A DNA stretch of 64,000 bases from NCBI GenBank assembly GCA_963725905.1, contig CAVSAG010000003.1, forward strand, positions 193,546 through 257,545, read 5' to 3'. Under the pieces are notes generated by a model. The model had not been told where the DNA came from and ran no database searches. It worked only from the letters and a program-made list of their open reading frames with translations. This DNA comes from an uncultured Pseudomonadota bacterium. Its GTDB lineage: Bacteria; Myxococcota_A; Polyangia; Fen-1088. Positions 1 to 64,000 of the stretch are shown here, piece by piece. Position numbers and translations under genes: made by a program. Each line of letters begins with the position of its first letter. The stretch's first letter is position 1.

Positions 1-1702
1 CCGGAATCGTGTCGGCGCCAAAGTCGATCGTCTCGGGCGGCGCCAGATTGAAGCCCACGTTGGGGTTGAAACCGGTGTTGAAATTGTACCCGCTCGATTC
101 GCGGGCCGCCGGCGCCGGCGCGGCCGGGGCGCGCACCGCCGGGCTGAACCCGCCCGGCGCCAGGTAGCCGCCCGGCCGCGGCAGGGCCCCGTGCTGTCCG
201 GGGAGGTAGGGAGGCGGCGCGGACATCGGCGGCGGCGTCGGGGGGAACTCATCGCCCACCACGGGGCCCGGCGTCGGCGGGATGTCGAACGGCGAGTCGG
301 GCAGCGGCGGCGGCGCGGTGGCGGCCGGCGGCAGAGGCGGTGGAATCGTATTTCGCCGCGGCGCTCGCGGTGGGGGTGGCGGCGCCACGAGGGCCGGCCG
401 CGCGAACGCCGACGGTGGCGGCATCGCCATCGGCGGCGGGGTGGCGCCCGGCGGCGGCGTGGCGTCGGGACCGGCGTGCCGCACGCGCGTGGGCACCTCG
501 TTCGGGTCCTCCTCCTCGATCGGGATCAGGATCCCGGGCGTTCCGGCCGCGGCGGCTGGAAGTCGGCGGTTGGGGTCCGACTTGGGGGTCGGCTTTTGCT
601 CCTTCGGCGGCACCGGTCCATTAACCATGTCGTTTCCGCTGACGACGTACAAGCCCGACGCTTCGACCACGCCGATCGACTGAGCTTCCTTCCCCTCCAG
701 CTCCTTGGCGGGGATTTTCTGGGTCGAGGGATCGCCCGACACAGTCGGGTTCTTGTCGTCGGTCAGCCACTTCTGCGGATCGCTCCCCAGGATGTAGCGG
801 AGGTGCTCGCCCAGCTGGGGCGCGGAATAGAGCAGCCCGTGGCGGTGCGCCACCTGCCGCAGCGCATCCGCGAAGGCGATCGAGTCCTGGTAGCGGTCGG
901 CGGGCTCGGGGGCCAGCGCCGTCTTCAGAACCACGTCGAGCGCGGTCGGCAGTCCGGCGCGTTTCAGCGACGGCGGCACGATCGGCTGCGCGTAGATGAC
1001 GTCGGCCGGTGTGCTCAGATCCCCGACGAAGAGGCGCTCGGCGGTCAGCGCCTCGTAGAGGCAAACAGCGACAGAGTAGAGGTCGGTCCGGTGGTCGATC
1101 GGCTGGCTGCGCGCCTGCTCGGGCGACATGTAGCCGACCTTGCCGCGCACCCGATAGAACGCCGACGAGTGGGTGGCGGCCTTGGCGATGCCGAAGTCCG
1201 ACAGCTTCACCTCCCCCTGGACGGAGCAGAGGATGTTCGACGGTGAGACGTCGCGGTGGATGATGGCCATCGACGAACCGGTCGAGGCGCGCCGGGTGTG
1301 CGCGTAGGCCAGCCCGGCCAGAACCTCGAGCGTGATGTGCAGCGCCGCCGCCGGGGACAGCTCGCGCCGGCGGAGCTTCGAGCGACGGATGATCGTGCGC
1401 AGGTCGACGCCCCGCACGTATTCCATCACGATGAACAGCGACTCGTCCGACTCGACCAGATCGAAGACGTGGACGATGTTGGCGTGGTCGAGCGTGGCGG
1501 AGATCTTGGCCTCGCGAAAGAACAGATCGCGGAACTCGGGGCGCGCCGTGTACTCGGGGAGGAGCTGCTTGAGCACGACCTCCTTCTCGAAGCCGCTCGG
1601 TCCCAGCTTCTTGCCGACGTAGATTGCGCCCATCCCCCCTTCGGTCAGGTACCGCTCGATGCGGTAGCGACGGGTGGGCATCTGCTCGGGGCTGGCGGCC
1701 AT
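1..1702 (-). CDS. Ser/Thr protein kinase (Hanks type), partial: C-terminus lies beyond the left window edge
   Basis: Absent from the ORF track because no stop lies in-window. My reverse-strand translation from ATG 1702 (alternative ATG 1681) gives MAASPEQMPTRRYRIERYLTEGGMGAIYVGKK ... IIHRDVSPSNIL ... KLSDFGIAKA ... VGYMSPEQ, then a long Pro-rich tail reaching position 1. Confidence 0.9.
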   Translation of the reverse strand, partial: MAASPEQMPTRRYRIERYLTEGGMGAIYVGKKLGPSGFEKEVVLKQLLPEYTARPEFRDLFFREAKISATLDHANIVHVFDLVESDESLFIVMEYVRGVDLRTIIRRSKLRRRELSPAAALHITLEVLAGLAYAHTRRASTGSSMAIIHRDVSPSNILCSVQGEVKLSDFGIAKAATHSSAFYRVRGKVGYMSPEQARSQPIDHRTDLYSVAVCLYEALTAERLFVGDLSTPADVIYAQPIVPPSLKRAGLPTALDVVLKTALAPEPADRYQDSIAFADALRQVAHRHGLLYSAPQLGEHLRYILGSDPQKWLTDDKNPTVSGDPSTQKIPAKELEGKEAQSIGVVEASGLYVVSGNDMVNGPVPPKEQKPTPKSDPNRRLPAAAAGTPGILIPIEEEDPNEVPTRVRHAGPDATPPPGATPPPMAMPPPSAFARPALVAPPPPPRAPRRNTIPPPLPPAATAPPPLPDSPFDIPPTPGPVVGDEFPPTPPPMSAPPPYLPGQHGALPRPGGYLAPGGFSPAVRAPAAPAPAARESSGYNFNTGFNPNVGFNLAPPETIDFGADTIP

Positions 1703-1738
1703 TCCGGTCGAGGGTAGGATCTCGACCCGCAAGATTCA

Positions 1739-2200
1739 ATGTCCAGTTACGCGCTTTACACGCTGCGCGACCTACGGGTGGCGGGCGAGAAGCAAGCTGA
1801 GCGGTCGCTGGGCGCGGCCGCGGCGGCCCTGCGTGCGGCCGAGGCGGCCGCCGTGCGTCTGGCGGCGCGTTTCGACGAGGCGCGTGCGGTCGAGGCGGCG
1901 GCGCGCGCGGCAGACCGGCCGGCCGGCACGGCGCTGGCGGCGCAGACCGAACGCCGGTTCTGGGCGCGCCTTGCCGGCGAGAGAGACGCGGCGGCGGCGG
2001 CGATCGATCGCCACCGTGCCGACGTGCTGCTCCCGGCGACGCAGGCCGAGGCGGCGGCGCGCGCCGCGCACCTGCGGGCCCGACAGCGTCGCGAGGTGGT
2101 CGACAAGGCGATCGCCCGCCGCGAATCCGCCGAGCGGCGCGACCGCGAGCGTCGCGCCGAGGCGGCGGCCGACGATCTCGGCCAACGGCGCGGGAAATAA
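1739..2200 (+). CDS. Ala/Arg-rich coiled-coil protein, function unknown
   Basis: 153-aa ORF with GC3-rich codons and heptad-like Ala/Arg/Glu composition. It is divergent from the kinase. No diagnostic motif. Confidence 0.55.
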   Translation: MSSYALYTLRDLRVAGEKQAERSLGAAAAALRAAEAAAVRLAARFDEARAVEAAARAADRPAGTALAAQTERRFWARLAGERDAAAAAIDRHRADVLLPATQAEAAARAAHLRARQRREVVDKAIARRESAERRDRERRAEAAADDLGQRRGK

Positions 2201-2240
2201 AAAGGCCCCGAGCGGCGCCAACCCCGGCACCGTCGGGGCC
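2195..2240 (-). terminator. Intrinsic terminator for the Fis-type regulator gene (possibly bidirectional)
   Basis: Stem GGCCCCGA (2204-2211) pairs with TCGGGGCC (2233-2240). On the minus strand it is followed by TTTTTATTT. It lies 30 nt downstream of the stop at 2270. Confidence 0.5.
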
Positions 2241-2269
2241 CACAAGCCCCCAGGAAACCTTAAAGCGAT

Positions 2270-2944
2270 CTACTTCGTCGCGATGCCGAGCTTCCGGATC
2301 ATCTCGCACATCGTCCGGTACGGAACGCCGGCGCGGCGCGCCGCCTCCTGCCGGCTGCCACTCTGGGTCAGCAGGCACCGGATGTAGCTCTCGCGGAAGC
2401 GCATCTCGGCCGTCGGCAGCGGCAGGCGCGCGGCGTCCAGCGCCGCGGTCCCCAGCGTCGGCGGCTCGGGCGCGGCGGCGATGGTCGCCGCGGCCGCCCG
2501 GCGCAGGTAGGCGCCGCGCGCGAGCGATGCGCCGGCGCGTACCAGCCAGGCCGCCATGCTCTGCGCCGGCACGATACGAGTGATCCCCAGCACCGCGGCC
2601 GCCGAGACCTCCGGCGCGTCCGGGTCGTCGCAATAGAAGATCACCTCGGCGTAGGGATTGCGCTGGACCGCCTCGGCACCGGTGGCCAGCGCCGAGACCT
2701 GTCGGCCCCCCAGCGCCAGCAGCACCAGGTCGGCCGGGAACAGATCCTGGCGCACCGTCCGGTTGTCGGGTCCGGTGACCACCACGATCGTGTCCGACGC
2801 CCCCTTCAGCGCCGCCGCGAGCGTCGAGGCCCGCAGCTGATTGTCGTCCACCAATACGACGCGCGCGGCTTCCGCCTGCCTTCGCGGTTCGAGCTCGTCA
2901 CGTTGACCCAAGGTTTGTGGCGTCGGATTCATCACGGCCTCCAT
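2270..2944 (-). CDS. Fis-type HTH DNA-binding protein with a degenerate receiver-like N-terminal domain
   Basis: The C-terminus reads SGSRQEAARRAGVPYRTMCEMIRKLGI, typical of a Fis/NtrC-type HTH. The N-terminus (VVLVDDN ... ADLVLLAL) is receiver-like. Confidence 0.8.
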   Translation of the reverse strand: MEAVMNPTPQTLGQRDELEPRRQAEAARVVLVDDNQLRASTLAAALKGASDTIVVVTGPDNRTVRQDLFPADLVLLALGGRQVSALATGAEAVQRNPYAEVIFYCDDPDAPEVSAAAVLGITRIVPAQSMAAWLVRAGASLARGAYLRRAAAATIAAAPEPPTLGTAALDAARLPLPTAEMRFRESYIRCLLTQSGSRQEAARRAGVPYRTMCEMIRKLGIATK

Positions 2945-3095
2945 AAGTCAGACGGACGCCCCGGCGGTTTCATGCAAACTTTGTGACGCGGCTCGCCGTC
3001 GCCGGGAACCTGGAAGCGCGAGGGGGCGAAAAAATCGAGTGGAAACGAGGCTGGCCGCGGGCGTCAGATTTGGATAGGCTGCGCCCCCGCAGTAC

Positions 3096-3169
3096 GGGCG
3101 CGTAGCTCATTTGGATAGAGTACCGGCCTCCGAAGCCGGGGGTAGTGGGTTCGAATCCCGCCGCGCCCA
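3096..3169 (+). tRNA. tRNA-Arg (anticodon CCG)
   Basis: Cloverleaf folded by hand. Acceptor GGGCGCG/CGCGCCC; D stem GCTC/GAGT; anticodon stem CCGGC/GCCGG with loop CTCCGAA (anticodon CCG); T arm GTGGG-TTCGAAT-CCCGC; discriminator A. CCA is not encoded. Confidence 0.93.
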
Positions 3170-3387
3170 CCCCATCGAAGTCATCGGAATCGATCGAAGC
3201 CGCTGGCCCGATTTTTCCGTCAGAGACGGCGATCGGGCCCGGATGTAGCACAGATGTACAAGCCGATCGGGAATGGCTGCTGAAGTCGGGGACTCGCTGG
3301 ACGGTTTTGGCTCAGCCTGCCGCTCGATGTCGGCGGCGAGATCCTCGGCCTCCTTTTGGACCTCGCAGATATCTCAGTCAGGCTTGC

Positions 3388-3411
3388 ATATACGTGAGTA
3401 CTCACGTATAT
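3388..3411. promoter_or_regulatory. Perfect 24-bp palindrome, probable MarR operator overlapping a -10-like TATATT
   Basis: ATATACGTGAGT/ACTCACGTATAT lies 17 nt upstream of the marR-family start at 3428, in a locally AT-rich patch. Confidence 0.6.
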
Positions 3412-3427
3412 TAATGAGCACTCAACT

Positions 3428-3856
3428 ATGTCTCCACCTGACGCGCACCTCGACTTCTTCTTGAGCCTCAACCGCGTCCATTCGCTCGTCAGCCGCCGAT
3501 TCGACGCCGAGCTGGGTGGGCTGCATGGCGTGGGTCTGAACGACTTCCACCTCCTGCGCGCCCTCGACGAAGCGCCCGAGCGGCGTCTCCGGCGCGTCGA
3601 CCTCGCGCAGCAGCTTGGCCTCACTCCATCGGGTGTGACCTGGATTCTGCGGCCGCTCATCAAGCGACGCCTGGTGACCAACGAAGCGAGCAAAGCCGAC
3701 GCGCGCGTGGCTTTCGCCGTCCTCACGCCGGCCGGCCAACGGCTGATTGCCGACGTCCGGCCTTCGGCGCGCCGTCTTGCCCGTGCGATACTGGATCAAC
3801 ACCCTGCCTCGCCGGAAGCAGCCCGCGCCGCCGCCTTCATCTCCCGCCTGGGATGA
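3428..3856 (+). CDS. MarR family transcriptional regulator
   Basis: 142 aa. Winged-helix region RLRRVDLAQQLGLTPSGVTWILRPLIKRRLV ... DARVAFAVLTPAG, typical of MarR. Confidence 0.9.
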   Translation: MSPPDAHLDFFLSLNRVHSLVSRRFDAELGGLHGVGLNDFHLLRALDEAPERRLRRVDLAQQLGLTPSGVTWILRPLIKRRLVTNEASKADARVAFAVLTPAGQRLIADVRPSARRLARAILDQHPASPEAARAAAFISRLG

Positions 3857-3862
3857 TCACGG

Positions 3863-4636
3863 ATGCTTCGTCGAACCGTGGCCTTCGTGATCGTCGCGCT
3901 CGCCGGGCATGCGGCGGTCGCGCGAGCGACAGAGCCCGACGCACACCAACTGCTGCGTGCCGTCGACGAGCGGCAGCAGAACGTCGGCGACTGGCGCAGC
4001 GTCGTTTACCTCGAGCAGCGCGAGAAGGGGCGTGACCTCCTGGTGTACGAGACGATCTCCATGCGGCGCAGCGCGGACCGCGAGTTCGTGATGCTGTTCA
4101 CCAAACCCAAGGCGGTGGCTGGCCAGGGATATCTTCGCATCGACCGGAACCTGTGGTTCTACGACTCCAGCGTCGGTCGCTGGGAGCGCCGGACGGAACG
4201 CGAGCGCATCGGGGGCACCGGCTCGCGCCGTTCCGACTTCGACGAGTGGCACCTGTCCGACGAGTACGAAGCCGAGGACGGTGGCCCCCAGATGGTCGGC
4301 CAGCAGCCCACGCGGCTCCTCCTCCTCAGGGCGAAGCCCGGAATCGACGTCGCATTCCCGGTGATTCACCTGTGGGTCGACGAGCACGCGAAGATCGTCC
4401 TCAAGCGACAGGAGTTCGCGCTGTCCGGCCGACTGCTGCGAACGACTTACTACCCGAGGTGGGACCGGATCTACAGTCCGGCGAAGCGCGCCGAAGTCTG
4501 GTACCCAAAAGAGATCCGTCTCTACGACGAGCTCGAGGCCGGCAAGTCGACCCTCCTGCTGATAAGAGACGTCGACGCCACCCCCCTACCGGAGAACATC
4601 TTCACGAAGGCCTGGCTCGAGCGCCAGAGCCGCTGA
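3863..4636 (+). CDS. LolA-like outer-membrane lipoprotein-sorting family protein (secreted)
   Basis: Signal peptide VALAGHAAVARA. The length and the YLRIDRNLWFYDSSVGRWERR / TYYPRWDRI pattern resemble the LolA-like family. Starts 7 nt after the marR stop. Confidence 0.6.
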   Translation: MLRRTVAFVIVALAGHAAVARATEPDAHQLLRAVDERQQNVGDWRSVVYLEQREKGRDLLVYETISMRRSADREFVMLFTKPKAVAGQGYLRIDRNLWFYDSSVGRWERRTERERIGGTGSRRSDFDEWHLSDEYEAEDGGPQMVGQQPTRLLLLRAKPGIDVAFPVIHLWVDEHAKIVLKRQEFALSGRLLRTTYYPRWDRIYSPAKRAEVWYPKEIRLYDELEAGKSTLLLIRDVDATPLPENIFTKAWLERQSR

Positions 4637-4694
4637 ATCGTCACGTTGCGAATCCGCTGGCTATCGGTCCTCTCCTCACCGCGTGACGCTTCGT

Positions 4695-5756
4695 TCAGGG
4701 AGAAACGAACGTGTACCGCTCGGGGTCACCCCACTCCGGGCCGGTGTAGATCCAGAGCTGTCGCGGTGTTGTTTGGTAGGTCTCGCCCGCCGACAGGATC
4801 GAAACGCCGGCCGCGGTGTTGATGGTGATGTCCGTCTGGCAGTTCGCACCGACGAGCACGGTTGCGGTGCCGGTCTCGGCGGCGGAAGTACCCCGGATCA
4901 GCCCGGCCGTCGGATCGTCGTGCAGGAAGTAAAATGACCCGTCCGCCGAGAGCTCGATCCCGTCGTGGGGAGGAGCGCCGGGCATCGATCCGCCGCACCG
5001 CGACCAACGTCCCACGAGCTGGGCGAGCGCCAGGTCGGAGGTGCACGCCTGGTAATTGATGAGGGTGTCGGGGGGCGGGGTGCAGTCGCCGCTGCGCGTG
5101 GGATCCGGCTGGGGCGCGCACCGCACGCTGCCCGTCGGCACGCTGGGATCGATGACGTAGTTGCCCACGAAGACGCCGTTGTTGTCGAGGCGCATCGCCT
5201 GCGGCGTCGACGCGAAGACGGGCGCCGTGATGACGGTCCCGCTCCCGGAGATGTCGAAGTTCACCTGGAAGTGGTCGCCGAAGCCGTCGCCGACGGCGAG
5301 GGCGGTCCAGGTGCCCTCCTGGTCCCACCCCGCACCGCGGATGGTGGTCCCGCCTTGCGCCTCGTAGAGCTTGTACCAGTGATTGTCGGCCGTGATCTCC
5401 AGCCCGATGTCACCTCCGTCCACCGCGAAGACCGACTCGTTCCCACACAGAATCCACCTCCCCGTCATGGCAGCGACGAGGTCGGACATCGACTGCACGG
5501 TGATGGTCCCCGTCGGGCTCTGAGAGCAGAGCGGTGAGGCGGGCAGCGGGGCGCAGATGGGTCCGTCGTATCCGGAAGAAGCGTCTGCCGTGGACTCGCT
5601 CCCTGGGGCGGAGGCGTCGGCCGTCGTTCCGGGCATGACAGAGCTGTCCGACCCGGTGGGCTTTGGACCTGGCTGCAGTGGTTCGCCGCTGCAGGCCACC
5701 ACCATCGATACTCCAAAGAAAAGCCAGGCCTTAGGCATGAAACGGCTCCCTCTCAT
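4695..5756 (-). CDS. Lipoprotein with an internally duplicated domain, function unknown
   Basis: Lipobox in MRGSRFMPKAWLFFGVSMVVAC. There are two similar halves (LVAAMTGRWILCGNESVF ... GLEITADNHWYKLY versus LAQLVGRWSRCGGSMPG ... GIELSADGSFYFLH). The start is chosen inside ORF 4695..5786. Confidence 0.7.
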   Translation of the reverse strand: MRGSRFMPKAWLFFGVSMVVACSGEPLQPGPKPTGSDSSVMPGTTADASAPGSESTADASSGYDGPICAPLPASPLCSQSPTGTITVQSMSDLVAAMTGRWILCGNESVFAVDGGDIGLEITADNHWYKLYEAQGGTTIRGAGWDQEGTWTALAVGDGFGDHFQVNFDISGSGTVITAPVFASTPQAMRLDNNGVFVGNYVIDPSVPTGSVRCAPQPDPTRSGDCTPPPDTLINYQACTSDLALAQLVGRWSRCGGSMPGAPPHDGIELSADGSFYFLHDDPTAGLIRGTSAAETGTATVLVGANCQTDITINTAAGVSILSAGETYQTTPRQLWIYTGPEWGDPERYTFVSP

Positions 5757-5911
5757 GCACTTTGACGACAGCAACCAGCGTACCACCAGCGCGACTCCCG
5801 CAGCGCCCGCAGGGCCCAGCCAGGCGCCGGCCGGCGGCTAGGCCGGCTACCGGGCGGCACGTCGTCGGGCATGGTTCGCTTCGCTCACCGTTGCCTTACG
5901 GCAACGCCCTC

Positions 5912-7249
5912 CTAGGGGATCAAGCGCACGATCTGTGCGTTGGTCTCGTCGGTGAACCAGATGTTCCCGTCGGATCCAGCGGCGATGCCGCCGACGGTGA
6001 CGGGATTCGAGAGCGGGAACTCGGTGATGCTCCCGAGCGTCGTGATCCGCGCAATCGCGGTGGTTCCCTCGTTGAACCACACGTTTCCGTCGGGACCGGT
6101 GCCGATCATTTCGGGCCCGCCGTTCAGGGTGGAAGTCGCGAATTCGACCATGCTCCCGCTTGGCGCGACCCTCCCGATGTGTCCGCCCCCATCGGCAAAC
6201 CAGACGTTTCCATCGGCTCCCCCCGTGAGGAACTCGTTCCCGAAGCTGGCTATCGGAATCCCGAACTCGGCGAAGTTCCCGCTCGGCGTCACGCGGCCGA
6301 TCTGGTTGGCGAGGCGCTCGACGAACCAGAGATTGCCGTCGGCCCCAGCGGTTATGCCCGCGACCTCTGCGGCGGGTGTCGGGATCGCGAACAACGTGAT
6401 GATGCCGGAGGGCGTGATCCGGCCGACGTTGTTGCCGGTGGAGTCGGTAAACCAGACGTTTCCGTCGGGCCCCGAGCAGATCCTCAATCCGCTCGCGTTC
6501 GGGAACAAGGTCACCTCCCCGGTTGGCGTCATTCGGCCGATCTCAGCCCCGAACGGGAAGTCGAACTGCACATCCGTGAACCAGAAGTTGCCGTCGGCCC
6601 CGACCGCGATGCCGACGGGATTGGAGTTTGGCAGCGTCGAGGGCAACGGAAACTCCGTGATCGCGCCGGCGGTGGTGACGCGTCCGATTTGGTTGGCTTG
6701 CAGCTCGGTGAACCAGAGGGCCCCATCCGGTCCCGGCACGATGCTGAACGGCTCGCTGTTCGCCGTCGGCACCCGAAATGCGGTGACCTGTCCGGCGTTG
6801 CCGTTCCCGAAGTCGAGCCCGACCACGCCCTGACCCATCGTCGTGGCCAGCCGCATGACGAAGGTGATGTTGACCGGCGTGCTGGCGGTGACGTTGGTGA
6901 CGATCGGATCGCTGATCCAAGTCGGCGTCGCGGTGGCCACCTGGGCGCACGGGACGGAAAACGCCGACGCCGTGAAGGTGTCGGTCCCGAGCGGCAGCCC
7001 CGTGAGATTGAACGCGGTGCTGCTCTGGACAGGCAGGCCGAACTGAAAACTGACCGTGGTCGTTCCGGCCACCTGGATGACGGCGCACTGGGCGCTCGGC
7101 GGAGCGAGCTCGATCGCGGCTATGGCCACGCCGAGCTCCCCGGTCGCGACCGCTCCGCCAGGCGGCGGCACCGCGCCGTCGCCCTCGCACCCCAGTCCAC
7201 CGATCAACAGCAACGACAACGATGAAACGACGACAAATGGACTTCGCAT
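5912..7249 (-). CDS. Secreted virginiamycin-B-lyase (Vgb)-like beta-propeller repeat protein
   Basis: Reiterated GPDG(N/A)(L/V)WFT(E/D) ... IGR(V/I)TP(S/T)G blades, as in the Vgb family. Probable start MRSPFVVVSSLSLLLIGGLGC (lipobox) at 7249, inside ORF 5912..7396. An Ig-like N-terminal region is present. Confidence 0.8.
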   Translation of the reverse strand: MRSPFVVVSSLSLLLIGGLGCEGDGAVPPPGGAVATGELGVAIAAIELAPPSAQCAVIQVAGTTTVSFQFGLPVQSSTAFNLTGLPLGTDTFTASAFSVPCAQVATATPTWISDPIVTNVTASTPVNITFVMRLATTMGQGVVGLDFGNGNAGQVTAFRVPTANSEPFSIVPGPDGALWFTELQANQIGRVTTAGAITEFPLPSTLPNSNPVGIAVGADGNFWFTDVQFDFPFGAEIGRMTPTGEVTLFPNASGLRICSGPDGNVWFTDSTGNNVGRITPSGIITLFAIPTPAAEVAGITAGADGNLWFVERLANQIGRVTPSGNFAEFGIPIASFGNEFLTGGADGNVWFADGGGHIGRVAPSGSMVEFATSTLNGGPEMIGTGPDGNVWFNEGTTAIARITTLGSITEFPLSNPVTVGGIAAGSDGNIWFTDETNAQIVRLIP

Positions 7250-7439
7250 CAGCGCCCTCCTTTTCCCGCAACCGCCCCGCGGCCAACCGCCACACACGGT
7301 ACTTGGGCTGAGTATGACGAGGGTTAGAAATTTGCAATCACCCGCAGTGCAACTCTTTGCTACCTGTTCCGGCAACGGTCCGCCGTTTGGTCGCATACAG
7401 TTTTTCCCGTAGGCGCCGCCGGGCGCGCCCGGCCGTTAA

Positions 7440-7480
7440 CTCCGAAGCCGGGGGTAGTGGTCGAATCCCGCCGCGCCCAC
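7440..7480 (+). repeat. Displaced copy of the tRNA-Arg 3' half (att-like direct repeat)
   Basis: CTCCGAAGCCGGGGGTAGTGG--TCGAATCCCGCCGCGCCCAC matches 3128-3170 except for a 2-nt gap in the T arm. Confidence 0.85.
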
Positions 7481-7529
7481 GAGTCAGTCCCGCAGTTTCA
7501 CGGGGTGCGATATTCTCGTTCAGGGTGCG

Positions 7530-8555
7530 GTGAGCTCGAGGGTCACACGCAGGACGGCTCTGCTCGGTGTGAGTGGCTACATAGCCTTCCGACTCGCTCG
7601 CTCCTTTCCGGGGATTCGGCCTGGTTTGCCGGTGGTCCTGCAGGAAGGTGGCGACTATGTATGGACCATCTCGGTGTCGCCCTCCGGGCGTTTCGCTGCC
7701 TCGGGCCACGTAGCTCTTTCTCGGCCGAGAGGTGGAGGCGTCATCATCTGGGACCTCGAGCGACGACGCGCGGTCGGCCGCTACGAAACGCGCCTCGGAA
7801 TATCGAGCGTCGCCTTCTCGCCCGACGAGACGTTGCTCCTGGTTGCGGGCCGGAGCGACAGCGCAAAAATCCTTCGCCGGGACGGGGGAGCGGTCCTGCG
7901 GGAGCTCCGGCTCTGTGGTGGATGCTGGGGCTTCAAGGGTTCGTTTGCGCCAGACGGTGACCGAGTGACTTTGTTCGAAGGCACGCTTGGGTATCCGGGC
8001 CACGACGGCGAGCCGGTGACGAAGGTCTGGGACGTCAAGACGGGCCAGGTGCTGCGTGCCTTTCCCCGGCCGGCCACCGCCTTCACTCAGGACGCACAGC
8101 TGGCGATCGAGGGGAATGGAGCTCTCTGGAATTTGCTCGACGGTCGTGACGTAGGTGTCCGTCGCCCGCCTCGCGACGCGGACTGGACAGTCAGAACCCT
8201 GGCCGGCGATGGCCGGCTCGCTCTCGTATCGTCCCTTTCGGCCAACGCCGGTCCCGTGGGCCTGTGGGATCCCATCCGTGGTTCCGATGTGAAGCGGCTG
8301 ACCGGGCACACAGCCCAGGTTCTGTCGGGCGCTTTTACGAGCGACGGCAAGCGGGTAGCCACGGGCGCTGGAGAGAAACGCAACGGATGGCAGGACTGCA
8401 CCGTGCGCATCTGGGATACGTCCTCGGCGCGTGAGCTCGCGACCCTCCGTGGACATGAAACGGGCGTCACTGCGGTCGCAGGCTCGCCGAACGGACACCG
8501 CGTCGTCTCCGGCGATGTCGCGGGTCGGATTAACCTTTGGGAGGTTTCGGACTGA
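7530..8555 (+). CDS. WD40 repeat protein
   Basis: Repeated VAFSPD/FAPDG ... WD motifs (IIWDLE, KVWDVKTG, VRIWDTSS, INLWEV). Confidence 0.85.
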   Translation: MSSRVTRRTALLGVSGYIAFRLARSFPGIRPGLPVVLQEGGDYVWTISVSPSGRFAASGHVALSRPRGGGVIIWDLERRRAVGRYETRLGISSVAFSPDETLLLVAGRSDSAKILRRDGGAVLRELRLCGGCWGFKGSFAPDGDRVTLFEGTLGYPGHDGEPVTKVWDVKTGQVLRAFPRPATAFTQDAQLAIEGNGALWNLLDGRDVGVRRPPRDADWTVRTLAGDGRLALVSSLSANAGPVGLWDPIRGSDVKRLTGHTAQVLSGAFTSDGKRVATGAGEKRNGWQDCTVRIWDTSSARELATLRGHETGVTAVAGSPNGHRVVSGDVAGRINLWEVSD

Positions 8556-8670
8556 CCAAAGAGAGCAACTGCGGGACAGCTCTTTGGGCCGAGCGGCAGA
8601 AGTACGGGACGGAACCGGACGAAAATCCGCGCGCTTCCTGGGTAGTCAGAGACACGCCGGTTCGTTTATA

Positions 8671-9136
8671 GTGCCCGTCGTGCACAGGCTCGGCGTCCTC
8701 TTTGTTTCGGTCTTGGCGCTTGGCACCGTCGCAGTCGGGTGCGGAATCCGTCACCAGCAAGGGCGGGCAGGGCGGCGGTGGTGGGACGAGCGTCACCGGT
8801 GGCGGCGGAGTGAGCGGCAAAGGTGGCGGCGGCGTCGTGGGGGCCGCGGGCAAGGGTGGCGGCGGCGGTGCCGGTGGCGCCACGGTGACTGGGACGGCGG
8901 GCGCCGCGGGCGGCACGGCGACCGGCGTGGGCGGCGTCGGTGGCGCGACGGTGACCGGAACGGCGGGCGCCGCGGGCGGCACGGCGACGGGCGCGGGCGG
9001 CGCGGCCGCAGCGGGCTCGTCCGGAACGGGAACGGGCGGCGCCGGCGGGAGCTCCGGTCAGGCGGGCGCCGGCGGGACGGGGCCGGTGCCCTGCGTGTTC
9101 GGGTCTTCCATGATCGGTAGCTGTGTCCTTCACTAA
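8671..9136 (+). pseudogene. Gly-rich lipoprotein with an apparent 1-nt frameshift just after the lipobox (or an assembly indel)
   Basis: The signal and lipobox VPVVHRLGVLFVSVLALGTVAVGC are in one frame (GTG 8671/8680). The Gly-rich body ESVTSKGGQGGGGGTSVTGGGG ... CVLH* is in the +1 frame (ORF 8702..9136). The switch lies at about 8740-8750. Confidence 0.4.
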
Positions 9137-9168
9137 AACGGGCAAATCGGACAGGTAAGGAGAACTCG

Positions 9169-9819
9169 ATGAAACGCGTGCATCTTGGGATTGGGATCGC
9201 GATCCTCGTGCTGACCGGGGCTGGCGCCATCGTGTACGCGAGCGTGCCGCATGCCTTCACCACGGGCGATACGCTGCAGGCCGCCGACCTGAACGGGAAC
9301 TTCACCGCGCTCGATCAGCGGATCACCGCGCTCGAGGCGGCGCAGATGCACTGGGACGGCTACCTCAACCGAGGGCAAGGGCTGAACACCACCACGCCGT
9401 CGAACACGATTGCGCACGTGACGTTCACGCCGCCCGTGACCGGCAACATCGTCGTGCGGGCGCATTTCTCCACCGCGATCCGGAACAACTTCGACAACGC
9501 CACCTCGGGCGACTGCAACGTCGTCTCTCAGCTCTCGACCGGTATGACGGCGCCTCCGACCAATCCCGCCTCCGGGGCGCTGGGGATCTCGCAGATCTTC
9601 GTGGCGGCGAACCTGCCGACCCAGGCCGGCGGTGGGTCGTACCAGTGGTTTCCGCAGACCGCCGAAGGGACGTTCGCGGCGACGGCCGGGACGGCGCTGA
9701 CGGTCTACTTGAACGGCGTACAGTCGGGGGCGGGCTGTCAGGGCGTCGTCTACTTCAGCCTCGACTTCAGCGCCGACTTCTCGACCAAGAGCGCGACGAT
9801 GACCGTCAGCACGCCGTAG
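9169..9819 (+). CDS. Membrane-anchored protein of unknown function
   Basis: AAGGAG RBS. N-terminal TM segment IGIAILVLTGAGAIVY, a short coiled segment (DLNGNFTALDQRITALEAAQ) and a beta-rich C-terminal part. Confidence 0.7.
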   Translation: MKRVHLGIGIAILVLTGAGAIVYASVPHAFTTGDTLQAADLNGNFTALDQRITALEAAQMHWDGYLNRGQGLNTTTPSNTIAHVTFTPPVTGNIVVRAHFSTAIRNNFDNATSGDCNVVSQLSTGMTAPPTNPASGALGISQIFVAANLPTQAGGGSYQWFPQTAEGTFAATAGTALTVYLNGVQSGAGCQGVVYFSLDFSADFSTKSATMTVSTP

Positions 9820-9901
9820 GCGGTCCGGGCACGGGGACCGAGAAGGAGACCGCGCCGGTGATTGACCGGCTTCCGGGGCGCCGGGTACAACCGAGGCGGC
9901 G

Positions 9902-10798
9902 ATGACTTGCGGGCAGTGCGGTACGGTGAATCCTCCGGAGGCGCGGTTCTGCCTCAACTGCGGGACACGGTTCGCGACCGCGGAGGCGCCGCGCGCCCCA
10001 GCCGCGCCGGAGTCGAGCGTGGCGAGCCTGCGCGCCGCGGTCGAGCGCATGGTGGCCGATCGCGGGGCGGCGGCCCCGTCGTTTCCCCAGCCGGTGTTCG
10101 CCGAGGCGCCCCGGCGTCCGGATCCGGCGCCCCTCGCCCCGGCGCCCAGCGGGCCGAGCGAGTTCCGGCTCATCTTCGTCCATCACGACGGATCCGACGG
10201 GACCAGCTATCTGCTGCGCGGGGATCAGATCGACATCGGCCGCAGCGAAGGCGATCTCCTGTTCGAGGATCCGTATCTGTCGCCACGCCACGCCCGCATC
10301 GTCTCGAGCCCGGGCGGGCAGCTCCTGAGCGTGCTCGAGAGCCGCAACGGCGTCTTCCTCCGCCTCCGCGCCGTCGCCCAGCTGAAAGACGGCGACATGA
10401 TCTTGGTCGGCCGCCAGGTCATGCGCTTCGAGCTGGTGCCCGAGCATGAACGGTCGCTCCACCCCGCGCTTCATCACAACGTCGTGCAGTTCGGAACGCA
10501 CGGCGCGCCGGCCTGGGGGCGGCTCCTGCAGCTGGGCCCGACGGGCGTGTCGCACGACGTGTTCCACCTGGGGCGCGAGCAGGTGGTGCTTGGCCGCGAG
10601 CAGGCGGACATCGTCTTCTCCGACGATCAGTTCATGTCGCGCCAGCACGCGACCCTGTCGCTGCGCGAGGGCGTCGTCCATCTGGAGGATCTGGGGAGCT
10701 CGAACGGGACCTTCGTTCGCCTGCGAGACGATCATCTGCTGGTCCACGGCGACGTCCTCCGGCTGGGGAACGTGCTCCTGCGGTTCGAGAACGGCTGA
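9902..10798 (+). CDS. Zinc-ribbon plus double FHA domain protein
   Basis: N-terminal CGQCG ... CLNCG zinc ribbon. Two FHA cores: IGRSEGDLLFEDPYLSPRHARIV ... SRNGVFL and LGREQADIVFSDDQFMSRQHATLS ... SSNGTFV. Confidence 0.9.
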   Translation: MTCGQCGTVNPPEARFCLNCGTRFATAEAPRAPAAPESSVASLRAAVERMVADRGAAAPSFPQPVFAEAPRRPDPAPLAPAPSGPSEFRLIFVHHDGSDGTSYLLRGDQIDIGRSEGDLLFEDPYLSPRHARIVSSPGGQLLSVLESRNGVFLRLRAVAQLKDGDMILVGRQVMRFELVPEHERSLHPALHHNVVQFGTHGAPAWGRLLQLGPTGVSHDVFHLGREQVVLGREQADIVFSDDQFMSRQHATLSLREGVVHLEDLGSSNGTFVRLRDDHLLVHGDVLRLGNVLLRFENG

Positions 10799-10800
10799 CC

Positions 10801-11997
10801 TCAGCGCGCGGCGGGCAGGAGCTCGACGTCCGCGGTGACCGCGAGGTGGTCGTGCAGGCGCGGCGGGTCGGCCGCGGCAGCGAGGAACCGGAGGCGCGGG
10901 CCGCCGAGCAGACGATCGATGCGCATCCACGCCCGGCGTTGAGCGGGGTAGGTGAAGCCGAAGCCGCGGCCGGCGTCGGCGAAGGCGTCGCGGTAGTCAC
11001 CGAGCAACGTCGCCAGCGCCCAGCTCAGATCCGGGAGGTTGGTGTCTCCCGCGATGAGCACCGGATCGGATGACTGGCCCGCGTCGGCGGCGAGCGCGCG
11101 GACCTGCGCCAGCCGCCGGGAGGTGTTCTGTTCGACGATGCCGCGCGACCGGCGATCGAAGATCCGCGCGGTCAAGAGCTCGTCGGGGAGCTCGCGGCCA
11201 CGCAGCTTGTTGAAGGCGTCGTGCGGGGAGATCGGATGCACGGCGTAGAGGCGGATCGGCCCGGCCGGTGTGATCAGCCGGCAATGTGCGTAGCCACGCG
11301 GGTAGAGGTGGCCGTCGAGCCAGAGCGCCGGCGGCAGCGTGGCCTCCTCCAGGGGAAATCGACTGGCGACGACGAACTGGCCCGCCGACCAGAACGCGTA
11401 GCCGGCGAACCCGGCGCGCAGCGACTCCACGTCGTCGGCCTCGACCTCCTCGAGCACGACGAGATCGGGGTTGTCGCGCCGCGCTCGCTCGACGACGCCC
11501 TCGATGCCTCCTGCGCCGTTGCCGATGTTGGCGGTGAGGACGCGAAAGCGCCAGGCGCCGGGCGTCGCAGCCCGAGGTCCCGACAGCCGGAGGCCCATCA
11601 GCGGGAAGAGGACCAACCAGGCGGCCGCGATCTGCGTCGGCAACAGCCGGTACGACCGGGACCAGAGCAACGCCGCCGCGACGACCGGCAACGGCAGCGC
11701 AAAGACGACCCGCGGCAGATAGAGCGCCACTGTCGCGAGCCACCAGCGCTCGCCGCCCAGCCGCAGCGCCGCCACCGCCGCCGCGAGCACGAGCAGGTAT
11801 CCGATCGCCAGCAAGCGGATCGCGGCGGCGCCGCGCCGTCGCAGTCGGGGCGACTTCTCGGTTTCGGGCTCTGCGATCTTCGCGTGCACGTCGCTGCCGA
11901 AGTTACGATCGCCGCGGCGCTTCGGGGAGAGGCACCTCCGCGACTCTGCTACCCTCGAGACCGCGTCGATGAACGGACCGCTCGTCAGCGTCGTCAT
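10801..11997 (-). CDS. Membrane-anchored endonuclease/exonuclease/phosphatase (EEP) family protein
   Basis: N-terminal TM helices, then VLTANIGNG ... LVVLEEV ... IAGDTNLP ... MRIDRLL ... HDHLAV, typical of the EEP fold. Confidence 0.85.
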   Translation of the reverse strand: MTTLTSGPFIDAVSRVAESRRCLSPKRRGDRNFGSDVHAKIAEPETEKSPRLRRRGAAAIRLLAIGYLLVLAAAVAALRLGGERWWLATVALYLPRVVFALPLPVVAAALLWSRSYRLLPTQIAAAWLVLFPLMGLRLSGPRAATPGAWRFRVLTANIGNGAGGIEGVVERARRDNPDLVVLEEVEADDVESLRAGFAGYAFWSAGQFVVASRFPLEEATLPPALWLDGHLYPRGYAHCRLITPAGPIRLYAVHPISPHDAFNKLRGRELPDELLTARIFDRRSRGIVEQNTSRRLAQVRALAADAGQSSDPVLIAGDTNLPDLSWALATLLGDYRDAFADAGRGFGFTYPAQRRAWMRIDRLLGGPRLRFLAAAADPPRLHDHLAVTADVELLPAAR

Positions 11998-12067
11998 TCC
12001 GACCTACAACCGCCGGGTGGTGGACGACGAAGCGAACCGGTCCGCCCAGCGCCCCAATCCATCGTGA
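11969..12067 (+). pseudogene. 32-codon remnant of a family-2 glycosyltransferase N-terminus
   Basis: My translation is MNGPLVSVVIPTYNRRVVDDEANRSAQRPNPS*. VSVVIPTYNR is the canonical GT2 start, and nothing GT2-like follows in any frame. The stop overlaps the flippase GTG (GTGA). Confidence 0.35.
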
Positions 12068-13578
12068 CCGCGCCGTCACCGCTCAAGCGCCTGCTGGTCC
12101 AGGCGTCGCACTATTCGTTCGCCAGCCTGCTGAGCACGCTGGCCGGGCTCATCAGCTTCCCGCTGCTGACGCGCATCTTCTCGGTCGCCGACTACGGCGT
12201 GATGAACCTGATCAGCGCGACGCTGACGGCCGCGCTGGCGCTGGGGAAGGTCGGCGTCCAGCACGCGATCATCCGCCACCGGACGGAGGCGCTGGCGGGA
12301 AAGGGGCAATACAGCGCCGCCCAGCTCTACGCGACGACCTTCCTCGGGATGTGCGGCACCGGGCTCCTCGCCGCCCTGGTTCTGGGCGTCGGCGCGCAGC
12401 TCATCCCGCCGCGCTGGCTGGGCGACCGCCGCCTGCCGACCCTGTTCGGCATCGCCTCGCTGGTCGTCTTCATCCAGGTCGCCGAGAGCGTCATCTTCAA
12501 TTTCCTGCGCGCCGATCAAAAGACGGCGGTGCTCATGAAGTACCAGGTGGGCAAGCGGTACTTCGGTCTCGCGCTCATCCTCTTCGCCGTCTTCGTCATC
12601 TCGCGGACGCTGATGGCCTTCTACGCCGCCATGCTGGCGACCGAGACGGTGGCCGTCGCCGCGCTCACGGTGGCCTTCTTCCGGCGGCAGAGCGTTCCCC
12701 GCCTCGCGCGGCGCGATTTCTCGCTGCCGCTCTACCGCGAGCTCCTGGCGTTCGGCATCCCGATGATGATCGGCTACGAGATGTCCGGGATCGTCCTGGG
12801 GGTCGGCGATCGCTACGTCATCCACGGCATGATCGGCGAGCAGCCGCTGGGGCTCTACTCGGCGGCCTACAACCTCTGCCAGTACGTGCAGGTGGTCTTC
12901 GTCGCCTCGGTGGGGCAGGCGGTGACGCCGCTCTACATGCAGATCTTCGACCAGAAGGGGCCCGAGGAAACGGCCGCCTTCGTGGGCCGCTCGCTGCGCA
13001 ACTACGTTCTGTTCGGCGCGCCGGTGATCGCGGGCCTCGCCGCCGTGGGGCCGGCCCTGCTCCCCACGCTGGCCTCAGAGAGGTACGCCAGCGCCGCGAT
13101 CATCATCCCCTGGGTGATCGCCGGGATGGTGGTCGACGGCTCGAACACCATGGTGGCGGCGGGTCTGTTCATCCACCGGAAGACGAAGCAGATCATGTCC
13201 GTGGTCCTCACTGCCGCCGTCCTCAACGTCGCGCTCAACATCATCCTGGTTCCCCGGATCGGGATCCTGGGCGCCGCCATCGCCACGCTGGTCAGCTACC
13301 TCCTCGCCTCGGGCGCGCTGGCGCTGGCGGGACGGCGGTTCCTGCCCGTGAAGCTCCCCTGGGCGACGATGGTCCGCGCCGCCGTCGCCGCGCTGGGGAT
13401 GTACCTGGCGGTGGCGCATCTCAGCCTGGGCCACCACCTGGCGACGGTGGCGGCGCGCACGATCCTGGGAGCACCGGTCTATCTCGCGCTCATTGCGCTC
13501 ATCGATCCCGATGCGCGTCTGCTGGCGGCGAAGGCGGTCGCGCAGCTGCGAGCGCTCTCTGCAACCGGATCGCGCTAG
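12064..13578 (+). CDS. Polysaccharide/oligosaccharide flippase (MOP/Wzx-like)
   Basis: The polytopic membrane protein starts VTAPSPLKRLLVQASHYSFASLLSTLAGLISFPLLTRIFSVADYGV, typical of polysaccharide biosynthesis proteins. The upstream part of ORF 11221..13578 is Arg/Pro junk. Confidence 0.85.
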   Translation: MTAPSPLKRLLVQASHYSFASLLSTLAGLISFPLLTRIFSVADYGVMNLISATLTAALALGKVGVQHAIIRHRTEALAGKGQYSAAQLYATTFLGMCGTGLLAALVLGVGAQLIPPRWLGDRRLPTLFGIASLVVFIQVAESVIFNFLRADQKTAVLMKYQVGKRYFGLALILFAVFVISRTLMAFYAAMLATETVAVAALTVAFFRRQSVPRLARRDFSLPLYRELLAFGIPMMIGYEMSGIVLGVGDRYVIHGMIGEQPLGLYSAAYNLCQYVQVVFVASVGQAVTPLYMQIFDQKGPEETAAFVGRSLRNYVLFGAPVIAGLAAVGPALLPTLASERYASAAIIIPWVIAGMVVDGSNTMVAAGLFIHRKTKQIMSVVLTAAVLNVALNIILVPRIGILGAAIATLVSYLLASGALALAGRRFLPVKLPWATMVRAAVAALGMYLAVAHLSLGHHLATVAARTILGAPVYLALIALIDPDARLLAAKAVAQLRALSATGSR

Positions 13579-14480
13579 GAGGGCCAGAAGCGGGCCGCGC
13601 CCGCGACGGCGCCGATGACCAGGGCGCAGAGCCAACTCCAGCGATCGGTGATGGCGAACTTCACCGGGTCGTCGTCCATCTCGCCGCGCTGGGTGAGAAA
13701 CCAGATGCGGCTGATCCAGTAGAGCAGCACCGGGCAGACCAGCCACAGGAGGCGCGGCCGCGAATAGATCACGCTGACCGCGCTGCTCTCGATGTAGAGG
13801 CAGAACACGAGGATAGCCAGGTACCCGGCCGTCGTCCCCATCGAGGCGACCATCGTCAAGTCATCGGCGCGGTAGGCGCGGCTGCGCAGCTTGCCGCTCT
13901 CATCGAGCGCGTGCCGCAGCTCGGTGTGCCGCTTGGCGAACGCGAGGCTGAGAAAGATGAACATCGAGAAGGCGAGCAGCCAGGCGCTGATCGAGACGCC
14001 GGTCGCGAATCCGCCGGCCACCACCCGATGGGTGTAGAGCCAGGCAAGGACGATGACGTCGATGAGCAGCAAGCTCTTCAGATAAAACGAATAGGAGATC
14101 GTGATGACGAAGTAGAGCGCCAGCATCGCGAAGAACGACATCGGCAGCGCCAGCAGCGAGATCGCCACACCGCCCCCCAGCAGCATCAAGATGAGCGGCG
14201 GGCCGTAACGGGTCGGCAGCGCGCCCGAGGCGAAGGGCCGGCGGTTCTTGGTCGGGTGCGCGCGATCGGCCGCCACGTCCATCAGATCGTTGAAGACGTA
14301 GCCGGCCGAGGCGCAGAGGCTGAGCGCGAGCGCCGCCAGCGCCGCGCGCGACAGGCCGCCCGACGACAGCGCGTGCGGCGCGAGCAGCACCGGCACGAGC
14401 ACCAGCGCGTTCTTCGACCACTGGTGCAGCCGCATCACCTTGAGCGCGGCCTTGAGCGGGGACGAGCTGGTGGCAGTCAC
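13575..14480 (-). CDS. UbiA-family prenyltransferase resembling decaprenyl-phosphate phosphoribosyltransferase
   Basis: Motif YVFNDLMDVAADRAHPTKNRRPFASG (NDxxDxxxD plus HPTK) and multiple TM helices. Start GTG 14480 or ATG 14435; the longer ORF up to 14786 overlaps the GNAT gene. Confidence 0.85.
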   Translation of the reverse strand: MTATSSSPLKAALKVMRLHQWSKNALVLVPVLLAPHALSSGGLSRAALAALALSLCASAGYVFNDLMDVAADRAHPTKNRRPFASGALPTRYGPPLILMLLGGGVAISLLALPMSFFAMLALYFVITISYSFYLKSLLLIDVIVLAWLYTHRVVAGGFATGVSISAWLLAFSMFIFLSLAFAKRHTELRHALDESGKLRSRAYRADDLTMVASMGTTAGYLAILVFCLYIESSAVSVIYSRPRLLWLVCPVLLYWISRIWFLTQRGEMDDDPVKFAITDRWSWLCALVIGAVAGAARFWPS

Positions 14481-14637
14481 GGAGGATCTTGGAGGTGAGC
14501 GCGGAGTCGCTTCACGCGGAAGTGCGAGAATCGTACCACGGGCGTCGAACCGGTCTCCTCCAGCCTCGCAGAGACTCAGAGCAGACAGGAGATCTCGTCC
14601 GCGACGCCTGGTGGTAACGTCGGTCTCCGTGGGCGAG

Positions 14638-15228
14638 ATGAAGGTGACGCCGGTGACCCTCGAGGGGACGCGGGTTCGGCTCGAGCCGCTCGCGCAGGGC
14701 CACCACGCTGCACTTTCGGTGATCGGGCTCGACGAGGATCTCTGGCGTTGGACCTCGACCGCGCCGGTGCGGACACCCGAGGACATGGCGGCTTACATCG
14801 CGCTCGCGCTGGCCGAGCGCGACGCGGGGCGGGCGCTTCCGTTCGCCACCGTCGACCGGACCACGGGGCGGGCCATCGGCAGCACGCGGTACGCGGCCAT
14901 CGAGCCGCGCCACCGCCGGCTGGAGATCGGTTGGACCTGGCTGGGGCGCGACTGGCAGCGCACGGCGGCCAACACCGAGGCGAAGTACCTGATGCTGCGG
15001 CACGCGTTCGAGACGCTGGGGTGCGTCCGCGTCGAGCTCAAGACCGACGCCCTCAATGAACGGTCGCGCACGGCCATCCGCCGCGTCGGCGCGCGCGAGG
15101 AGGGGATGTTGCGAAAGCACATGATCACCGCCAGCGGCAGGATCCGGAACACCGTCTATTTCAGCATCCTCGACGTGGAGTGGGCGGAGGTAAAGGGCGA
15201 GCTGGAGCGACGGCTGCGGGTCGGTTGA
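14638..15228 (+). CDS. GNAT family N-acetyltransferase (RimJ/RimL-like)
   Basis: MKVTPVTLEGTRVRLEPL ... LEIGWTWLGRDWQRTAANTEAKYLMLRHAFETLGCVRVELKTDALNERSRTAIRRVGAREEG. Confidence 0.9.
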   Translation: MKVTPVTLEGTRVRLEPLAQGHHAALSVIGLDEDLWRWTSTAPVRTPEDMAAYIALALAERDAGRALPFATVDRTTGRAIGSTRYAAIEPRHRRLEIGWTWLGRDWQRTAANTEAKYLMLRHAFETLGCVRVELKTDALNERSRTAIRRVGAREEGMLRKHMITASGRIRNTVYFSILDVEWAEVKGELERRLRVG

Positions 15229-15249
15229 AGCACCTGCGCGGCGCGCGTA

Positions 15250-16833
15250 TCAGCCGACGGCGCTCTCCGGCGCGCGCGCCGCTGCGGCCAGCCGCGCCAG
15301 CGGCAGCTCCAGCGCGTCGGCCAGCGCGGTGGCGCTCGCCTCGATGATGTTCTGCGAGACGCCGATGGTGCTCCAGCGCTCCTCGCCGCGGGCCGCCTCG
15401 ATGAGGACGCGCGTCTTGGCGCCCGTCGCCGCGTCGGGATCCAGGATGCGAACCTTGTAGTCCGCGAGGCGCACGTCGCGCACCAGCGGGAAGTGCGGGT
15501 TGAGCGCCTTGTGAAACGCGCCGTCGAGCGCGTGCACCGGTCCCGCCCCCTCGGCGACCTCGTGGATGATCTCGGCGCCGATCTTCAGCTTGACCGTCGC
15601 CTCGGCAAACATCGAGTTACCGCGGCGCCGCTCGGAGATCACCACCACGTCGAGCACCTCGAACGGCGGCAGGTAGCCTGCCTGGCTCCGCCGCCCGAGT
15701 AGCTCGAACGATCCCTCGGCCGCCTCGAACTGGTATCCCTGGCTCTCCAGCTCCTTGATGCGATCGAGCAAACGGCGCTCGTTCCCCTGCACGTCGATCC
15801 CCAGCTCGCTCGCGCGCATGCGTACGTTGCCACGTCCCGATAGCTCCGAGACCACGATGTGGCGCCGGTTGCCGACGCGCTCGGGGACGATGTGCTCGTA
15901 GCTGGCCGGGATCTTCTCCACCGCCGCGACGTGCATCCCCCCCTTGTGGGCGAACGCCGAGTGGCCGACGTACGGGGCGTGCGCGCGCGGGCGGATGTTG
16001 GCGATCTCGCTGACCGCGCGCGACAGATCCGAGAGCCGCGCCAGGTTCTCGTCGGGGACGCAGCGGCGCCCCATCTTGAGCTGCAGGCCCGGGATGATCG
16101 AGATGAGGTTGGCGTTCCCGCACCGCTCGCCCCAGCCGTTCATCGTCCCTTGCACCTGCGTGCAGCCGGCCTCGACGCCGGCGAAGGCGTTGGCGACCGC
16201 CACGTCGCTGTCGTTGTGGGGGTGGATGCCGAGCGCGGTGGGGACGGTCTTCTTCACGACGCCGACCACCTCGGCAATGAACGTCGGCAGGCTGCCGCCG
16301 TTGGTGTCGCACATGGCGATGCAGTCGGCACCGGCGGCCGACGCGGCCTTGACCACCGCCAGGGCGTAGTCCTGGTCGGCGCGGAAGCCGTCGAAGAAGT
16401 GCTCGCAGTCGAACACCACCTCGCGCCCCTGCTGCTTCAAGAAGGCGACGCTGTCGCCGACCATCGCCAGGTTCTCTTCCAGCGTGGTGCCGACGATCTT
16501 GGTGACGTGCAAGGTCCAGGTCTTGCCGACGACGGCGACAGCTGGCGTCTCGGCCTCGATCATGGCGCGCAGGATCGGATCGCTGTCGGCGCGGCCGCCC
16601 GGCTTGCGGGTCATCCCGAACGCGGTCAGCTTGGCGTGACGAAAGGTGATCGACTTCGCGCGCTGGAAGAACTCGACGTCCTTTGGGTTCGACCCCGGAT
16701 AGCCCCCCTCGATGTAGTGAATGCCGAAGCCGTCGAGCAGGCGCGCGATCTTGAGCTTGTCCTCCACGGAGAGCGAGAGACCCTCGCTCTGGGTCCCGTC
16801 GCGCAGCGTGCTGTCGAAGAGTTGAACGTCCAT
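15250..16833 (-). CDS. cimA: Citramalate synthase (LeuA/CimA family)
   Basis: MDVQLFDSTLRDGTQSEGLSLSVEDKLKIARLLDGFGIHYIEGGYPGSNPKD ... HPHND. The length (527 aa) and C-terminal regulatory domain fit the CimA type. Confidence 0.88.
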   Translation of the reverse strand: MDVQLFDSTLRDGTQSEGLSLSVEDKLKIARLLDGFGIHYIEGGYPGSNPKDVEFFQRAKSITFRHAKLTAFGMTRKPGGRADSDPILRAMIEAETPAVAVVGKTWTLHVTKIVGTTLEENLAMVGDSVAFLKQQGREVVFDCEHFFDGFRADQDYALAVVKAASAAGADCIAMCDTNGGSLPTFIAEVVGVVKKTVPTALGIHPHNDSDVAVANAFAGVEAGCTQVQGTMNGWGERCGNANLISIIPGLQLKMGRRCVPDENLARLSDLSRAVSEIANIRPRAHAPYVGHSAFAHKGGMHVAAVEKIPASYEHIVPERVGNRRHIVVSELSGRGNVRMRASELGIDVQGNERRLLDRIKELESQGYQFEAAEGSFELLGRRSQAGYLPPFEVLDVVVISERRRGNSMFAEATVKLKIGAEIIHEVAEGAGPVHALDGAFHKALNPHFPLVRDVRLADYKVRILDPDAATGAKTRVLIEAARGEERWSTIGVSQNIIEASATALADALELPLARLAAAARAPESAVG

Positions 16834-17023
16834 TTTGCAGGCTCCCGGAAGAGGGCAATCCTACGCGAGTCGCACCCTGCCCACCACCGGTGGCGCGGGA
16901 GATCACACCGTCCCCCGCGTCAGGAGTGCGCGGATTCCCTGAAAACAGGCGACGGAGGTTCCGGGATCGCGCGCTTGACCCGCCCCGCGCATCGCGGTCT
17001 CATGGAACCCGAGGAGGCGCGGC

Positions 17024-17467
17024 ATGAGACTCTCCGGCGTCGTGCTCGGGTTGGTGTTGGTCGTTTCGGTCGTTTCGACCTTGGGACATTCGGCGGCGGC
17101 GGCCGACCGCAACAAGTGCGGCTGCTACAAGGACGGCGGCGGAACCTGCTTCTGCGACAAGAAGGCGAAGTGCGGCTGTCCCGGCGACTGCGAGCCCAAG
17201 GGCTGCGAAGCGCAGCGGGACAAGGAGCTGCAGAAGGAGATCGACGCCGAGACCAAGAAGGCGGCCGCCTCCGGGCACAAGAAACCGTCCGGTGACGACG
17301 AGACCGCCGAGCGAGACGAGGCCCCGGCCCCCAAGGCGTCTGGTCACAAGATGACGGCCGCCCAGTCCAAGCAGCTGGCCAAGCTGCTCGACCTCTACCT
17401 CGGCGATCACCCCGACGCGCGCGGCAAGTCCATCGAGGAAGTGCGGAGCGACGTCGCCGGCCACTGA
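17024..17467 (+). CDS. Secreted small protein with a metallothionein-like Cys cluster
   Basis: Signal peptide, then NKCGCYKDGGGTCFCDKKAKCGCPGDCEPKGCE (9 Cys in 31 residues), a Lys/Glu-rich spacer and a helical tail. Strongly GC3-biased frame. Confidence 0.7.
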   Translation: MRLSGVVLGLVLVVSVVSTLGHSAAAADRNKCGCYKDGGGTCFCDKKAKCGCPGDCEPKGCEAQRDKELQKEIDAETKKAAASGHKKPSGDDETAERDEAPAPKASGHKMTAAQSKQLAKLLDLYLGDHPDARGKSIEEVRSDVAGH

Positions 17468-17539
17468 CCGCCAGGCCGCAAAGAAGCTCGGGCTCCATCG
17501 CCCGAAGTCGACGACAAGCCGGCACTAGGAAGTGGTAAG

Positions 17540-19273
17540 TTGGTGGGCTCGGGGATGGCGCAGCACGGTCGATACAAGATCATCAGACGCGTCGCCGACG
17601 GCGGGATGGCGGAGATCTTTCTCGCCACCCAGCTCGGGCGCGAGGGGTTCGCCAAGCCGGTGATCCTCAAGCGGATCCACACGACGATCTACGCCGACCC
17701 GCAGTTCCGCAACATGTTCATCGACGAGGCTCACATCTCGATGAGCCTCATGCACAGCAACATCGCGCAGGTGCTCGACCTCGGCGTCAGCGCCGGGCGC
17801 TACTTCCTGGTGCTCGAGCTGGTCGACGGCTGGGACCTCGGCCGCGTGCTGCACCGGGCGGCGACCGCCGGCGTGCGTCTCCCGCGCGAGCTCGCCCTCT
17901 ACGTCACGGCCGAGATCTGTCGCGCCCTCGCCTACGCCCACGGCAAGACCGATGGACAGACGCCGCTCGGCATCGTCCACCGCGACGTCAGCCCGCACAA
18001 CATCCTGCTCTCCGAGCAGGGCGAGGTGAAGCTGACCGACTTCGGCATCGCCAAGGCGATGAACAAGCGCGAGCACACCGGCGCCGGCGTCGTGAAGGGC
18101 AAGGTCGCCTTCATGTCGCCCGAGCAGGCGATGGGCAAACCGATCGACGCGCGCTCGGATCTCTTCGCGCTCGGCACCATCCTCTACCTGCTGGTCACGC
18201 GCACGCGCCCGTTCGAGGGGCCGAGCGATCTCGAGACGTTGCTGCGCGTGCAGAAGGGGGACTTTCGCCCGCCCGAGGAGGCGGCGCCCGATCTGCAGCC
18301 CGAGGTGGCGGCCGTCGTCGCCCGCGCCATGCGCAAGGAGCCGGACGAGCGTTACCAGAGCGCCGACGAGATGCTGGCCGACGTCGAGCGGGTGGCGCGG
18401 ACGGCGTTCCGCCCGGTCGGCCAGACCGAGCTCAAGCGCTGGCTGACCGAGCTGGCGGCGCGCGACAGCGCTCCGCCGATCAGCCAGTCGACGGCGCCCG
18501 CGCGCGCCACGGCGACGCGCAGCACGACCGGCACCGGTGAGCTGGAAGAAGAGGACGTCGTCCTCCTCGACACCGACGAGGAGATCATCAACGGCGAGGA
18601 GGCCACCTCGCTGGCGGTGGTCAAGGGCGGCGCCGTCGCGCGGACGCGCATGACCCGCTCGCGGCCCACCCGGCCCGATCTGCCGGTCCCCGAGGACGCC
18701 GAGTCGATGGCCGACCTCTCGGAGCGCTCCGCGATCGCGCTGCCGATCCCCGATGAGGAAGGGGGGAGGCCGGGGCGTCGCCGCGCGCGCCGGGGCGGCG
18801 GCCTGTCGTTCCTGCTCCTGTTCGGGGCGTTGCTGGTGCCGGGCGCGTATTTCGGCGGCAAGTACGTGCGGGTCTGGTTCGGCGGCGGCGACAGCGCGAC
18901 CAGCGCAACCGGTGGCGCCACCGACCACGCGGCCGGGCCGGCCGCCGCCGGAGCGCAGGCAGGCGAGAAGCAGGCGGCGGCGCCCGATGCCGGGGTGGCG
19001 GCGCGCAAGCCCGAGGCCGAGGAGCCGCCCACCCGGCACGCGACCGAGCCGACCGCCGGTCACGAGGCGACCCACGAAGCGTCTCACGAAGCGACTCACG
19101 AACCGGCGGCGCGCCGCCGCGGCGGCGAGCGCATCAAGGACATCGTCGGTCACGACATCGAAGGGTTGAAGATGGCCCCCGATCCCTCCTTGTTGCCATC
19201 GTCGCCGGCGCCGCCACCTGCGCCGAAGCCCGCCGATTCGCCCGCCTCCGCGCCGGCGCCCGAAAACCCGTAG
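17540..19273 (+). CDS. Ser/Thr protein kinase with a TM segment and Pro/Ala-rich tail
   Basis: GGMAEIFLA ... VILKRI ... HRDVSPHNILL ... DFGIAKA ... FMSPEQ. TM segment LSFLLLFGALLVPGAYF. Confidence 0.92.
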   Translation: MVGSGMAQHGRYKIIRRVADGGMAEIFLATQLGREGFAKPVILKRIHTTIYADPQFRNMFIDEAHISMSLMHSNIAQVLDLGVSAGRYFLVLELVDGWDLGRVLHRAATAGVRLPRELALYVTAEICRALAYAHGKTDGQTPLGIVHRDVSPHNILLSEQGEVKLTDFGIAKAMNKREHTGAGVVKGKVAFMSPEQAMGKPIDARSDLFALGTILYLLVTRTRPFEGPSDLETLLRVQKGDFRPPEEAAPDLQPEVAAVVARAMRKEPDERYQSADEMLADVERVARTAFRPVGQTELKRWLTELAARDSAPPISQSTAPARATATRSTTGTGELEEEDVVLLDTDEEIINGEEATSLAVVKGGAVARTRMTRSRPTRPDLPVPEDAESMADLSERSAIALPIPDEEGGRPGRRRARRGGGLSFLLLFGALLVPGAYFGGKYVRVWFGGGDSATSATGGATDHAAGPAAAGAQAGEKQAAAPDAGVAARKPEAEEPPTRHATEPTAGHEATHEASHEATHEPAARRRGGERIKDIVGHDIEGLKMAPDPSLLPSSPAPPPAPKPADSPASAPAPENP

Positions 19274-19382
19274 GGCGACCGCTGACGCACCCGGACGCCG
19301 GGTTTTGTGACGTCTTTCTCTCTTTCGGCCCAGCCGTGTCGGTTTGAGCAGACACGCCGGACTGACGAAAAGGGAGACCAAG

Positions 19383-20447
19383 ATGAAACGACCGACTTTG
19401 GGGTTCGCCAGGATGAGGACGCCGGGAATGCTGGGCGCGGCGCTGCTCGCGCTCGTCGGCTGCGGGAAGCTCGATGGCAGCGAGTTCGAGGGGAGCACGC
19501 CGACCAAGGACACGGTCGCGCTGGTCGTCCCGGCCGCCAGCTCGACGACGGCGACGACCGGCGCGGTGTCCGCCGCCAGCGTCACGGTCAAGCAGAGCGC
19601 GCTGCTCGGCGACACGGCCAAGGACTACGTCCTGACGGCGACGCTCGCCTACGTGGTGAACACCGCGACGGTGGCGGTGCTGGGCCTCGTCAAGGCCGTC
19701 ACCGACTACCCGCCGACCAGCGTCGAGACCGACACCGCCGTCTGGGGTCCCTTCACCGATCCGCTGAGCGCGAACACCTATCGATTGACCGTGGTGAAGC
19801 AGGCGCCGCACGTCTTCGCCTGGAAGCTCGACGGCAAGGGGAAGACCGCCGATGACAGCGCCTTCGTGACTATCCTCTCGGGCGTTCACACGCGCGCCCT
19901 CGACGACATGGGGCACGTCATGCCGGGGTTCGGCAGCGGCAACTTCGTCATCGACTGGGACGCGGCCGACACGCTCCCCCAGCACGACACGAACGTCGGC
20001 CAGATGGCGTTCACCTACTCCCGGACGAGTCCGACGGCGATGTCGACCAACAACGTGACCTTCACCAACATCTTCGACAACTGCGACCCGTCGAACTGCA
20101 ACACGCACGGGCAGATCTTCGACGCGGTCTACGCTTACACGGCCACGCCGGGCTCCGGCGGTGATCTGCAGTACGGCGCGACCGAGAACTTCGTGGCCAC
20201 CACCACGGCGAACGAGACCATCTCGATCCACAGCCGCTGGATGGAGACGGGCGCCGGCCGCACCGACGTCACGGTCACGGGGGGCGACGTCGGCACCGCG
20301 GTCGACACCTCCAACGAGTGCTGGGATTCGAATTTCCTCTCCGTCTACAGCGCGGCGTCGTACGATCCGAACGATCCAGCCGTCGACTGGGGCGCGGAGT
20401 CGAGCTGTGCGTTCCCGACCGCGGCGCTGATTTCGCTGTCGCCGTAA
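19383..20447 (+). CDS. Lipoprotein A of unknown family (paralog of 23439..24383)
   Basis: AAGGGAG RBS. Lipobox in MKRPTLGFARMRTPGMLGAALLALVGC. Shares the WGPF and ECWD blocks with lipoprotein B. Confidence 0.78.
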   Translation: MKRPTLGFARMRTPGMLGAALLALVGCGKLDGSEFEGSTPTKDTVALVVPAASSTTATTGAVSAASVTVKQSALLGDTAKDYVLTATLAYVVNTATVAVLGLVKAVTDYPPTSVETDTAVWGPFTDPLSANTYRLTVVKQAPHVFAWKLDGKGKTADDSAFVTILSGVHTRALDDMGHVMPGFGSGNFVIDWDAADTLPQHDTNVGQMAFTYSRTSPTAMSTNNVTFTNIFDNCDPSNCNTHGQIFDAVYAYTATPGSGGDLQYGATENFVATTTANETISIHSRWMETGAGRTDVTVTGGDVGTAVDTSNECWDSNFLSVYSAASYDPNDPAVDWGAESSCAFPTAALISLSP

Positions 20448-20463
20448 CGAATGAAGTCGAGGG

Positions 20464-20489
20464 CCCGGGGTCGCACGTGCGGCCCCGGG
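20464..20489 (+). promoter_or_regulatory. 13-bp-arm hairpin/palindrome abutting the ECF sigma start codon
   Basis: CCCGGGGTCGCAC/GTGCGGCCCCGGG with one U-G wobble. It lies 16 nt after the lipoprotein A stop and ends 4 nt before ATG 20494. Confidence 0.4.
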
Positions 20490-20493
20490 GACC

Positions 20494-21048
20494 TTGGGCA
20501 GCATGAAACAACCGGTGTTGGAGCTAGTGACTGGCGGAAAGCCGGCCGATTCTCGGGCGGCGCTGCGAGAGCTCTACACCGAGTACGGAGGAACCGTGTA
20601 CGGCCGTTGCCAGTACATCCTGAGGGACGCGACGAAGGCGGAGGACGCGATGCAGGACGTGTTCGCCAAGGCGCTCACCCACTGGAACGATTTTCGGGCC
20701 GAGGCGTCGCCGCTGACCTGGCTGACCCGCATCGCGACCCACCACTGCCTCAACGTGCTGCGGGCCGAGCGCGCCCCCTGGCACCAGCGGTTCGCCCGGG
20801 AAACGCGGGCGCGCGGCGAGGGGCACGGCGGCCCGCAGCTGTTCGAGGATCGCGACGCCGCCCGCAAGCTGCTCGGCGAGCTGGACCTGGAGACACAGCA
20901 GGCGGCGATTCACTACTTCGTCGACGAGATGACGCTGGACGAGGTCGCTGTTGCGCTCGGGCGCTCGGTCCCGACCGTGCGCAAGCGGCTGGCCGCGGTG
21001 GCGGCACTGGCCGGGCGGGAGCTCCCGCCGGACGGAGGGACGACATGA
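20494..21048 (+). CDS. ECF-type RNA polymerase sigma factor
   Basis: Region 2 (AEDAMQDVFAKALTHWNDF ... WLTRIATHHCLNVLR) and region 4 HTH (MTLDEVAVALGRSVPTVRKRL). Confidence 0.92.
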   Translation: MGSMKQPVLELVTGGKPADSRAALRELYTEYGGTVYGRCQYILRDATKAEDAMQDVFAKALTHWNDFRAEASPLTWLTRIATHHCLNVLRAERAPWHQRFARETRARGEGHGGPQLFEDRDAARKLLGELDLETQQAAIHYFVDEMTLDEVAVALGRSVPTVRKRLAAVAALAGRELPPDGGTT

Positions 21049-21857
21049 ACACAGCAGGACACCTCGGCGAGCTGGAGCTGCGCCGCCACCGCGCCGGCGA
21101 GGCGCTGGGGGAGGCGGGGGCGGCGATCGAGGCGCATGCGGGCGCGTGCGCGGAGTGCAAGGCGCGGTTGCGCGCGCTCGACGACGAGCAGCGCCGGTTC
21201 GAGGGCGCGATCTCCTTCGATCGCTTCGCGGCCGGCGTCGAACGGGCCTCGCGCGGCGCGCGCGTGGCGCCGCGGCGGCTCCCGGCGCGCGTCTGGGCGC
21301 TGCCGACGCTGGCGATGGCGGCGGCCGTCGCGGTGCTGGTGACGTTCCACGGCCGCGCGCCCAATGTGGGTCTCGGCGCCGGTGTGCCCGGCGGTCACGT
21401 CCGCCCGGCCGACTGGGACGGCATCAAGGGGGGCGCGGGCATGACGGTGCGGATCGCGGGCGCGGCGGGACAGCGGACGGCGCAGACCGACGCCACCGAG
21501 GCCCTGGCCGCGGGCGAGCGGTTGCGGCTCGGCTACCAGACCGGCGGCCACCGCTATCTTCTTTCGCTGTCGATCGACCAGCGCGGCGAGGTGACGCCGC
21601 TCTACCCGGAGCAGGGGGCGAGCCTCACGGTGCCGGCCGGCGTTCCGAACGCCACGCACTTTCTCCCCGACAGCATCGAGCTGACCGGCGCCGGGATCGA
21701 GCGGATCGTCGTCGTCCTCTCGGACCAGCCGATCGCCATGGAGGTGGCGCGTCGGGCGGCACGCGCGGCGTACGACCGCGCGGGCGGCGATCTCTCCCGC
21801 TTGCCGAAGCTAGAACTGCCGGGCGAGCAATTTATGCGGACCTTCGCCAAGCCGTAA
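21045..21857 (+). CDS. Anti-sigma factor (HxxxCxxC zinc motif, one TM, extracytoplasmic C-terminal domain)
   Basis: ATGA overlap with the sigma stop. HAGACAEC motif. TM segment LPTLAMAAAVAVLVTF. A ~170-aa exported domain (LRLGYQTGGHRYLLSLSIDQRGEVTPLYP ...). Confidence 0.78.
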   Translation: MNTAGHLGELELRRHRAGEALGEAGAAIEAHAGACAECKARLRALDDEQRRFEGAISFDRFAAGVERASRGARVAPRRLPARVWALPTLAMAAAVAVLVTFHGRAPNVGLGAGVPGGHVRPADWDGIKGGAGMTVRIAGAAGQRTAQTDATEALAAGERLRLGYQTGGHRYLLSLSIDQRGEVTPLYPEQGASLTVPAGVPNATHFLPDSIELTGAGIERIVVVLSDQPIAMEVARRAARAAYDRAGGDLSRLPKLELPGEQFMRTFAKP

Positions 21858-21859
21858 TC

Positions 21860-23449
21860 ATGCGCCCGTCGGCGAAAACGGTAGGCCGGCTCGCGGCGCT
21901 CGCCGCGGCACTGGCGGCGACCGGCGCGCGCGCCGACGTGCTGCACCGCTTCGCCGTCATCGCCGGCAACGATTCGGGCGGCGCCGACACGCGTCCGCTG
22001 CTCTACGCCAGCGCCGACGCCAGCAAGGTCTACGACATCCTCACCCGGCTGGGCGGCGTGCGGAGCGAGGACGCCAACCTGATCGTCGACGGTGGCGCCA
22101 GCGACGTGCTGGCGGCGCTGGCCAAGGTCGGCAAGCAGGCCGCCGAGGCGGCCCGCCAAGGCGAGCACACCGCGATCTTCTTCTATTACTCCGGGCACGC
22201 CAAGGACGGCGCGCTCAGGCTCGGCGAATCGCGGCTGCCGATCGACATGCTCAAGGGGCTGGTCGCTGCGGCGCCCGTCGACGTCCGGATCGTCATCCTC
22301 GACTCCTGCCGCTCGGGCGCCATCACGCGCACAAAGGGGGCGCGCAAGGCGCCCGCGTTCGCCATCGAATCGGAGAGCCCGCGCGACGCCAAGGGGATGG
22401 TCATCCTCACCTCCAGCGCGTCGGACGAGGACTCGCAGGAATCGGACGCCATCGGCGGCAGCTACTTCTCGCACCACCTGGCGAGCGGCCTGCTCGGCGG
22501 GGCCGACAGGTCGGGCGACGGCCAGGTGACGCTGTTCGAGGCCTACGCCTACGCCTACGATCGGACGGTCGCCGACACGGCCGACAGCGCGGCCGGAGCG
22601 CAGCACCCGACCTTCAGCTACGACCTGGCCGGCAACGGCGATCTGGTTCTGACCGACGTCGCTTCGCGCCACGAAGGGGTCTACCTTCCACGCCAGGCGC
22701 CTGGCGGGGTCTATTTCCTCGTGGACCGGCAAGGCTTCGTGGCCGCGGAGATCAACAAGGGGGACGGCGTCGATCGTCGGGTGGCGCTGGCGCCCGGGCG
22801 CTACCGGGTCAAGCGCCGGTTGGCCGATCGCCTACGCGTCGGCGAGATCGACGTTCAGCGCGGCGCGCTCGTGACGCTGGAGGAGAACAACCTGCACGAT
22901 GCGCCCTTCTCGGCCGACCCGATCAAGGGCGGGCGCGTCGACATCTCCTCACGCTGGTCGGTCGGCGCCGGCATCGGCTTCCAGTCGGTGTTCGAGGCGC
23001 CCGGCGGCGCGGGTCTGTTCCCCCCCACCGGCATGGTCGACGTCGACTTCGCGCTGCGCGACTTTCTGCGCCGCGACTGGGTGCTGGGCTTCGACCTGGC
23101 GGGCGGCGGCGCCAGCGGCGTCGCGCCGGTTGTCGAGGCGCCGTTTCACTTCACCGAGGTGTCGTTCGCCTCGTCGCTGACGGTCGAGTGGCCGCACCGG
23201 TACCTGACGCCGTTCGTCGGCGGGCGGCTGGCGCTGCTGCTCATGAACCGGACGTTCCAGGACGCGGCGTTCCCCGCCCAGTTCTACGCGACGCTGTCGC
23301 CCGGCATCGTCGGCGGCCTCAGCTATCATTTGTCGCGCGCTACCAGCGTGGTCGCGCGCGGGCGCTTGCACTATCTTCTGTACAACGTCGACGGAAACCA
23401 ATCGCTCGGTTACTGGGAGCTCGCAACCATGGTGGCGTATGATTTCTAG
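21860..23449 (+). CDS. Secreted caspase-like peptidase (family C14) with a C-terminal outer-membrane beta-barrel-like domain
   Basis: Signal peptide ending ATGARA. His context FFYYSGHAKDG and Cys context VILDSCRSGA. The last ~165 aa have an alternating hydrophobic pattern and end VAYDF. Confidence 0.85.
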   Translation: MRPSAKTVGRLAALAAALAATGARADVLHRFAVIAGNDSGGADTRPLLYASADASKVYDILTRLGGVRSEDANLIVDGGASDVLAALAKVGKQAAEAARQGEHTAIFFYYSGHAKDGALRLGESRLPIDMLKGLVAAAPVDVRIVILDSCRSGAITRTKGARKAPAFAIESESPRDAKGMVILTSSASDEDSQESDAIGGSYFSHHLASGLLGGADRSGDGQVTLFEAYAYAYDRTVADTADSAAGAQHPTFSYDLAGNGDLVLTDVASRHEGVYLPRQAPGGVYFLVDRQGFVAAEINKGDGVDRRVALAPGRYRVKRRLADRLRVGEIDVQRGALVTLEENNLHDAPFSADPIKGGRVDISSRWSVGAGIGFQSVFEAPGGAGLFPPTGMVDVDFALRDFLRRDWVLGFDLAGGGASGVAPVVEAPFHFTEVSFASSLTVEWPHRYLTPFVGGRLALLLMNRTFQDAAFPAQFYATLSPGIVGGLSYHLSRATSVVARGRLHYLLYNVDGNQSLGYWELATMVAYDF

Positions 23450-24383
23450 GCGTCTCCGCTTCGTAGGCTTGGCCGTCGCGGCGTCGGCGCTGGCGGCCTG
23501 CGGCAACTACTCGAACGAGGATCTGCTCTTCATGAGCGCGGTCCCCACGTCGACGCAGCTGGCGTTGGTGCTGCCCACCCCCGCGCCCACGGTCGCGCAG
23601 GCCGAGCTGGCCCAGGACACCCACGGCGGCATCGCGACCGTCAACATGCTGCTCGACGACGTGCTGGGGCTCATCGACCTCATCCGCTCGTACGAGCCGA
23701 CCAGTCGCACCTCCGACAGCCGCACCTGGGGGCCGTTCCCCGAGTCGGACAAACCCGGCTGGCAGTGGCGGCTGGTGATCGACCGGGAGGTGAACGGCAC
23801 GACGTTCGACTACCAGCTGGACGTCGCGCCCCAGGTGACACCCGCCCCCTGGGTCGAGTTCCTGACCGGGACCTTCGACGCCGCCGGGGGCGCCAAGCAG
23901 GGGAGCGGCGCGGTGACCGCGAATTTTCTCCAGGTGGCGACCGCCGGATATCCCCTCGACTCCGACTCGGCGCAGTACAAGACGCTCTCGATCACCTACC
24001 AGAACTACGACACGCCGGGCTCTCCGGTCAGCGCGGTGCTCGACCTGAAGCGGGCCGTCCCCGACTCGAACGGAATCACCGAAACGACGTTCAGCTACGA
24101 GATCCTGACCGACGGGTCGGGCGAGATTACCTTCCAGGCCGCCGGCAACGTCGTGGGGGGGACGACGACCGAGACGGTCACCATCCACGCACAGTGGCTG
24201 CCGAACGGCGCCGGCATGGGGACCCTGACCATCACGGCCGGGGCCGACATCGGCGCGACCCAAACCGAGTGCTGGGACGTGAGCTTCGAGGCGACCTACA
24301 ACGACAAGCCCTGGTCGAGCGCCGAGGACGTGAACCCGGGCCAGATGGCCGCCTTCTGCCCGCAACTCCCGGCATTACCCTGA
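23439..24383 (+). CDS. Lipoprotein B of unknown family (paralog of 19383..20447)
   Basis: Lipobox ASALAAC and an 11-nt overlap with the caspase gene. The blocks SRTWGPF and ETVTIHAQWLPNGAG ... TECWDVSF align with lipoprotein A. Confidence 0.78.
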   Translation: MISRRLRFVGLAVAASALAACGNYSNEDLLFMSAVPTSTQLALVLPTPAPTVAQAELAQDTHGGIATVNMLLDDVLGLIDLIRSYEPTSRTSDSRTWGPFPESDKPGWQWRLVIDREVNGTTFDYQLDVAPQVTPAPWVEFLTGTFDAAGGAKQGSGAVTANFLQVATAGYPLDSDSAQYKTLSITYQNYDTPGSPVSAVLDLKRAVPDSNGITETTFSYEILTDGSGEITFQAAGNVVGGTTTETVTIHAQWLPNGAGMGTLTITAGADIGATQTECWDVSFEATYNDKPWSSAEDVNPGQMAAFCPQLPALP

Positions 24384-24468
24384 TAAATCAGCTGCTTACG
24401 GGGGGCTGGATCGAAGGTGCGACGTTGTCGTACCATAGGGCCCAACTCACCGCGGAAGAAGGACGATC

Positions 24469-24798
24469 TTGGCAGAGCACTTTCGGCGAATCGATCCGCG
24501 TTACGAACGCCAGCTGGAGGTCGAGGTCCAGTACGAGGGGAAGAAGGCGACCTCCCAGACCCGTAACATTTCCCTCGGCGGGCTGTACTTGGATTCATTG
24601 ACGGCGCTGCCGATCGGCACGACCGTGCAGCTGAGGTTTGTCCTGCCGACGCAGCCGGAGCCGGTCGAGGTCGCCGGTGACGTCCGCTGGGTCGTGAAGA
24701 AGGGCTCGGGCGACGCCTCGGGCGTCGGGATCCGCTTCCAGGGTCTGCGCGCCAAGGACGTCTGGGCCCTGAACCGGTTTTTCCAGTCGGTCTCCTAG
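24469..24798 (+). CDS. PilZ domain protein (c-di-GMP receptor type)
   Basis: RRIDPR (RxxxR) and NISLGG (D/NxSxxG) motifs. TTG start with a GAAGGA RBS. Confidence 0.85.
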   Translation: MAEHFRRIDPRYERQLEVEVQYEGKKATSQTRNISLGGLYLDSLTALPIGTTVQLRFVLPTQPEPVEVAGDVRWVVKKGSGDASGVGIRFQGLRAKDVWALNRFFQSVS

Positions 24799-24800
24799 AT

Positions 24801-24821
24801 GGGGACCCTGGGAGGGTCCCC
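24801..24821. terminator. GC hairpin between convergent pilZ-domain and helicase genes (no U-tract)
   Basis: GGGGACCC-TGGGA-GGGTCCCC, starting 3 nt after the PilZ stop. Confidence 0.35.
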
Positions 24822-24926
24822 AAACCCCCCCGCGATGGGCTCCGCGCGGCAAAGCCGCGCTACGCCCACGCGATCAGTCGCGCAGCGTTTCGGCGGCTAG
24901 CACAGCGACTCGGCGCCTAGTCTAGT

Positions 24927-27371
24927 CTAGCGCAGCGCTTCCGGTAGCAGTCGCGAGGGGGCGGCGGTGTACGTGACCCAGAGCTGGTGGGCGGCGCGGG
25001 TCATTGCCACGTGCAGGAGGCGGCGCGCGTCGTCGCTGACTGGGTAGGAGGTCTCGTTCACCTCCAGCAGGATCACGATGTCGAACTCGAGCCCCTTGGA
25101 CTGGCGCACGTCCGTCACGTCGATGCCGGCGGTGAAGAGGAAGTCCTGGTCGTCGACCAGACGGAGGTGGGGGACCTCGGCGTTGGCCAGCGCCTCGTAG
25201 TAGAGCCGGGCCTGCTCCGGGTGGCGCGCCAGCAGGGCGACGGAGGCCTCGGGCTCGGCGCGCACCAGCTCCTTGAGCGCGTGCGACAGGAACTCCGCGC
25301 TCTCACCGGCCGAGGCGAAGGCCCACGACTCGACCGGCGCGCCGGCGCGCGGCGCGACCGGGCGGATGTCGCCCATCAGCGGCCCCAGGACGTGCTCGGC
25401 GGAGTCGACGATCTCGCGCGTCGAGCGGTAGCTGACCCGCAGGGGCTCGACCCGCTCGTGCGCGATTTCTAGAAAATCCAGCAACGCGGCCCAGTCAGAG
25501 AAGCCGTGCTCGGGCGCGATCGCCTGCGCGGTGTCGCCGGCCAGTGTGACCGACCGCTGGGCGCTGGTGGTGTCGAGCAGCACCGCCAGCTCGAGCGGCG
25601 AAAAGTCCTGCACCTCGTCGACCATCAGGTGCTCGTAGGCGAGCGTCGTCTTGCTGCCGGCGGCGTCGGGGATGCGACCGCGCTGGCGCTGGTAGATGCG
25701 CAGGAGCAGCGCCTCGTCCTCGGCGTCGAGCGCGTACCGCTCGTCCTCGCCGCCGTCGCTGGCGGCGACGCGCGAGCCCGGGCCGGCGCCACGCAGCCGC
25801 TCGCGTTCCACGCCCCAGCGGTGAAGGTCGTCGAGCTGGCCGGGCGAGAAGACGCCGGGGGCGTGGCGCTCGAACCCGGCGCCGAGCGCCGCGCGATCGG
25901 TCAGCAGGGCGGCCCACTCGGCGGTCACGTCCCGGGTGCGGGCCCGCAGCGCGCGGCCGGCGTTCTCGACGGCGTTGCGCGTGGCGGGATCGAGCGACGC
26001 GGCGTCACGCACCCACTGGGCCAGCGCCGTCACGCGCAGGTCGACGGGGCCGGTCGTGCCGTCCCAGAAGGCGAGCACGGCGGCAGCCTCGGCCTTGTCG
26101 CCCAGCTCGGTGCCGAGGCGCCCGCGGCACCAGTCGGCGAGCGCCGCCTGGCGATCGTCGATGATACGCAGGAACGCGCCGTGCGCCTTGGCCCGCATGA
26201 CGACCGAAGGCGTCTCGTCGGTGATGTCGACGTCGAGCAGCGGGAAGGCGGCGCGGCGGGCCGACTCGGCCCAGGCCGAGAAGGTCTTCACCGGAACGCC
26301 GTCGACGTCCAGCGAGGGGAGCACGCGTGAGACGTAGGCCGCCAGCGCCCGTTGGTAGACGATCACCAGCATCTTCTCGGGGCGGAAGCGGCGCGGGTCG
26401 GCGAAGGCCAGGTAGGCGATGCGGTGCAGGCCGATGGTCGTCTTGCCGCTGCCCGCCGATCCCTGCACGGCGATGAGGCCGGAGGCGGGCTGGGTGATGA
26501 GCTCGAACTGGCGCGGGTCGATGAGCGCGGCGATGGCCGGCAGGTGGCGGTCGGGTCGGCGCGCGCCGTTCTCGTCCAGGCCCAGCTTGCCGCGGGTGGC
26601 GGACGGCGCCGCCGGGGCGGCGGGCAGTGCGGGCGCCGCGGCCGCGCCGGCGGCGGGGATCATCGTGGCGGCCGAGCCGTCGCGCGCGATCTGCAGGCGC
26701 GCCTGGCGGGTGGCGATCTCGCGCCAGGCCCCGGTGCGAATATCGCGCGAGAACGTCCCCTGCGGCGAGGCGACGCGGCGCAGATCGCCGTCGACGATGG
26801 CCACCGTGCGGCGCGCCAGCACCTCCCCCTCGACGAGCCGATCGCCAAGCCGCTCCTCGTAGGCGTCTCCCTCTTCGTAGCGGTAGAAGAGGCGCGACAC
26901 CGGGGCGTTGCGCCAGTCGACGATCTGCACGCCGCCCCCTGGCTCGACGAAGCTGCGCGCCCCGATGAGGACGTCGCGCCTCTTCCCGCTCTCCTCGAGG
27001 CGCAGATGGCCGAAGTACGGCGACTTGCGGTCGACGGGCGGCGTGTCTCCCTTGCCGCGCTGGCGCGACAGCGCCTCGATCCGGTGCATCTGCTCGAGGA
27101 TCGACCCCTGGTCCTCGGGTTTCGCCTCGGCCAGCGCGTCGCGCAGCTCGATGAGCGCGCTGGCGTCGTCGACCTGGATGCGCGTCTTGCGCGGCCCGCC
27201 CGCCTCGAGCTTGCGCAGGACGATGGAGAGGAGCTGCTTCTCCTCGCGGACGATCTCCGGCGCCGCGGCATCGTCATCGACGTTCCGGGATGTCTCCGGC
27301 GTCGTCGTTTGGGGCTCCGGGTCCTGCACGAGGTCGGCCAGCATAGTGGCGCCGCGCGTTTGTGTCACCAC
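24927..27371 (-). CDS. helD: UvrD/Rep superfamily-1 helicase of the HelD / helicase IV type
   Basis: Walker A GSAGSGKTT; DEVQDF; TLAGDTAQAI; VSYRSTREIV; SKGLEFDIVILL; VAMTRA. The N-terminal YFGHLRLEE ... VDWRNAPVSRLFY resembles the HelD N-domain. Confidence 0.88.
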   Translation of the reverse strand: MVTQTRGATMLADLVQDPEPQTTTPETSRNVDDDAAAPEIVREEKQLLSIVLRKLEAGGPRKTRIQVDDASALIELRDALAEAKPEDQGSILEQMHRIEALSRQRGKGDTPPVDRKSPYFGHLRLEESGKRRDVLIGARSFVEPGGGVQIVDWRNAPVSRLFYRYEEGDAYEERLGDRLVEGEVLARRTVAIVDGDLRRVASPQGTFSRDIRTGAWREIATRQARLQIARDGSAATMIPAAGAAAAPALPAAPAAPSATRGKLGLDENGARRPDRHLPAIAALIDPRQFELITQPASGLIAVQGSAGSGKTTIGLHRIAYLAFADPRRFRPEKMLVIVYQRALAAYVSRVLPSLDVDGVPVKTFSAWAESARRAAFPLLDVDITDETPSVVMRAKAHGAFLRIIDDRQAALADWCRGRLGTELGDKAEAAAVLAFWDGTTGPVDLRVTALAQWVRDAASLDPATRNAVENAGRALRARTRDVTAEWAALLTDRAALGAGFERHAPGVFSPGQLDDLHRWGVERERLRGAGPGSRVAASDGGEDERYALDAEDEALLLRIYQRQRGRIPDAAGSKTTLAYEHLMVDEVQDFSPLELAVLLDTTSAQRSVTLAGDTAQAIAPEHGFSDWAALLDFLEIAHERVEPLRVSYRSTREIVDSAEHVLGPLMGDIRPVAPRAGAPVESWAFASAGESAEFLSHALKELVRAEPEASVALLARHPEQARLYYEALANAEVPHLRLVDDQDFLFTAGIDVTDVRQSKGLEFDIVILLEVNETSYPVSDDARRLLHVAMTRAAHQLWVTYTAAPSRLLPEALR

Positions 27372-27397
27372 AAGACGCGCGGGGCCTGGATGGTCAA

Positions 27398-27893
27398 TCA
27401 GACGGGTGGCGAGCTGGTCTTCTCGCGGGCCCGGATGAGGGCAGCCTCTTCCGACATGTTCAGCATCGAGAGCTGCGTCGCCTGGAAGAGCTTGAGACAG
27501 GCGGTGACCAGGCCCCCGGCGCCGACGCAGCCGATGCCCAACGCTAGCGCGCCCAGCGCGTGGAACCCGCCGTGGAGCGCGCTCCCCGCGAGACCCGCGC
27601 CCAGGATCGAGATCAAACTGGCGCTGGCGAAAGAGCCAAGCGCGACGTAGGCGGCGCGCAGGCCCTTGAGGAGAAACAGCGCCTGGCGCTCGGTGCGATC
27701 CGCCTGGCGAAGCAAGAGCGCGCGCGTGTCGGGAGCCAGGCTCCGGTCCTCGGTTCGCGTCGAGAGCGCGCGCATCCGCTCACTCGCGCGAAGAAACCTG
27801 TTGCTGGTGCTGAGCGCCAGCACCGAGGCCGCGTTGGTCAGGACGGCGGGCGCGGCGATCAACGACAGGAGGGCGAACGGGTTCGCGGAGAGA

Positions 27894-27910
<17 letters not shown>
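27398..27910 (-). CDS. DUF2721-like membrane protein
   Basis: 170 aa, with a helical hairpin at each end and a central amphipathic region (NRFLRASERMRAL ...), as in DUF2721. Confidence 0.65.
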
Positions 27911-29270
<1,360 letters not shown>

Positions 29271-29323
29271 CTTCGCCGGCGACGTCGGTTCGGCGGCCGT
29301 GCGTGGTCGACGGAGCTGGACGA

Positions 29324-29400
29324 GATCGTCGCGTGGACGCAGCTCGGCTTCGCCGAGCGGAGTCCGTCGCGGGAGGGTGCGGGAACCCCCCGGGGGTTCC
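29324..29400 (+). repeat. Conserved two-hairpin intergenic element, copy a
   Basis: About 80% identical over about 75 nt to 46504-46577. P1 is GCTCGGC-TTC-GCCGAGC; the linker is GGAGTCCGTCGCGGGAGGGTGC; P2 is GGAACCCC ... GGGGTTCC. Confidence 0.7.
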
Positions 29401-29437
29401 TGCGTTTGGTCGCTCACGATGGATGTATAACCCGCAC

Positions 29438-30217
29438 ATGCGCTGGAAGGGAGCCGCAGCCGCGGTACTGGTCCTGTCGGCCTCTGCGGGCGCCGCGCGC
29501 GCCGACGCCCCCTGGGTCTATCGCAGCATCGTCCTGCCGCGCGGGGAGGTGGCGGTCGATCTCGGGCTGGGCCTCGGGCATGCGCCCGATCCGAACGGTG
29601 GGTCGTTCACCGGCCTGGGAATGAACCTGGAGCTCTCGGGTGGGATCACACACGAGCTGGAGATTGGCGTGCGGACCGGCTTCCGCTTCGGCGACGACGG
29701 GCGGGTCACACAGGCCGACAGCTACGGGCGCCCGTTCGAGACCGAGACCTACGGCGTCGACGGCGACACGGTCGCCAACCCGGAGCTCCACCTGCGCTGG
29801 GCCGTGGCGCGCGGCTCGGCCGCCGAGCTGGGGCTCGAGTGGCGCGCCTACCTGCCGATCGAGGCCAATTCCTCGTTCGGAATGATGTTCGCCCTCCCGA
29901 TCACCCTGCGCACCGGATCGCTCCGCCTCGACACCGGGCTCTACGTGCCGATCATCTTCGCCAACCCGACCCAGACGGTGGTGAGCCTGCCCTTTCACCT
30001 GTGGATCCAGGCGACGCGCACGCTCTGGCTGGGTCCCCTGTTCGGCCTCCGCGTCTACCACCCGGGCGGCGACGCCTACCCGCTCGGCTTCGGCCTCGGC
30101 ACCGCGCTCACGCACCTCGTCGACCTGCGGACCTGGATCCTCTTCCCCGACATCAGCAAGAATGAGGCGGCCCGCACCTTCGGCGCCGGCGTCGCGCTGC
30201 AGCTCCGGTTCGGTTAG
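29438..30217 (+). CDS. Secreted beta-rich protein, probable small outer-membrane barrel
   Basis: Signal peptide MRWKGAAAAVLVLSASAGAARA, alternating-pattern strands, and a C-terminus of ALQLRFG. Alternative start at 29423. Confidence 0.7.
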   Translation: MRWKGAAAAVLVLSASAGAARADAPWVYRSIVLPRGEVAVDLGLGLGHAPDPNGGSFTGLGMNLELSGGITHELEIGVRTGFRFGDDGRVTQADSYGRPFETETYGVDGDTVANPELHLRWAVARGSAAELGLEWRAYLPIEANSSFGMMFALPITLRTGSLRLDTGLYVPIIFANPTQTVVSLPFHLWIQATRTLWLGPLFGLRVYHPGGDAYPLGFGLGTALTHLVDLRTWILFPDISKNEAARTFGAGVALQLRFG

Positions 30218-30225
30218 TCGGCCAT

Positions 30226-30255
30226 CTACCGCTACCGCTGCCGCTGCCGCTACCG
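30226..30255. repeat. Hexanucleotide microsatellite (CTRCCG)x5 spanning the glgB stop codon
   Basis: CTACCG CTACCG CTGCCG CTGCCG CTACCG, in the 32-nt spacer between convergent genes. Confidence 0.7.
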
Positions 30256-32160
30256 GTCCGCCGCCGCGGGCACCAGATAGAGCGCCGCCAGTGGCGGGAG
30301 CGTGAGGCGCAGCGAAACCGGGCGCGCGTGAAAGGCGTGCTCCTCGGCCATCACGGTGCCGAGGTTCCCCATCCCGCTGCCGCCGAAGGCCGCGGCGTCG
30401 GTGTTCAGGATCTCGCGCCAGAGGCCGCCGCGGGGAACACCGATGCGGTAGTCGTGCCGCGGCACCGGCGTGCAGTTGAGGACCACCAGGACGATCTCTT
30501 CCGGTCGCGTCTGGTCTCCCTTGCGTAGAAATGTATAGACGCTGTTGTCGTCGTCGTTGGCGTCGACCCACTCGAATCCGTTCAGGCCGGCGTCGTGGAC
30601 GTGCAGCGCCGGGACGCTCTTGTAGAGGCGGTTGAGCTCCATGATCAGCGACATGAGCTGGACGTGCAGCTCCGAGTCGCCGAGCAGGTGCCAGTCGACG
30701 CTGCGATCGTGCGCCCACTCGTCGAACTGGCCGATCTCGCCGCCCTGAAACAGGAGCTTCTTTCCCGGCTGCGCCCACATCGAGGCGTAGAGCAGGCGCA
30801 GGTTGGCGAACCGCTGCCACAGATCGCCGTGCATCTTCTGCAACAGCGATCGCTTGCCGTGCACCACCTCGTCGTGCGACAGCGGCAGGACGTAGTTCTC
30901 GCTCCAGAAGTACATGCTCCGGAACGTCAGCTGGTGGTGGTGGTAGCGGCGGCCGATCGGATCGGTCGAAAAATAGGCGAGCGCGTCGTGCATCCACCCC
31001 ATGTCCCACTTGAGCCCGAACCCGAGGCCCCCGGTGTAGGTCGGGCGCGAGACGCCCGGCCAGGAGGTCGACTCCTCGGCGATCGTCTGAACGTCGGGGT
31101 GCTCGCGGTAGACGCCGGTGTTGAACGTGCGCAAAAGATCGATCGCTTCCAGGTTCTCGTTGCCGCCGTGCTCGTTGGGGATCCACTCGCCGCCGCGCCG
31201 GGCGTAGTCGAGGTAGAGCATCGAGGCGACCGCGTCGACCCGCAGCCCGTCGATGTGATAGCGGTCGAGCCAGAAGTTGGCGTTCGAGATGAGGAAGCTG
31301 CGCACCTCGTTGCGCCCGTAGTTGAAGATCGCGCTCCCCCACTCGGCGTGCATTCCCTTGCGTGGGTCGGCGTGCTCGTAGAGGTGCGTGCCGTCGAAAT
31401 AGATGAGGCCGTGCTCGTCGGTCGGGAAGTGCGCCGGCGTCCAGTCGAGGATGACGCCGATCCCCTCGCGGTGGAGGAGGTCGACGAAGTACATGAAGTC
31501 CTGCGGCGTGCCGTAGCGCGCGGTCGGGGCGAAGAAACCGGTCACCTGGTAACCCCACGACGGGTAAAACGGGTGCTCGGCGATCGGCATGAGCTCGACG
31601 TGGGTGAAGCCGCAGCGCCGCACGTGCGCCGCCAGCTTGGGCGCGATCTCGCGGTAGGAGAGCCAGCGGTTTTGCTCCTCTGGCACGCGCATCCACGACC
31701 CCAGGTGGACCTCGTAGATCGACGCCGGCGCGTCGAGCGCGTTCCGGGCGTGGCGCACGTGCATCCAGTCGGCGTCACCCCAGTCGTAGCCGAGGTCCCA
31801 GACGATCGACGCCGTCGCCGGGGGGAGCTCGGTGCGGAGCGCGTAGGGGTCGGCCTTGTCGACGCGGTAGCCGCCGTGGCGCGATTCGATGCGGTACTTG
31901 TAGGAGGTCCCCTTCGCCAGTCCGGCGATGAACCCCTCCCAGATTCCCGAGCCCTCGCGCATCACCAGCGGCACCGGCGCCGTCCCCCACCCCTCGAAGT
32001 CGCCGATCACCGCGACCCGCGCGGCGTTCGGCGCCCAGACGGCGAACGCCACGCCGGGACGCCCGCCACGGGTGGTCGGGTGCGCGCCCAGGTGCTCGTA
32101 GATCCGGGCGTGCGTCCCCTCGGCGTAAAGGTGCAGATCGACGTCGCCGAGATCGCCCAT
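30250..32160 (-). CDS. glgB: 1,4-alpha-glucan branching enzyme
   Basis: VAFAVWAPNA ... GH13 blocks GVILDWTPAHF, GLRVDAVASMLY, IAEESTSWP, LSHDEVVHGK. Confidence 0.95.
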   Translation of the reverse strand: MGDLGDVDLHLYAEGTHARIYEHLGAHPTTRGGRPGVAFAVWAPNAARVAVIGDFEGWGTAPVPLVMREGSGIWEGFIAGLAKGTSYKYRIESRHGGYRVDKADPYALRTELPPATASIVWDLGYDWGDADWMHVRHARNALDAPASIYEVHLGSWMRVPEEQNRWLSYREIAPKLAAHVRRCGFTHVELMPIAEHPFYPSWGYQVTGFFAPTARYGTPQDFMYFVDLLHREGIGVILDWTPAHFPTDEHGLIYFDGTHLYEHADPRKGMHAEWGSAIFNYGRNEVRSFLISNANFWLDRYHIDGLRVDAVASMLYLDYARRGGEWIPNEHGGNENLEAIDLLRTFNTGVYREHPDVQTIAEESTSWPGVSRPTYTGGLGFGLKWDMGWMHDALAYFSTDPIGRRYHHHQLTFRSMYFWSENYVLPLSHDEVVHGKRSLLQKMHGDLWQRFANLRLLYASMWAQPGKKLLFQGGEIGQFDEWAHDRSVDWHLLGDSELHVQLMSLIMELNRLYKSVPALHVHDAGLNGFEWVDANDDDNSVYTFLRKGDQTRPEEIVLVVLNCTPVPRHDYRIGVPRGGLWREILNTDAAAFGGSGMGNLGTVMAEEHAFHARPVSLRLTLPPLAALYLVPAAADR

Positions 32161-32250
32161 GGAGCAGGATGGTAACCGCGAATCGCGATCGCGTCGCGGC
32201 AGCCAACTGCTTTGACTCCGACCGCGTGCTGGCCTTACTGTTAATTGCCT

Positions 32251-32964
32251 ATGAAAGTTTCAGTGAAACGGGGGGGGGCGCTGCTGGGCGCCGTTCTCGT
32301 CACGATCCTGGCGCTGGCGGGCGCGGCGCAGGCCGCGGGTCCGAAGGAAGAGAAGAAGGCGATCCAGTCGTTCGCGGCGGGACGCTACGACGAGGCGCTG
32401 GAGATCTACGCCAAGCTCTACGCCGACACGCTCAATCCCGTTTATCTCCGCAACATCGGGCGCTGCCATCAGAAGCTCAAGCAGCCCGACAAGGCGATCG
32501 AATCGTTCCGCGACTACCTCGACAAGGGAAAGAACATCTCCGCCGACGAGAAGGCGCAGGTGAACGGGTACATCAAGGACATGGAGGCGCTGCGCGACGA
32601 GCAAGCGGGCCGGCCACAGGCGCCGCCTCCGGGGCCGGGGCCCGCGCCCGTCCAGCCGATTCCCGCCGCGCCGCCGCCCGCCGCGCCGGGCCCATCGGGG
32701 CCGCCGCCCGGCTACACCGCGCAGCCGCCCGCTCCCTATCCAGCGCCTCCGCCGGCCTATCCGCCGGGCCCGGACCAGCCACCGAGTGGGACGCTCGTCT
32801 CCCAGCCGCAGCAGCCGCCGGCGTCCGAGCCGGTCTACACGAAGTGGTGGTTCTGGACCATCATCGGCGCCGTCGTTGTGGGCGGCGTCGTGACGGCAGT
32901 TGCCCTCAGCGGTGGGACGACCAAGCCCTCCTGCCCAGCCGACGCCGTGGCCTGTGGCCCGTAG
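32251..32964 (+). CDS. TPR-like, Pro-rich, C-terminally TM-anchored protein
   Basis: Signal peptide, a TPR-like helical pair (GRYDEALEIYAKLY ... NIGRCHQKLKQPDKAIESFRDYL), a Pro-rich spacer and TM segment WWFWTIIGAVVVGGVVTAVAL. Confidence 0.8.
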   Translation: MKVSVKRGGALLGAVLVTILALAGAAQAAGPKEEKKAIQSFAAGRYDEALEIYAKLYADTLNPVYLRNIGRCHQKLKQPDKAIESFRDYLDKGKNISADEKAQVNGYIKDMEALRDEQAGRPQAPPPGPGPAPVQPIPAAPPPAAPGPSGPPPGYTAQPPAPYPAPPPAYPPGPDQPPSGTLVSQPQQPPASEPVYTKWWFWTIIGAVVVGGVVTAVALSGGTTKPSCPADAVACGP

Positions 32965-32974
32965 CGCAAAACAG

Positions 32975-34456
32975 ATGCGGTCGCACGGGGCGCTCGTCGG
33001 CATCTTGCTGCTGGCGGCGACCGTCTCGTTCGGCGGCTGCGGCGAGAAGGATTCGCTCGTCGTCGTCACCGTCGCCACCGCGGACACCAACGTGACGGGT
33101 CTGCACACGCTGGTGATCACGGCGGGCAAGACGACCCACTCGTTTCACATCACGAACGACCTCACGGACGGCACCACCACCGTCGGTCTCTACGTCCCCT
33201 CCGGTCTCACCGGGTCGGTCACGGTGACCGCCGAAGCGGTCCCCCAAAACGGCCAGTGCGGTCCCGGCTACAGCGGCAGCACGACCGTCTTCATCCCGGC
33301 CGCCGGAGCGACCGTCGAGACCCAGATCACCATGGACGACGACCCGAACGCTTGTCCCCCGACCGGCGGGAAGGGCGGGACGACCGGGACCGGTGGGACC
33401 GGCGGCAAAGGCGGGGCACTCGGGACCGGGGGTACGGGCGGTTCGAGCGGAGGGAGCACCGGCGGGGCACCGGACTTCACCCGCTGCACGGAGATCGATC
33501 ACGGCGACAGCGGGAGCTGCGCCAGCTGCGCGGTGGACGTGAGCGTCTACGGGGTGGCGTTCTCGCCGGATGGGGCGACCGTGGTGACGGGCGGGACCGA
33601 CGGGCGCGTCAAGATTTGGGCCAACGCCAACGGCACATTGACCGCCCAGGGGACCCCCATGGCGGGAAGCGGGCTCGGGTGCGTCGCGTTCTCGCCAGAC
33701 GGCTCACTTCTGGCGATCGGGCGCATCGGCGGCGTCGACATCGTGAGCACCTCCACCTGGACGGTCTTGCGCACGCTTCAGACCGCGACCGCCCAAGAGG
33801 CGTATGCCGTGGGTTTTTCGCCGGACGGCACGAACGTCTTTACCCTCACGGAGCCGAGCGGGGGCGCGATCACCGGCGTGCTCTTCGCCCACGCCGTCGG
33901 GAACACACAGGCCCTCACGATGCAGAGTGTGACTGTCCCCTGGGGGATGACGGTCGCGCCGAACATCGTGGCCGGCGCGGTCCCGGTCGCCGTCACCGAC
34001 ACCAATGGGAACGCCTCGATCTACAGCTGGTCGGCGTCCGCGAGCTCGTTCGGGACGCCGGTCGTATTGAAGGTGACCAGCGACGGGTCGGTCGCGGAGG
34101 GGGCGGCGTTCTCGCCGCAGTCGATCGTGTTCGCCGCTGGTGGCGACGACGGGCTCCTTTCGCTCTGGAACTACCCGGCTGCCGGGGGGGCCCTCCCCGA
34201 TGGGCAGATCACCATCGTCGGTCAAACCTTTTCCGACTATATCGGGGCTGTCGCGTTCAGCCCCAACTACGGATTCCTCGCCGTGGGTGGGAGCTTCGAC
34301 GGCAGTCTGACCGGATACACCCTGACCGACGGCTCGCAGGTCGGCTACGAGTACGACACGCTCTACGACATCCTCTCGCTGGCCTACTCGCCCACCTCCA
34401 ACGCCATCGTGGGCGGCGAGGCCGACTGCGGCTGCGTCGTCGTCTGCCCCCAATAA
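32975..34456 (+). CDS. Lipoprotein with an Ig-like N-domain and a WD40/beta-propeller
   Basis: Lipobox VSFGGC. Repeats VAFSPDGATVVTGGTDGRVKIW, VAFSPDGSLLAIG, VGFSPDGTNVFT, AAFSPQSIVFAAGGDDGLLSLW, VAFSPNYGFLAVGG. Confidence 0.85.
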   Translation: MRSHGALVGILLLAATVSFGGCGEKDSLVVVTVATADTNVTGLHTLVITAGKTTHSFHITNDLTDGTTTVGLYVPSGLTGSVTVTAEAVPQNGQCGPGYSGSTTVFIPAAGATVETQITMDDDPNACPPTGGKGGTTGTGGTGGKGGALGTGGTGGSSGGSTGGAPDFTRCTEIDHGDSGSCASCAVDVSVYGVAFSPDGATVVTGGTDGRVKIWANANGTLTAQGTPMAGSGLGCVAFSPDGSLLAIGRIGGVDIVSTSTWTVLRTLQTATAQEAYAVGFSPDGTNVFTLTEPSGGAITGVLFAHAVGNTQALTMQSVTVPWGMTVAPNIVAGAVPVAVTDTNGNASIYSWSASASSFGTPVVLKVTSDGSVAEGAAFSPQSIVFAAGGDDGLLSLWNYPAAGGALPDGQITIVGQTFSDYIGAVAFSPNYGFLAVGGSFDGSLTGYTLTDGSQVGYEYDTLYDILSLAYSPTSNAIVGGEADCGCVVVCPQ

Positions 34457-34521
34457 ATCAGGATTTGCCTGGAGGTCGTTTGCCGCACCCGGGCGGCCCG
34501 ATCGGGCCTATATTCTAGCGC

Positions 34522-35784
34522 TTGAGGCAGTCCCCCCCTCATAGCCGGCTCCTGCGCGGCGCCGTGGTCCTCGGCGGAAGCCTGTTCTGTCTGGGCGCTG
34601 GTCCGGCGCTCGCCGCCCGTCCGTGGCCCGCGCGCGCACCAACCGTCGAGCCCAAGCCGGCGCACCAGCTGCGCGACCCCGCGACCTGGCCGGCAGAGCC
34701 CCAGGTGCCGGCGCCGCTCGACGCCGCGCGCTTCCAGGCGGCGTATGCGCACCTTTGCGGCGTGCCCGCCACCTCGCCCCGGGCGGCGGTGGCGGTCCAG
34801 ATCCTGACCGCGGCCGACGCGGCCAAGAGTGATCCCTTCACGCTGGCGGCGCTCGGCTATTTCGGCAGCCATTGCGACCCCGGGTTTCACAAGGAAGGCC
34901 TCTATGGCCTGCTGGCGATCGATCCGTCGATGTACCGCGTGCCTGGCGCGCCGGATCTGCCGGTCGATCGCGGCGATCTGACATCGCGGCGGCTGCTCGA
35001 TCCGGCGAACAACCTGGCGGTGGGCGCAGCGTTGCTCGAGATGTGGAATGCCCGCCACAAGGAGCTCGACGAGGCGTTCGGCGGCAGCCCGCACCGCGGC
35101 GGCGTCGCGCACTTCATCTGGGGTGACGAGGTGAAGTCGAGCGGCCACGAGGATCTGGTCCTCACCGCGCGGCGGCGGATGGTGGCCGCCTATCTCGAGA
35201 CGCCGAACGCGACCCGCGAGGCGCCGATCGGAATCACCGTCGTCTCGCCGCTGGAGGGGATCCCGCGGGTGGCGACCAGCGGCCCGGGCGACGAGCGCGA
35301 CAACGGCGCGCGCCGGCACCGCGGCCTCGACATCACCGGGACGATCGGCGAGCCCGTGCGCTCCATCGCCGACGGCACCATCATCTTCGCCGGCGTGAAC
35401 CTTGGTCATGGCCGCCCGCGCAAGGGGCCGATCCCGCCCGAGAAGATCGCCCGCTACGCGACGCGGAATCTGGGCGTCGGCGGCATCTACCTCTGCATCG
35501 AGCACAGGCCGGAGCCGAAGCGGATCGTCTCCTGCTACATGCACCTCTCCTCGTACATCGTGTCCGAGCGGCAGGAGGTCAAGGCGGGGGAGACGATCGG
35601 CTACGTCGGTCGGACCGGCGTCAAGGTGTCGCCGCCGCACCTGCACCTCGAGGTGCGCGTCGACGATCGCTTCACCAACCCGGTCAAGACGCTGGGCGAC
35701 TTCGTGATCCCGCCGCAGGCGACGATGACCCACCAGTACGTCCTCAAGGCGGCGCGTGCGAAGCGGCGCCATCTGCGCGTCTAG
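34522..35784 (+). CDS. M23 family metallopeptidase with an N-terminal transglycosylase-like region
   Basis: HRGLDITG (HxxxD) and PHLHLEV (HxH), with GYVGRTG between them. Confidence 0.9.
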   Translation: MRQSPPHSRLLRGAVVLGGSLFCLGAGPALAARPWPARAPTVEPKPAHQLRDPATWPAEPQVPAPLDAARFQAAYAHLCGVPATSPRAAVAVQILTAADAAKSDPFTLAALGYFGSHCDPGFHKEGLYGLLAIDPSMYRVPGAPDLPVDRGDLTSRRLLDPANNLAVGAALLEMWNARHKELDEAFGGSPHRGGVAHFIWGDEVKSSGHEDLVLTARRRMVAAYLETPNATREAPIGITVVSPLEGIPRVATSGPGDERDNGARRHRGLDITGTIGEPVRSIADGTIIFAGVNLGHGRPRKGPIPPEKIARYATRNLGVGGIYLCIEHRPEPKRIVSCYMHLSSYIVSERQEVKAGETIGYVGRTGVKVSPPHLHLEVRVDDRFTNPVKTLGDFVIPPQATMTHQYVLKAARAKRRHLRV

Positions 35785-35864
35785 GGCTTTGCATCGAAAC
35801 GCGTCGAGGGAGCGCGAGCTCTAATCCACCCCGCGCGCGAAGACCCCGGGCTCGCTCGAGCTCA

Positions 35865-35897
35865 TCGCGGGAGGTGTGGAACCCTGTTAGGGTTCCA
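35865..35897 (+). repeat. Core copy b of the conserved element (TCGCGGGAG plus the P2 hairpin)
   Basis: TCGCGGGAGGTGT followed by TGGAACCC-TGTTA-GGGTTCCA. It ends 7 nt before the maeB ATG. Confidence 0.6.
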
Positions 35898-35904
35898 CGG
35901 AAGA

Positions 35905-38154
35905 ATGATCCGCAAAAACGACGCGCTCGAGTATCACCGGAGTGGGCGGCCGGGGAAGTTGGAGGTCGTCCCGACCAAGCCGCTGGTCACGCAGCGCGAC
36001 CTGTCGCTCGCCTACTCGCCGGGCGTCGCCGAGCCGTGCCTGGAGATCGCGGCCAACCCGGAGATGGGCTGGGAGTACACGGCGCGCGGCAACCTGGTCG
36101 CGGTCGTCACCAACGGCACGGCCGTCTTGGGGCTCGGCAACATCGGTCCGCTCGCCGCCAAGCCGGTGATGGAGGGGAAGGCCTGCCTCTTCAAGAAGTT
36201 CGCCGACATCGACGTCTACGATCTCGAGGTCGACGCGCGCGATTCGGCCCGCTTCATCGACACGGTCGCCGCGCTCGAGCCGACGTTCGGCGGGATCAAC
36301 CTGGAGGACCTCAAGGCGCCCGAGTGCTTCGAGATCGAGGCGGGCCTGCGCGCGCGGATGGCGATCCCGGTTCTTCACGATGACCAGCACGGCACGGCCA
36401 TCATTTCGGGCGCCGCGCTCCTGAACGGCGCCGAGATCGCGGGGAAGAGGGTCGGGGACCTCAAGGTCGTCATCTCGGGCGCGGGCGCCTCGGCGATCGC
36501 CTGCGGCAACTTCTATGTCGAGCTTGGCGTCTCGCTGGAGAACATCACGATGGTCGACTCGGTCGGCGTCATCTACGCCGGGCGCGAACAGGGGATGAAC
36601 CAGTGGAAGGCGCGGTTCGCGCGCCCGGACGACGGGGCGCGGACGCGCGCCGATGCGCTGCGCGGCGCAGACCTTTTCCTGGGACTTTCGAAGGCGGGCC
36701 TCTGCACGGCGGAGATGCTGAAGACGATGGCGCCGCGCCCGATGGTTTTCGCGCTGGCCAACCCCGATCCGGAGATCGGCTACGCCGAGGCGAAGGCCGC
36801 GCGACCGGACGCCATCGTCGCCACCGGGCGCAGCGATTTTCCGAACCAGGTCAACAACGTGCTCGGGTTCCCTTACGTCTTCCGCGGCGCGCTCGACGTG
36901 CGCGCCAAGGAGATCAACGAGGCGATGAAGATCGCGGCCGCGCGCGCGCTGGCCGCGCTGGCCCACGAGCCGGTCCCCGATTCGGTCGCCGAGGCGTACG
37001 ACGTGAGCGCCTTCAAGTTCGGCCCCGACTATCTCATCCCGAAGCCGTTCGACACGCGCGTGCTCTGGTGGTGCGCGCCGGCGGTGGCCGAGGCGGCGAT
37101 GCAGTCGGGCGCCGCGCGGCTCACGCTCAACCTCGACGAGTACCGCGAGCGGCTGCAGCGCCGCATCGGCGGCACGCAGCACACGATCATGCGGCAGATC
37201 GTGCAGCGGGCGAAGAGCGCGCCCAAGCGGATCGTCTTCCCCGACGGCGACAACATCAAGGTGCTGCGCGCCTGCCAGATCGCGCTCGACGAGAAGATCG
37301 CCCGCCCCATCCTGCTCGGCCACGAGAAGAAGATCCGCCAGCGCGCCGCCGAGCTCGATCTCGATCTCGAAGGGGTGGAGATCATCAACCCGCCGGATTC
37401 GCCCCGACACGCCGCCTACGCCACCGAGTATCTGGCGCTGCGCTGCCGCAAGGGCGTGACCGCCTCCAACGCCACCCGCCTCGTCAACCGGCGCATCCAC
37501 TTCGGCATGATGATGGTGCGCAGCGGTGACGCCGACGGCCTGGTCGCCGGCCTGACGTCGCCCTACCCCGACACCATCCGCCCGGCGCTGCAGATCCTGG
37601 GGATTCGCCCCGACGTCCGCCGCGCCACCGGCATGTACATGATGCTGCTCAAGAACGGCGTGAAGTTCTTCGCCGACGCGACGGTCAACATCGATCCCGA
37701 CGCCGAGACGCTGGCCGACACGGCCATCCAGGTGGCCGACGCGGCGCGCGCCTTCGAGGTCACGCCGCGCATCGCGATGATCTCGTTCTCCAACTTCGGT
37801 TCGGCGCCCCACCCGGAGTCGAAGAAGATGGCCGACGCCGTCGACATCGTCCGGCGGCTGCGCCCCGATCTGGAGATCGACGGCGAGGTGCAGGCCGACA
37901 TCGCCGTCGATCCGGAGAAGCTGCGCGAGTTGTTCCCGTTCTCGCGCCTCACCGACGAGGCAAACGTGCTCGTCTTCCCGACGCTGGCCGCCGGCAACGC
38001 CGCCTACAAGGTGCTCGCCGCCCTGGGCGGCGCGACCGCGATCGGCCCGATTCTCCTGGGCGTCAACAAGCCGGTCACCGTCCTCCCGCGCGACGCGAAC
38101 GTCGACACGATCGTCAGCATGACCGCCTACACGGTCGCGCGCAGCCTCAGCTGA
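35905..38154 (+). CDS. maeB: NADP-dependent malic enzyme with a C-terminal phosphotransacetylase-like domain
   Basis: [13 protein letters not shown] ... [16 protein letters not shown] ... FHDDQHGTA-type blocks. 749 aa with the PTA-like domain. Confidence 0.95.
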
Positions 38155-38157
38155 CGC

Positions 38158-38604
38158 TCAGGGCGGCAGGTAGGTGGCGCTCATTAGGTCGCAGAGCATC
38201 TTGATGTCGGAGGCGGTCTGGCCAAACACCGAGGTGCCTGAATCGCCGCCTGATCCGTAGTACCACTGGTTCTCGATGAGGCCGTCCAGGTCGGTTTGGC
38301 AGGCACCGAGCGCGTCGGCCCTCGAGCAGGGCCCATCGACGAATGTCTCTGAGCCGGCGTCGGCCGGGACCGACGCCGCGTTCTGGGCGCACGTCTGCTG
38401 AAAGCTCGGGCCGACGTCGGCCAACGTCTCGAGGCACAGGGTGGCGGTCCCGCCGTCGAAGAACTGAACGATCGTGCAAGAGGCCACCCCGGCGTCGCCG
38501 AAGCTGGCTGCGTCGGTCGTGGTCGCCGTCCCACTGCCGCACGCGGCGCCCAAGAACACCAAACCGACCGCCAATCCGAGAACGAGGCCCGCGGTGAACC
38601 GCAC
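38158..38604 (-). CDS. Small Cys-containing lipoprotein, function unknown
   Basis: GTG 38604. Lipobox in VRFTAGLVLGLAVGLVFLGAAC. The rest of ORF 38158..39171 is out-of-frame junk overlapping the upstream gene. Confidence 0.65.
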   Translation of the reverse strand: MRFTAGLVLGLAVGLVFLGAACGSGTATTTDAASFGDAGVASCTIVQFFDGGTATLCLETLADVGPSFQQTCAQNAASVPADAGSETFVDGPCSRADALGACQTDLDGLIENQWYYGSGGDSGTSVFGQTASDIKMLCDLMSATYLPP

Positions 38605-38615
38605 CGCGACGATTG

Positions 38616-39182
38616 TTAGTGCAGGAGCTTGTCCGTGTCGACTGGCTCGCTGCCCGCGCGCTTGCGGGTGCTGGAGCTCGCGAAGTTGATCGTCGAGCCG
38701 TCGAGCGCGATGAACAGCTTGTGCGTCGAGGCGGCCGGCGCGTCGGGGATCGTCACCTCGAAGGGCTCGGCCACCGCCGGCGGCAGGTGCGGCAGCGTGA
38801 ACGTCGCGCGATGCTCCCCGACCCGGAGCGAGATCTGCGCCGACTCGTGCGTCACCGAGGTCGGGTTGATGATCTTGCCGGAGACCTTCATCCCCTTGCC
38901 AGCGGGCGAGGCCTGCAGGTCGATGACGTAGAGCCCGCCCGAGACCGGCTGCCAACCCGTCGCGCCGAGGTCGACCTGCTGGAAGACGGTGGCCGACAGG
39001 CGCCGGTCGACGTCGCGGACCGCCTCCTTGAACTGGTCGAACCGGGGCGAAAACCCCGTGACCTGCTGCTCCAGGGCGGTCCTGGCCACCTGCTCCTTCC
39101 GCAGCAAAGTGTAAAGATATCCACAGGCTCCGAGGCTTCCCAGAACCAGCAAGAACACGAACGCTCCCCACAGCTTACGCAT
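38616..39182 (-). CDS. Membrane-anchored protein, function unknown
   Basis: N-terminal TM segment WGAFVFLLVLGSLGACGYLY and a beta-rich exported part. GC3-rich frame. Confidence 0.7.
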   Translation of the reverse strand: MRKLWGAFVFLLVLGSLGACGYLYTLLRKEQVARTALEQQVTGFSPRFDQFKEAVRDVDRRLSATVFQQVDLGATGWQPVSGGLYVIDLQASPAGKGMKVSGKIINPTSVTHESAQISLRVGEHRATFTLPHLPPAVAEPFEVTIPDAPAASTHKLFIALDGSTINFASSSTRKRAGSEPVDTDKLLH

Positions 39183-39205
39183 CTTCAGGTCGTGTTATTG
39201 TACAC

Positions 39206-40276
39206 GTGATGTTGCGTCGGGTCCGCATCCCAAAGGCGGCCCTGGCACTCGGATCCACCGTCGCGGTCTGCTTGGCGTTCGGGATGGGGTGCTCGGTGGA
39301 TCGGGCCGGGCTATCTGGCTTCGATGCCTCCATCTCCAAGGGGGGATCGACCGGCGGAAACCTGTCCGCGGCCGGTGGCGCACCTGCGACCGGATCCGGC
39401 GGCACGCTTGGTGGATCCGGCAGCGGCGGCGCGGGCGTGTCGAGCGGCGGCAGCGGCGGGAGCACCGCGACCGGCGGCGGTGGGTCGGGCGGTGCCGGAG
39501 CCGGATCGGGCGGCCTCGCCACCGACAGCGGCGCGGGTGGCGCGATCGGCCTCGGCGGCGGCTCCGGCGGCGACGCCTCCGGGACGGGCGGCGCCACGGC
39601 CAGCGGGGGAATCGACGGATCGGGCGGCATCACCGGGACCGGCGGCGTGGACGGCACCGGCGGCGTGGCGGGCGGCGCGGGCAGCGGTGGCAGCGGAGGC
39701 AGCGGTGGCAGCGGTGGCAGCGGTGGAACGACCGGTGCCTCGGGAGGGAGCCAGGGGTCGGGCGGGAAGCCCGGGACCGGCGGCGCCGGTGGCGATCACC
39801 CGCCGAGCTGCTCCTCGTTCCCGGCCGGCTCGACGTTCACCCCGCCCACCGACAACCTCCTGCACTGTTACTGGACCCACGCCGACGCGGCCACCTGGGA
39901 GACCGCCGAGGCGACCTGCGAGAACGAAGGCGGGACGCTGGCGACGGTCCTCTCCTCGCAGGAGAACATGGCCGTCCTGGGCTTTGGCCTGCGGGCGACC
40001 CTCTTCGCCGGCGGCGCGAACGTCGCCTGGCTGGGCGCCTCGGATGGCAAGCAAAGCAACGACAAGAGCGGCTTCGGGACGTACGCTTGGGTCACGGGTG
40101 AGCCCTGGGTCTTCATCAACTGGCACGCCAGTCAGCCCGACGGATCGTGCGCCTGTCAGAACAACAACAATACGTGCGCCTGCGACCACTGGCTGACGAT
40201 CGCCAACGACGGGACCTGGTACGACCGCGCCGACAACGAAACCCGGCCGTACATCTGCGAAGCCATCGCGCGGTGA
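39206..40276 (+). CDS. Lipoprotein with a Gly-rich linker and a C-type lectin domain
   Basis: Lipobox FGMGC. CTLD hallmarks HCYW ... TWETAEATCENEGGTLATVLSSQEN ... AWLGASD ... YAWVTGEPWVFINW ... CACDHWLTIANDGTWYDRADNETRPYICE. Confidence 0.85.
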   Translation: MMLRRVRIPKAALALGSTVAVCLAFGMGCSVDRAGLSGFDASISKGGSTGGNLSAAGGAPATGSGGTLGGSGSGGAGVSSGGSGGSTATGGGGSGGAGAGSGGLATDSGAGGAIGLGGGSGGDASGTGGATASGGIDGSGGITGTGGVDGTGGVAGGAGSGGSGGSGGSGGSGGTTGASGGSQGSGGKPGTGGAGGDHPPSCSSFPAGSTFTPPTDNLLHCYWTHADAATWETAEATCENEGGTLATVLSSQENMAVLGFGLRATLFAGGANVAWLGASDGKQSNDKSGFGTYAWVTGEPWVFINWHASQPDGSCACQNNNNTCACDHWLTIANDGTWYDRADNETRPYICEAIAR

Positions 40277-41689
40277 CACGTCTGGCGCCGGTCGTCGGCG
40301 CCTGCGCGGTCGTGCTGGCGGCGATCGGATGCGGGCAGCCGATCGCGTTCGACCCGCGCGCGATCGCGGCCCACCGGATGCTCGAGCGCGCGCCGCCCGG
40401 GTTTCTGCTGGGGGCCGCCACGTCGGCCTACCAAATCGAAGGGGGAAACCACAACGACTGGACCGCCTGGGAGAAGGGGCGTTACCCCGACGGGTCGCCG
40501 CACGTCGCGGACGGCACCGACGCCTCCCGCGCCGCCGACTCGTGGAATCTGTGGCGCTCCGACCTGGCGTCGCTGCAGCTCCTCGGCGCCAACGTCTACC
40601 GGATGGGGATCGAGTGGAGTCGGCTCGAGCCCACCGAGGGAGCGTGGGACGCGGCGGCCGCCGCCCGCTACCGCGAGATGTTCGCGGCGCTGCGGGCGGC
40701 GCACATCGCGCCGATGGTCACGCTCTATCACTTCACGCTGCCGACCTGGGTCGCCGCGCGCGGCGGCTGGGAGTGGGCGGGCGCGCCGGCCGCGCTGGCG
40801 GCGTTCGCGGGTCGCGCCGGCGCCGCCTTCGGTGATCTCGTCGACTGGTGGTGCACGATCAACGAGCCGAACGTGCTGGTGGCCAAGAGCTACCTCGCGG
40901 CGCAGTGGCCGCCGGGCGTGCGCGACCCGCGGCGCGCGGCGCTGGTGCTGGCGGCGCTCATGCGGGCGCATGGCCTCATGACCGAAGCGCTGCGCGCGAG
41001 CGACCGCGCCGACACCGACGGCGATGGACACGCGACGCGGATCGGCATCGCCCAGAACCTGCGCGTCTTCGACGCCTACTCGCGAAATCCCGTCGACGCG
41101 CTGGTCGCCGGCGCCGCCGACGACTTCTACGACCAGTCGTTTCTCGACGCCGTCACGCTCGGCCGCGTGCGCGTGGTGCTCCCGCGCGTGATCGACATTG
41201 ACGAGCCGTTTCCGCCGCTCGGCGGGCAGCCTCGACTTTCTGGGGGTCAACTACTACACGCGCGATCTGGTCGTGGGCGCGCTCTCCGGGCCCAACGTCT
41301 ACACCCCGGCCGCCGTCCCCGGTCACCCGCGCAACGACCTCGGCTGGGAGGTCTATCCCGAAGGGCTCTACCGCCTCCTTCGTCGCTACGCCCACCGGGG
41401 CTGGCCCCTGATCGTCACCGAGAACGGCGTGTCGGACGGGCGGGACGTCCTGCGCGCCGACTTCCTGCGCGGTCATCTCTATGCGGTGGACCGCGCGCGC
41501 GCCGAGGGGGTCGACGTCGTCGGCTACATCTACTGGTCCCTGATCGACAACTTCGAGTGGTCGCACGGCACGCGCGGCCACTTCGGCCTCTTCTCGATCG
41601 ACTTCGAGGACCCGACCCTGACCCGGCGACCGACCTCGGCGGTCGCCACGTTTCAGGAGGCGGCGCGGAACCTCGGGATCCTGCGCTAG
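40273..41689 (+). pseudogene. GH1 beta-glucosidase, interrupted by a 1-nt frameshift near 41221-41230 (or an assembly indel)
   Basis: Frame 1 (ORF 40147..) carries SAYQIEGG, TLYHFTLPTW and TINEPN. Frame 2 (ORF 41198..41689) carries SLDFLGVNYY, IVTENG and WSLIDNFEWSHG. The GTG 40273 start overlaps the lectin stop (GTGA). A lipobox-like AAIGC is present. Confidence 0.85.
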
Positions 41690-41822
41690 GTCGGGTGCCG
41701 GCGGGCCCGGACCGCTGCTTGACTCGGGCATATCGCTATGGTTTCGTCCTCAGGATCTCGGTCTTCGCACATGGGTCCGCGCCCGCGTTTTTGCCTACTT
41801 TTTGGAAGTGAGGGCTAGCCTG

Positions 41823-43712
41823 ATGAAGCACGCAACCTCGTTGGCCCTTTTGGTCTCCCTGGGTCTGGCGCTCGGATGCGCGGGGGTGAAGCCGACCGCC
41901 ACCAAGACCGGCTCCGGCGGGTCGGGCGCGTCGACTGGAAACGGCGGTGGCAGCGGGAGCGGCGGCTCCATCAACCCGCCTCCGTCGAGCTGCAACGGCA
42001 CCTGCGACGACTTCGGCGGCGGACCGTTTGGCCCCGACGGAACCAACGGCTCGGTCCCCTCGGGCGCGACGGGGATCTTCGGCAACGGCAGCTCGGGCAG
42101 CAACGGCCCCTGCCTCTACGAGCCGCAGGACGGGACGTTGTTTCCCAACAACTGGCTGCGCCCCCGTTTCAGCTGGACGTCGAGCGGCGATCTCTACGAG
42201 CTGCGCGTGAGCGTCGCCAACCAGCAGGACGACCTGGTCGTCTACACCGACCAGACCAGCTGGACGATGCCGCAGTCGATGTGGAGCCACCTCGGTATCG
42301 ACAGCAACGACATGCCGCTGACGGTGAAGATCAGCAGCTCGTCCCACGGCGGGGCTCCGGCCGCCGGGACCAGCAGCACGTTCACCATCGCGCCCGTCGG
42401 CGCGTCGGGCAACCTCGTCTACTGGTCGCCGACGGGGTCGACCAACGCTGGCACCGGCATGGTGGGGAATACCGTCCTCTCCGGCTTCTCCGTCGGTAGC
42501 GAAATGGTCAAGCAGGTCCTCGTGCCGACGGACATCGCCACCCCGACCACCAACTACTGGATGACGATGGGCAACGACTACAAGCAGCGGCCGGTCACCT
42601 GCATCGGTTGCCACACCTCGACGCCCGACGGGAACTTCATCGGGTTCAACGACGCCTGGCCGTGGGGCGGCGTCCTCGCCTCGGCGGCGCCGGGATCGAT
42701 GGGGATGCCCCCCACCTTCATCAAGGCCGGCGGGTTTGCCGCCTTCATCCAGCCCTGGGTGGGGATCCAGACGTACACCATCAACCACTGGATGGACGGT
42801 GACCACGTCGTCGTCGCGCCACTCGGGACCTGCAGCGGGCAGCCCTGTGCGACTGGCTCGTCGGTCGACGGCGATCAGCAGCCCGGGCTGGCCTGGTTTG
42901 ATCTGGAGAACACCGGCCCGTACACCGGAATGGCCGATCCGGCGACGACGCTCAAGGGCTCGGCCTGGAACTGGATCGTCCCGCCCGACACATCCAACAA
43001 GATCTACGCCGCCGCACCGTCGTGGAGCCACGCGCAGGGCGACGACTTCATCGTCTACACGGGGACCAGCAACGTGAAGTCCGGACGGCTCGGATCCGGG
43101 ACGGCGCACCTCTATCAGGTCCCCTACTCGAAGACGTCGACCCAGACGCCGATGGCGATCCCCGGGGACGGCTCCGATTCCAACTACGCGCAGTACTACG
43201 GCACGCTGTCGTCCGACGACGCGTACATCGCGTTCGACCGGATCTCCGCGTCCACGGCGGCCACGAACCACCCGAGCCTCGACACCACGGCGACGGGCTG
43301 CAACCCCTCACCTTGCGTCTGGGAGGGGATGTACATGCAGCCGGCGACGGAGCTCTACGTGATGCCCGAGGCCGGTGGCGACGCGAAACGTTTGGTCGCC
43401 AACGACCCGCCGCAGTGCCCGGGGCAGATGACCAGCCCCGGGATCAACAACACCTGGGCCAAGTGGTCGCCGGAGAGCTCGCCGGCGCCGAACGGCTCGA
43501 CGTACTACTGGCTGATCTTCTCTTCCTGGCGCCAGGGGATGGTCGACCCGAAGACCGGATCGCCCATCGCCCAGCTCTTCATGACGGTGATCGTGAAGCC
43601 GGAGGCGGGGCTCCTGCAGACCTTCCCGGCCGTTTATCTCTGGAATCAACCGGCGAACATCAGTAATTTCACGCCGGCGTGGGACGTGTTCAAGATTGGC
43701 AGCGTCGGCTAG
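41823..43712 (+). CDS. Large lipoprotein, possibly a beta-propeller, with a single CxxCH motif
   Basis: Lipobox GLALGC and a Gly-rich linker. CIGCH at 42600-42614. TolB-like patterns (YIAFDR, ELYVMPEAGG, WAKWSP). Confidence 0.8.
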   Translation: MKHATSLALLVSLGLALGCAGVKPTATKTGSGGSGASTGNGGGSGSGGSINPPPSSCNGTCDDFGGGPFGPDGTNGSVPSGATGIFGNGSSGSNGPCLYEPQDGTLFPNNWLRPRFSWTSSGDLYELRVSVANQQDDLVVYTDQTSWTMPQSMWSHLGIDSNDMPLTVKISSSSHGGAPAAGTSSTFTIAPVGASGNLVYWSPTGSTNAGTGMVGNTVLSGFSVGSEMVKQVLVPTDIATPTTNYWMTMGNDYKQRPVTCIGCHTSTPDGNFIGFNDAWPWGGVLASAAPGSMGMPPTFIKAGGFAAFIQPWVGIQTYTINHWMDGDHVVVAPLGTCSGQPCATGSSVDGDQQPGLAWFDLENTGPYTGMADPATTLKGSAWNWIVPPDTSNKIYAAAPSWSHAQGDDFIVYTGTSNVKSGRLGSGTAHLYQVPYSKTSTQTPMAIPGDGSDSNYAQYYGTLSSDDAYIAFDRISASTAATNHPSLDTTATGCNPSPCVWEGMYMQPATELYVMPEAGGDAKRLVANDPPQCPGQMTSPGINNTWAKWSPESSPAPNGSTYYWLIFSSWRQGMVDPKTGSPIAQLFMTVIVKPEAGLLQTFPAVYLWNQPANISNFTPAWDVFKIGSVG

Positions 43713-43846
43713 GCGCGACTTCGAGCTTGGCCGCGTGATCTAGCAGCACCCGCAGCACCCGTCGCAATCGAGTCCTGCAAGTGCAGTGGGGGACTCTACA
43801 AACCTCCCGAGAAACTCCCCAAGAACTCTCAAGGAAAGCCCAACTG

Positions 43847-45661
43847 ATGCGCAAGCAAACCCCCTGGATCGTGACGAGCTTTCTGTTCCTTTTCGCCGGG
43901 TCCCTTCCGGCCCTGGCTCAAGACAACGCCGCTCCGGCGGGCCCGCCCCCCGCGGCGACCCCGCCGCCGGCGGCACCGGAGGTGACGCCCGCGGCCGCGC
44001 CGGCAGCGGCGCCGGCCGCGGCGCCGAAGAAGAAGGGTGGGAGCGCGCCGGCCTTGGGGCTGTCGCCAGAGGCGCCGCAGGTGGGTGGCGTGGCGAACAC
44101 GACGACGGAGTCGGCGCCTGCGCCCGAGGAGCCGGCGACGGGCGAGTGGAAGTTCGACGTGACGGGGTACTTCCGGGCGCCGCTGCGGTTCTCGTGGGGG
44201 CCGCCGACGACGTCGGACCCGAACTCGACGACGCCCGCCGGGACGCAGATCCGGACGCCGCCGCTGGTGCCGGACGCGAACTACATCGACTGGCGGTACA
44301 CCAACAGCATGGTCGGCCCGTGGACGGAGCTGAACTTTCACTACGGCAACGACCGGGTGAAGGCGACGGTGCAGATCGCGTCGTACAACATCACCGACTC
44401 CGGGTACCGGAGGCTGGAGTCGAACCTGGGGATCAACGAGGCGTTCCTGTCGATGACGTACCCGGAGTTCATCGACCAGGACGCGCGGCTGACGCTGATC
44501 GCCGGGGCGTACACGAACCGGTACGGGGCGGCTGGGCGATACGACGCGGGCCGGTACGAGACGTATCTGTTCGGGCGCACGCACGTGGCGGGCGCGACGG
44601 TGACGTTCGACCAGGACATCGGCGACTGGACGGGAGAGCTCGAGGGGACGTTCGGCGGGAAGCTGGAGCCGATCCCGTTCTACGGACCTCCAGGCGCGCC
44701 GGGCCCGACCACCCCGGCGAACGAGCAGTTGCCGGCCTGGGAGCCCTACCCGGGGCCCGTGCCGCAGGAGTCGACGTTCGTGGCGAGCGTGCATCTGGGC
44801 GCGGTCTACAAGAAGATGGTGATCGCGGGGCTGCACCTCATCGACGTGTTCGCGAACGATAACGAGCGGGCGGGGTCGTACCAGGGTGGGGGGAGCCCGG
44901 CGTGGGACGGGACGCAGTTTGGGAACGTGAATTCGCCGCCGCGGTTGCCGTCGGACCCGAAGCCGAGCATCTGGATTGGGGGCGGGGACGTGAAGTTGCT
45001 GGGGGGCGTGCTGGGTGACGGGTACGTGGGGTACTCGCATCTGTCGGCGACGAACGCGCTCTACCTGGCGGACGCGATCGAGGTGCTGCACTCGTTCGGG
45101 GGCTGGCAGCTGCACGACAACTACTTCGGGCCGCCGGGCGGGGTACAGCCGGTGACGGGTTCGATCGACAGCGTGGAGGTGCAGTACAGCTTCAGCTTCG
45201 GGCAGCTGTTTCACTACCCGCAGGCGTTCTGGGGAGACGGGCCGGACCTGATCGGGACGGTGTTCGGGATGTTCAACCACGTGAAGGCGCCGGATGCGCC
45301 GGGGTACTCGCTGAACAAGCTGAAGTTCGGGACGGAGTGGACGTACGTGCCGCTGCCGTGGCTGGGGCTGGGGGCGCGGTACGACGTGGTGGAGCCGAAC
45401 CTGGACATCTCGGGCGAGTCGTTCTCGGTGATCTCGCCGCGGATCATCTTCCGGACGGCGTTCGTGACGCACGAGCAGGTGATGATCCAGTACTCGCGGT
45501 ACTTCTATGGCAGCGACTACGCGCCGGGGCTCACGCCGAACGGTGCGACGACGCCAGGGATCGTGAGCGGGTCGCAGTTCCCGTACAACAGCCAGCCGGG
45601 GGCATCGCAGCTGGGTGTGGACAAGAACGCCGCGCAGATCGCGGCGATCATCTGGTTCTAG
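43847..45661 (+). CDS. Outer-membrane beta-barrel, porin-like
   Basis: Signal peptide ending ALAQD, a Pro/Ala-rich spacer, many amphipathic beta-strand segments, and a C-terminal AAIIWF. Confidence 0.78.
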
Positions 45662-45693
45662 GCCAACGGAACGACGAGAACGACGAGGACGAC

Positions 45694-46479
45694 ATGACGA
45701 GCGAAACGAAGAAGACGATGGTGGCGCTGGCCGGCGGCGCGCTGATGCTGGTGGGCTGCATCATCCCCGACAAGTCGGCGAGTCAGCCGCAGGTGGCGCC
45801 GGGGTCGGCGGCGTCGATCGGCGGCGGCGGGACGACGGCGGCGGCGGCGGCGCCCGGTCCGCAAGTGGGGAAGGACTGCGGCGCGACGGGGCTCATCGAC
45901 GACGGCGAGGACGGGAACAACCAGAACCTGCCGAACGACAACCGGGGCGGGTACTGGTACACGTTCAAGGACCACGGGACGACGACGGTGGACCCGACGG
46001 CGGGCGAGGAGGGCGGAACCTTCGCGATGAGCGAGGGGGGCCACGCCTCGCAGTACGCGGCGCGCTTTCACGGCACGGTCGGGACGGGCTCGGTGGTGTT
46101 CTCGGGGATGGGGACCAACCTCGTCGATCCGAAGGACGCCTACGACGCCTCGAAGTACGCGGGGATCTCGTTCTGGGCGAAGAAGGGGAGCGCCGAATCG
46201 ACGGGGAAGGTCCGGCTGAAGGTGCCGGACGTGAACACGGACCCGCAGGGGGGCGTCTGCACGGAGTGCTTCAACGACTTCGGCGGCGACCTGAACCTGA
46301 CGACGGAGTGGAAGCAGTACTCGTTCCTCTGGCCGAAGATGAAGCAGGAGCCGGACTGGGGCGCGCCGCACAAGCCGCACATCACGCCCGCCAAGATCTA
46401 CGGCGTTCAGTTCCAGGTCAAAGTCCCCCGCGCCATCTACGACATCTACATCGACGACCTGAAGTTCATCTGCGAGTAG
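45694..46479 (+). CDS. Lipoprotein with a CBM11-like carbohydrate-binding module
   Basis: Lipobox [18 protein letters not shown] ... GGYWYTFKD ... ISFWAK ... IYGVQFQV pattern. Confidence 0.75.
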
Positions 46480-46503
46480 AATCGTCCACGATTTGCCGGA
46501 GCC

Positions 46504-46577
46504 GATCGCGTGGACGGAGCCGGGCTTCGCCCGGCGAAGTCCGTCGCGGGAGAGCAGGGAACCCTTTGAGGGTTCCC
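46504..46577 (+). repeat. Conserved two-hairpin intergenic element, copy c
   Basis: P1 is GCCGGGC-TTC-GCCCGGC; the linker is GAAGTCCGTCGCGGGAGAGCA; P2 is GGGAACCC-TTTGA-GGGTTCCC. It ends 24 nt before the GH94 ATG. Confidence 0.7.
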
Positions 46578-46601
46578 GAGAAAACAAAAGAGGACCCAGC
46601 G

Positions 46602-49034
46602 ATGCGTTTTGGATACTTCGACGACAAGAACCGCGAATACGTCATCACCACGCCGAAGACCCCCTACCCGTGGATCAACTACCTCGGGTCGGAGAACTTC
46701 TTCGCGCTGGTCTCTCACCGCGCCGGCGGTTACTGCTTCTATCGCGACGCGCGCCTGCGGCGTCTCATGCGCTACCGCTACAACAACGTCCCCACCGACG
46801 TGGGCGGGCGCTACTTCTACATCAATGACGGCGGCGACGTCTGGAACCCCAGCTTCGCGCCGACCAAGGCCGCCCTCGACAGCTTCGAGTGCCGGCACGG
46901 CCTCGGCTACACGCGCATCACCGGCGAGCGCAAGGGCGTGCGCGCGTCACTGCTCATGTTCGTGCCGCAAGGGCACACCGCCGAGGTGCACGAGCTGCGG
47001 ATCAAGAACACCACCGCCGGTCCCAAGAGCCTGAAGGTCTTCTCCTTCATCGAGTGGTGCCTCTGGAACGCCTACGACGACATGACCAACTACCAGCGCA
47101 ACTTCTCGACCGGCGAGGTCGAGATCGAGCGCGGCGGCAGCACCCTCTATCACAAGACCGAGTACCGCGAGCGGCGCGACCACTACGCGTTCTACAACGT
47201 GAACGCCGAGGTCGCGGGCTTCGACACCGACCGCGAGACCTTCTTCGGCCTCTACAACGACTGGAGTGCCCCCGACGTCGCCCTCAAGGGCGTCTCGTCC
47301 AAGTCGGTCGCCAGCGGCTGGTCGCCCATCGCCTCGCACGGCCTCGACGTCGATCTCGCGCCCGGCGAAGAGAAGACCTTCGTCTTCACTCTCGGCTACG
47401 TGGAGGTTCCGCGCGCCGACAAGTGGGAGAAGCCGGGCGTCATCAACAAGAAGCCGGCGCACGCTCTGATCGAGAAGTTCTCTACCCCGGAGCAGGTCGC
47501 CGCGGCGATGAAGGGGCTCAGCGACCACTGGTCGCGGCTGCTCTCGAACTACTCCATCGAGTCGACCGACGAGAAGCTGAACCGGACGGTCAACATCTGG
47601 AACCCCTACCAGTGCATGGTCACCTTCAACATGTCGCGCAGCGCCTCGTACTTCGAGACGGGGATCGGCCGCGGGATGGGGTTCCGTGACTCGAATCAGG
47701 ACCTGCTCGGGTTCGTCCACTTGGTGCCGGAGCGCGCGCGCGAGCGGATCATCGACATCGCCTCCACGCAGTTCCCCGACGGCAGCGCCTACCACCAGTA
47801 CCAGCCGCTCACCAAGCGCGGCAACAACGACGTCGGCAGCGGGTTCAACGACGATCCCCTCTGGCTGATCTTTGGCGTGGCCGCCTACATTCGGGAGACC
47901 GGCGACTACGGGATCCTCGACGAGCAGGTCCCGTTCGACAACGATCCCAAGACCAAGACGTCGCTGTTCGAGCACCTGAAGCGGTCTTTCAATTACACGC
48001 TCAACAACCTGGGGCCGCACGGGCTGCCGCTCATCGGCCGCGCCGACTGGAACGACTGCCTCAACCTGAACTGCTTCTCCGAGACGCCGGACGAGTCGTT
48101 CCAGACGACCGGCAACAAGACCGGCCGCACCGCGGAGTCGGTCTTCATCGCCGGCATGTTCGTGGGCGTGGCGCCCGACTACGCGTTCCTCGCCGAGAAG
48201 CTCGGCTTCGCCGACGAGGCGAAGAAGGCGCGGGGCGAATCCTCGAAGATGAACGACACCATCCTCAAGCACGGCTGGGACGGCGAGTGGTTCCTGCGCG
48301 CCTACGACTTCTTCGGCAACAAGGTCGGCAGCAAGGAAAACAAGGAGTCGCAGATCTTCATCGAGCCGCAGGGCTTCTGCGTCATGGCCGGCGTCGGCGT
48401 CGAGGGGGGCCAGGCAAAGAAAGCGCTCGACTCGGTCAAGGAGCGGCTCGACACCAAGTACGGCATCGTCCTCAACAACCCGCCCTACAGCGAGTACCAC
48501 GTCGAGCTGGGCGAGATCTCCTCGTACCCGCAGGGCTACAAGGAGAACGCCGGCATCTTCTGCCACAACAACCCCTGGGTGATCATCGCCGAGACCGTCG
48601 TCGGCCGCGGCGACCGCGCCTTCGACTACTGGAAGAAGATCGCCCCCGCGTACCTCGAGGAGCAGAGCGAGGTCCACCGCCTCGAGCCGTACGTCTACGC
48701 CCAGATGATCGCTGGCAAGGACGCCGTCCGCCACGGCGAGGCCAAGAACTCCTGGCTGACCGGGACCGCGGCCTGGAACTTCGTGGCCGTCTCGCAGTAC
48801 CTGCTCGGCGTGCGCCCCGACTTCGACGGCCTGCGCGTCCACCCCTGCATGGGCGGCGAGGTCGGCAAGTTCACCGTCACCCGCAAGTGCCGCGGCGCCG
48901 AGTACCGCATCAACGTGAAGAACAGCGGACAAGGTGGGGCTCCGAAGCTGACGGTCGACGGCAAGCCCGTCGCCGGCGACCTGGTCCCCTACGCCAAGCC
49001 CGGCTCGACCGTCATCGTCGACTGCGAGGTCTGA
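46602..49034 (+). CDS. GH94 cellobiose (or chitobiose/cellodextrin) phosphorylase, cytoplasmic
   Basis: 810 aa with no signal peptide. [29 protein letters not shown] ... GFRDSNQD ... [11 protein letters not shown] ... [12 protein letters not shown]. Confidence 0.93.
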
Positions 49035-49037
49035 GCC

Positions 49038-49439
49038 TCAGTCTCTGATGACCTTGAGAGGGCGCACCGAGGCGATCCGGTCGAAGTCCCGGTCATCGTG
49101 AAGCAGGGTCGCGCCGTTCTCGAGCGCCTGTGCGGCGATGAGGCAATCGATCGTGCTTCGCACCGTGACGCCCCGCCGCCGACAGTCGAAGAAGATGCGC
49201 GCGGCTTCGCGGTAGGAGTCCGTCGCATGCAGCGGAACGAGGAGACGTTGCGTTCCAAGGTACTCGTCGAGCAGTCGCCACTCTCTCTCATTTCGGGCAC
49301 CCTGCAGCAGCTCTTGAAAACAGACGGCCGGGATGGAGAACGGCACCTGATCCTCTTCCAGCTGGGCCAACCGCTCTGCGCCGGGCGTCGCGTCACCGCG
49401 CAGGAAGCCGACCAGGATCGACGTATCGACGACGATCAT
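49038..49439 (-). CDS. vapC: PIN-domain toxin VapC
   Basis: MIVVDTSILV ... DCLIAAQA ... LLHDDRDFDRI. The stop lies 3 nt from the GH94 stop. Confidence 0.9.
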   Translation of the reverse strand: MIVVDTSILVGFLRGDATPGAERLAQLEEDQVPFSIPAVCFQELLQGARNEREWRLLDEYLGTQRLLVPLHATDSYREAARIFFDCRRRGVTVRSTIDCLIAAQALENGATLLHDDRDFDRIASVRPLKVIRD

Positions 49440-49654
49440 GGCTGCCGCGTGCGCGCAGCCTTGTAGTCGTAGCTCGGATCGAAGCGAATCTTGCCGCGCA
49501 GCGCGGAGAGTGGCCGCCGCCGCTTGGCGTCGACCAGGGCCTGCAGCCCGTCATGGACGAGGATGCGCTTGGTGCGAATTCCCGTCAGACGGCTGGCCTC
49601 GGCGAGCAGGTCGACGTCGAGCTCGATGTTCGTGCGCACCGTGTGCCTCTTCAT
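49436..49654 (-). CDS. vapB: VapB-type antitoxin (DUF2191/RHH-like)
   Basis: MKRHTVRTNIELDVDLLAEASRLTGIRTKRILVHDGLQALV. ATGA overlap with vapC. Alternative starts at 49660 and 49666. Confidence 0.8.
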   Translation of the reverse strand: MKRHTVRTNIELDVDLLAEASRLTGIRTKRILVHDGLQALVDAKRRRPLSALRGKIRFDPSYDYKAARTRQP

Positions 49655-49699
49655 ACACATGAGCATACACCACGAGGACGCGACCTTCAGGCAGGACCC

Positions 49700-49740
49700 A
49701 AAAAAAAGGCCACCCGCGGACGAGCCGGGGGTGGCCTTTT
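49700..49740 (-). terminator. Intrinsic terminator of the 49783..50736 gene (A8/T4 flanks, potentially bidirectional)
   Basis: AAAAAAAA-GGCCACCC-loop-GGGTGGCC-TTTT. On the minus strand the stem is followed by T8. Confidence 0.78.
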
Positions 49741-49782
49741 GTCGTGGCCGCGCGATCTCTCGCGCGGCCGCTCGCGCGCTGA

Positions 49783-50736
49783 CTATTTGGGGATGAGCGC
49801 CAGGTTGGCGACGCAGAACGAGTACGGCGTCGCCGAGGTGGTGTTGGTGAACACCTGGAACTGGATCGCCTGCACGGCGTTCACGGAGAACGGGTACAGG
49901 GTCAGGTCGACGGGCGGGTTCTGGCCGCTCAGGTAGGCCGGGCCCCCGACGTCGGTCCAAAGAACGGTGTTCTCCGTCACCGCGCCGGCCGGCGAGGTCA
50001 GCGGCGAGGACGACTTCATCGCGCCCATCCAGTAGGGGGAGTCGGTCATGTGCTGGGTCTGGTTCGGGAAGTTGACCCGCATGGCCATGGACGGCGGCCC
50101 GGCGCCGTTGGAGATTGGCGGCGTCGTCGACGCCGGGAAGGCGTAGAACTGGAAGTAGATGCCCTTGTAGGCGCTCAGGTCGAGGTAGCCCTTCACGCCG
50201 GCGTCGCCGCCCGGGTTGTTGAAGTCGAGGCCGATGCCCGCGCCCCAGAGGTCGGTGTAGTCGGCCGCGCTGCCCTTGTTCAAGACCACCGCCGCGGTTC
50301 CGGAGGTGCACATCGCGCTGGTGGCGACGTCAGCCGGCGGGAACGGCTGTCCAGCGGCCGGGGTGTCGATCTGCGAGCAAGCCGACGGGGAAAACATGCC
50401 CTTCTTGACGCAGTCGCTGTCCGCGTTGTCGGCGCCGAGCGCGACGCTTGCGCCGCTGCCGACGCCATCGCCGTAGGCGTACCACGCCCCGGTGACGCCG
50501 GTGGTCGTGTCCTCGACGAACCCGGTCGGGTTGGAAGGCAGCGGGAGGTAACCGGTCGGGATCGGGATGCTGTTGCCGCCGCCACCGCCGGCGCCGGAGC
50601 CGCCGGTGCCGGTGGAGCCGCCGGTCTTGCCGCCGCCGCTGCTGCAGGCGCCGCCGACGACCGTCAGCGCGCCGGCGCCGACGAGCATCAGCGTGCTCGC
50701 CAAACCGCTAATGAAGAGATACGACATTTTTTTCAT
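49783..50736 (-). CDS. Lipoprotein with a Gly-rich linker and a CBM-like beta-sandwich
   Basis: Lipobox VVGGAC. GFVEDTTTGVTGAWYAYGD ... YFQFYA ... VQAIQFQVFT. Same family pattern as 45694..46479 and 61200..62117. Confidence 0.78.
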   Translation of the reverse strand: MKKMSYLFISGLASTLMLVGAGALTVVGGACSSGGGKTGGSTGTGGSGAGGGGGNSIPIPTGYLPLPSNPTGFVEDTTTGVTGAWYAYGDGVGSGASVALGADNADSDCVKKGMFSPSACSQIDTPAAGQPFPPADVATSAMCTSGTAAVVLNKGSAADYTDLWGAGIGLDFNNPGGDAGVKGYLDLSAYKGIYFQFYAFPASTTPPISNGAGPPSMAMRVNFPNQTQHMTDSPYWMGAMKSSSPLTSPAGAVTENTVLWTDVGGPAYLSGQNPPVDLTLYPFSVNAVQAIQFQVFTNTTSATPYSFCVANLALIPK

Positions 50737-50956
50737 TTGCTAGGCCTCGTGTGCTTTCGTTGGAGTTCTGGGGGGTCTGGGGTGGAGCAACCGCAGTGCC
50801 CCCGAAAAACTCGGGGCACCCTGAAAAAGAGGTGTAGTATCTTCCCCGACCTTTGCCCCGTCAAGACCGAGGCGGCGCCTCTCCACGGCGAGGTGCTCCG
50901 GACCCGCGGGACGTCCGTCAGCATTTGCTAACAGCACTAGTTTAGGAGGCTTCCGA

Positions 50957-52237
50957 ATGTCGCGCCGCTTCGGCCTGGTTGGACTTCTGGTGGGACTTTC
51001 GTCACTGGGCTGCGCCGCCGCCGCGACCGGGGGAGGCAGCGGGGGCTCGTCCGGCGGCAGCAGCGGCACGGGGACCGGCGGCACCGGCAACGCGAGCGTC
51101 ATGAACGATCCGTCGACCTACTCGCAGAACTCCGGCTCGAGCGCGGCGTTTCCCTTCCCGCAGGGGCACTCCTTGATGCCGAACTGCAACTTCCCGGTCT
51201 ACAACACCGACACCGTCGAGCAGGCCTACCTGAACTGGAAGTCGGCGTTCTATTCTAGCGGCAAGGTGGTCCGGCCCGAGAACGGAGGAGACACCGTCTC
51301 CGAAGCGATCGGCTACGGCATGCTCATCGGCGTGTTCATGAACGACCAGCCGATGTTCGACTCGCTCTGGAGCTACGCCAAGGGGAAGTTCAATCCGAAT
51401 CACCTGATGCAGTGGTGCCAGGGGACGGGTCAGACGAACAGCTGCAACACCAGCACGAGCTCGGCCACCGACGGCGACGAGGACATGGCCTACGCGCTGC
51501 TGATGGCCAGCAAGCAATGGAGCGGCGGCAGCTACGCCTCCGACGCGACGGCGCTGATCGGGAACATCTTCGCGCACGAGGTGAGCGGCAACATCCTCCT
51601 GGCCGGCGACAGCTTCGGCAGCGGCGGCCCCAACCAGCTCGATCCCTCCTACTTCGCGCCGTCGTACTACCGAGCCTTCGCCAGCGTCGATTCGAGCCAC
51701 GACTGGATGGGCGTCCTCAACGAGTGCTACACGATCCTGGCCGCCGCTTCGGGGACCTATGGACTGGTTCCCAACTGGGTCAGCCAGAACGGCACCGGGA
51801 CCGGCGCGGTCGACTCCACGCACGGGATCTATTTCGGCTACGACGCCTGCCGCACGCCGTTCCGCATCGGCATGGACTACTGCCTCAACAATGACGGAGA
51901 CGCGCAGATGTACGCCGGGAAGATCTCGGGGTTCTACGGCTCGAAGGCGACCGCCACCTCGCTGTCGCAGATCGTCGACGGCTATACGACCAGCGGCGGC
52001 GCCCCGCCGTACACGACCTACGCGGCGGGGACGGCCTTCCTCGGTCCCGCGGGCGTCGGTGCGATGGCGGCCGGCGACAGCGCGACCAGTCTGCGAGACC
52101 TCGCCTACAAGACCGTCGTCGCGGAGACCACCAGCAACGCGATGAAGGTGCCCGGGACGTTCACCTACTATCACGCCTCCTGGGGCGTGCTGTCGCTGAT
52201 GGCGATGTCCGGCAACTTCTGGGACATGACCCAGTAG
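50957..52237 (+). CDS. GH8 endo-beta-1,4-glucanase (lipoprotein)
   Basis: AGGAGG RBS and lipobox SSLGC. Catalytic Glu context TVSEAIGYGML. GH8 signature ATDGDEDMAYALLMASKQW. Confidence 0.9.
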   Translation: MSRRFGLVGLLVGLSSLGCAAAATGGGSGGSSGGSSGTGTGGTGNASVMNDPSTYSQNSGSSAAFPFPQGHSLMPNCNFPVYNTDTVEQAYLNWKSAFYSSGKVVRPENGGDTVSEAIGYGMLIGVFMNDQPMFDSLWSYAKGKFNPNHLMQWCQGTGQTNSCNTSTSSATDGDEDMAYALLMASKQWSGGSYASDATALIGNIFAHEVSGNILLAGDSFGSGGPNQLDPSYFAPSYYRAFASVDSSHDWMGVLNECYTILAAASGTYGLVPNWVSQNGTGTGAVDSTHGIYFGYDACRTPFRIGMDYCLNNDGDAQMYAGKISGFYGSKATATSLSQIVDGYTTSGGAPPYTTYAAGTAFLGPAGVGAMAAGDSATSLRDLAYKTVVAETTSNAMKVPGTFTYYHASWGVLSLMAMSGNFWDMTQ

Positions 52238-52268
52238 CGGCCCGCGCCGGTGGTAGAATGGCTGCGAT

Positions 52269-52517
52269 ATGAGCCGCAGCGGATCCCGATCTCGTCGCGT
52301 AGGGAAGAGGTCCAGCGTGCGCATGCGCAACGAGCCGACTTTGCCTCCGGCCGAGCTGGTCGCTCGTCTCGAGGATCTCCGCCGCCGGGTGGAACCCCTC
52401 GTTCCGGGCGTCGACCCGGGGGACCTCCTCCTGATTCTGGAGAACATGATTCGCGGCCCCGGCTCCGGCAGGGCCCTCTTCTTGCGTCAGGCGCGCAGCG
52501 GCGTCTACGTCGTCTGA
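52269..52517 (+). CDS. Small protein of unknown function, upstream partner of the nucleotidyltransferase
   Basis: 82-aa ORF (the likely start is at the internal MRNEP). Its stop lies 3 nt before the next ATG. Confidence 0.5.
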   Translation: MSRSGSRSRRVGKRSSVRMRNEPTLPPAELVARLEDLRRRVEPLVPGVDPGDLLLILENMIRGPGSGRALFLRQARSGVYVV

Positions 52518-52520
52518 TCG

Positions 52521-53009
52521 ATGTCTCCCGACGAGGATTTCGTCCGCGAGCTCGTGAGGGCCATGCGGGCGGTCCGGCTGGAGGGGATCCTGATCGGGTC
52601 GGGCGCCGCCATTCTCCAGGGCGTTCCGCTGCTGACCGAGGACATCGACCTCCTCGTGCGGGACACGCCGGCCGTCAGGAAGAAGCTCGAGCGATTGGCC
52701 GAGGAGATGGGGGGCGCATGGGTCGAGATCTCGCCGCTCACGCGCGCTCGCCGGTTGGTCGGCCTTCGCGTCGGCGTGGACGTTCTGTTCGATGAGATCG
52801 CCGGGGATCTGAAGTTCGAGTCGCTTAGATCGCGCGCGCGCGGAATCCGGCTGGGCAACCAGGTCGTCGTGGCAGCCGCGCTCGAGGACATCGTCCGGTC
52901 AAAGACCGCGGCGAACCGCGCGAAGGATCGGGCTCAGCTCCCGATCCTCGAGGACACGCTTCGCGTTCAAGCGGCGGCGCGCCGGGTAGCCACCAAGAAG
53001 AAGCGCTGA
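52521..53009 (+). CDS. Minimal nucleotidyltransferase-fold protein (DUF6036-like)
   Basis: LIGSGAAILQGVPLLTEDIDLLV (GS-x-DxD NTase motif). C-terminal LEDIVRSKTAANRAKDRAQLPILE. Confidence 0.7.
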   Translation: MSPDEDFVRELVRAMRAVRLEGILIGSGAAILQGVPLLTEDIDLLVRDTPAVRKKLERLAEEMGGAWVEISPLTRARRLVGLRVGVDVLFDEIAGDLKFESLRSRARGIRLGNQVVVAAALEDIVRSKTAANRAKDRAQLPILEDTLRVQAAARRVATKKKR

Positions 53010-53014
53010 CGGCG

Positions 53015-54283
53015 CTACATCTGCGAGTAGTCGAGGAAGTTCCCCGACATCATCAGCATGGTGACGACCCGCAGTGACTGCGGGAAGTAGGCGTCGTTGC
53101 CGTTGCCGGGGTTGCTGACGCCGAAGTTGAAGGCGCCGTCGGTCAGGCCGGGCCAGCCCGCCATCCCGGCGACGCCGGCCGGGCCAATGAAGGCCATGTT
53201 GTGATTGCCGCTGGTCTGCGCGCCGTTCGCGCTGTACCCGTCGCCGATGTTCGCGGCGCCGACGCCGTTGAAGAACGGCCCGACCTTGTTCAGATAGTCG
53301 AGCGCGCGCTGCTCGCCGTTGAAGCAGTAGTCCATCGCGATCCGCCAGGGCGTGCGGCAGGCGTCATAGGTGTAGTTGGGGCTGCAGTTCATGCAGCTGC
53401 TCGAGTTGGTGGCGATCATGTCCTGGAAGTTGCTGGCGTCGGGGACCAGGCCGTCCGAGCCGGTGACGTTCGCCAGGTGCTGGTAGATCCGGGGGATGAC
53501 GATGTTCGTCCAGTAGGTGTCGTGGGTCGCCTTGTCGAACACGCGGTAGTACGCGGGCGAGAAGTAATCGTGGTGCAGCATGTTGGCGGTGTTGGAGTTG
53601 TCGCCGATCTCGACGGTGCCGTCGCTGAGCAGCGAGTTGTTCCGCATGGCGCTGATCATGGTGACGGCGGTCGGCAGGTAGGTCGACGAGCTCCACTGGT
53701 CCGAGGCCATCAAGAGCGCCCAGATGATGTCCTCGTCGCCGTCCGACGCCGAGTAGGTGCCGACGGTGTTGCCGCTCGCGTCCATGCACCAGTTCATCAG
53801 CCCCTTCGAGTCGAGGTGCGCATTCGCGTAGGCCAGCAGGCCGTCGAACGTCGACTGGTCGGCCATGTAGACGGCGGCCAGCATGCCGTAGCCGATCCCT
53901 TCCGAGACGGTCCCGTTCGTGACGGATGTGGCGCCGCATTTGAGCTGCTGCGGATCGATGACGCGCTTCGCGCCGGAGGGGGCGCCGCTGGAGGTGACGT
54001 AGGTGTTCAACCAGCTGTTGTAGGCGGTCTGCGTCTGGGAGGCGGCGTTGCCCACCGACGTCAGCGCGCAGGCGCCCGAGGTCTTGTTCTGGGGGAACCC
54101 GTACCCGACGCCGGTGCCGAGGCCGGCGGGCAGACCGCCGCCGCTCCCCGTCGAACCGCCGCTCGAGCTGCCGCCGGTGGAGCCGCCGGAGGAGCCGCCA
54201 GAGCCGCCGCTGTCGCTCGGTTTCGCGCAGGCGCCCAGGGCCAGGGCAGTGAAAGCCAAGAAGAGGACACGACGAACGGGCAT
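53015..54283 (-). CDS. GH8 endo-beta-1,4-glucanase (lipoprotein), second paralog
   Basis: Lipobox ALGAC. TVSEGIGYGML. SASDGDEDIIWALLMASDQW. Confidence 0.9.
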   Translation of the reverse strand: MPVRRVLFLAFTALALGACAKPSDSGGSGGSSGGSTGGSSSGGSTGSGGGLPAGLGTGVGYGFPQNKTSGACALTSVGNAASQTQTAYNSWLNTYVTSSGAPSGAKRVIDPQQLKCGATSVTNGTVSEGIGYGMLAAVYMADQSTFDGLLAYANAHLDSKGLMNWCMDASGNTVGTYSASDGDEDIIWALLMASDQWSSSTYLPTAVTMISAMRNNSLLSDGTVEIGDNSNTANMLHHDYFSPAYYRVFDKATHDTYWTNIVIPRIYQHLANVTGSDGLVPDASNFQDMIATNSSSCMNCSPNYTYDACRTPWRIAMDYCFNGEQRALDYLNKVGPFFNGVGAANIGDGYSANGAQTSGNHNMAFIGPAGVAGMAGWPGLTDGAFNFGVSNPGNGNDAYFPQSLRVVTMLMMSGNFLDYSQM

Positions 54284-54347
54284 GCAGAGCTCCTTCTCGG
54301 AAGTCTAAGATCGTCTACGTTATCATGTGTTACCGGGACACGTGCCG

Positions 54348-57124
54348 CTACTTGGCGGGCGCGGCCGGCGGGGCCGACGCGGCCGGTACCGCGGGCTTGG
54401 CCGGTGCCGGCGGTGCGGCGGGTACCGCGGGCTTGGCCGGTGCCGCGGGCTTGGCCGGTGCCGCCGGTGCGGCCGGGGCCGGCGGTGCGGCTGGTGCGGC
54501 GGGCGTAGCGGGGGCCGGCAGCGGTGCGGCCGCGGCGGGTGCTGCCGTCGGGACGGGTGCGGCCGGCGCAGGCGCGTCGGCGGCGCTCTTGGTCTTCTTC
54601 GGAGCGGGCGGGCCCACCTTGGTCTTCGGGTGCGGCTTCGCCTTCACCTCGGCCTTCTCGTCGAGGTACGCCGCCACCCAGGCGAGCGGCGCGTTCCAGT
54701 TGATCGCCACCTCGTTCGTCGACCAGGCTTCGATGTTGTCGGCGAAGCACTTCTGCGGCGCGCAGCCGGCGAGACCTGCTGCCTGCACGTAGGGGTCCTG
54801 CAGACCGGAGTTCGGACCGCCCGACAGGACGCCCGGCGGCGGCGGCGGGAAGGCGGCGTTCGCCTGGTGCGCCCAAAATCGATGGTGCGGGTTCAAGAGC
54901 GGCCGCTCGCCGTAGCCGGTGACGTACGACTTGTCGAGCGGGTTGCGACCGAGGATGTAGTTCATTCCCTCGGCGACGGCGTCGCGGTACTTTGCCTCGC
55001 CCGAAAAATCGTTGGCCAGCGCCAGGACGATCGCGTTGTTCAGCACGAACGAGCTCGATCCCCAGGGGTAGCCCTTGGCGCCCGGCTTGAACGGGAGGCG
55101 ATATCCCTCGCCGGCGACCAGCGCCTGGAAGGTGTCGGCGGCGGTCTCGACGGCGACGCGGCAGTCGTCGATCTCCTGCGGCGGCAGAAGGTTGGGGACC
55201 AGCGCCAGCGAGATCGTCCCCAGCGCGCCGACGTTCCCCCAGTCGAAGGCCGACGGCAGCCCGTCGCCGCCCTGCACGACCGGGATCTTCTTGAAGAAGG
55301 GAGACTTCTCGACGAAGGCCTTGTAGACGTCCTTCTTGGTCGTGATGTAGAGCTCCGCGGCCGCCCAGTAGAACTCGTCGGTGACGTTGGTGTCGTCGTA
55401 GGGGCCCCCGCCGACGCCGCCCACGAGAGCGTAGACCGCGGGGTTCGCCTGCGCGGCCGCCCAGGCCTTCTCGGCGGCAGCCAGGCACTTGGCCGCGAAC
55501 GCCTTATCGAGCTTCTCGAAGAGCCGGGCCGCCTGCGCGGCGGTGGCAGCCAGGTTCAGCGTCGCCGCTGTCGACGGCGGCTGCAGGAAGCGTGGCTGGT
55601 CGTCCTTGTCGGGGCGCGTGGCGAGCGCCGTCCACGCCGCGTCGTGGATCTTGTGGTGGACCATCCCCGCCTTCGGCTGTCCGTCGGGGACCTGCATCTT
55701 CAACATGAACGCGACCTCCCAGCGTGCCTCGTCGAGCAGGTCGGGGATCTTGTTCCTGTGCTCGGGAATGTTCATCTTCCCGTCCTTGAACTCGGCGTCG
55801 GTGCCGCGCGCGACGGCGCGCTCCCACTGGTTCATCAGCGTCCAGGCCGTGATGCCGCCGTTGACCACGTACTTCCCGTGGTCGGCGGCGTCGTACCAGC
55901 CGCCCGTGACGTCGAGCTTGTAATCGCAGCCCGAGCCCGGCGCGCAGGGGACGTCCTTGTCACCCCTGTTGGGCGCGACGTTGACGTGGCCCGCGGGGCG
56001 CGTCCACTGCTTGCCGCCCGCGAATGGCATCTTGATCTCGATGCCGCTGCGGGTCTGGTAGAAGTAGGCGAGCGCGTCGTACTTCAGCTTCTTGTAGACG
56101 TCCTTGCCGATGTCGAACGGGTGGCTTCCCTCGCCGCTGACCCAGAGCGTGTAGTCCTTGCCCGGCGCCTTGTAGGCGGAGAAGTCGACGATCTGCACGT
56201 CGTCGCCCGAGGCGGCGTCCTTGCCGACCGGCTTGGTCTCGCCGGAGGCGACGACGGCGCCTCCCTTCCTGTGCAGCTCCCACTTGAGCGGCGACTTGGA
56301 GGCGTTCTTCACGGTGGCGAGCTTCGGCAGGTCGGGCAGGTAGCCGGCCTGGTTGACCAGCACGTTCGGGATCGGCGCGTCCTCCGTCGAGACCTTGGTC
56401 GACTTGGTGAACTGCGGATCGTCGAGGTGGATGTCGTCGAGGCAAACGGTGTAAGGCGCGGTCGATTCGCCGCTGAGCCCGCCGCCGAAGTGAAACGCGA
56501 GCTCCGCCGTCGCGTCGTCCGCCGCGTCCATCGTGAACGTCCCCACGAACGTCTGCGGGTGCGTCGTCAGATCGACGGTGTCGGTCCAGTACTCCTTGTA
56601 CGGCGGCCCCGACATCCCGACCTTGGCCTTCAGCTTGATGGGCTTGGAGGCATGGGCCAGGTACGCGATGGAATAGGTGTGCCCCTTCTGAATCGTCATC
56701 TCGCGGTGGCGCGCCTGGACGTCCCAGCCGTTGACCCCCTTGTTGTCCACGACGACACAGAGCTGCCCGTCCTTGACCGATGCGGTTCCGGTCGCCGGCG
56801 CGCTGAACGAGGTGTTCCAGGGGAGGTACTTGCCGCCTTCGAAGCTGTTGTTCTTGAGAAATCGTTCCCGGTCAGCTTGGGCACGTTGATGCCCGGCGAA
56901 CCGTTGGTCGGGGTGGCGTTCCAGTCCGACACGGGCGCCGGCGCCGCCGCGGGTGTCGCCGGGGCCGGCGTGGCGGCGTGCGGTGGCGTGGCGGGCGTGG
57001 CCGGCGCCATCATGGCCGACGAGGCAGGCTCGCACCCGGCCGCCGACGCGACGGCCAGCGCGGCAAAGCAGAACCCCAGCGCGCGCGGGGCTGTCGCGCG
57101 TCGGCGGACGATCATCTGCGGCAT
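54348..57124 (-). pseudogene. GH9 endoglucanase (CBM4/9-like, Ig-like, GH9, Pro/Ala/Lys tail) with an apparent 1-nt frameshift near 56860 (or an assembly indel)
   Basis: The lipoprotein signal MPQMIVRRRATAPRALGFCFAALAVASAAGC is in ORF 56696..57124. The body is in ORF 54348..57035: FLKNNSFEGG, DVTGGWYDAADHGKY, SYVTGYG, PHHR, FADNIEAWSTNEVAINWNA. The frames meet at AACGATTTCTC. Confidence 0.88.
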
Positions 57125-57258
57125 TTCTTTGATCCTCGGGGGAAAGCTACCGGCACGGCGCCGGCCGCGAGACGCTACTCCGAAAGCGCCGGCCTTGGAA
57201 GCCGCGCGCGCGGCTTCTCGACGCGCCGCGGGCGCGCGCCGCGCGGGTTATAGGGCGC

Positions 57259-58359
57259 TCAGTAGGTGGCGAAGAACGCGTACGAGTAGTCGCCGGCCGA
57301 GGCCTGCATACAGTACCCGCCGTTCCGCTGCGCCGGGACAGAGAACGTGCCGCCGGTTACGCAGTTGAAGGACGTGCCGTTCACGGTGAAGGTCCGGGGT
57401 GCCACAAAATTGTCGCACACGAACCCGGTGAGGCTCCCGCCCGTGACCTCCTGACAGGTCGCCCCCGTCCCGAGATCTCCCGAGTTCACTTTCGGCGCGA
57501 CCGTCGTCGGATTGCTGCAGAGCCCGGCGCAGGGGCCGGTCCCGGATGAGCCGCCGACGCCGCCGGTGCCCGTGGAGCCACTCCCGCCGGCGCCGCCGGT
57601 GCCCGTGGAGCTGCTGCCGCACGACGCGTTGTAGAGATTTTCGACGCAGGAGACGACGACGATGGTTGCGCCGGCCCCGTTCTCGCAATTGATGACGCAG
57701 TTTCCACTGCACGGGTAGTTGGCATCGAGGCAATCGATCGTGGCCGCGCAGGCGGCAGACTTGTTGATGCCGTTGTCGACACACGCCGAGCACGGCTGCG
57801 CGCCTGAATGGGCGTAGCCGTTCAGCTTGATGGCATCGACGCAGTTCTTGGCGCCGCCGCTCCCGCCCGAGTCCGAGACACCGCCCGTCGCGATCGTTCC
57901 GCCGGTGCCCGTCTTGGCGCCGCCCGCGCCCGCGGCGCCTCCGGCACCGACCGCGCCGCCGGTTCCCGGCGTACCTCCTGCGCCGACCACGCCGCCGGTA
58001 CTGACCGCGCCACCGGTTCCCACCACGCCCCCGGCACCGACCGCGCCGCCGGTTCCCGGCGCGCCCGCCGCGCTGGCGCCGGCCCCGCCCATGCCGCCGC
58101 CAATCAGCCCCACGCCGCCGCTGCCCGCGGAGCCGCCCGCGCCGGCTGCCCCCGCCGCTCCACCGACCGTGCCGGCCCCACCGCCGACGACTCCCCCGGT
58201 GCCACGGGTGCCGGCCGCCGCGCTCCCGCCGCCGCCCGTGTTCCCGGTCCCCAGCGCGCCGAGGTCGTGGCTGCAAGCCGCCGCCCAGCAGACCAGGAGC
58301 CCAGCCCTCGTGAGGCCGGAGACCAAGCGGCGACCAGCTACAACTCGATCGTTATCCAC
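57259..58359 (-). CDS. Gly-rich lipoprotein with Cys-rich middle and C-terminal modules
   Basis: Lipobox WAAAC and a ~130-aa Gly/Ala/Thr linker. The C-terminal 92-aa module GPCAGLCSNP ... NGGYC ... FFATY is shared with 59254..60126. Confidence 0.75.
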   Translation of the reverse strand: MDNDRVVAGRRLVSGLTRAGLLVCWAAACSHDLGALGTGNTGGGGSAAAGTRGTGGVVGGGAGTVGGAAGAAGAGGSAGSGGVGLIGGGMGGAGASAAGAPGTGGAVGAGGVVGTGGAVSTGGVVGAGGTPGTGGAVGAGGAAGAGGAKTGTGGTIATGGVSDSGGSGGAKNCVDAIKLNGYAHSGAQPCSACVDNGINKSAACAATIDCLDANYPCSGNCVINCENGAGATIVVVSCVENLYNASCGSSSTGTGGAGGSGSTGTGGVGGSSGTGPCAGLCSNPTTVAPKVNSGDLGTGATCQEVTGGSLTGFVCDNFVAPRTFTVNGTSFNCVTGGTFSVPAQRNGGYCMQASAGDYSYAFFATY

Positions 58360-58401
58360 GGCGCTCCATCGTATCCCTTAACCCGCGGCCTCGACAAACG
58401 G

Positions 58402-59169
58402 CTATTGCGGTTCAGTTCCCCAGGATAGCTTGCCGTTGATGTAGCCGGTGATCGTCGGCGCGCTGTTGTAGGCGGTCGAGGCGCTTCCGGCGCACGGCTG
58501 GTAGGAGTAGTCCGCCGTCTGATTGAGATCGAACATGTTGTTGTTGTTCGCCCCGACGAACCGCAGCTGGATCTGGCCGGTGTCTCCGAACAGCGTCAGG
58601 GGCGGCGTGTTCGGCCCGAACCCGACCTCGAGGTATTCGTTGGCGCCCGTCCGCGCCGGCGAGACGGCCGCGAACGTGGAGGTGATCGTCGCGCCCGCGG
58701 TCTGGGAGATCTGTGCGTAGTCGATCGTCAGCGACGGCGTGTCGGTCGGCGTGTTCATGACGAACCAGTAGCGAAACGTCACGTCAGCCAGCGCCAGCGC
58801 CGTGATGGCGGCGTCCTCGACGTCGACGGTCACGCGGATCGTTTGCGTGTCCGCGCCTGTCTGGCACTGGGCCGCGATCATGAGCTGGCAGGAGGCGCAG
58901 GTGTTGACGCTCGAGCCGCCGGTGGCCGTCGCCCCGCCGCGTCCCTGCACGCCGCCCGCGCCGGTCACGCCACCGGCGCCGGTGGCGCCGCCGCTCGCCT
59001 TGCTGCCGCCGCTCCCCGTCGAACCGCCGGACCCGGTCGTGCCGCCCGCGGCCGCGCCGCCGCTCCCCGTGTCTCCGCCCGCGCCGCCGCCGGCACAGCC
59101 GAGGCCGATCGCGCCGAGGATTCCGAGACTGACCAGGGCGGAAGCAAGAAGACGCCTAAACGAAGTCAT
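58402..59169 (-). CDS. Lipoprotein with a family-3 cellulose-binding module (CBM3)
   Basis: Lipobox GLGC. VTFRYWF ... YLEVGFG ... GQIQLRF ... ADYSY ... ITGYINGKLSWGTEPQ parallels the canonical CBM3 blocks. Confidence 0.85.
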   Translation of the reverse strand: MTSFRRLLASALVSLGILGAIGLGCAGGGAGGDTGSGGAAAGGTTGSGGSTGSGGSKASGGATGAGGVTGAGGVQGRGGATATGGSSVNTCASCQLMIAAQCQTGADTQTIRVTVDVEDAAITALALADVTFRYWFVMNTPTDTPSLTIDYAQISQTAGATITSTFAAVSPARTGANEYLEVGFGPNTPPLTLFGDTGQIQLRFVGANNNNMFDLNQTADYSYQPCAGSASTAYNSAPTITGYINGKLSWGTEPQ

Positions 59170-59253
59170 GAGCCGATCTATTTCCGGATTATAAGCGCCG
59201 AGACCGGGGGCGCGAAAGACCCCTCGTGCGGCGGCGGTCGAGCTGGCGTGCCG

Positions 59254-60126
59254 TCAGAAGGTCGTGAAACCCGCCGACGTCGTCTGACCGGCGTCGATGA
59301 CGAAGCAGTAGCCGCCGTTGACCTTGCCCGGAAGGGGCATCGGCCAGTTGCCGCTGCCGCAAGCCTCGACGGTCTTGTTGAGCGTGAGCGTGCGAGGCGA
59401 GGTGAAGTTATAGCAGTTTCCGCCCTGGAAGGTGACGCCTGTCGCCTCGTAGCACGCGGCCCCGGTGCCGATGCTGCCCGAGCTAAAGCTCTGCGTCGTG
59501 ATGGCGGTGGGGTTGGAGCAGAGCCCCGCGCACGGGCCCGTCCCCGTCGAGCCGGCCCCGCCGCTCGTGCCGGCGGCACCGCGTCCCGCCGCGCCGCCGG
59601 AGCCCGTCACGCCGCGCCCGCCCGCACCGCCCGATCCCGTCACGCCGCGCCCGCCACCCCCGGCCGCCCCGCCCGAGCCCGTGAAGCCACGACCGGCGGC
59701 GCCGCCGCTGCCGGTCACGCCCCTGCCCGCCGCGCCGCCTGAGCCGGTCACACCCCTTCCGGCCGCGCCGCCCGTGCCGGTCAACCCGCCGCTGCCGGTC
59801 AGCCCGCCGGATCCGGTGACCCCGCCGGTCGCGCGACCACCCGTGCCGACGACGCCGCCGGCGCCGGTCGTCCCCGCCGCGCCCCGGCCGCCTGAGCCGG
59901 TCGCACCGCCGGTGCTGACGTCGCCGCCGGCGCCGCTGATGTCGCCGCCGCTGCCGCTGACATCGCCGCCCGACCCGCTGACGTCGCCGCCCGCGCCGCT
60001 CGGCGATCCGCCGGCACCGACGAGCGCGTTGTCGCGGAAGAACTCCTCGGGCCCCTGACACGCAAGCGGCAGTCCGCCCAAGAGCAGCCCGACGCCGAGA
60101 ACGCGAATCAGAAGAGGCTTAAGCAC
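59254..60126 (-). CDS. Gly-rich lipoprotein with the shared C-terminal Cys module
   Basis: Lipobox GLPLAC and GRGVTGSGGAA repeats. C-terminal GPCAGLCSNP ... NGGYC ... GFTTF. Confidence 0.75.
   Translation of the reverse strand: MLKPLLIRVLGVGLLLGGLPLACQGPEEFFRDNALVGAGGSPSGAGGDVSGSGGDVSGSGGDISGAGGDVSTGGATGSGGRGAAGTTGAGGVVGTGGRATGGVTGSGGLTGSGGLTGTGGAAGRGVTGSGGAAGRGVTGSGGAAGRGFTGSGGAAGGGGRGVTGSGGAGGRGVTGSGGAAGRGAAGTSGGAGSTGTGPCAGLCSNPTAITTQSFSSGSIGTGAACYEATGVTFQGGNCYNFTSPRTLTLNKTVEACGSGNWPMPLPGKVNGGYCFVIDAGQTTSAGFTTF
59595..59790. repeat. Imperfect ~33-nt tandem repeats (about 6 units) encoding GRGVTGSGGAA
   Basis: Reiterated CCSGAGCCSGTCACRCC ... GCSCCG units inside the linker-coding region. 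Confidence 0.7.
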
Positions 60127-60277
60127 GCCTCATAATTCCCGGGATCTTGAAGTCCGTCTTCGCCGAAAACCACGGCGCCGCGAGCCAGCACGCAGCAGGC
60201 CGGCGAGCTGCCTGGAAATCCGACAGAGTTGAGCCGACCGGCGCAACGAACTAGGGTTGGTGTCGATAACGCCGGCC

Positions 60278-61132
60278 ATGAAACCCGCCAAGCTCGCTCC
60301 CACCTTCCTGGTCATTCCATTCGCCCTAGCGGCGCTGGCCTGCCCGACACGGCCCATCGACAAGGGCGCCGGCGCCGAAATGGACGGGGGCGACGCTGGC
60401 CACGGCATCGCAGGCGCTGGGGTTGCGGGCGCCAGCGGCGCAGCTGGATCCAGCGCGGGCGGCGCTGGCGGTGCGATCGGCGGGCAAGCCGGAGCAGCCG
60501 CCGGATCTGGCGGAGGCACCGCGGGCAGCGGTTTCGCAGGTGGTGGCGGCGGAGCGGCCGGTACGGCCGGAGCCGCCGCCGGGGCAGCAGGCGCATCCGC
60601 CGGCGCTGGTGGTGGCGAGGCCGGATCGGGTGGCGGTGCCGCGGGAAGCGGCGGAGTCAGGGACGGTCAGCCCTGCGGGATCGCTTTGGACTGCGCTTCC
60701 GGTCTCTGCAAAGGTTTCTATCTGGACGTCGACGGAGACGGCTACGGTGCCGGTCCGCCGGTCGGCTTCTGCGGCGCGACCGCGCCCGTCGGCTACGCCT
60801 CAATGAACGGCGACTGCTGCGACAACGCCACCAACATCTCCGTCGCCAAGCTCATCCACCCCGGCGCCGACTTCCAAACCACCAGCGCCGGCGGCGTCTG
60901 CGGCATCACCTGGGACTACGACTGCAGCGGCACCGTCGAGAGCAACCCTAAGATCGAAGCATGCGCGGGGACATATCCGCAATGCACAACCGCGATGAAT
61001 AATCGGGATCCAAGTACCTGCGGAATGGGCGTTGAACAGGGGTGCGACTGTTCCGGTCGGGGGAATGGTACGAATGGCGATTGTCAACTAACATGCGTAG
61101 GGCATCCGGCCGTTCCCATCGGCTGCAAGTAG
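60278..61132 (+). CDS. Secreted Gly-rich / Cys-rich protein with a DVDGDGYG motif
   Basis: Signal/lipobox FALAALAC. The C-terminal ~150 aa carry 16 Cys and a MopE-like DxDGDGxG motif. Confidence 0.7.
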   Translation: MKPAKLAPTFLVIPFALAALACPTRPIDKGAGAEMDGGDAGHGIAGAGVAGASGAAGSSAGGAGGAIGGQAGAAAGSGGGTAGSGFAGGGGGAAGTAGAAAGAAGASAGAGGGEAGSGGGAAGSGGVRDGQPCGIALDCASGLCKGFYLDVDGDGYGAGPPVGFCGATAPVGYASMNGDCCDNATNISVAKLIHPGADFQTTSAGGVCGITWDYDCSGTVESNPKIEACAGTYPQCTTAMNNRDPSTCGMGVEQGCDCSGRGNGTNGDCQLTCVGHPAVPIGCK

Positions 61133-61199
61133 ACCCATGGCCGGGAGCCGCAATTGCGCGACGCCCCAGCGTAAGCGCCAAAAACGCGGTCCGGGGAAC

Positions 61200-62117
61200 C
61201 TAATTTTCGGTGATGCTCGTGATGGTTAGCGTGTACGCGCCCGAGCCCGTCCCGCCGGCGACCTGAAGTTGGATCGCGTTGATGGGATTCTTCGCGTAAG
61301 CGGTTCCCGGTGGCGTGTTGTAGCAGGCTTCCGCGAAGGAGGCGTACGGGATGTTGGCCGGGCTGCTGGTGGCTGCTGCGCACCAGGTGTTCGTTCCATC
61401 TGTGATTTGTATCCGCACCGGAAGGCCCGAAGGGACGCTCGCCGTATAGGTAATTGTCAGGCCGGTACCCGTTGGTGTAACCGAGGTATTGGTTGTGCCG
61501 CCCGCGTTCGTCTGACCGAGATTGAACGCAAGCCCCGCAAAGGAGTAGTTGGTCCCCGACACGGCCACGATGTTTCCCATCGACATCAGACTGGTTGGAG
61601 TCGCCGGTAGGAAGGTGGTCCCGTAGGTGTCCCCGAAGGTGTACGCGTAGCCGGCCCAGCAAGTTCCGCTCTTCACTGGCATCGTGACGAAGCCAGTGGC
61701 GCTGACAGCGAAGGCGGGCGTGCAGCCGACCGCACTGCTTCCACCCGAGCCGGTCGTGGTGGTTCCGCCGGTGCCGGTGGTGATGGTGCCGCCGGTGCCG
61801 GTGGAGCCGCCGCTGCTTACAGAGCCGCCGGTGCCGGTGGAGCCGCCCTTGGCGCCGCCGGTGCCGGTGGAGCCGCCGCTGCTTACAGAGCCGCCAGTGC
61901 CGGTGGAGCCGCCCTTGGCGCCGCCCGTTCCGGTGCTGCCGCCCTTGTTCGTGCTTCCGCCCGAACCGGTGCTGCCGCCGCTCGACGAGCCACCGCTGCC
62001 GGAGCCGGAGCCGCCCGAACCTGTCGAGCCCGAGACGGTGTCACCGTTGGCGCAGGAGTAAGTGCCAAGCGCGAGTGCAACGAGACCTGCGAAAACTAGT
62101 CCAGGATGAAGCTTCAT
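61200..62117 (-). CDS. Lipoprotein with a Gly/Ser/Thr linker and a CBM-like beta-sandwich
   Basis: Lipobox GTYSC. CWAGYAYTFGD ... INAIQLQVAGG ... TITSITEN. Same family pattern as 49783..50736. Confidence 0.78.
   Translation of the reverse strand: MKLHPGLVFAGLVALALGTYSCANGDTVSGSTGSGGSGSGSGGSSSGGSTGSGGSTNKGGSTGTGGAKGGSTGTGGSVSSGGSTGTGGAKGGSTGTGGSVSSGGSTGTGGTITTGTGGTTTTGSGGSSAVGCTPAFAVSATGFVTMPVKSGTCWAGYAYTFGDTYGTTFLPATPTSLMSMGNIVAVSGTNYSFAGLAFNLGQTNAGGTTNTSVTPTGTGLTITYTASVPSGLPVRIQITDGTNTWCAAATSSPANIPYASFAEACYNTPPGTAYAKNPINAIQLQVAGGTGSGAYTLTITSITEN
61795..61926. repeat. 66-nt tandem duplication (x2) in the linker-coding region
   Basis: GTGCCGGTGGAGCCGCCGCTGCTTACAGAGCCGCC(G/A)GTGCCGGTGGAGCCGCCCTTGGCGCCGCC occurs twice in tandem. 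Confidence 0.85.
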
Positions 62118-62330
62118 GGCGGCGGCCTTTCAGGGTGAGTGGGGCGTCTTCGCTGAAAGACAATAGGCTGCCCGAAGACGCTGCCTTCGATGATTTTTAG
62201 CGCGGACCCCGGGGCAATACAACATGCAGCGCGGCGGGCGCCCGGCGCACGGGACGACCGGGTTCAGGGACACCCTTGACGGGCTGCGGTGCCGACCGAA
62301 ATTGAACCAGGGCGTTGGACGGAGGTCTAG

Positions 62331-63002
62331 ATGCGGCGGGACGTGGCGATGGCGGGACTCGGTTTCTGGTTGCTGGTGTCGGCCTTTCTGGCGATGATCG
62401 GCGGGCGGGTGCGGGCGGACACGACGGGGACGGGGACGGCCACCGCGCCGCTCCCGCCCTCCGGATCGGCGAGCGCCCCGGCACCGGCGGCGCCGAGCGC
62501 ACCGATGGCGCCGGCCGCTCCGGCAGCGCCTGTCACACCGACGGCGCCGACAACGCCGGCCGCGCCGACGGCGGCACCGACCTGGGGCCAGTTTCACGGG
62601 CAGGTGGTGTTCAGCGACGTTCTGATCGCGCCCGCGGCTCAGTTTCCCTCGCCGGCAGCGATGACGGACGCGTTGCGCCGGCTCAAGCGCACGACGGTCG
62701 AGGGGGCGGGCGGGTTCTGGCGGCTGCACATGGTGGCGTTCCTCGACCCGCAGCCCGAAGGCGGCGCGTTTCAGTTGCGCGCGACCGACGTGACCGATCC
62801 CAAGGACCGCCGCGAGGTGAGGCTGTTCGACGTCGACGGCAAGCCGGGCGATCGCGAGCTCGGGATCAACGACCTGGTGGTGACCGAGGTGATGGGGTTC
62901 GAGCGGGGGCACCGCTACGAGATCGCCGTCATTCCCCGAAGAGACGATCTGCCGGCCGGAAAAGGAGACGTTTACGCCAAAGGGGTGATAACCCTGATGT
63001 GA
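62331..63002 (+). CDS. Secreted protein with a Pro/Ala/Thr spacer, function unknown
   Basis: Signal peptide ending GRVRA, a PAAP-type spacer and a ~130-aa globular C-terminal part. The stop abuts the next start. Confidence 0.7.
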   Translation: MRRDVAMAGLGFWLLVSAFLAMIGGRVRADTTGTGTATAPLPPSGSASAPAPAAPSAPMAPAAPAAPVTPTAPTTPAAPTAAPTWGQFHGQVVFSDVLIAPAAQFPSPAAMTDALRRLKRTTVEGAGGFWRLHMVAFLDPQPEGGAFQLRATDVTDPKDRREVRLFDVDGKPGDRELGINDLVVTEVMGFERGHRYEIAVIPRRDDLPAGKGDVYAKGVITLM

Positions 63003-63956
63003 GTGTTGCGCCCCCGAGCCGTTGTTCTCGCCGCGGTCGTCGCGGCTGCCGTCGTGTCGGTCGCCGGTCCCCCGGCGGCCGAGGCGCGCTCGCATCGCAC
63101 GAACGAGCGGACCGGGAAGCTGGTCCCCGCGCTCGCGGAGCTGGTGAAGGCGAAGAAGCGCGGCGACCGGAGCGCGCTCGGGCGGCTGGGCGACAGGATC
63201 GGGCCGGCGCGGCTCGCGCAGGCGATCGGCGGCGCTGACGAGCGGGTGGCCGAGGCGGCGGCGGCCGCGGCGCCGCTCGCGCGTGGCGGGATCGTGCTGG
63301 TGGGCTCGCTCGCCGACCAGTTGACGGCGTCGGATGCCGGCCGTGCGGTGGCCGCGGCGGCGGCGGTCGGCGCCTTGCTCGACGGGGCGGTTCCGACGGC
63401 GCTCGAGGAATGGGACGTGCCTTCCGATCTGGTGGCGCGCGCGTGCGCCGGCCTGCAGGCGCTGGCGGCGCGTCGGGCGGCGCCGCTCGGCGCGCGGCTG
63501 GCCGCGCTCGACGCCATGGTCGAGGCGGCGCCGAGCTGCGGGGGCGGTGGTGACGTCGGGGCGCTGGCGCACGATCCGGCGCCGGAGATCCGGCGCGCCG
63601 CGATGCTGGCCGCCGGCGGGAGCGGCCGCGCGGCGATCCTGCGCGATGGGCTCACCGACGGCGATCGCGCCGTCACCAGCGCCGCGGCGGCGGCCGACTG
63701 CCGCGTCGAAGGCCGGATCGAGCGCGACGGCAAGGAGGCACCGCCCGAGGGGCCCGCGCTCGCGGCTGCGCGCGCGCTGGCGACCGCGCCGACGACGGCG
63801 CCCGCCGACGCCGTCGAGATGCTCGATTGCCTGGCCGCCGGCGGGAGCGCGGCCGATCGCGCGCTCTTGGGCGGGCTGCGGCAGGGGCCGGCCTCGCCGC
63901 TGCGCGACCGGGCGATCGAGCTTTCCGGGCTCACGCGCGGCAAGGGGAGCGAGTAG
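63003..63956 (+). CDS. Secreted Ala-rich helical-repeat (HEAT-like) protein
   Basis: GTG start directly after the TGA. Signal peptide and reiterated helical segments (DPAPEIRRAAMLAAG ... DGDRAVTSAAAAA). Confidence 0.65.
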   Translation: MLRPRAVVLAAVVAAAVVSVAGPPAAEARSHRTNERTGKLVPALAELVKAKKRGDRSALGRLGDRIGPARLAQAIGGADERVAEAAAAAAPLARGGIVLVGSLADQLTASDAGRAVAAAAAVGALLDGAVPTALEEWDVPSDLVARACAGLQALAARRAAPLGARLAALDAMVEAAPSCGGGGDVGALAHDPAPEIRRAAMLAAGGSGRAAILRDGLTDGDRAVTSAAAAADCRVEGRIERDGKEAPPEGPALAAARALATAPTTAPADAVEMLDCLAAGGSAADRALLGGLRQGPASPLRDRAIELSGLTRGKGSE

Positions 63957-64000
63957 TGGGCGCCGACGCCGCCGGCGCCCCCGCGGGAGAGCCGGCGGCT

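Follow-up and report, generated by a model that had tools for sequence, protein, structure and literature searches.

In the 64-kb window, by which we mean the whole stretch of DNA that was analysed, the genes for an ECF sigma factor, a zinc-finger anti-sigma factor and a secreted caspase homologue show translational coupling. Together with two paralogous lipoproteins, here termed A and B, they form a five-gene operon that is conserved across myxobacteria and looks like a new wiring of a caspase-fold protease into trans-envelope signalling. We hold the architecture and topology described below with high confidence, and consider it probable that the cassette is a single autoregulated operon. Our more tentative proposal, put forward with some reserve, is that the cassette constitutes a self-contained, probably autoregulated trans-envelope signalling module in which the caspase acts on the anti-sigma factor.

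Gene order, conservation and promoter-like motif

Positions 19383-24383 of the window hold five tightly coupled plus-strand genes in the order A-ECF-anti-sigma-caspase-B, and all five open reading frames proposed in an earlier sequence-only reading of this DNA were recovered. The anti-sigma start overlaps the sigma stop codon (ATGA), the caspase gene begins 2 nt past the anti-sigma stop, and B overlaps the caspase gene by 11 nt. Such junctions recur in related loci: of 21 examined for the ECF/anti-sigma junction, 15 have a spacing of -4 nt, and of 23 examined for the caspase/B junction, 16 have one of -11 or -4 nt. Co-transcription is implied by several lineages in which A abuts or overlaps the ECF gene.

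All related loci with sufficient flanking sequence show this order. They come from uncultured Polyangia MAGs as well as from Corallococcus, Myxococcus, Archangium and Stigmatella and span two classes of Myxococcota. The sequence-only reading had named synteny in relatives as a test of its proposal, and the five genes indeed stay together in Polyangia MAGs as well as in cultivated Myxococcia. The cassette persists in other loci where the neighbouring kinase, PilZ and UvrD-like genes have been lost. The recurrence of this order and of the overlaps puts the arrangement far beyond chance. Within clades the flanks are conserved, identity drops with taxonomic distance, and the cassette matches the surrounding DNA in GC content. 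It has no mobile-element signature and behaves like a core locus passed on vertically. Among Myxococcia-type loci, identity amounts to 53-60% for the caspase, 59-67% for the sigma factor, 37-52% for the anti-sigma factor, 35-45% for A and 25-38% for B. The caspase thus roughly equals the sigma factor in conservation and exceeds the other three proteins. One locus (L086) carries a second, divergent caspase beside the cassette, adjoining another ECF sigma gene.

Upstream of A, a conserved bipartite promoter-like motif was detected on the plus strand (19315..19340, here TTTCTCTCTTTC-N7-CCGTGTC), with 42 nt between its end and the ATG of A. Its family consensus is TTTCT(G/C)(T/C)TTT, followed after about 11 nt by C-N-GTGTC(C/G)AT. 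The motif was seen once in the window (0.02 expected) and lies just upstream of A, on the plus strand, in 67 of 87 loci; only L031 and L047 among these 87 contain a second match elsewhere. The Myxococcaceae form of the motif was matched by 120 metagenome stretches, 7 of which carry an A orthologue, each directly 3' of the motif. These 7 are among the 8 motif-matching stretches with a GC content of at least 0.67; the remaining one stops at the motif. The presence of a single conserved promoter-like motif, ahead of A, makes it probable that all five genes belong to one operon. We infer that the motif is recognized by the ECF sigma factor of the cassette. Its -35 block is T-rich and lacks the AAC element common to characterised M. 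xanthus ECF promoters, so that only the -10 cGT fits these promoters.

The A-ECF intergenic spacer contains a GC-rich hairpin (20463..20490, plus strand), for which RNAalifold predicted a 12-bp consensus stem of -25 kcal/mol across 18 Polyangia-clade loci, with compensatory changes at three pairs. The hairpin is missing where A and the ECF gene abut, and a search of Rfam gave no match for it.

Domains and predicted topology of the five proteins

The ECF (group IV) sigma-70 factor matches Sigma70_r2 (6e-15), Sigma70_r4_2 (1.7e-6) and TIGR02937 (8e-20), and its orthologues are 56-94% identical. Judged from the alignments of these orthologues, which begin at ATG 20503, a protein of 181 aa (20503..21048, plus strand) is more likely than one of 184 aa starting at the alternative TTG 20494. 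The frame and identity previously assigned to 20494-21048 stand, but the start is better placed at the ATG.

The anti-sigma factor (21045..21857, plus strand, 270 aa) is a single-pass protein with a cytoplasmic H31-x3-C35-x2-C38 motif (HxxxCxxC, nt 21135-21158), a single hydrophobic transmembrane helix (W84-F101, nt 21294-21347) and a periplasmic DUF4384-like domain (about nt 21426-21854). DUF4384 was recognised in 20 of 22 orthologues (best 4.6e-6) and zf-HC2 in 11 of 22, while the DUF4384 score of the window protein itself (17.2 bits) is below the Pfam cut-off of 27. NCBI names cultivated orthologues either 'DUF4384 domain-containing' or 'zf-HC2 domain-containing'. The best PDB sequence matches were the anti-sigma domains of ChrR, DdvA and RsiW, all of them weak (E 0.03-0.6; 0.13 for DdvA). 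Between helix and DUF4384 domain, the orthologue alignment shows a conserved NRxKG motif, of which K128-G129, just ahead of the domain, is nearly invariant.

The caspase homologue (21860..23449, plus strand, 529 aa) starts with a signal peptide (aa 1-26), followed by a caspase fold with H113 and C150 (about aa 28-270, nt 21941-22669), a beta-sandwich (aa 273-348, nt 22676-22903) and an 8-stranded, OmpX/Ail-like barrel (aa 365-529, nt 22952-23446). Pfam Peptidase_C14 was matched with 39.8 bits (cut-off 21.4, E 5e-10); the best NCBIfam match of the caspase domain was an 'EACC1-associated type' caspase at 56.5 bits, well under the cut-off of 140. In the AF2 model (pLDDT 63 overall), the p20 core and the barrel mostly reach 70-90. 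Foldseek related the model to a metacaspase, MALT1 and caspases (probability 1.00), and the barrel to crystal structures of Ail, NspA, OmpX and OmpA (probability 1.00, target-normalised TM 0.57-0.72), which supports the beta-barrel that the sequence-only reading had placed on a secreted caspase. According to this model, the C-terminal barrel places the caspase in the outer membrane. Both ends of 8-stranded OmpX/Ail-type barrels face the periplasm, and the catalytic domain is therefore predicted to hang into it.

The caspase core is extremely conserved, long surface stretches included. All 87 loci retain D53, S111, H113, D148 and C150; the His/Cys dyad, whose conservation had been set as a further test, is thus invariant. 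D53 and D148 presumably represent the acidic S1 residues of metacaspases. Since the model is poor at residues 151-270, the S1 pocket was assigned from sequence motifs and from what is known of metacaspases.

Lipoprotein A (19383..20447, plus strand, 354 aa) is encoded by the first gene, from an ATG with GGGAG ahead, and lipoprotein B (23439..24383, plus strand, 314 aa) by the last. A carries the lipobox LVGC, which is kept in its orthologues; these are 35-94% identical and occupy the same position in all loci reaching far enough upstream. B has the lipobox LAAC, an invariant C278 and a nearly invariant C307, and its AF2 model (pLDDT 78) comprises an N-terminal helix and about 14 beta strands. 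BLASTP confirmed the suspected paralogy of A and B (E = 8e-14), with 26% identity over 304 columns, and the two motif pairs quoted in its support align. A profile of the A/B family collected 1380 cluster representatives, with a lipobox in 134 of 149 checked. Neither A nor B matched Pfam, NCBIfam, PDB sequences or PDB folds (for the B model, E <= 1e-3), in agreement with the view that they fall outside characterised families. Family members were also found outside such cassettes, which argues that A and B are not dedicated caspase partners.

The signal peptide, the 8-stranded barrel and the A/B lipoboxes fit the envelope location proposed for the protease. An export signal had been ascribed to every non-sigma product; this holds for the caspase, A and B, whereas the anti-sigma factor is anchored in the membrane, with its N-terminus in the cytoplasm and no cleaved signal.

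A possible signalling route and its alternatives

How might these proteins work together? At rest, the anti-sigma factor would retain the sigma factor at the inner membrane and touch the outer-membrane-tethered caspase through its periplasmic DUF4384 domain. When the outer membrane or periplasm is disturbed, the barrel and/or A and B would sense this and the caspase would be activated or released; it would then cut the anti-sigma factor on its periplasmic side. The acidic S1 residues predict cleavage after Lys or Arg, and K128-G129 is a candidate cut site. Intramembrane (RseP-type) and cytoplasmic proteolysis could subsequently free the sigma factor to drive the promoter upstream of A, so that expression of all five genes rises, those for the protease and the two lipoproteins included. 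Fusions of DUF4384 to protease domains and orthocaspases are reported to be frequent, and the presence of such a domain in the anti-sigma factor, a type linked to caspase-fold proteases, speaks for this route. Co-transcription, in contrast, would fit equally if the caspase and A/B were simply the output of the sigma factor. That the caspase acts on the DUF4384 domain, probably as site-1 protease, is accordingly a possibility we favour with caution.

Such an output model corresponds to the sequence-only reading. In the form considered here, the sigma and anti-sigma factors would sense an envelope signal on their own, via DUF4384, and the caspase and A/B would form the regulon. An induced, outer-membrane-tethered protease would degrade or process periplasmic or outer-membrane proteins (quality control, remodelling or surface-protein maturation), with A and B as substrates, adaptors or inhibitors. 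One promoter-like motif for all five translationally coupled genes agrees with this, as does the occurrence of A/B-type lipoproteins next to other outer-membrane proteins. Also, no further motif copy was found in the window or among interpretable high-GC metagenome matches (an exact-consensus scan of the window and of metagenome stretches), which fits an operon-limited regulon. But this model leaves unexplained why the sensor domain type of the anti-sigma factor recurs fused to caspases and other proteases, and why the adjacency and overlap of anti-sigma and caspase genes are kept across the phylum; we regard it as conceivable and slightly less likely than the route above. Of the earlier claim that a dedicated envelope sigma factor controls the caspase, co-expression is supported by the single motif upstream of A, but control may run in reverse or both ways.

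Other readings appear unlikely to us. Myxobacteria undergo developmental lysis, and envelope proteolysis might kill or lyse part of the cells in fruiting-body development, reminiscent of the link between eukaryotic metacaspases and cell death; a 2012 survey suggested that metacaspase-sigma operons might contribute to such lysis (PMC3501461). The envelope location of the protease and its strictly conserved dyad would suit an executioner, but the cassette also occurs in many uncultured Polyangia MAGs of unknown developmental biology, ECF architectures with positive feedback typically belong to stress responses, and Pfam/NCBIfam profiles revealed no lysin- or pore-former-like protein in the cassette, which makes this improbable. 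We give still less credence to a non-catalytic scaffold, in which the barrel and two lipoproteins would form a mainly structural outer-membrane complex and the sigma/anti-sigma pair would do no more than tune its amount. Bacteria commonly contain pseudo-orthocaspases, and the strong conservation of the core could suit such a role, but the invariance of dyad and S1-type residues is the opposite of a pseudo-enzyme pattern. Least probable of all is an anti-phage or inter-bacterial conflict system built around the protease, like CHAT/craspase or EACC1-associated caspase systems. The sub-threshold NCBIfam match points that way, as does the control of a defence island by DdvS/DdvA in M. xanthus; against it, none of the five proteins matched PADLOC models, all non-sigma components are extracytoplasmic, and the locus shows the vertical inheritance and unremarkable GC content described above.

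Comparison with known systems

In our preferred reading, the cassette resembles anti-sigma factors controlled by regulated intramembrane proteolysis, such as RseA (E. coli sigmaE, with DegS/RseP) and RsiW (B. subtilis sigmaW, with PrsW). These are likewise single-pass proteins that bind sigma through a cytoplasmic domain, a site-1 cut in the periplasm would be expected ahead of site-2, and the sigma factor autoregulates its own operon, as it probably does in the cassette. Known site-1 proteases (DegS, PrsW, Prc, signal peptidase) are serine or metalloproteases, inner-membrane or soluble, and most are not operon-encoded. An outer-membrane-tethered caspase-fold site-1 protease, if true, would be new. 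Cell-surface signalling (FecA-FecR-FecI and the SusC-like/anti-sigma/ECF systems of Bacteroidota) also combines an outer-membrane barrel bearing an N-terminal periplasmic domain with an ECF sigma factor and an anti-sigma factor of the inner membrane, both encoded alongside and sometimes accompanied by partner lipoproteins. However, the cassette barrel has 8 strands (OmpX/Ail-like) versus 22 in a TonB-dependent transducer, there is neither a plug nor a FecR-type anti-sigma domain, and the periplasmic domain is a protease fold instead of a signalling domain.

Within the same phylum, the M. xanthus anti-sigma factor DdvA carries a periplasmic TPR-CHAT domain proposed to self-cleave in trans before RseP acts (PMC11506125, PMC6061681). 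DdvS/DdvA thus share with the cassette a zinc-finger anti-sigma domain, a single transmembrane helix and a periplasmic caspase-fold His/Cys module proposed to start anti-sigma proteolysis. In DdvA this module, about 900 residues long and dimeric, is of the CHAT type and forms part of the anti-sigma polypeptide by fusion, whereas the cassette encodes a separate C14 polypeptide in the outer membrane, an anti-sigma factor of only 270 aa with DUF4384, and two extra lipoproteins. DdvS controls CBASS/CRISPR genes, none of which lie in or beside the cassette. In type III-E craspase, Csx29 (TPR-CHAT) cleaves Csx30, Csx30 and Csx31 control the ECF sigma factor RpoE, and some Csx30 C-terminal domains are DUF4384 (bioRxiv 10.1101/2022.08.17.504292, PMC10028731). 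There, a caspase-fold protease cleaves an anti-sigma-like protein and thereby modulates an ECF sigma factor, as the caspase of the cassette may do. Craspase is cytoplasmic, RNA-guided and CRISPR-associated with a CHAT protease, while the cassette is extracytoplasmic, of the C14 type and without cas genes.

The sequence-only reading knew of no characterised system with this architecture. Our literature search likewise found no functional study of the cassette or of metacaspase-sigma operons, but the association itself had already been reported: in the available text of Asplund-Samuelsson et al. 2012 (PMC3501461), 4 of 5 M. xanthus DK1622 metacaspases reside in operons with sigma factors, and Peptidase_C14/sigma-70 operons also occur in Anaeromyxobacter, Haliangium and Sorangium. 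Like these, the cassette joins a Peptidase_C14 gene to a sigma-70-family factor in one myxobacterial operon, and it very probably belongs to that set. The sigma factor is the only common operon element mentioned in that text; the DUF4384-bearing anti-sigma factor, the barrel, A and B, the promoter motif and the proposed mechanism are added here.

A five-gene cassette shared by Polyangia and Myxococcia

Translation and ORF listing bore out five forward-strand genes (19383-24383) at the coordinates given by an earlier sequence-only reading, which had proposed an envelope protease under a dedicated sigma factor. The surrounding DNA has about 70% G+C and a compositional break is absent. The first gene, lipoprotein A (19383-20447), has an ATG start after a GGGAG ribosome-binding site, and its signal peptide ends in the lipobox LVGC. 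For the ECF sigma gene that follows, a TTG start at 20494 had been assumed; the gene itself is present, but the ATG at 20503 is the likelier start because orthologue alignments begin there. The anti-sigma gene (21045-21857) lies directly downstream and shares an ATGA overlap with the sigma stop codon. The caspase gene starts 2 nt past the anti-sigma stop, and the gene of lipoprotein B (lipobox LAAC) overlaps it by 11 nt. A and B had been called paralogues, and BLASTP agreed (E = 8e-14, 26% identity over 304 columns).

Upstream of the cassette, a 147-aa protein without family match and a Ser/Thr kinase (17540-19273) are encoded, together spanning 17024-19273 on the forward strand. A second Ser/Thr kinase gene, at 617-1669 on the reverse strand, shares 35% identity with the first (tblastn E = 2e-53). 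Downstream follow a PilZ protein gene (24469-24798, forward strand) and, on the strand opposite to the cassette, a UvrD-like helicase gene (24927-27371).

All homologues of B were unnamed proteins from uncultured Polyangia and metagenomes, with the same five genes on their contigs. Conservation of the caspase is far above that of B (the best 120 matches are 66-91% identical), and the cassette was again found on the respective contigs. Scanning the caspase alignment against one genome per GTDB species revealed relatives in 241 stretches. The best 80 of these 241 range from Polyangia MAGs (95% identity) down to the cultivated genera Corallococcus, Myxococcus, Archangium, Citreicoccus and Hyalangium (53-60%), which belong to the class Myxococcia, distinct from Polyangia. 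We then compared all five products and the flanking genes with every locus by tblastn. The order A, ECF sigma, anti-sigma, caspase, B was found in every locus with a long enough contig, and the cassette is present in a Stigmatella-type draft genome record (AAMD01000087) as well. Even the junctions are similar: ECF sigma and anti-sigma genes overlap by 4 nt in 15 of 21 loci, caspase and B genes by 11 or 4 nt in 16 of 23. In Myxococcia-type loci, the sigma factor (59-67% identity) and the caspase (53-60%) are closer to their window counterparts than are the anti-sigma factor (37-52%), A (35-45%) and B (25-38%). The kinase, PilZ and UvrD-like neighbours, in contrast, are restricted to the Polyangia clade, with one exception (locus L081) in which the PilZ and UvrD-like genes are present about 5 kb further downstream. 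The five cassette genes therefore form a conserved unit, whose order is kept from Polyangia to Myxococcia while its flanks differ.

Within the Polyangia clade, the 147-aa protein, kinase, PilZ and UvrD-like genes are syntenic with the cassette, and in most Myxococcia-type loci this synteny is not kept. Kinase-linked ECF sigma factors are known, and the upstream kinase could be a clade-specific extra input to the cassette. Broken cassette genes were seen in two MAGs (L005/L024, about 9574-10523 in L005 coordinates, and L080, 6044-8511). One has B split into ORFs of 124 and 205 aa; the other has its caspase and anti-sigma genes in pieces, and likewise a nearby UvrD-like gene. Frameshifts from long-read assembly may explain this, or the genes may be true pseudogenes. 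In a Myxococcaceae MAG (L068, 6018-6860), anti-sigma and caspase genes are separated by about 840 nt, versus 0-85 nt in other loci, which may reflect an insertion or an extra small gene.

Architecture and predicted localization of the cassette proteins

The sigma factor (181-184 aa) matches Sigma70_r2 (6e-15), Sigma70_r4_2 (1.7e-6) and the ECF superfamily model TIGR02937 (8e-20; 71 bits versus a cut-off of 42.9), and is thus classified as a predicted ECF (group IV) sigma-70 factor. In the main text of the ECF reclassification paper, neither caspase nor C14 is mentioned. The anti-sigma factor comprises 270 aa with an H31-x3-C35-x2-C38 (HxxxCxxC) motif and one hydrophobic helix (W84-F101). C35 and C38 are invariant among its orthologues and H31 is nearly so; zf-HC2 was matched by 11 of 22 orthologues drawn from the whole range (best 9.5e-7). 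These features identify a putative zinc-binding (ZAS, zf-HC2) anti-sigma factor with an N-terminal anti-sigma domain. Against PDB sequences, the best matches of the family profile were the anti-sigma domains of ChrR, DdvA and RsiW, all of them weak (E 0.03-0.6).

The C-terminal domain of the window anti-sigma factor (about 145 residues) resembles DUF4384 (PF14326) weakly, at 17.2 bits (E = 0.005) versus a gathering cut-off of 27. At E <= 0.05, however, DUF4384 was detected in 20 of the 22 orthologues (best 4.6e-6). NCBI names the cultivated orthologues 'DUF4384 domain-containing protein' or 'zf-HC2 domain-containing protein', and JGI also uses DUF4384 names for some orthologues from other strains. 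In several Polyangia MAGs, orthologues carry the NCBI label 'ACP synthase' (P0403, P0404, P0435, P0437, P0452, P0476, P0495 and P0504). This label clashes with the zf-HC2/DUF4384 make-up and looks like a propagated annotation error. In the alignment, the transmembrane helix is followed by a variable periplasmic linker, a nearly invariant N-R-x-K-G and the DUF4384 domain; in the window protein, the K-G of this motif is K128-G129, immediately before DUF4384. A domain search of the window protein gave no TPR, CHAT or FecR match. The 120 listed matches to its periplasmic domain are all orthologous anti-sigma factors, with no caspase-DUF4384 fusion among them.

Peptidase_C14 was matched by the window caspase (39.8 bits, cut-off 21.4) and by all 20 aligned orthologues, in which the catalytic dyad H113 (YSGHA) and C150 (DSCRSG) is invariant. 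Across the whole set of loci, D53, S111, H113, D148 and C150 are present in 87 of 87, so the C14 dyad noticed in the window is conserved throughout. In an AlphaFold2 model of moderate quality (mean pLDDT 63), a signal peptide leads into an alpha/beta caspase domain, after which come a beta-sandwich (aa 273-348) and a stretch of long antiparallel strands (aa 365-529). The p20-like core mostly scores 70-90, whereas residues 151-270 are poor. Foldseek related the N-terminal part to metacaspase 7qp1, MALT1 and caspases 2, 6 and 7 with probability 1.00, and the model accordingly predicts a caspase-hemoglobinase fold.

The C-terminal part of the model consists of 7-8 long strands with pLDDT mostly between 70 and 90; confidence in the last strand is low. 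Here Foldseek returned the 8-stranded barrels Ail, NspA, OmpA-TM and OmpX with probability 1.00. Target-normalised TM scores to the crystal structures are 0.57-0.72, and E-values are 7.5e-5 to 4e-4 for Ail (3qrc), NspA (1p4t) and the OmpA barrel (1bxw) and 5e-3 for OmpX (1qj9). The model thus predicts a small 8-stranded outer-membrane barrel of this type, and together with the signal peptide, which ends in ARA followed by D, it substantiates the secreted, barrel-bearing caspase of the sequence-only reading. Barrels of this type carry a C-terminal beta-signal with an aromatic or hydrophobic last residue; here, 61 of 86 loci show YDF, YDL, YEL, YEF, YRL or YEM at the end of the protein, and another 20 show Y-x-P. 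Autotransporters have 12 strands and a linker helix; with 8 strands and no linker helix, an autotransporter was rejected as unlikely. In OmpX/Ail-type barrels, both chain ends face the periplasm; the catalytic domain would therefore lie in the periplasm, with the barrel as its tether to the outer membrane. Metacaspases and orthocaspases cleave after Arg or Lys at P1, caspases after Asp. D148, which precedes the catalytic Cys by two residues, and D53 recall the acidic metacaspase S1 pocket, and this analogy suggests cleavage after Arg or Lys.

The two lipoproteins belong to a family of their own. A profile built from the B homologues and A, searched against 1.84 billion cluster representatives, matched 1380 at E <= 1e-3 and 948 at E <= 1e-10, nearly all of 300-345 aa. 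A lipobox is present in 134 of 149 representatives checked and is kept in the orthologues of both A and B, whose LVGC and LAAC fit the pattern [LVI][ASTVG][GAS]C and which are accordingly predicted to be bacterial lipoproteins. Residue +2 is Gly rather than Lys in both, which points to probable outer-membrane placement. Neither protein has a Pfam or NCBIfam match, and their joint profile matched no PDB sequence at E <= 5. The model of B (pLDDT 78) starts with an N-terminal helix and continues with about 14 beta strands, and no PDB fold matched it at E <= 1e-3. The top candidates (PL24 lyase, porins, APCDD1 and TbpB) were discarded at TM scores of about 0.1-0.25. That the family is not a recognised one, as first supposed from the sequence, was therefore upheld by all searches. 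C278 is invariant and C307 nearly invariant among B homologues; the two may form a disulfide, in keeping with a location outside the cytoplasm.

Members of the A/B family also occur outside the cassette, for example as tandem-duplicated forms of about 630 aa and as one solitary copy with unrelated neighbours; they indicate a broader myxobacterial lipoprotein family rather than exclusive partners of the caspase. Two of the tandem proteins show two to three matched stretches each. One (L210, 4678-6552; 624 aa) adjoins a 1031-aa CarboxypepD_reg protein, possibly a large outer-membrane protein. A B-like gene lies about 0.8 kb upstream of the other (L088, 2158-4062; 634 aa), with a VF530-domain gene between the two.

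A promoter-like element upstream of lipoprotein A

Alignment of the 160 nt upstream of A across loci exposed a bipartite motif, TTTCT(G/C)(T/C)TTT and C-N-GTGTC(C/G)AT separated by about 11 variable bases. It lies 14-75 nt (mostly 45-70) before the A start codons as assigned by script. The window contains one match (19315-19340, forward strand; 0.02 expected). The motif precedes A on the forward strand in 67 of the 87 loci, several of the others lacking that upstream DNA, and a second match elsewhere in the locus was found in L031 and L047 only. With their fixed spacing and variable spacer, the two blocks look like a -35/-10 pair. ECF promoters of M. xanthus have AAC at -35 and CGT at -10. The -10 block (cGTGTC) includes this cGT, but the T-rich -35 block is without AAC, so that recognition by the cassette sigma factor, and with it autoregulation, is our inference. 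The -35 block (19315-19326, forward strand) forms a T-rich tract within a 70% G+C genome. In M. xanthus, AT-hooks of the CarD-CarG complex, which several ECF sigma factors need, bind AT-rich tracts (PMC6061681); that the T-rich tract is a site of this type is pure speculation by analogy.

To find further copies, we scanned metagenomes with the exact consensus of the Myxococcaceae form. The scan is a weak one since low-GC chance matches dominate among the 120 listed. Twelve of these 120 have a GC content above 0.58: seven lie upstream of A orthologues, two are cut at contig ends, and the remaining three (GC 0.61-0.64), at an exonuclease-like gene, uvrC and a cyclodeaminase-like gene, seem to be terminator tails or to match by chance. 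At GC >= 0.67 (n = 8), seven are upstream of A orthologues and the eighth contig ends at the motif. This distribution weakly fits a promoter specific for the operon.

A sigma-70 promoter scan of the region gave no match, and a terminator scan found just weak intragenic matches. The 55-nt spacer between A and sigma genes contains a GC-rich hairpin (20463-20490, forward strand; 12-bp stem, about -25 kcal/mol) that is not followed by a T-run. It is kept in 18 Polyangia-clade loci with a few compensatory changes and is absent where A and sigma genes abut; in several lineages they abut or overlap. An Rfam search of 17000-25500 gave no match at E <= 1, which puts the 5' UTR and the hairpin outside known RNA families. 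By attenuating or stabilising the transcript, the hairpin might adjust how much A is made relative to the downstream products.

Candidate roles and related systems

The cassette is real, conserved across the phylum and uncharacterised; the original observation was correct and its interpretation holds. Its parts are spread over the layers of the cell, with the sigma factor in the cytoplasm, the anti-sigma factor in the inner membrane, the caspase in the periplasm on its predicted outer-membrane tether and A and B presumably in the outer membrane. The five genes are inherited together, with a single promoter-like element. DUF4384 has been reported fused to orthocaspases and other proteases. Such fusions, the strict adjacency of the two genes and the shared compartment suggest an interaction between the caspase and the periplasmic domain of the anti-sigma factor. 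The simplest mechanism would be a site-1 cut of the anti-sigma factor by the caspase, with K128-G129 as candidate site; release of the sigma factor would then feed back on the operon. We consider this mechanism plausible, though still short of probable. The main rival reverses the order of events: the caspase, A and B would be the output of the sigma factor, an inducible envelope protease with accessory lipoproteins. This reading is a possible one, on the doubtful side, and it is compatible with a site-1 cut, so that both can hold. Three further explanations have little support. The caspase might be an executioner of cell death, for which an experimental link is absent. A defence system is at odds with the vertical, core-gene behaviour of the cassette and with the PADLOC-DB v2 defence models, which none of the five proteins matched at E <= 0.01. 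A non-catalytic scaffold, finally, conflicts with the invariant His/Cys dyad.

A more far-reaching reading joins these elements. A metacaspase-type protease on the inner face of the outer membrane would be the dedicated site-1 protease of a DUF4384 anti-sigma factor, DUF4384 a general caspase-docking and substrate domain, and A and B outer-membrane sensors that gate the protease. As a whole, we regard this as rather unlikely. Such a role of DUF4384 would account both for its fusions with orthocaspases and other proteases and for its presence in Csx30, the craspase substrate. If true, the joint reading would describe a new route from outer-membrane status to transcription; this route would be kept throughout Myxococcota, and where a genome has several paralogous caspase-ECF cassettes, it might exist more than once.

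To our knowledge, almost none of the abundant bacterial caspase homologues has a known substrate or physiological role, and for most ECF sigma/anti-sigma pairs we know of no activating protease. The cassette is a compact, phylum-wide test case for genetics: it offers a candidate protease, substrate, cleavage site and promoter read-out along with two lipoproteins, and it occurs in genera that can be cultivated, among them Myxococcus, to which the genetic model M. xanthus belongs. Should the anti-sigma factor be cut by the caspase, regulated intramembrane proteolysis would gain a new class of site-1 protease, with a caspase fold and an outer-membrane anchor, and DUF4384 would gain a function. 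If it is the output instead, the cassette would define an inducible protease system of the envelope. The bacteria concerned are social and predatory, and how they remodel their envelope and lyse during development is, as far as we know, poorly understood.

Parts of this arrangement have precedents. A 2012 survey of caspase homologues in prokaryotes (PMC3501461) places four of five M. xanthus metacaspases in operons with sigma-70-family factors, mentions operons of this kind in Anaeromyxobacter, Haliangium, Sorangium, Ralstonia and Fibrobacter as well and speculates on a role in developmental autolysis. We found no functional study of sigma-metacaspase operons in the literature. Several such operons per myxobacterial genome, as published, fit a Myxococcales MAG (L086) in which a second, divergent cassette (703-4590, reverse strand) lies back-to-back with the main one. 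Its caspase (676 aa) shares the motifs YYSGHA, LDACQSG and SHHL and the beta-sandwich and differs in the C-terminal region; an ECF sigma gene (198 aa) follows about 1.3 kb downstream on the same strand. A 400-aa ORF between the two looks spurious (Arg/Gly-rich frame). In the literature found, neither a separate outer-membrane-anchored C14 protease nor a DUF4384 anti-sigma partner is described for such modules, and the same holds for paired A/B lipoproteins without recognisable fold and for the conserved promoter.

FecIRA signalling relies on a 22-strand TonB-dependent transducer with plug and N-terminal signalling domain and on a FecR-type anti-sigma factor, whereas the cassette barrel is 8-stranded and a domain search of the five proteins found no TonB_dep_Rec, Plug, STN or FecR. 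For members of ECF54, control by proteases encoded nearby has been predicted, and some of these proteases have CHAT domains. In M. xanthus, the periplasmic TPR-CHAT domain of DdvA is proposed to cleave itself before RseP acts (PMC11506125). There, however, a TPR-CHAT region of about 900 periplasmic residues is fused into the anti-sigma factor of the DdvS/DdvA pair, whereas here a 270-aa anti-sigma factor is accompanied by a separate C14 protease. Csx30, the RpoE regulator of the type III-E craspase, is cleaved by Csx29. That system comprises a CRISPR array, Cas7-11 and a cytoplasmic TPR-CHAT protease, while the cassette has kinase, PilZ and UvrD-like neighbours and a protease with signal peptide and predicted outer-membrane barrel. 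In kind, the cassette is an ECF sigma/anti-sigma module with a caspase-fold protease, and related forms of this theme had been noted or characterised before. If the caspase indeed cuts the anti-sigma factor, it would join the proposed self-cleavage of DdvA and the craspase-Csx30-RpoE pathway, and control of ECF sigma factors by caspase-fold proteases would then appear as a recurring theme.
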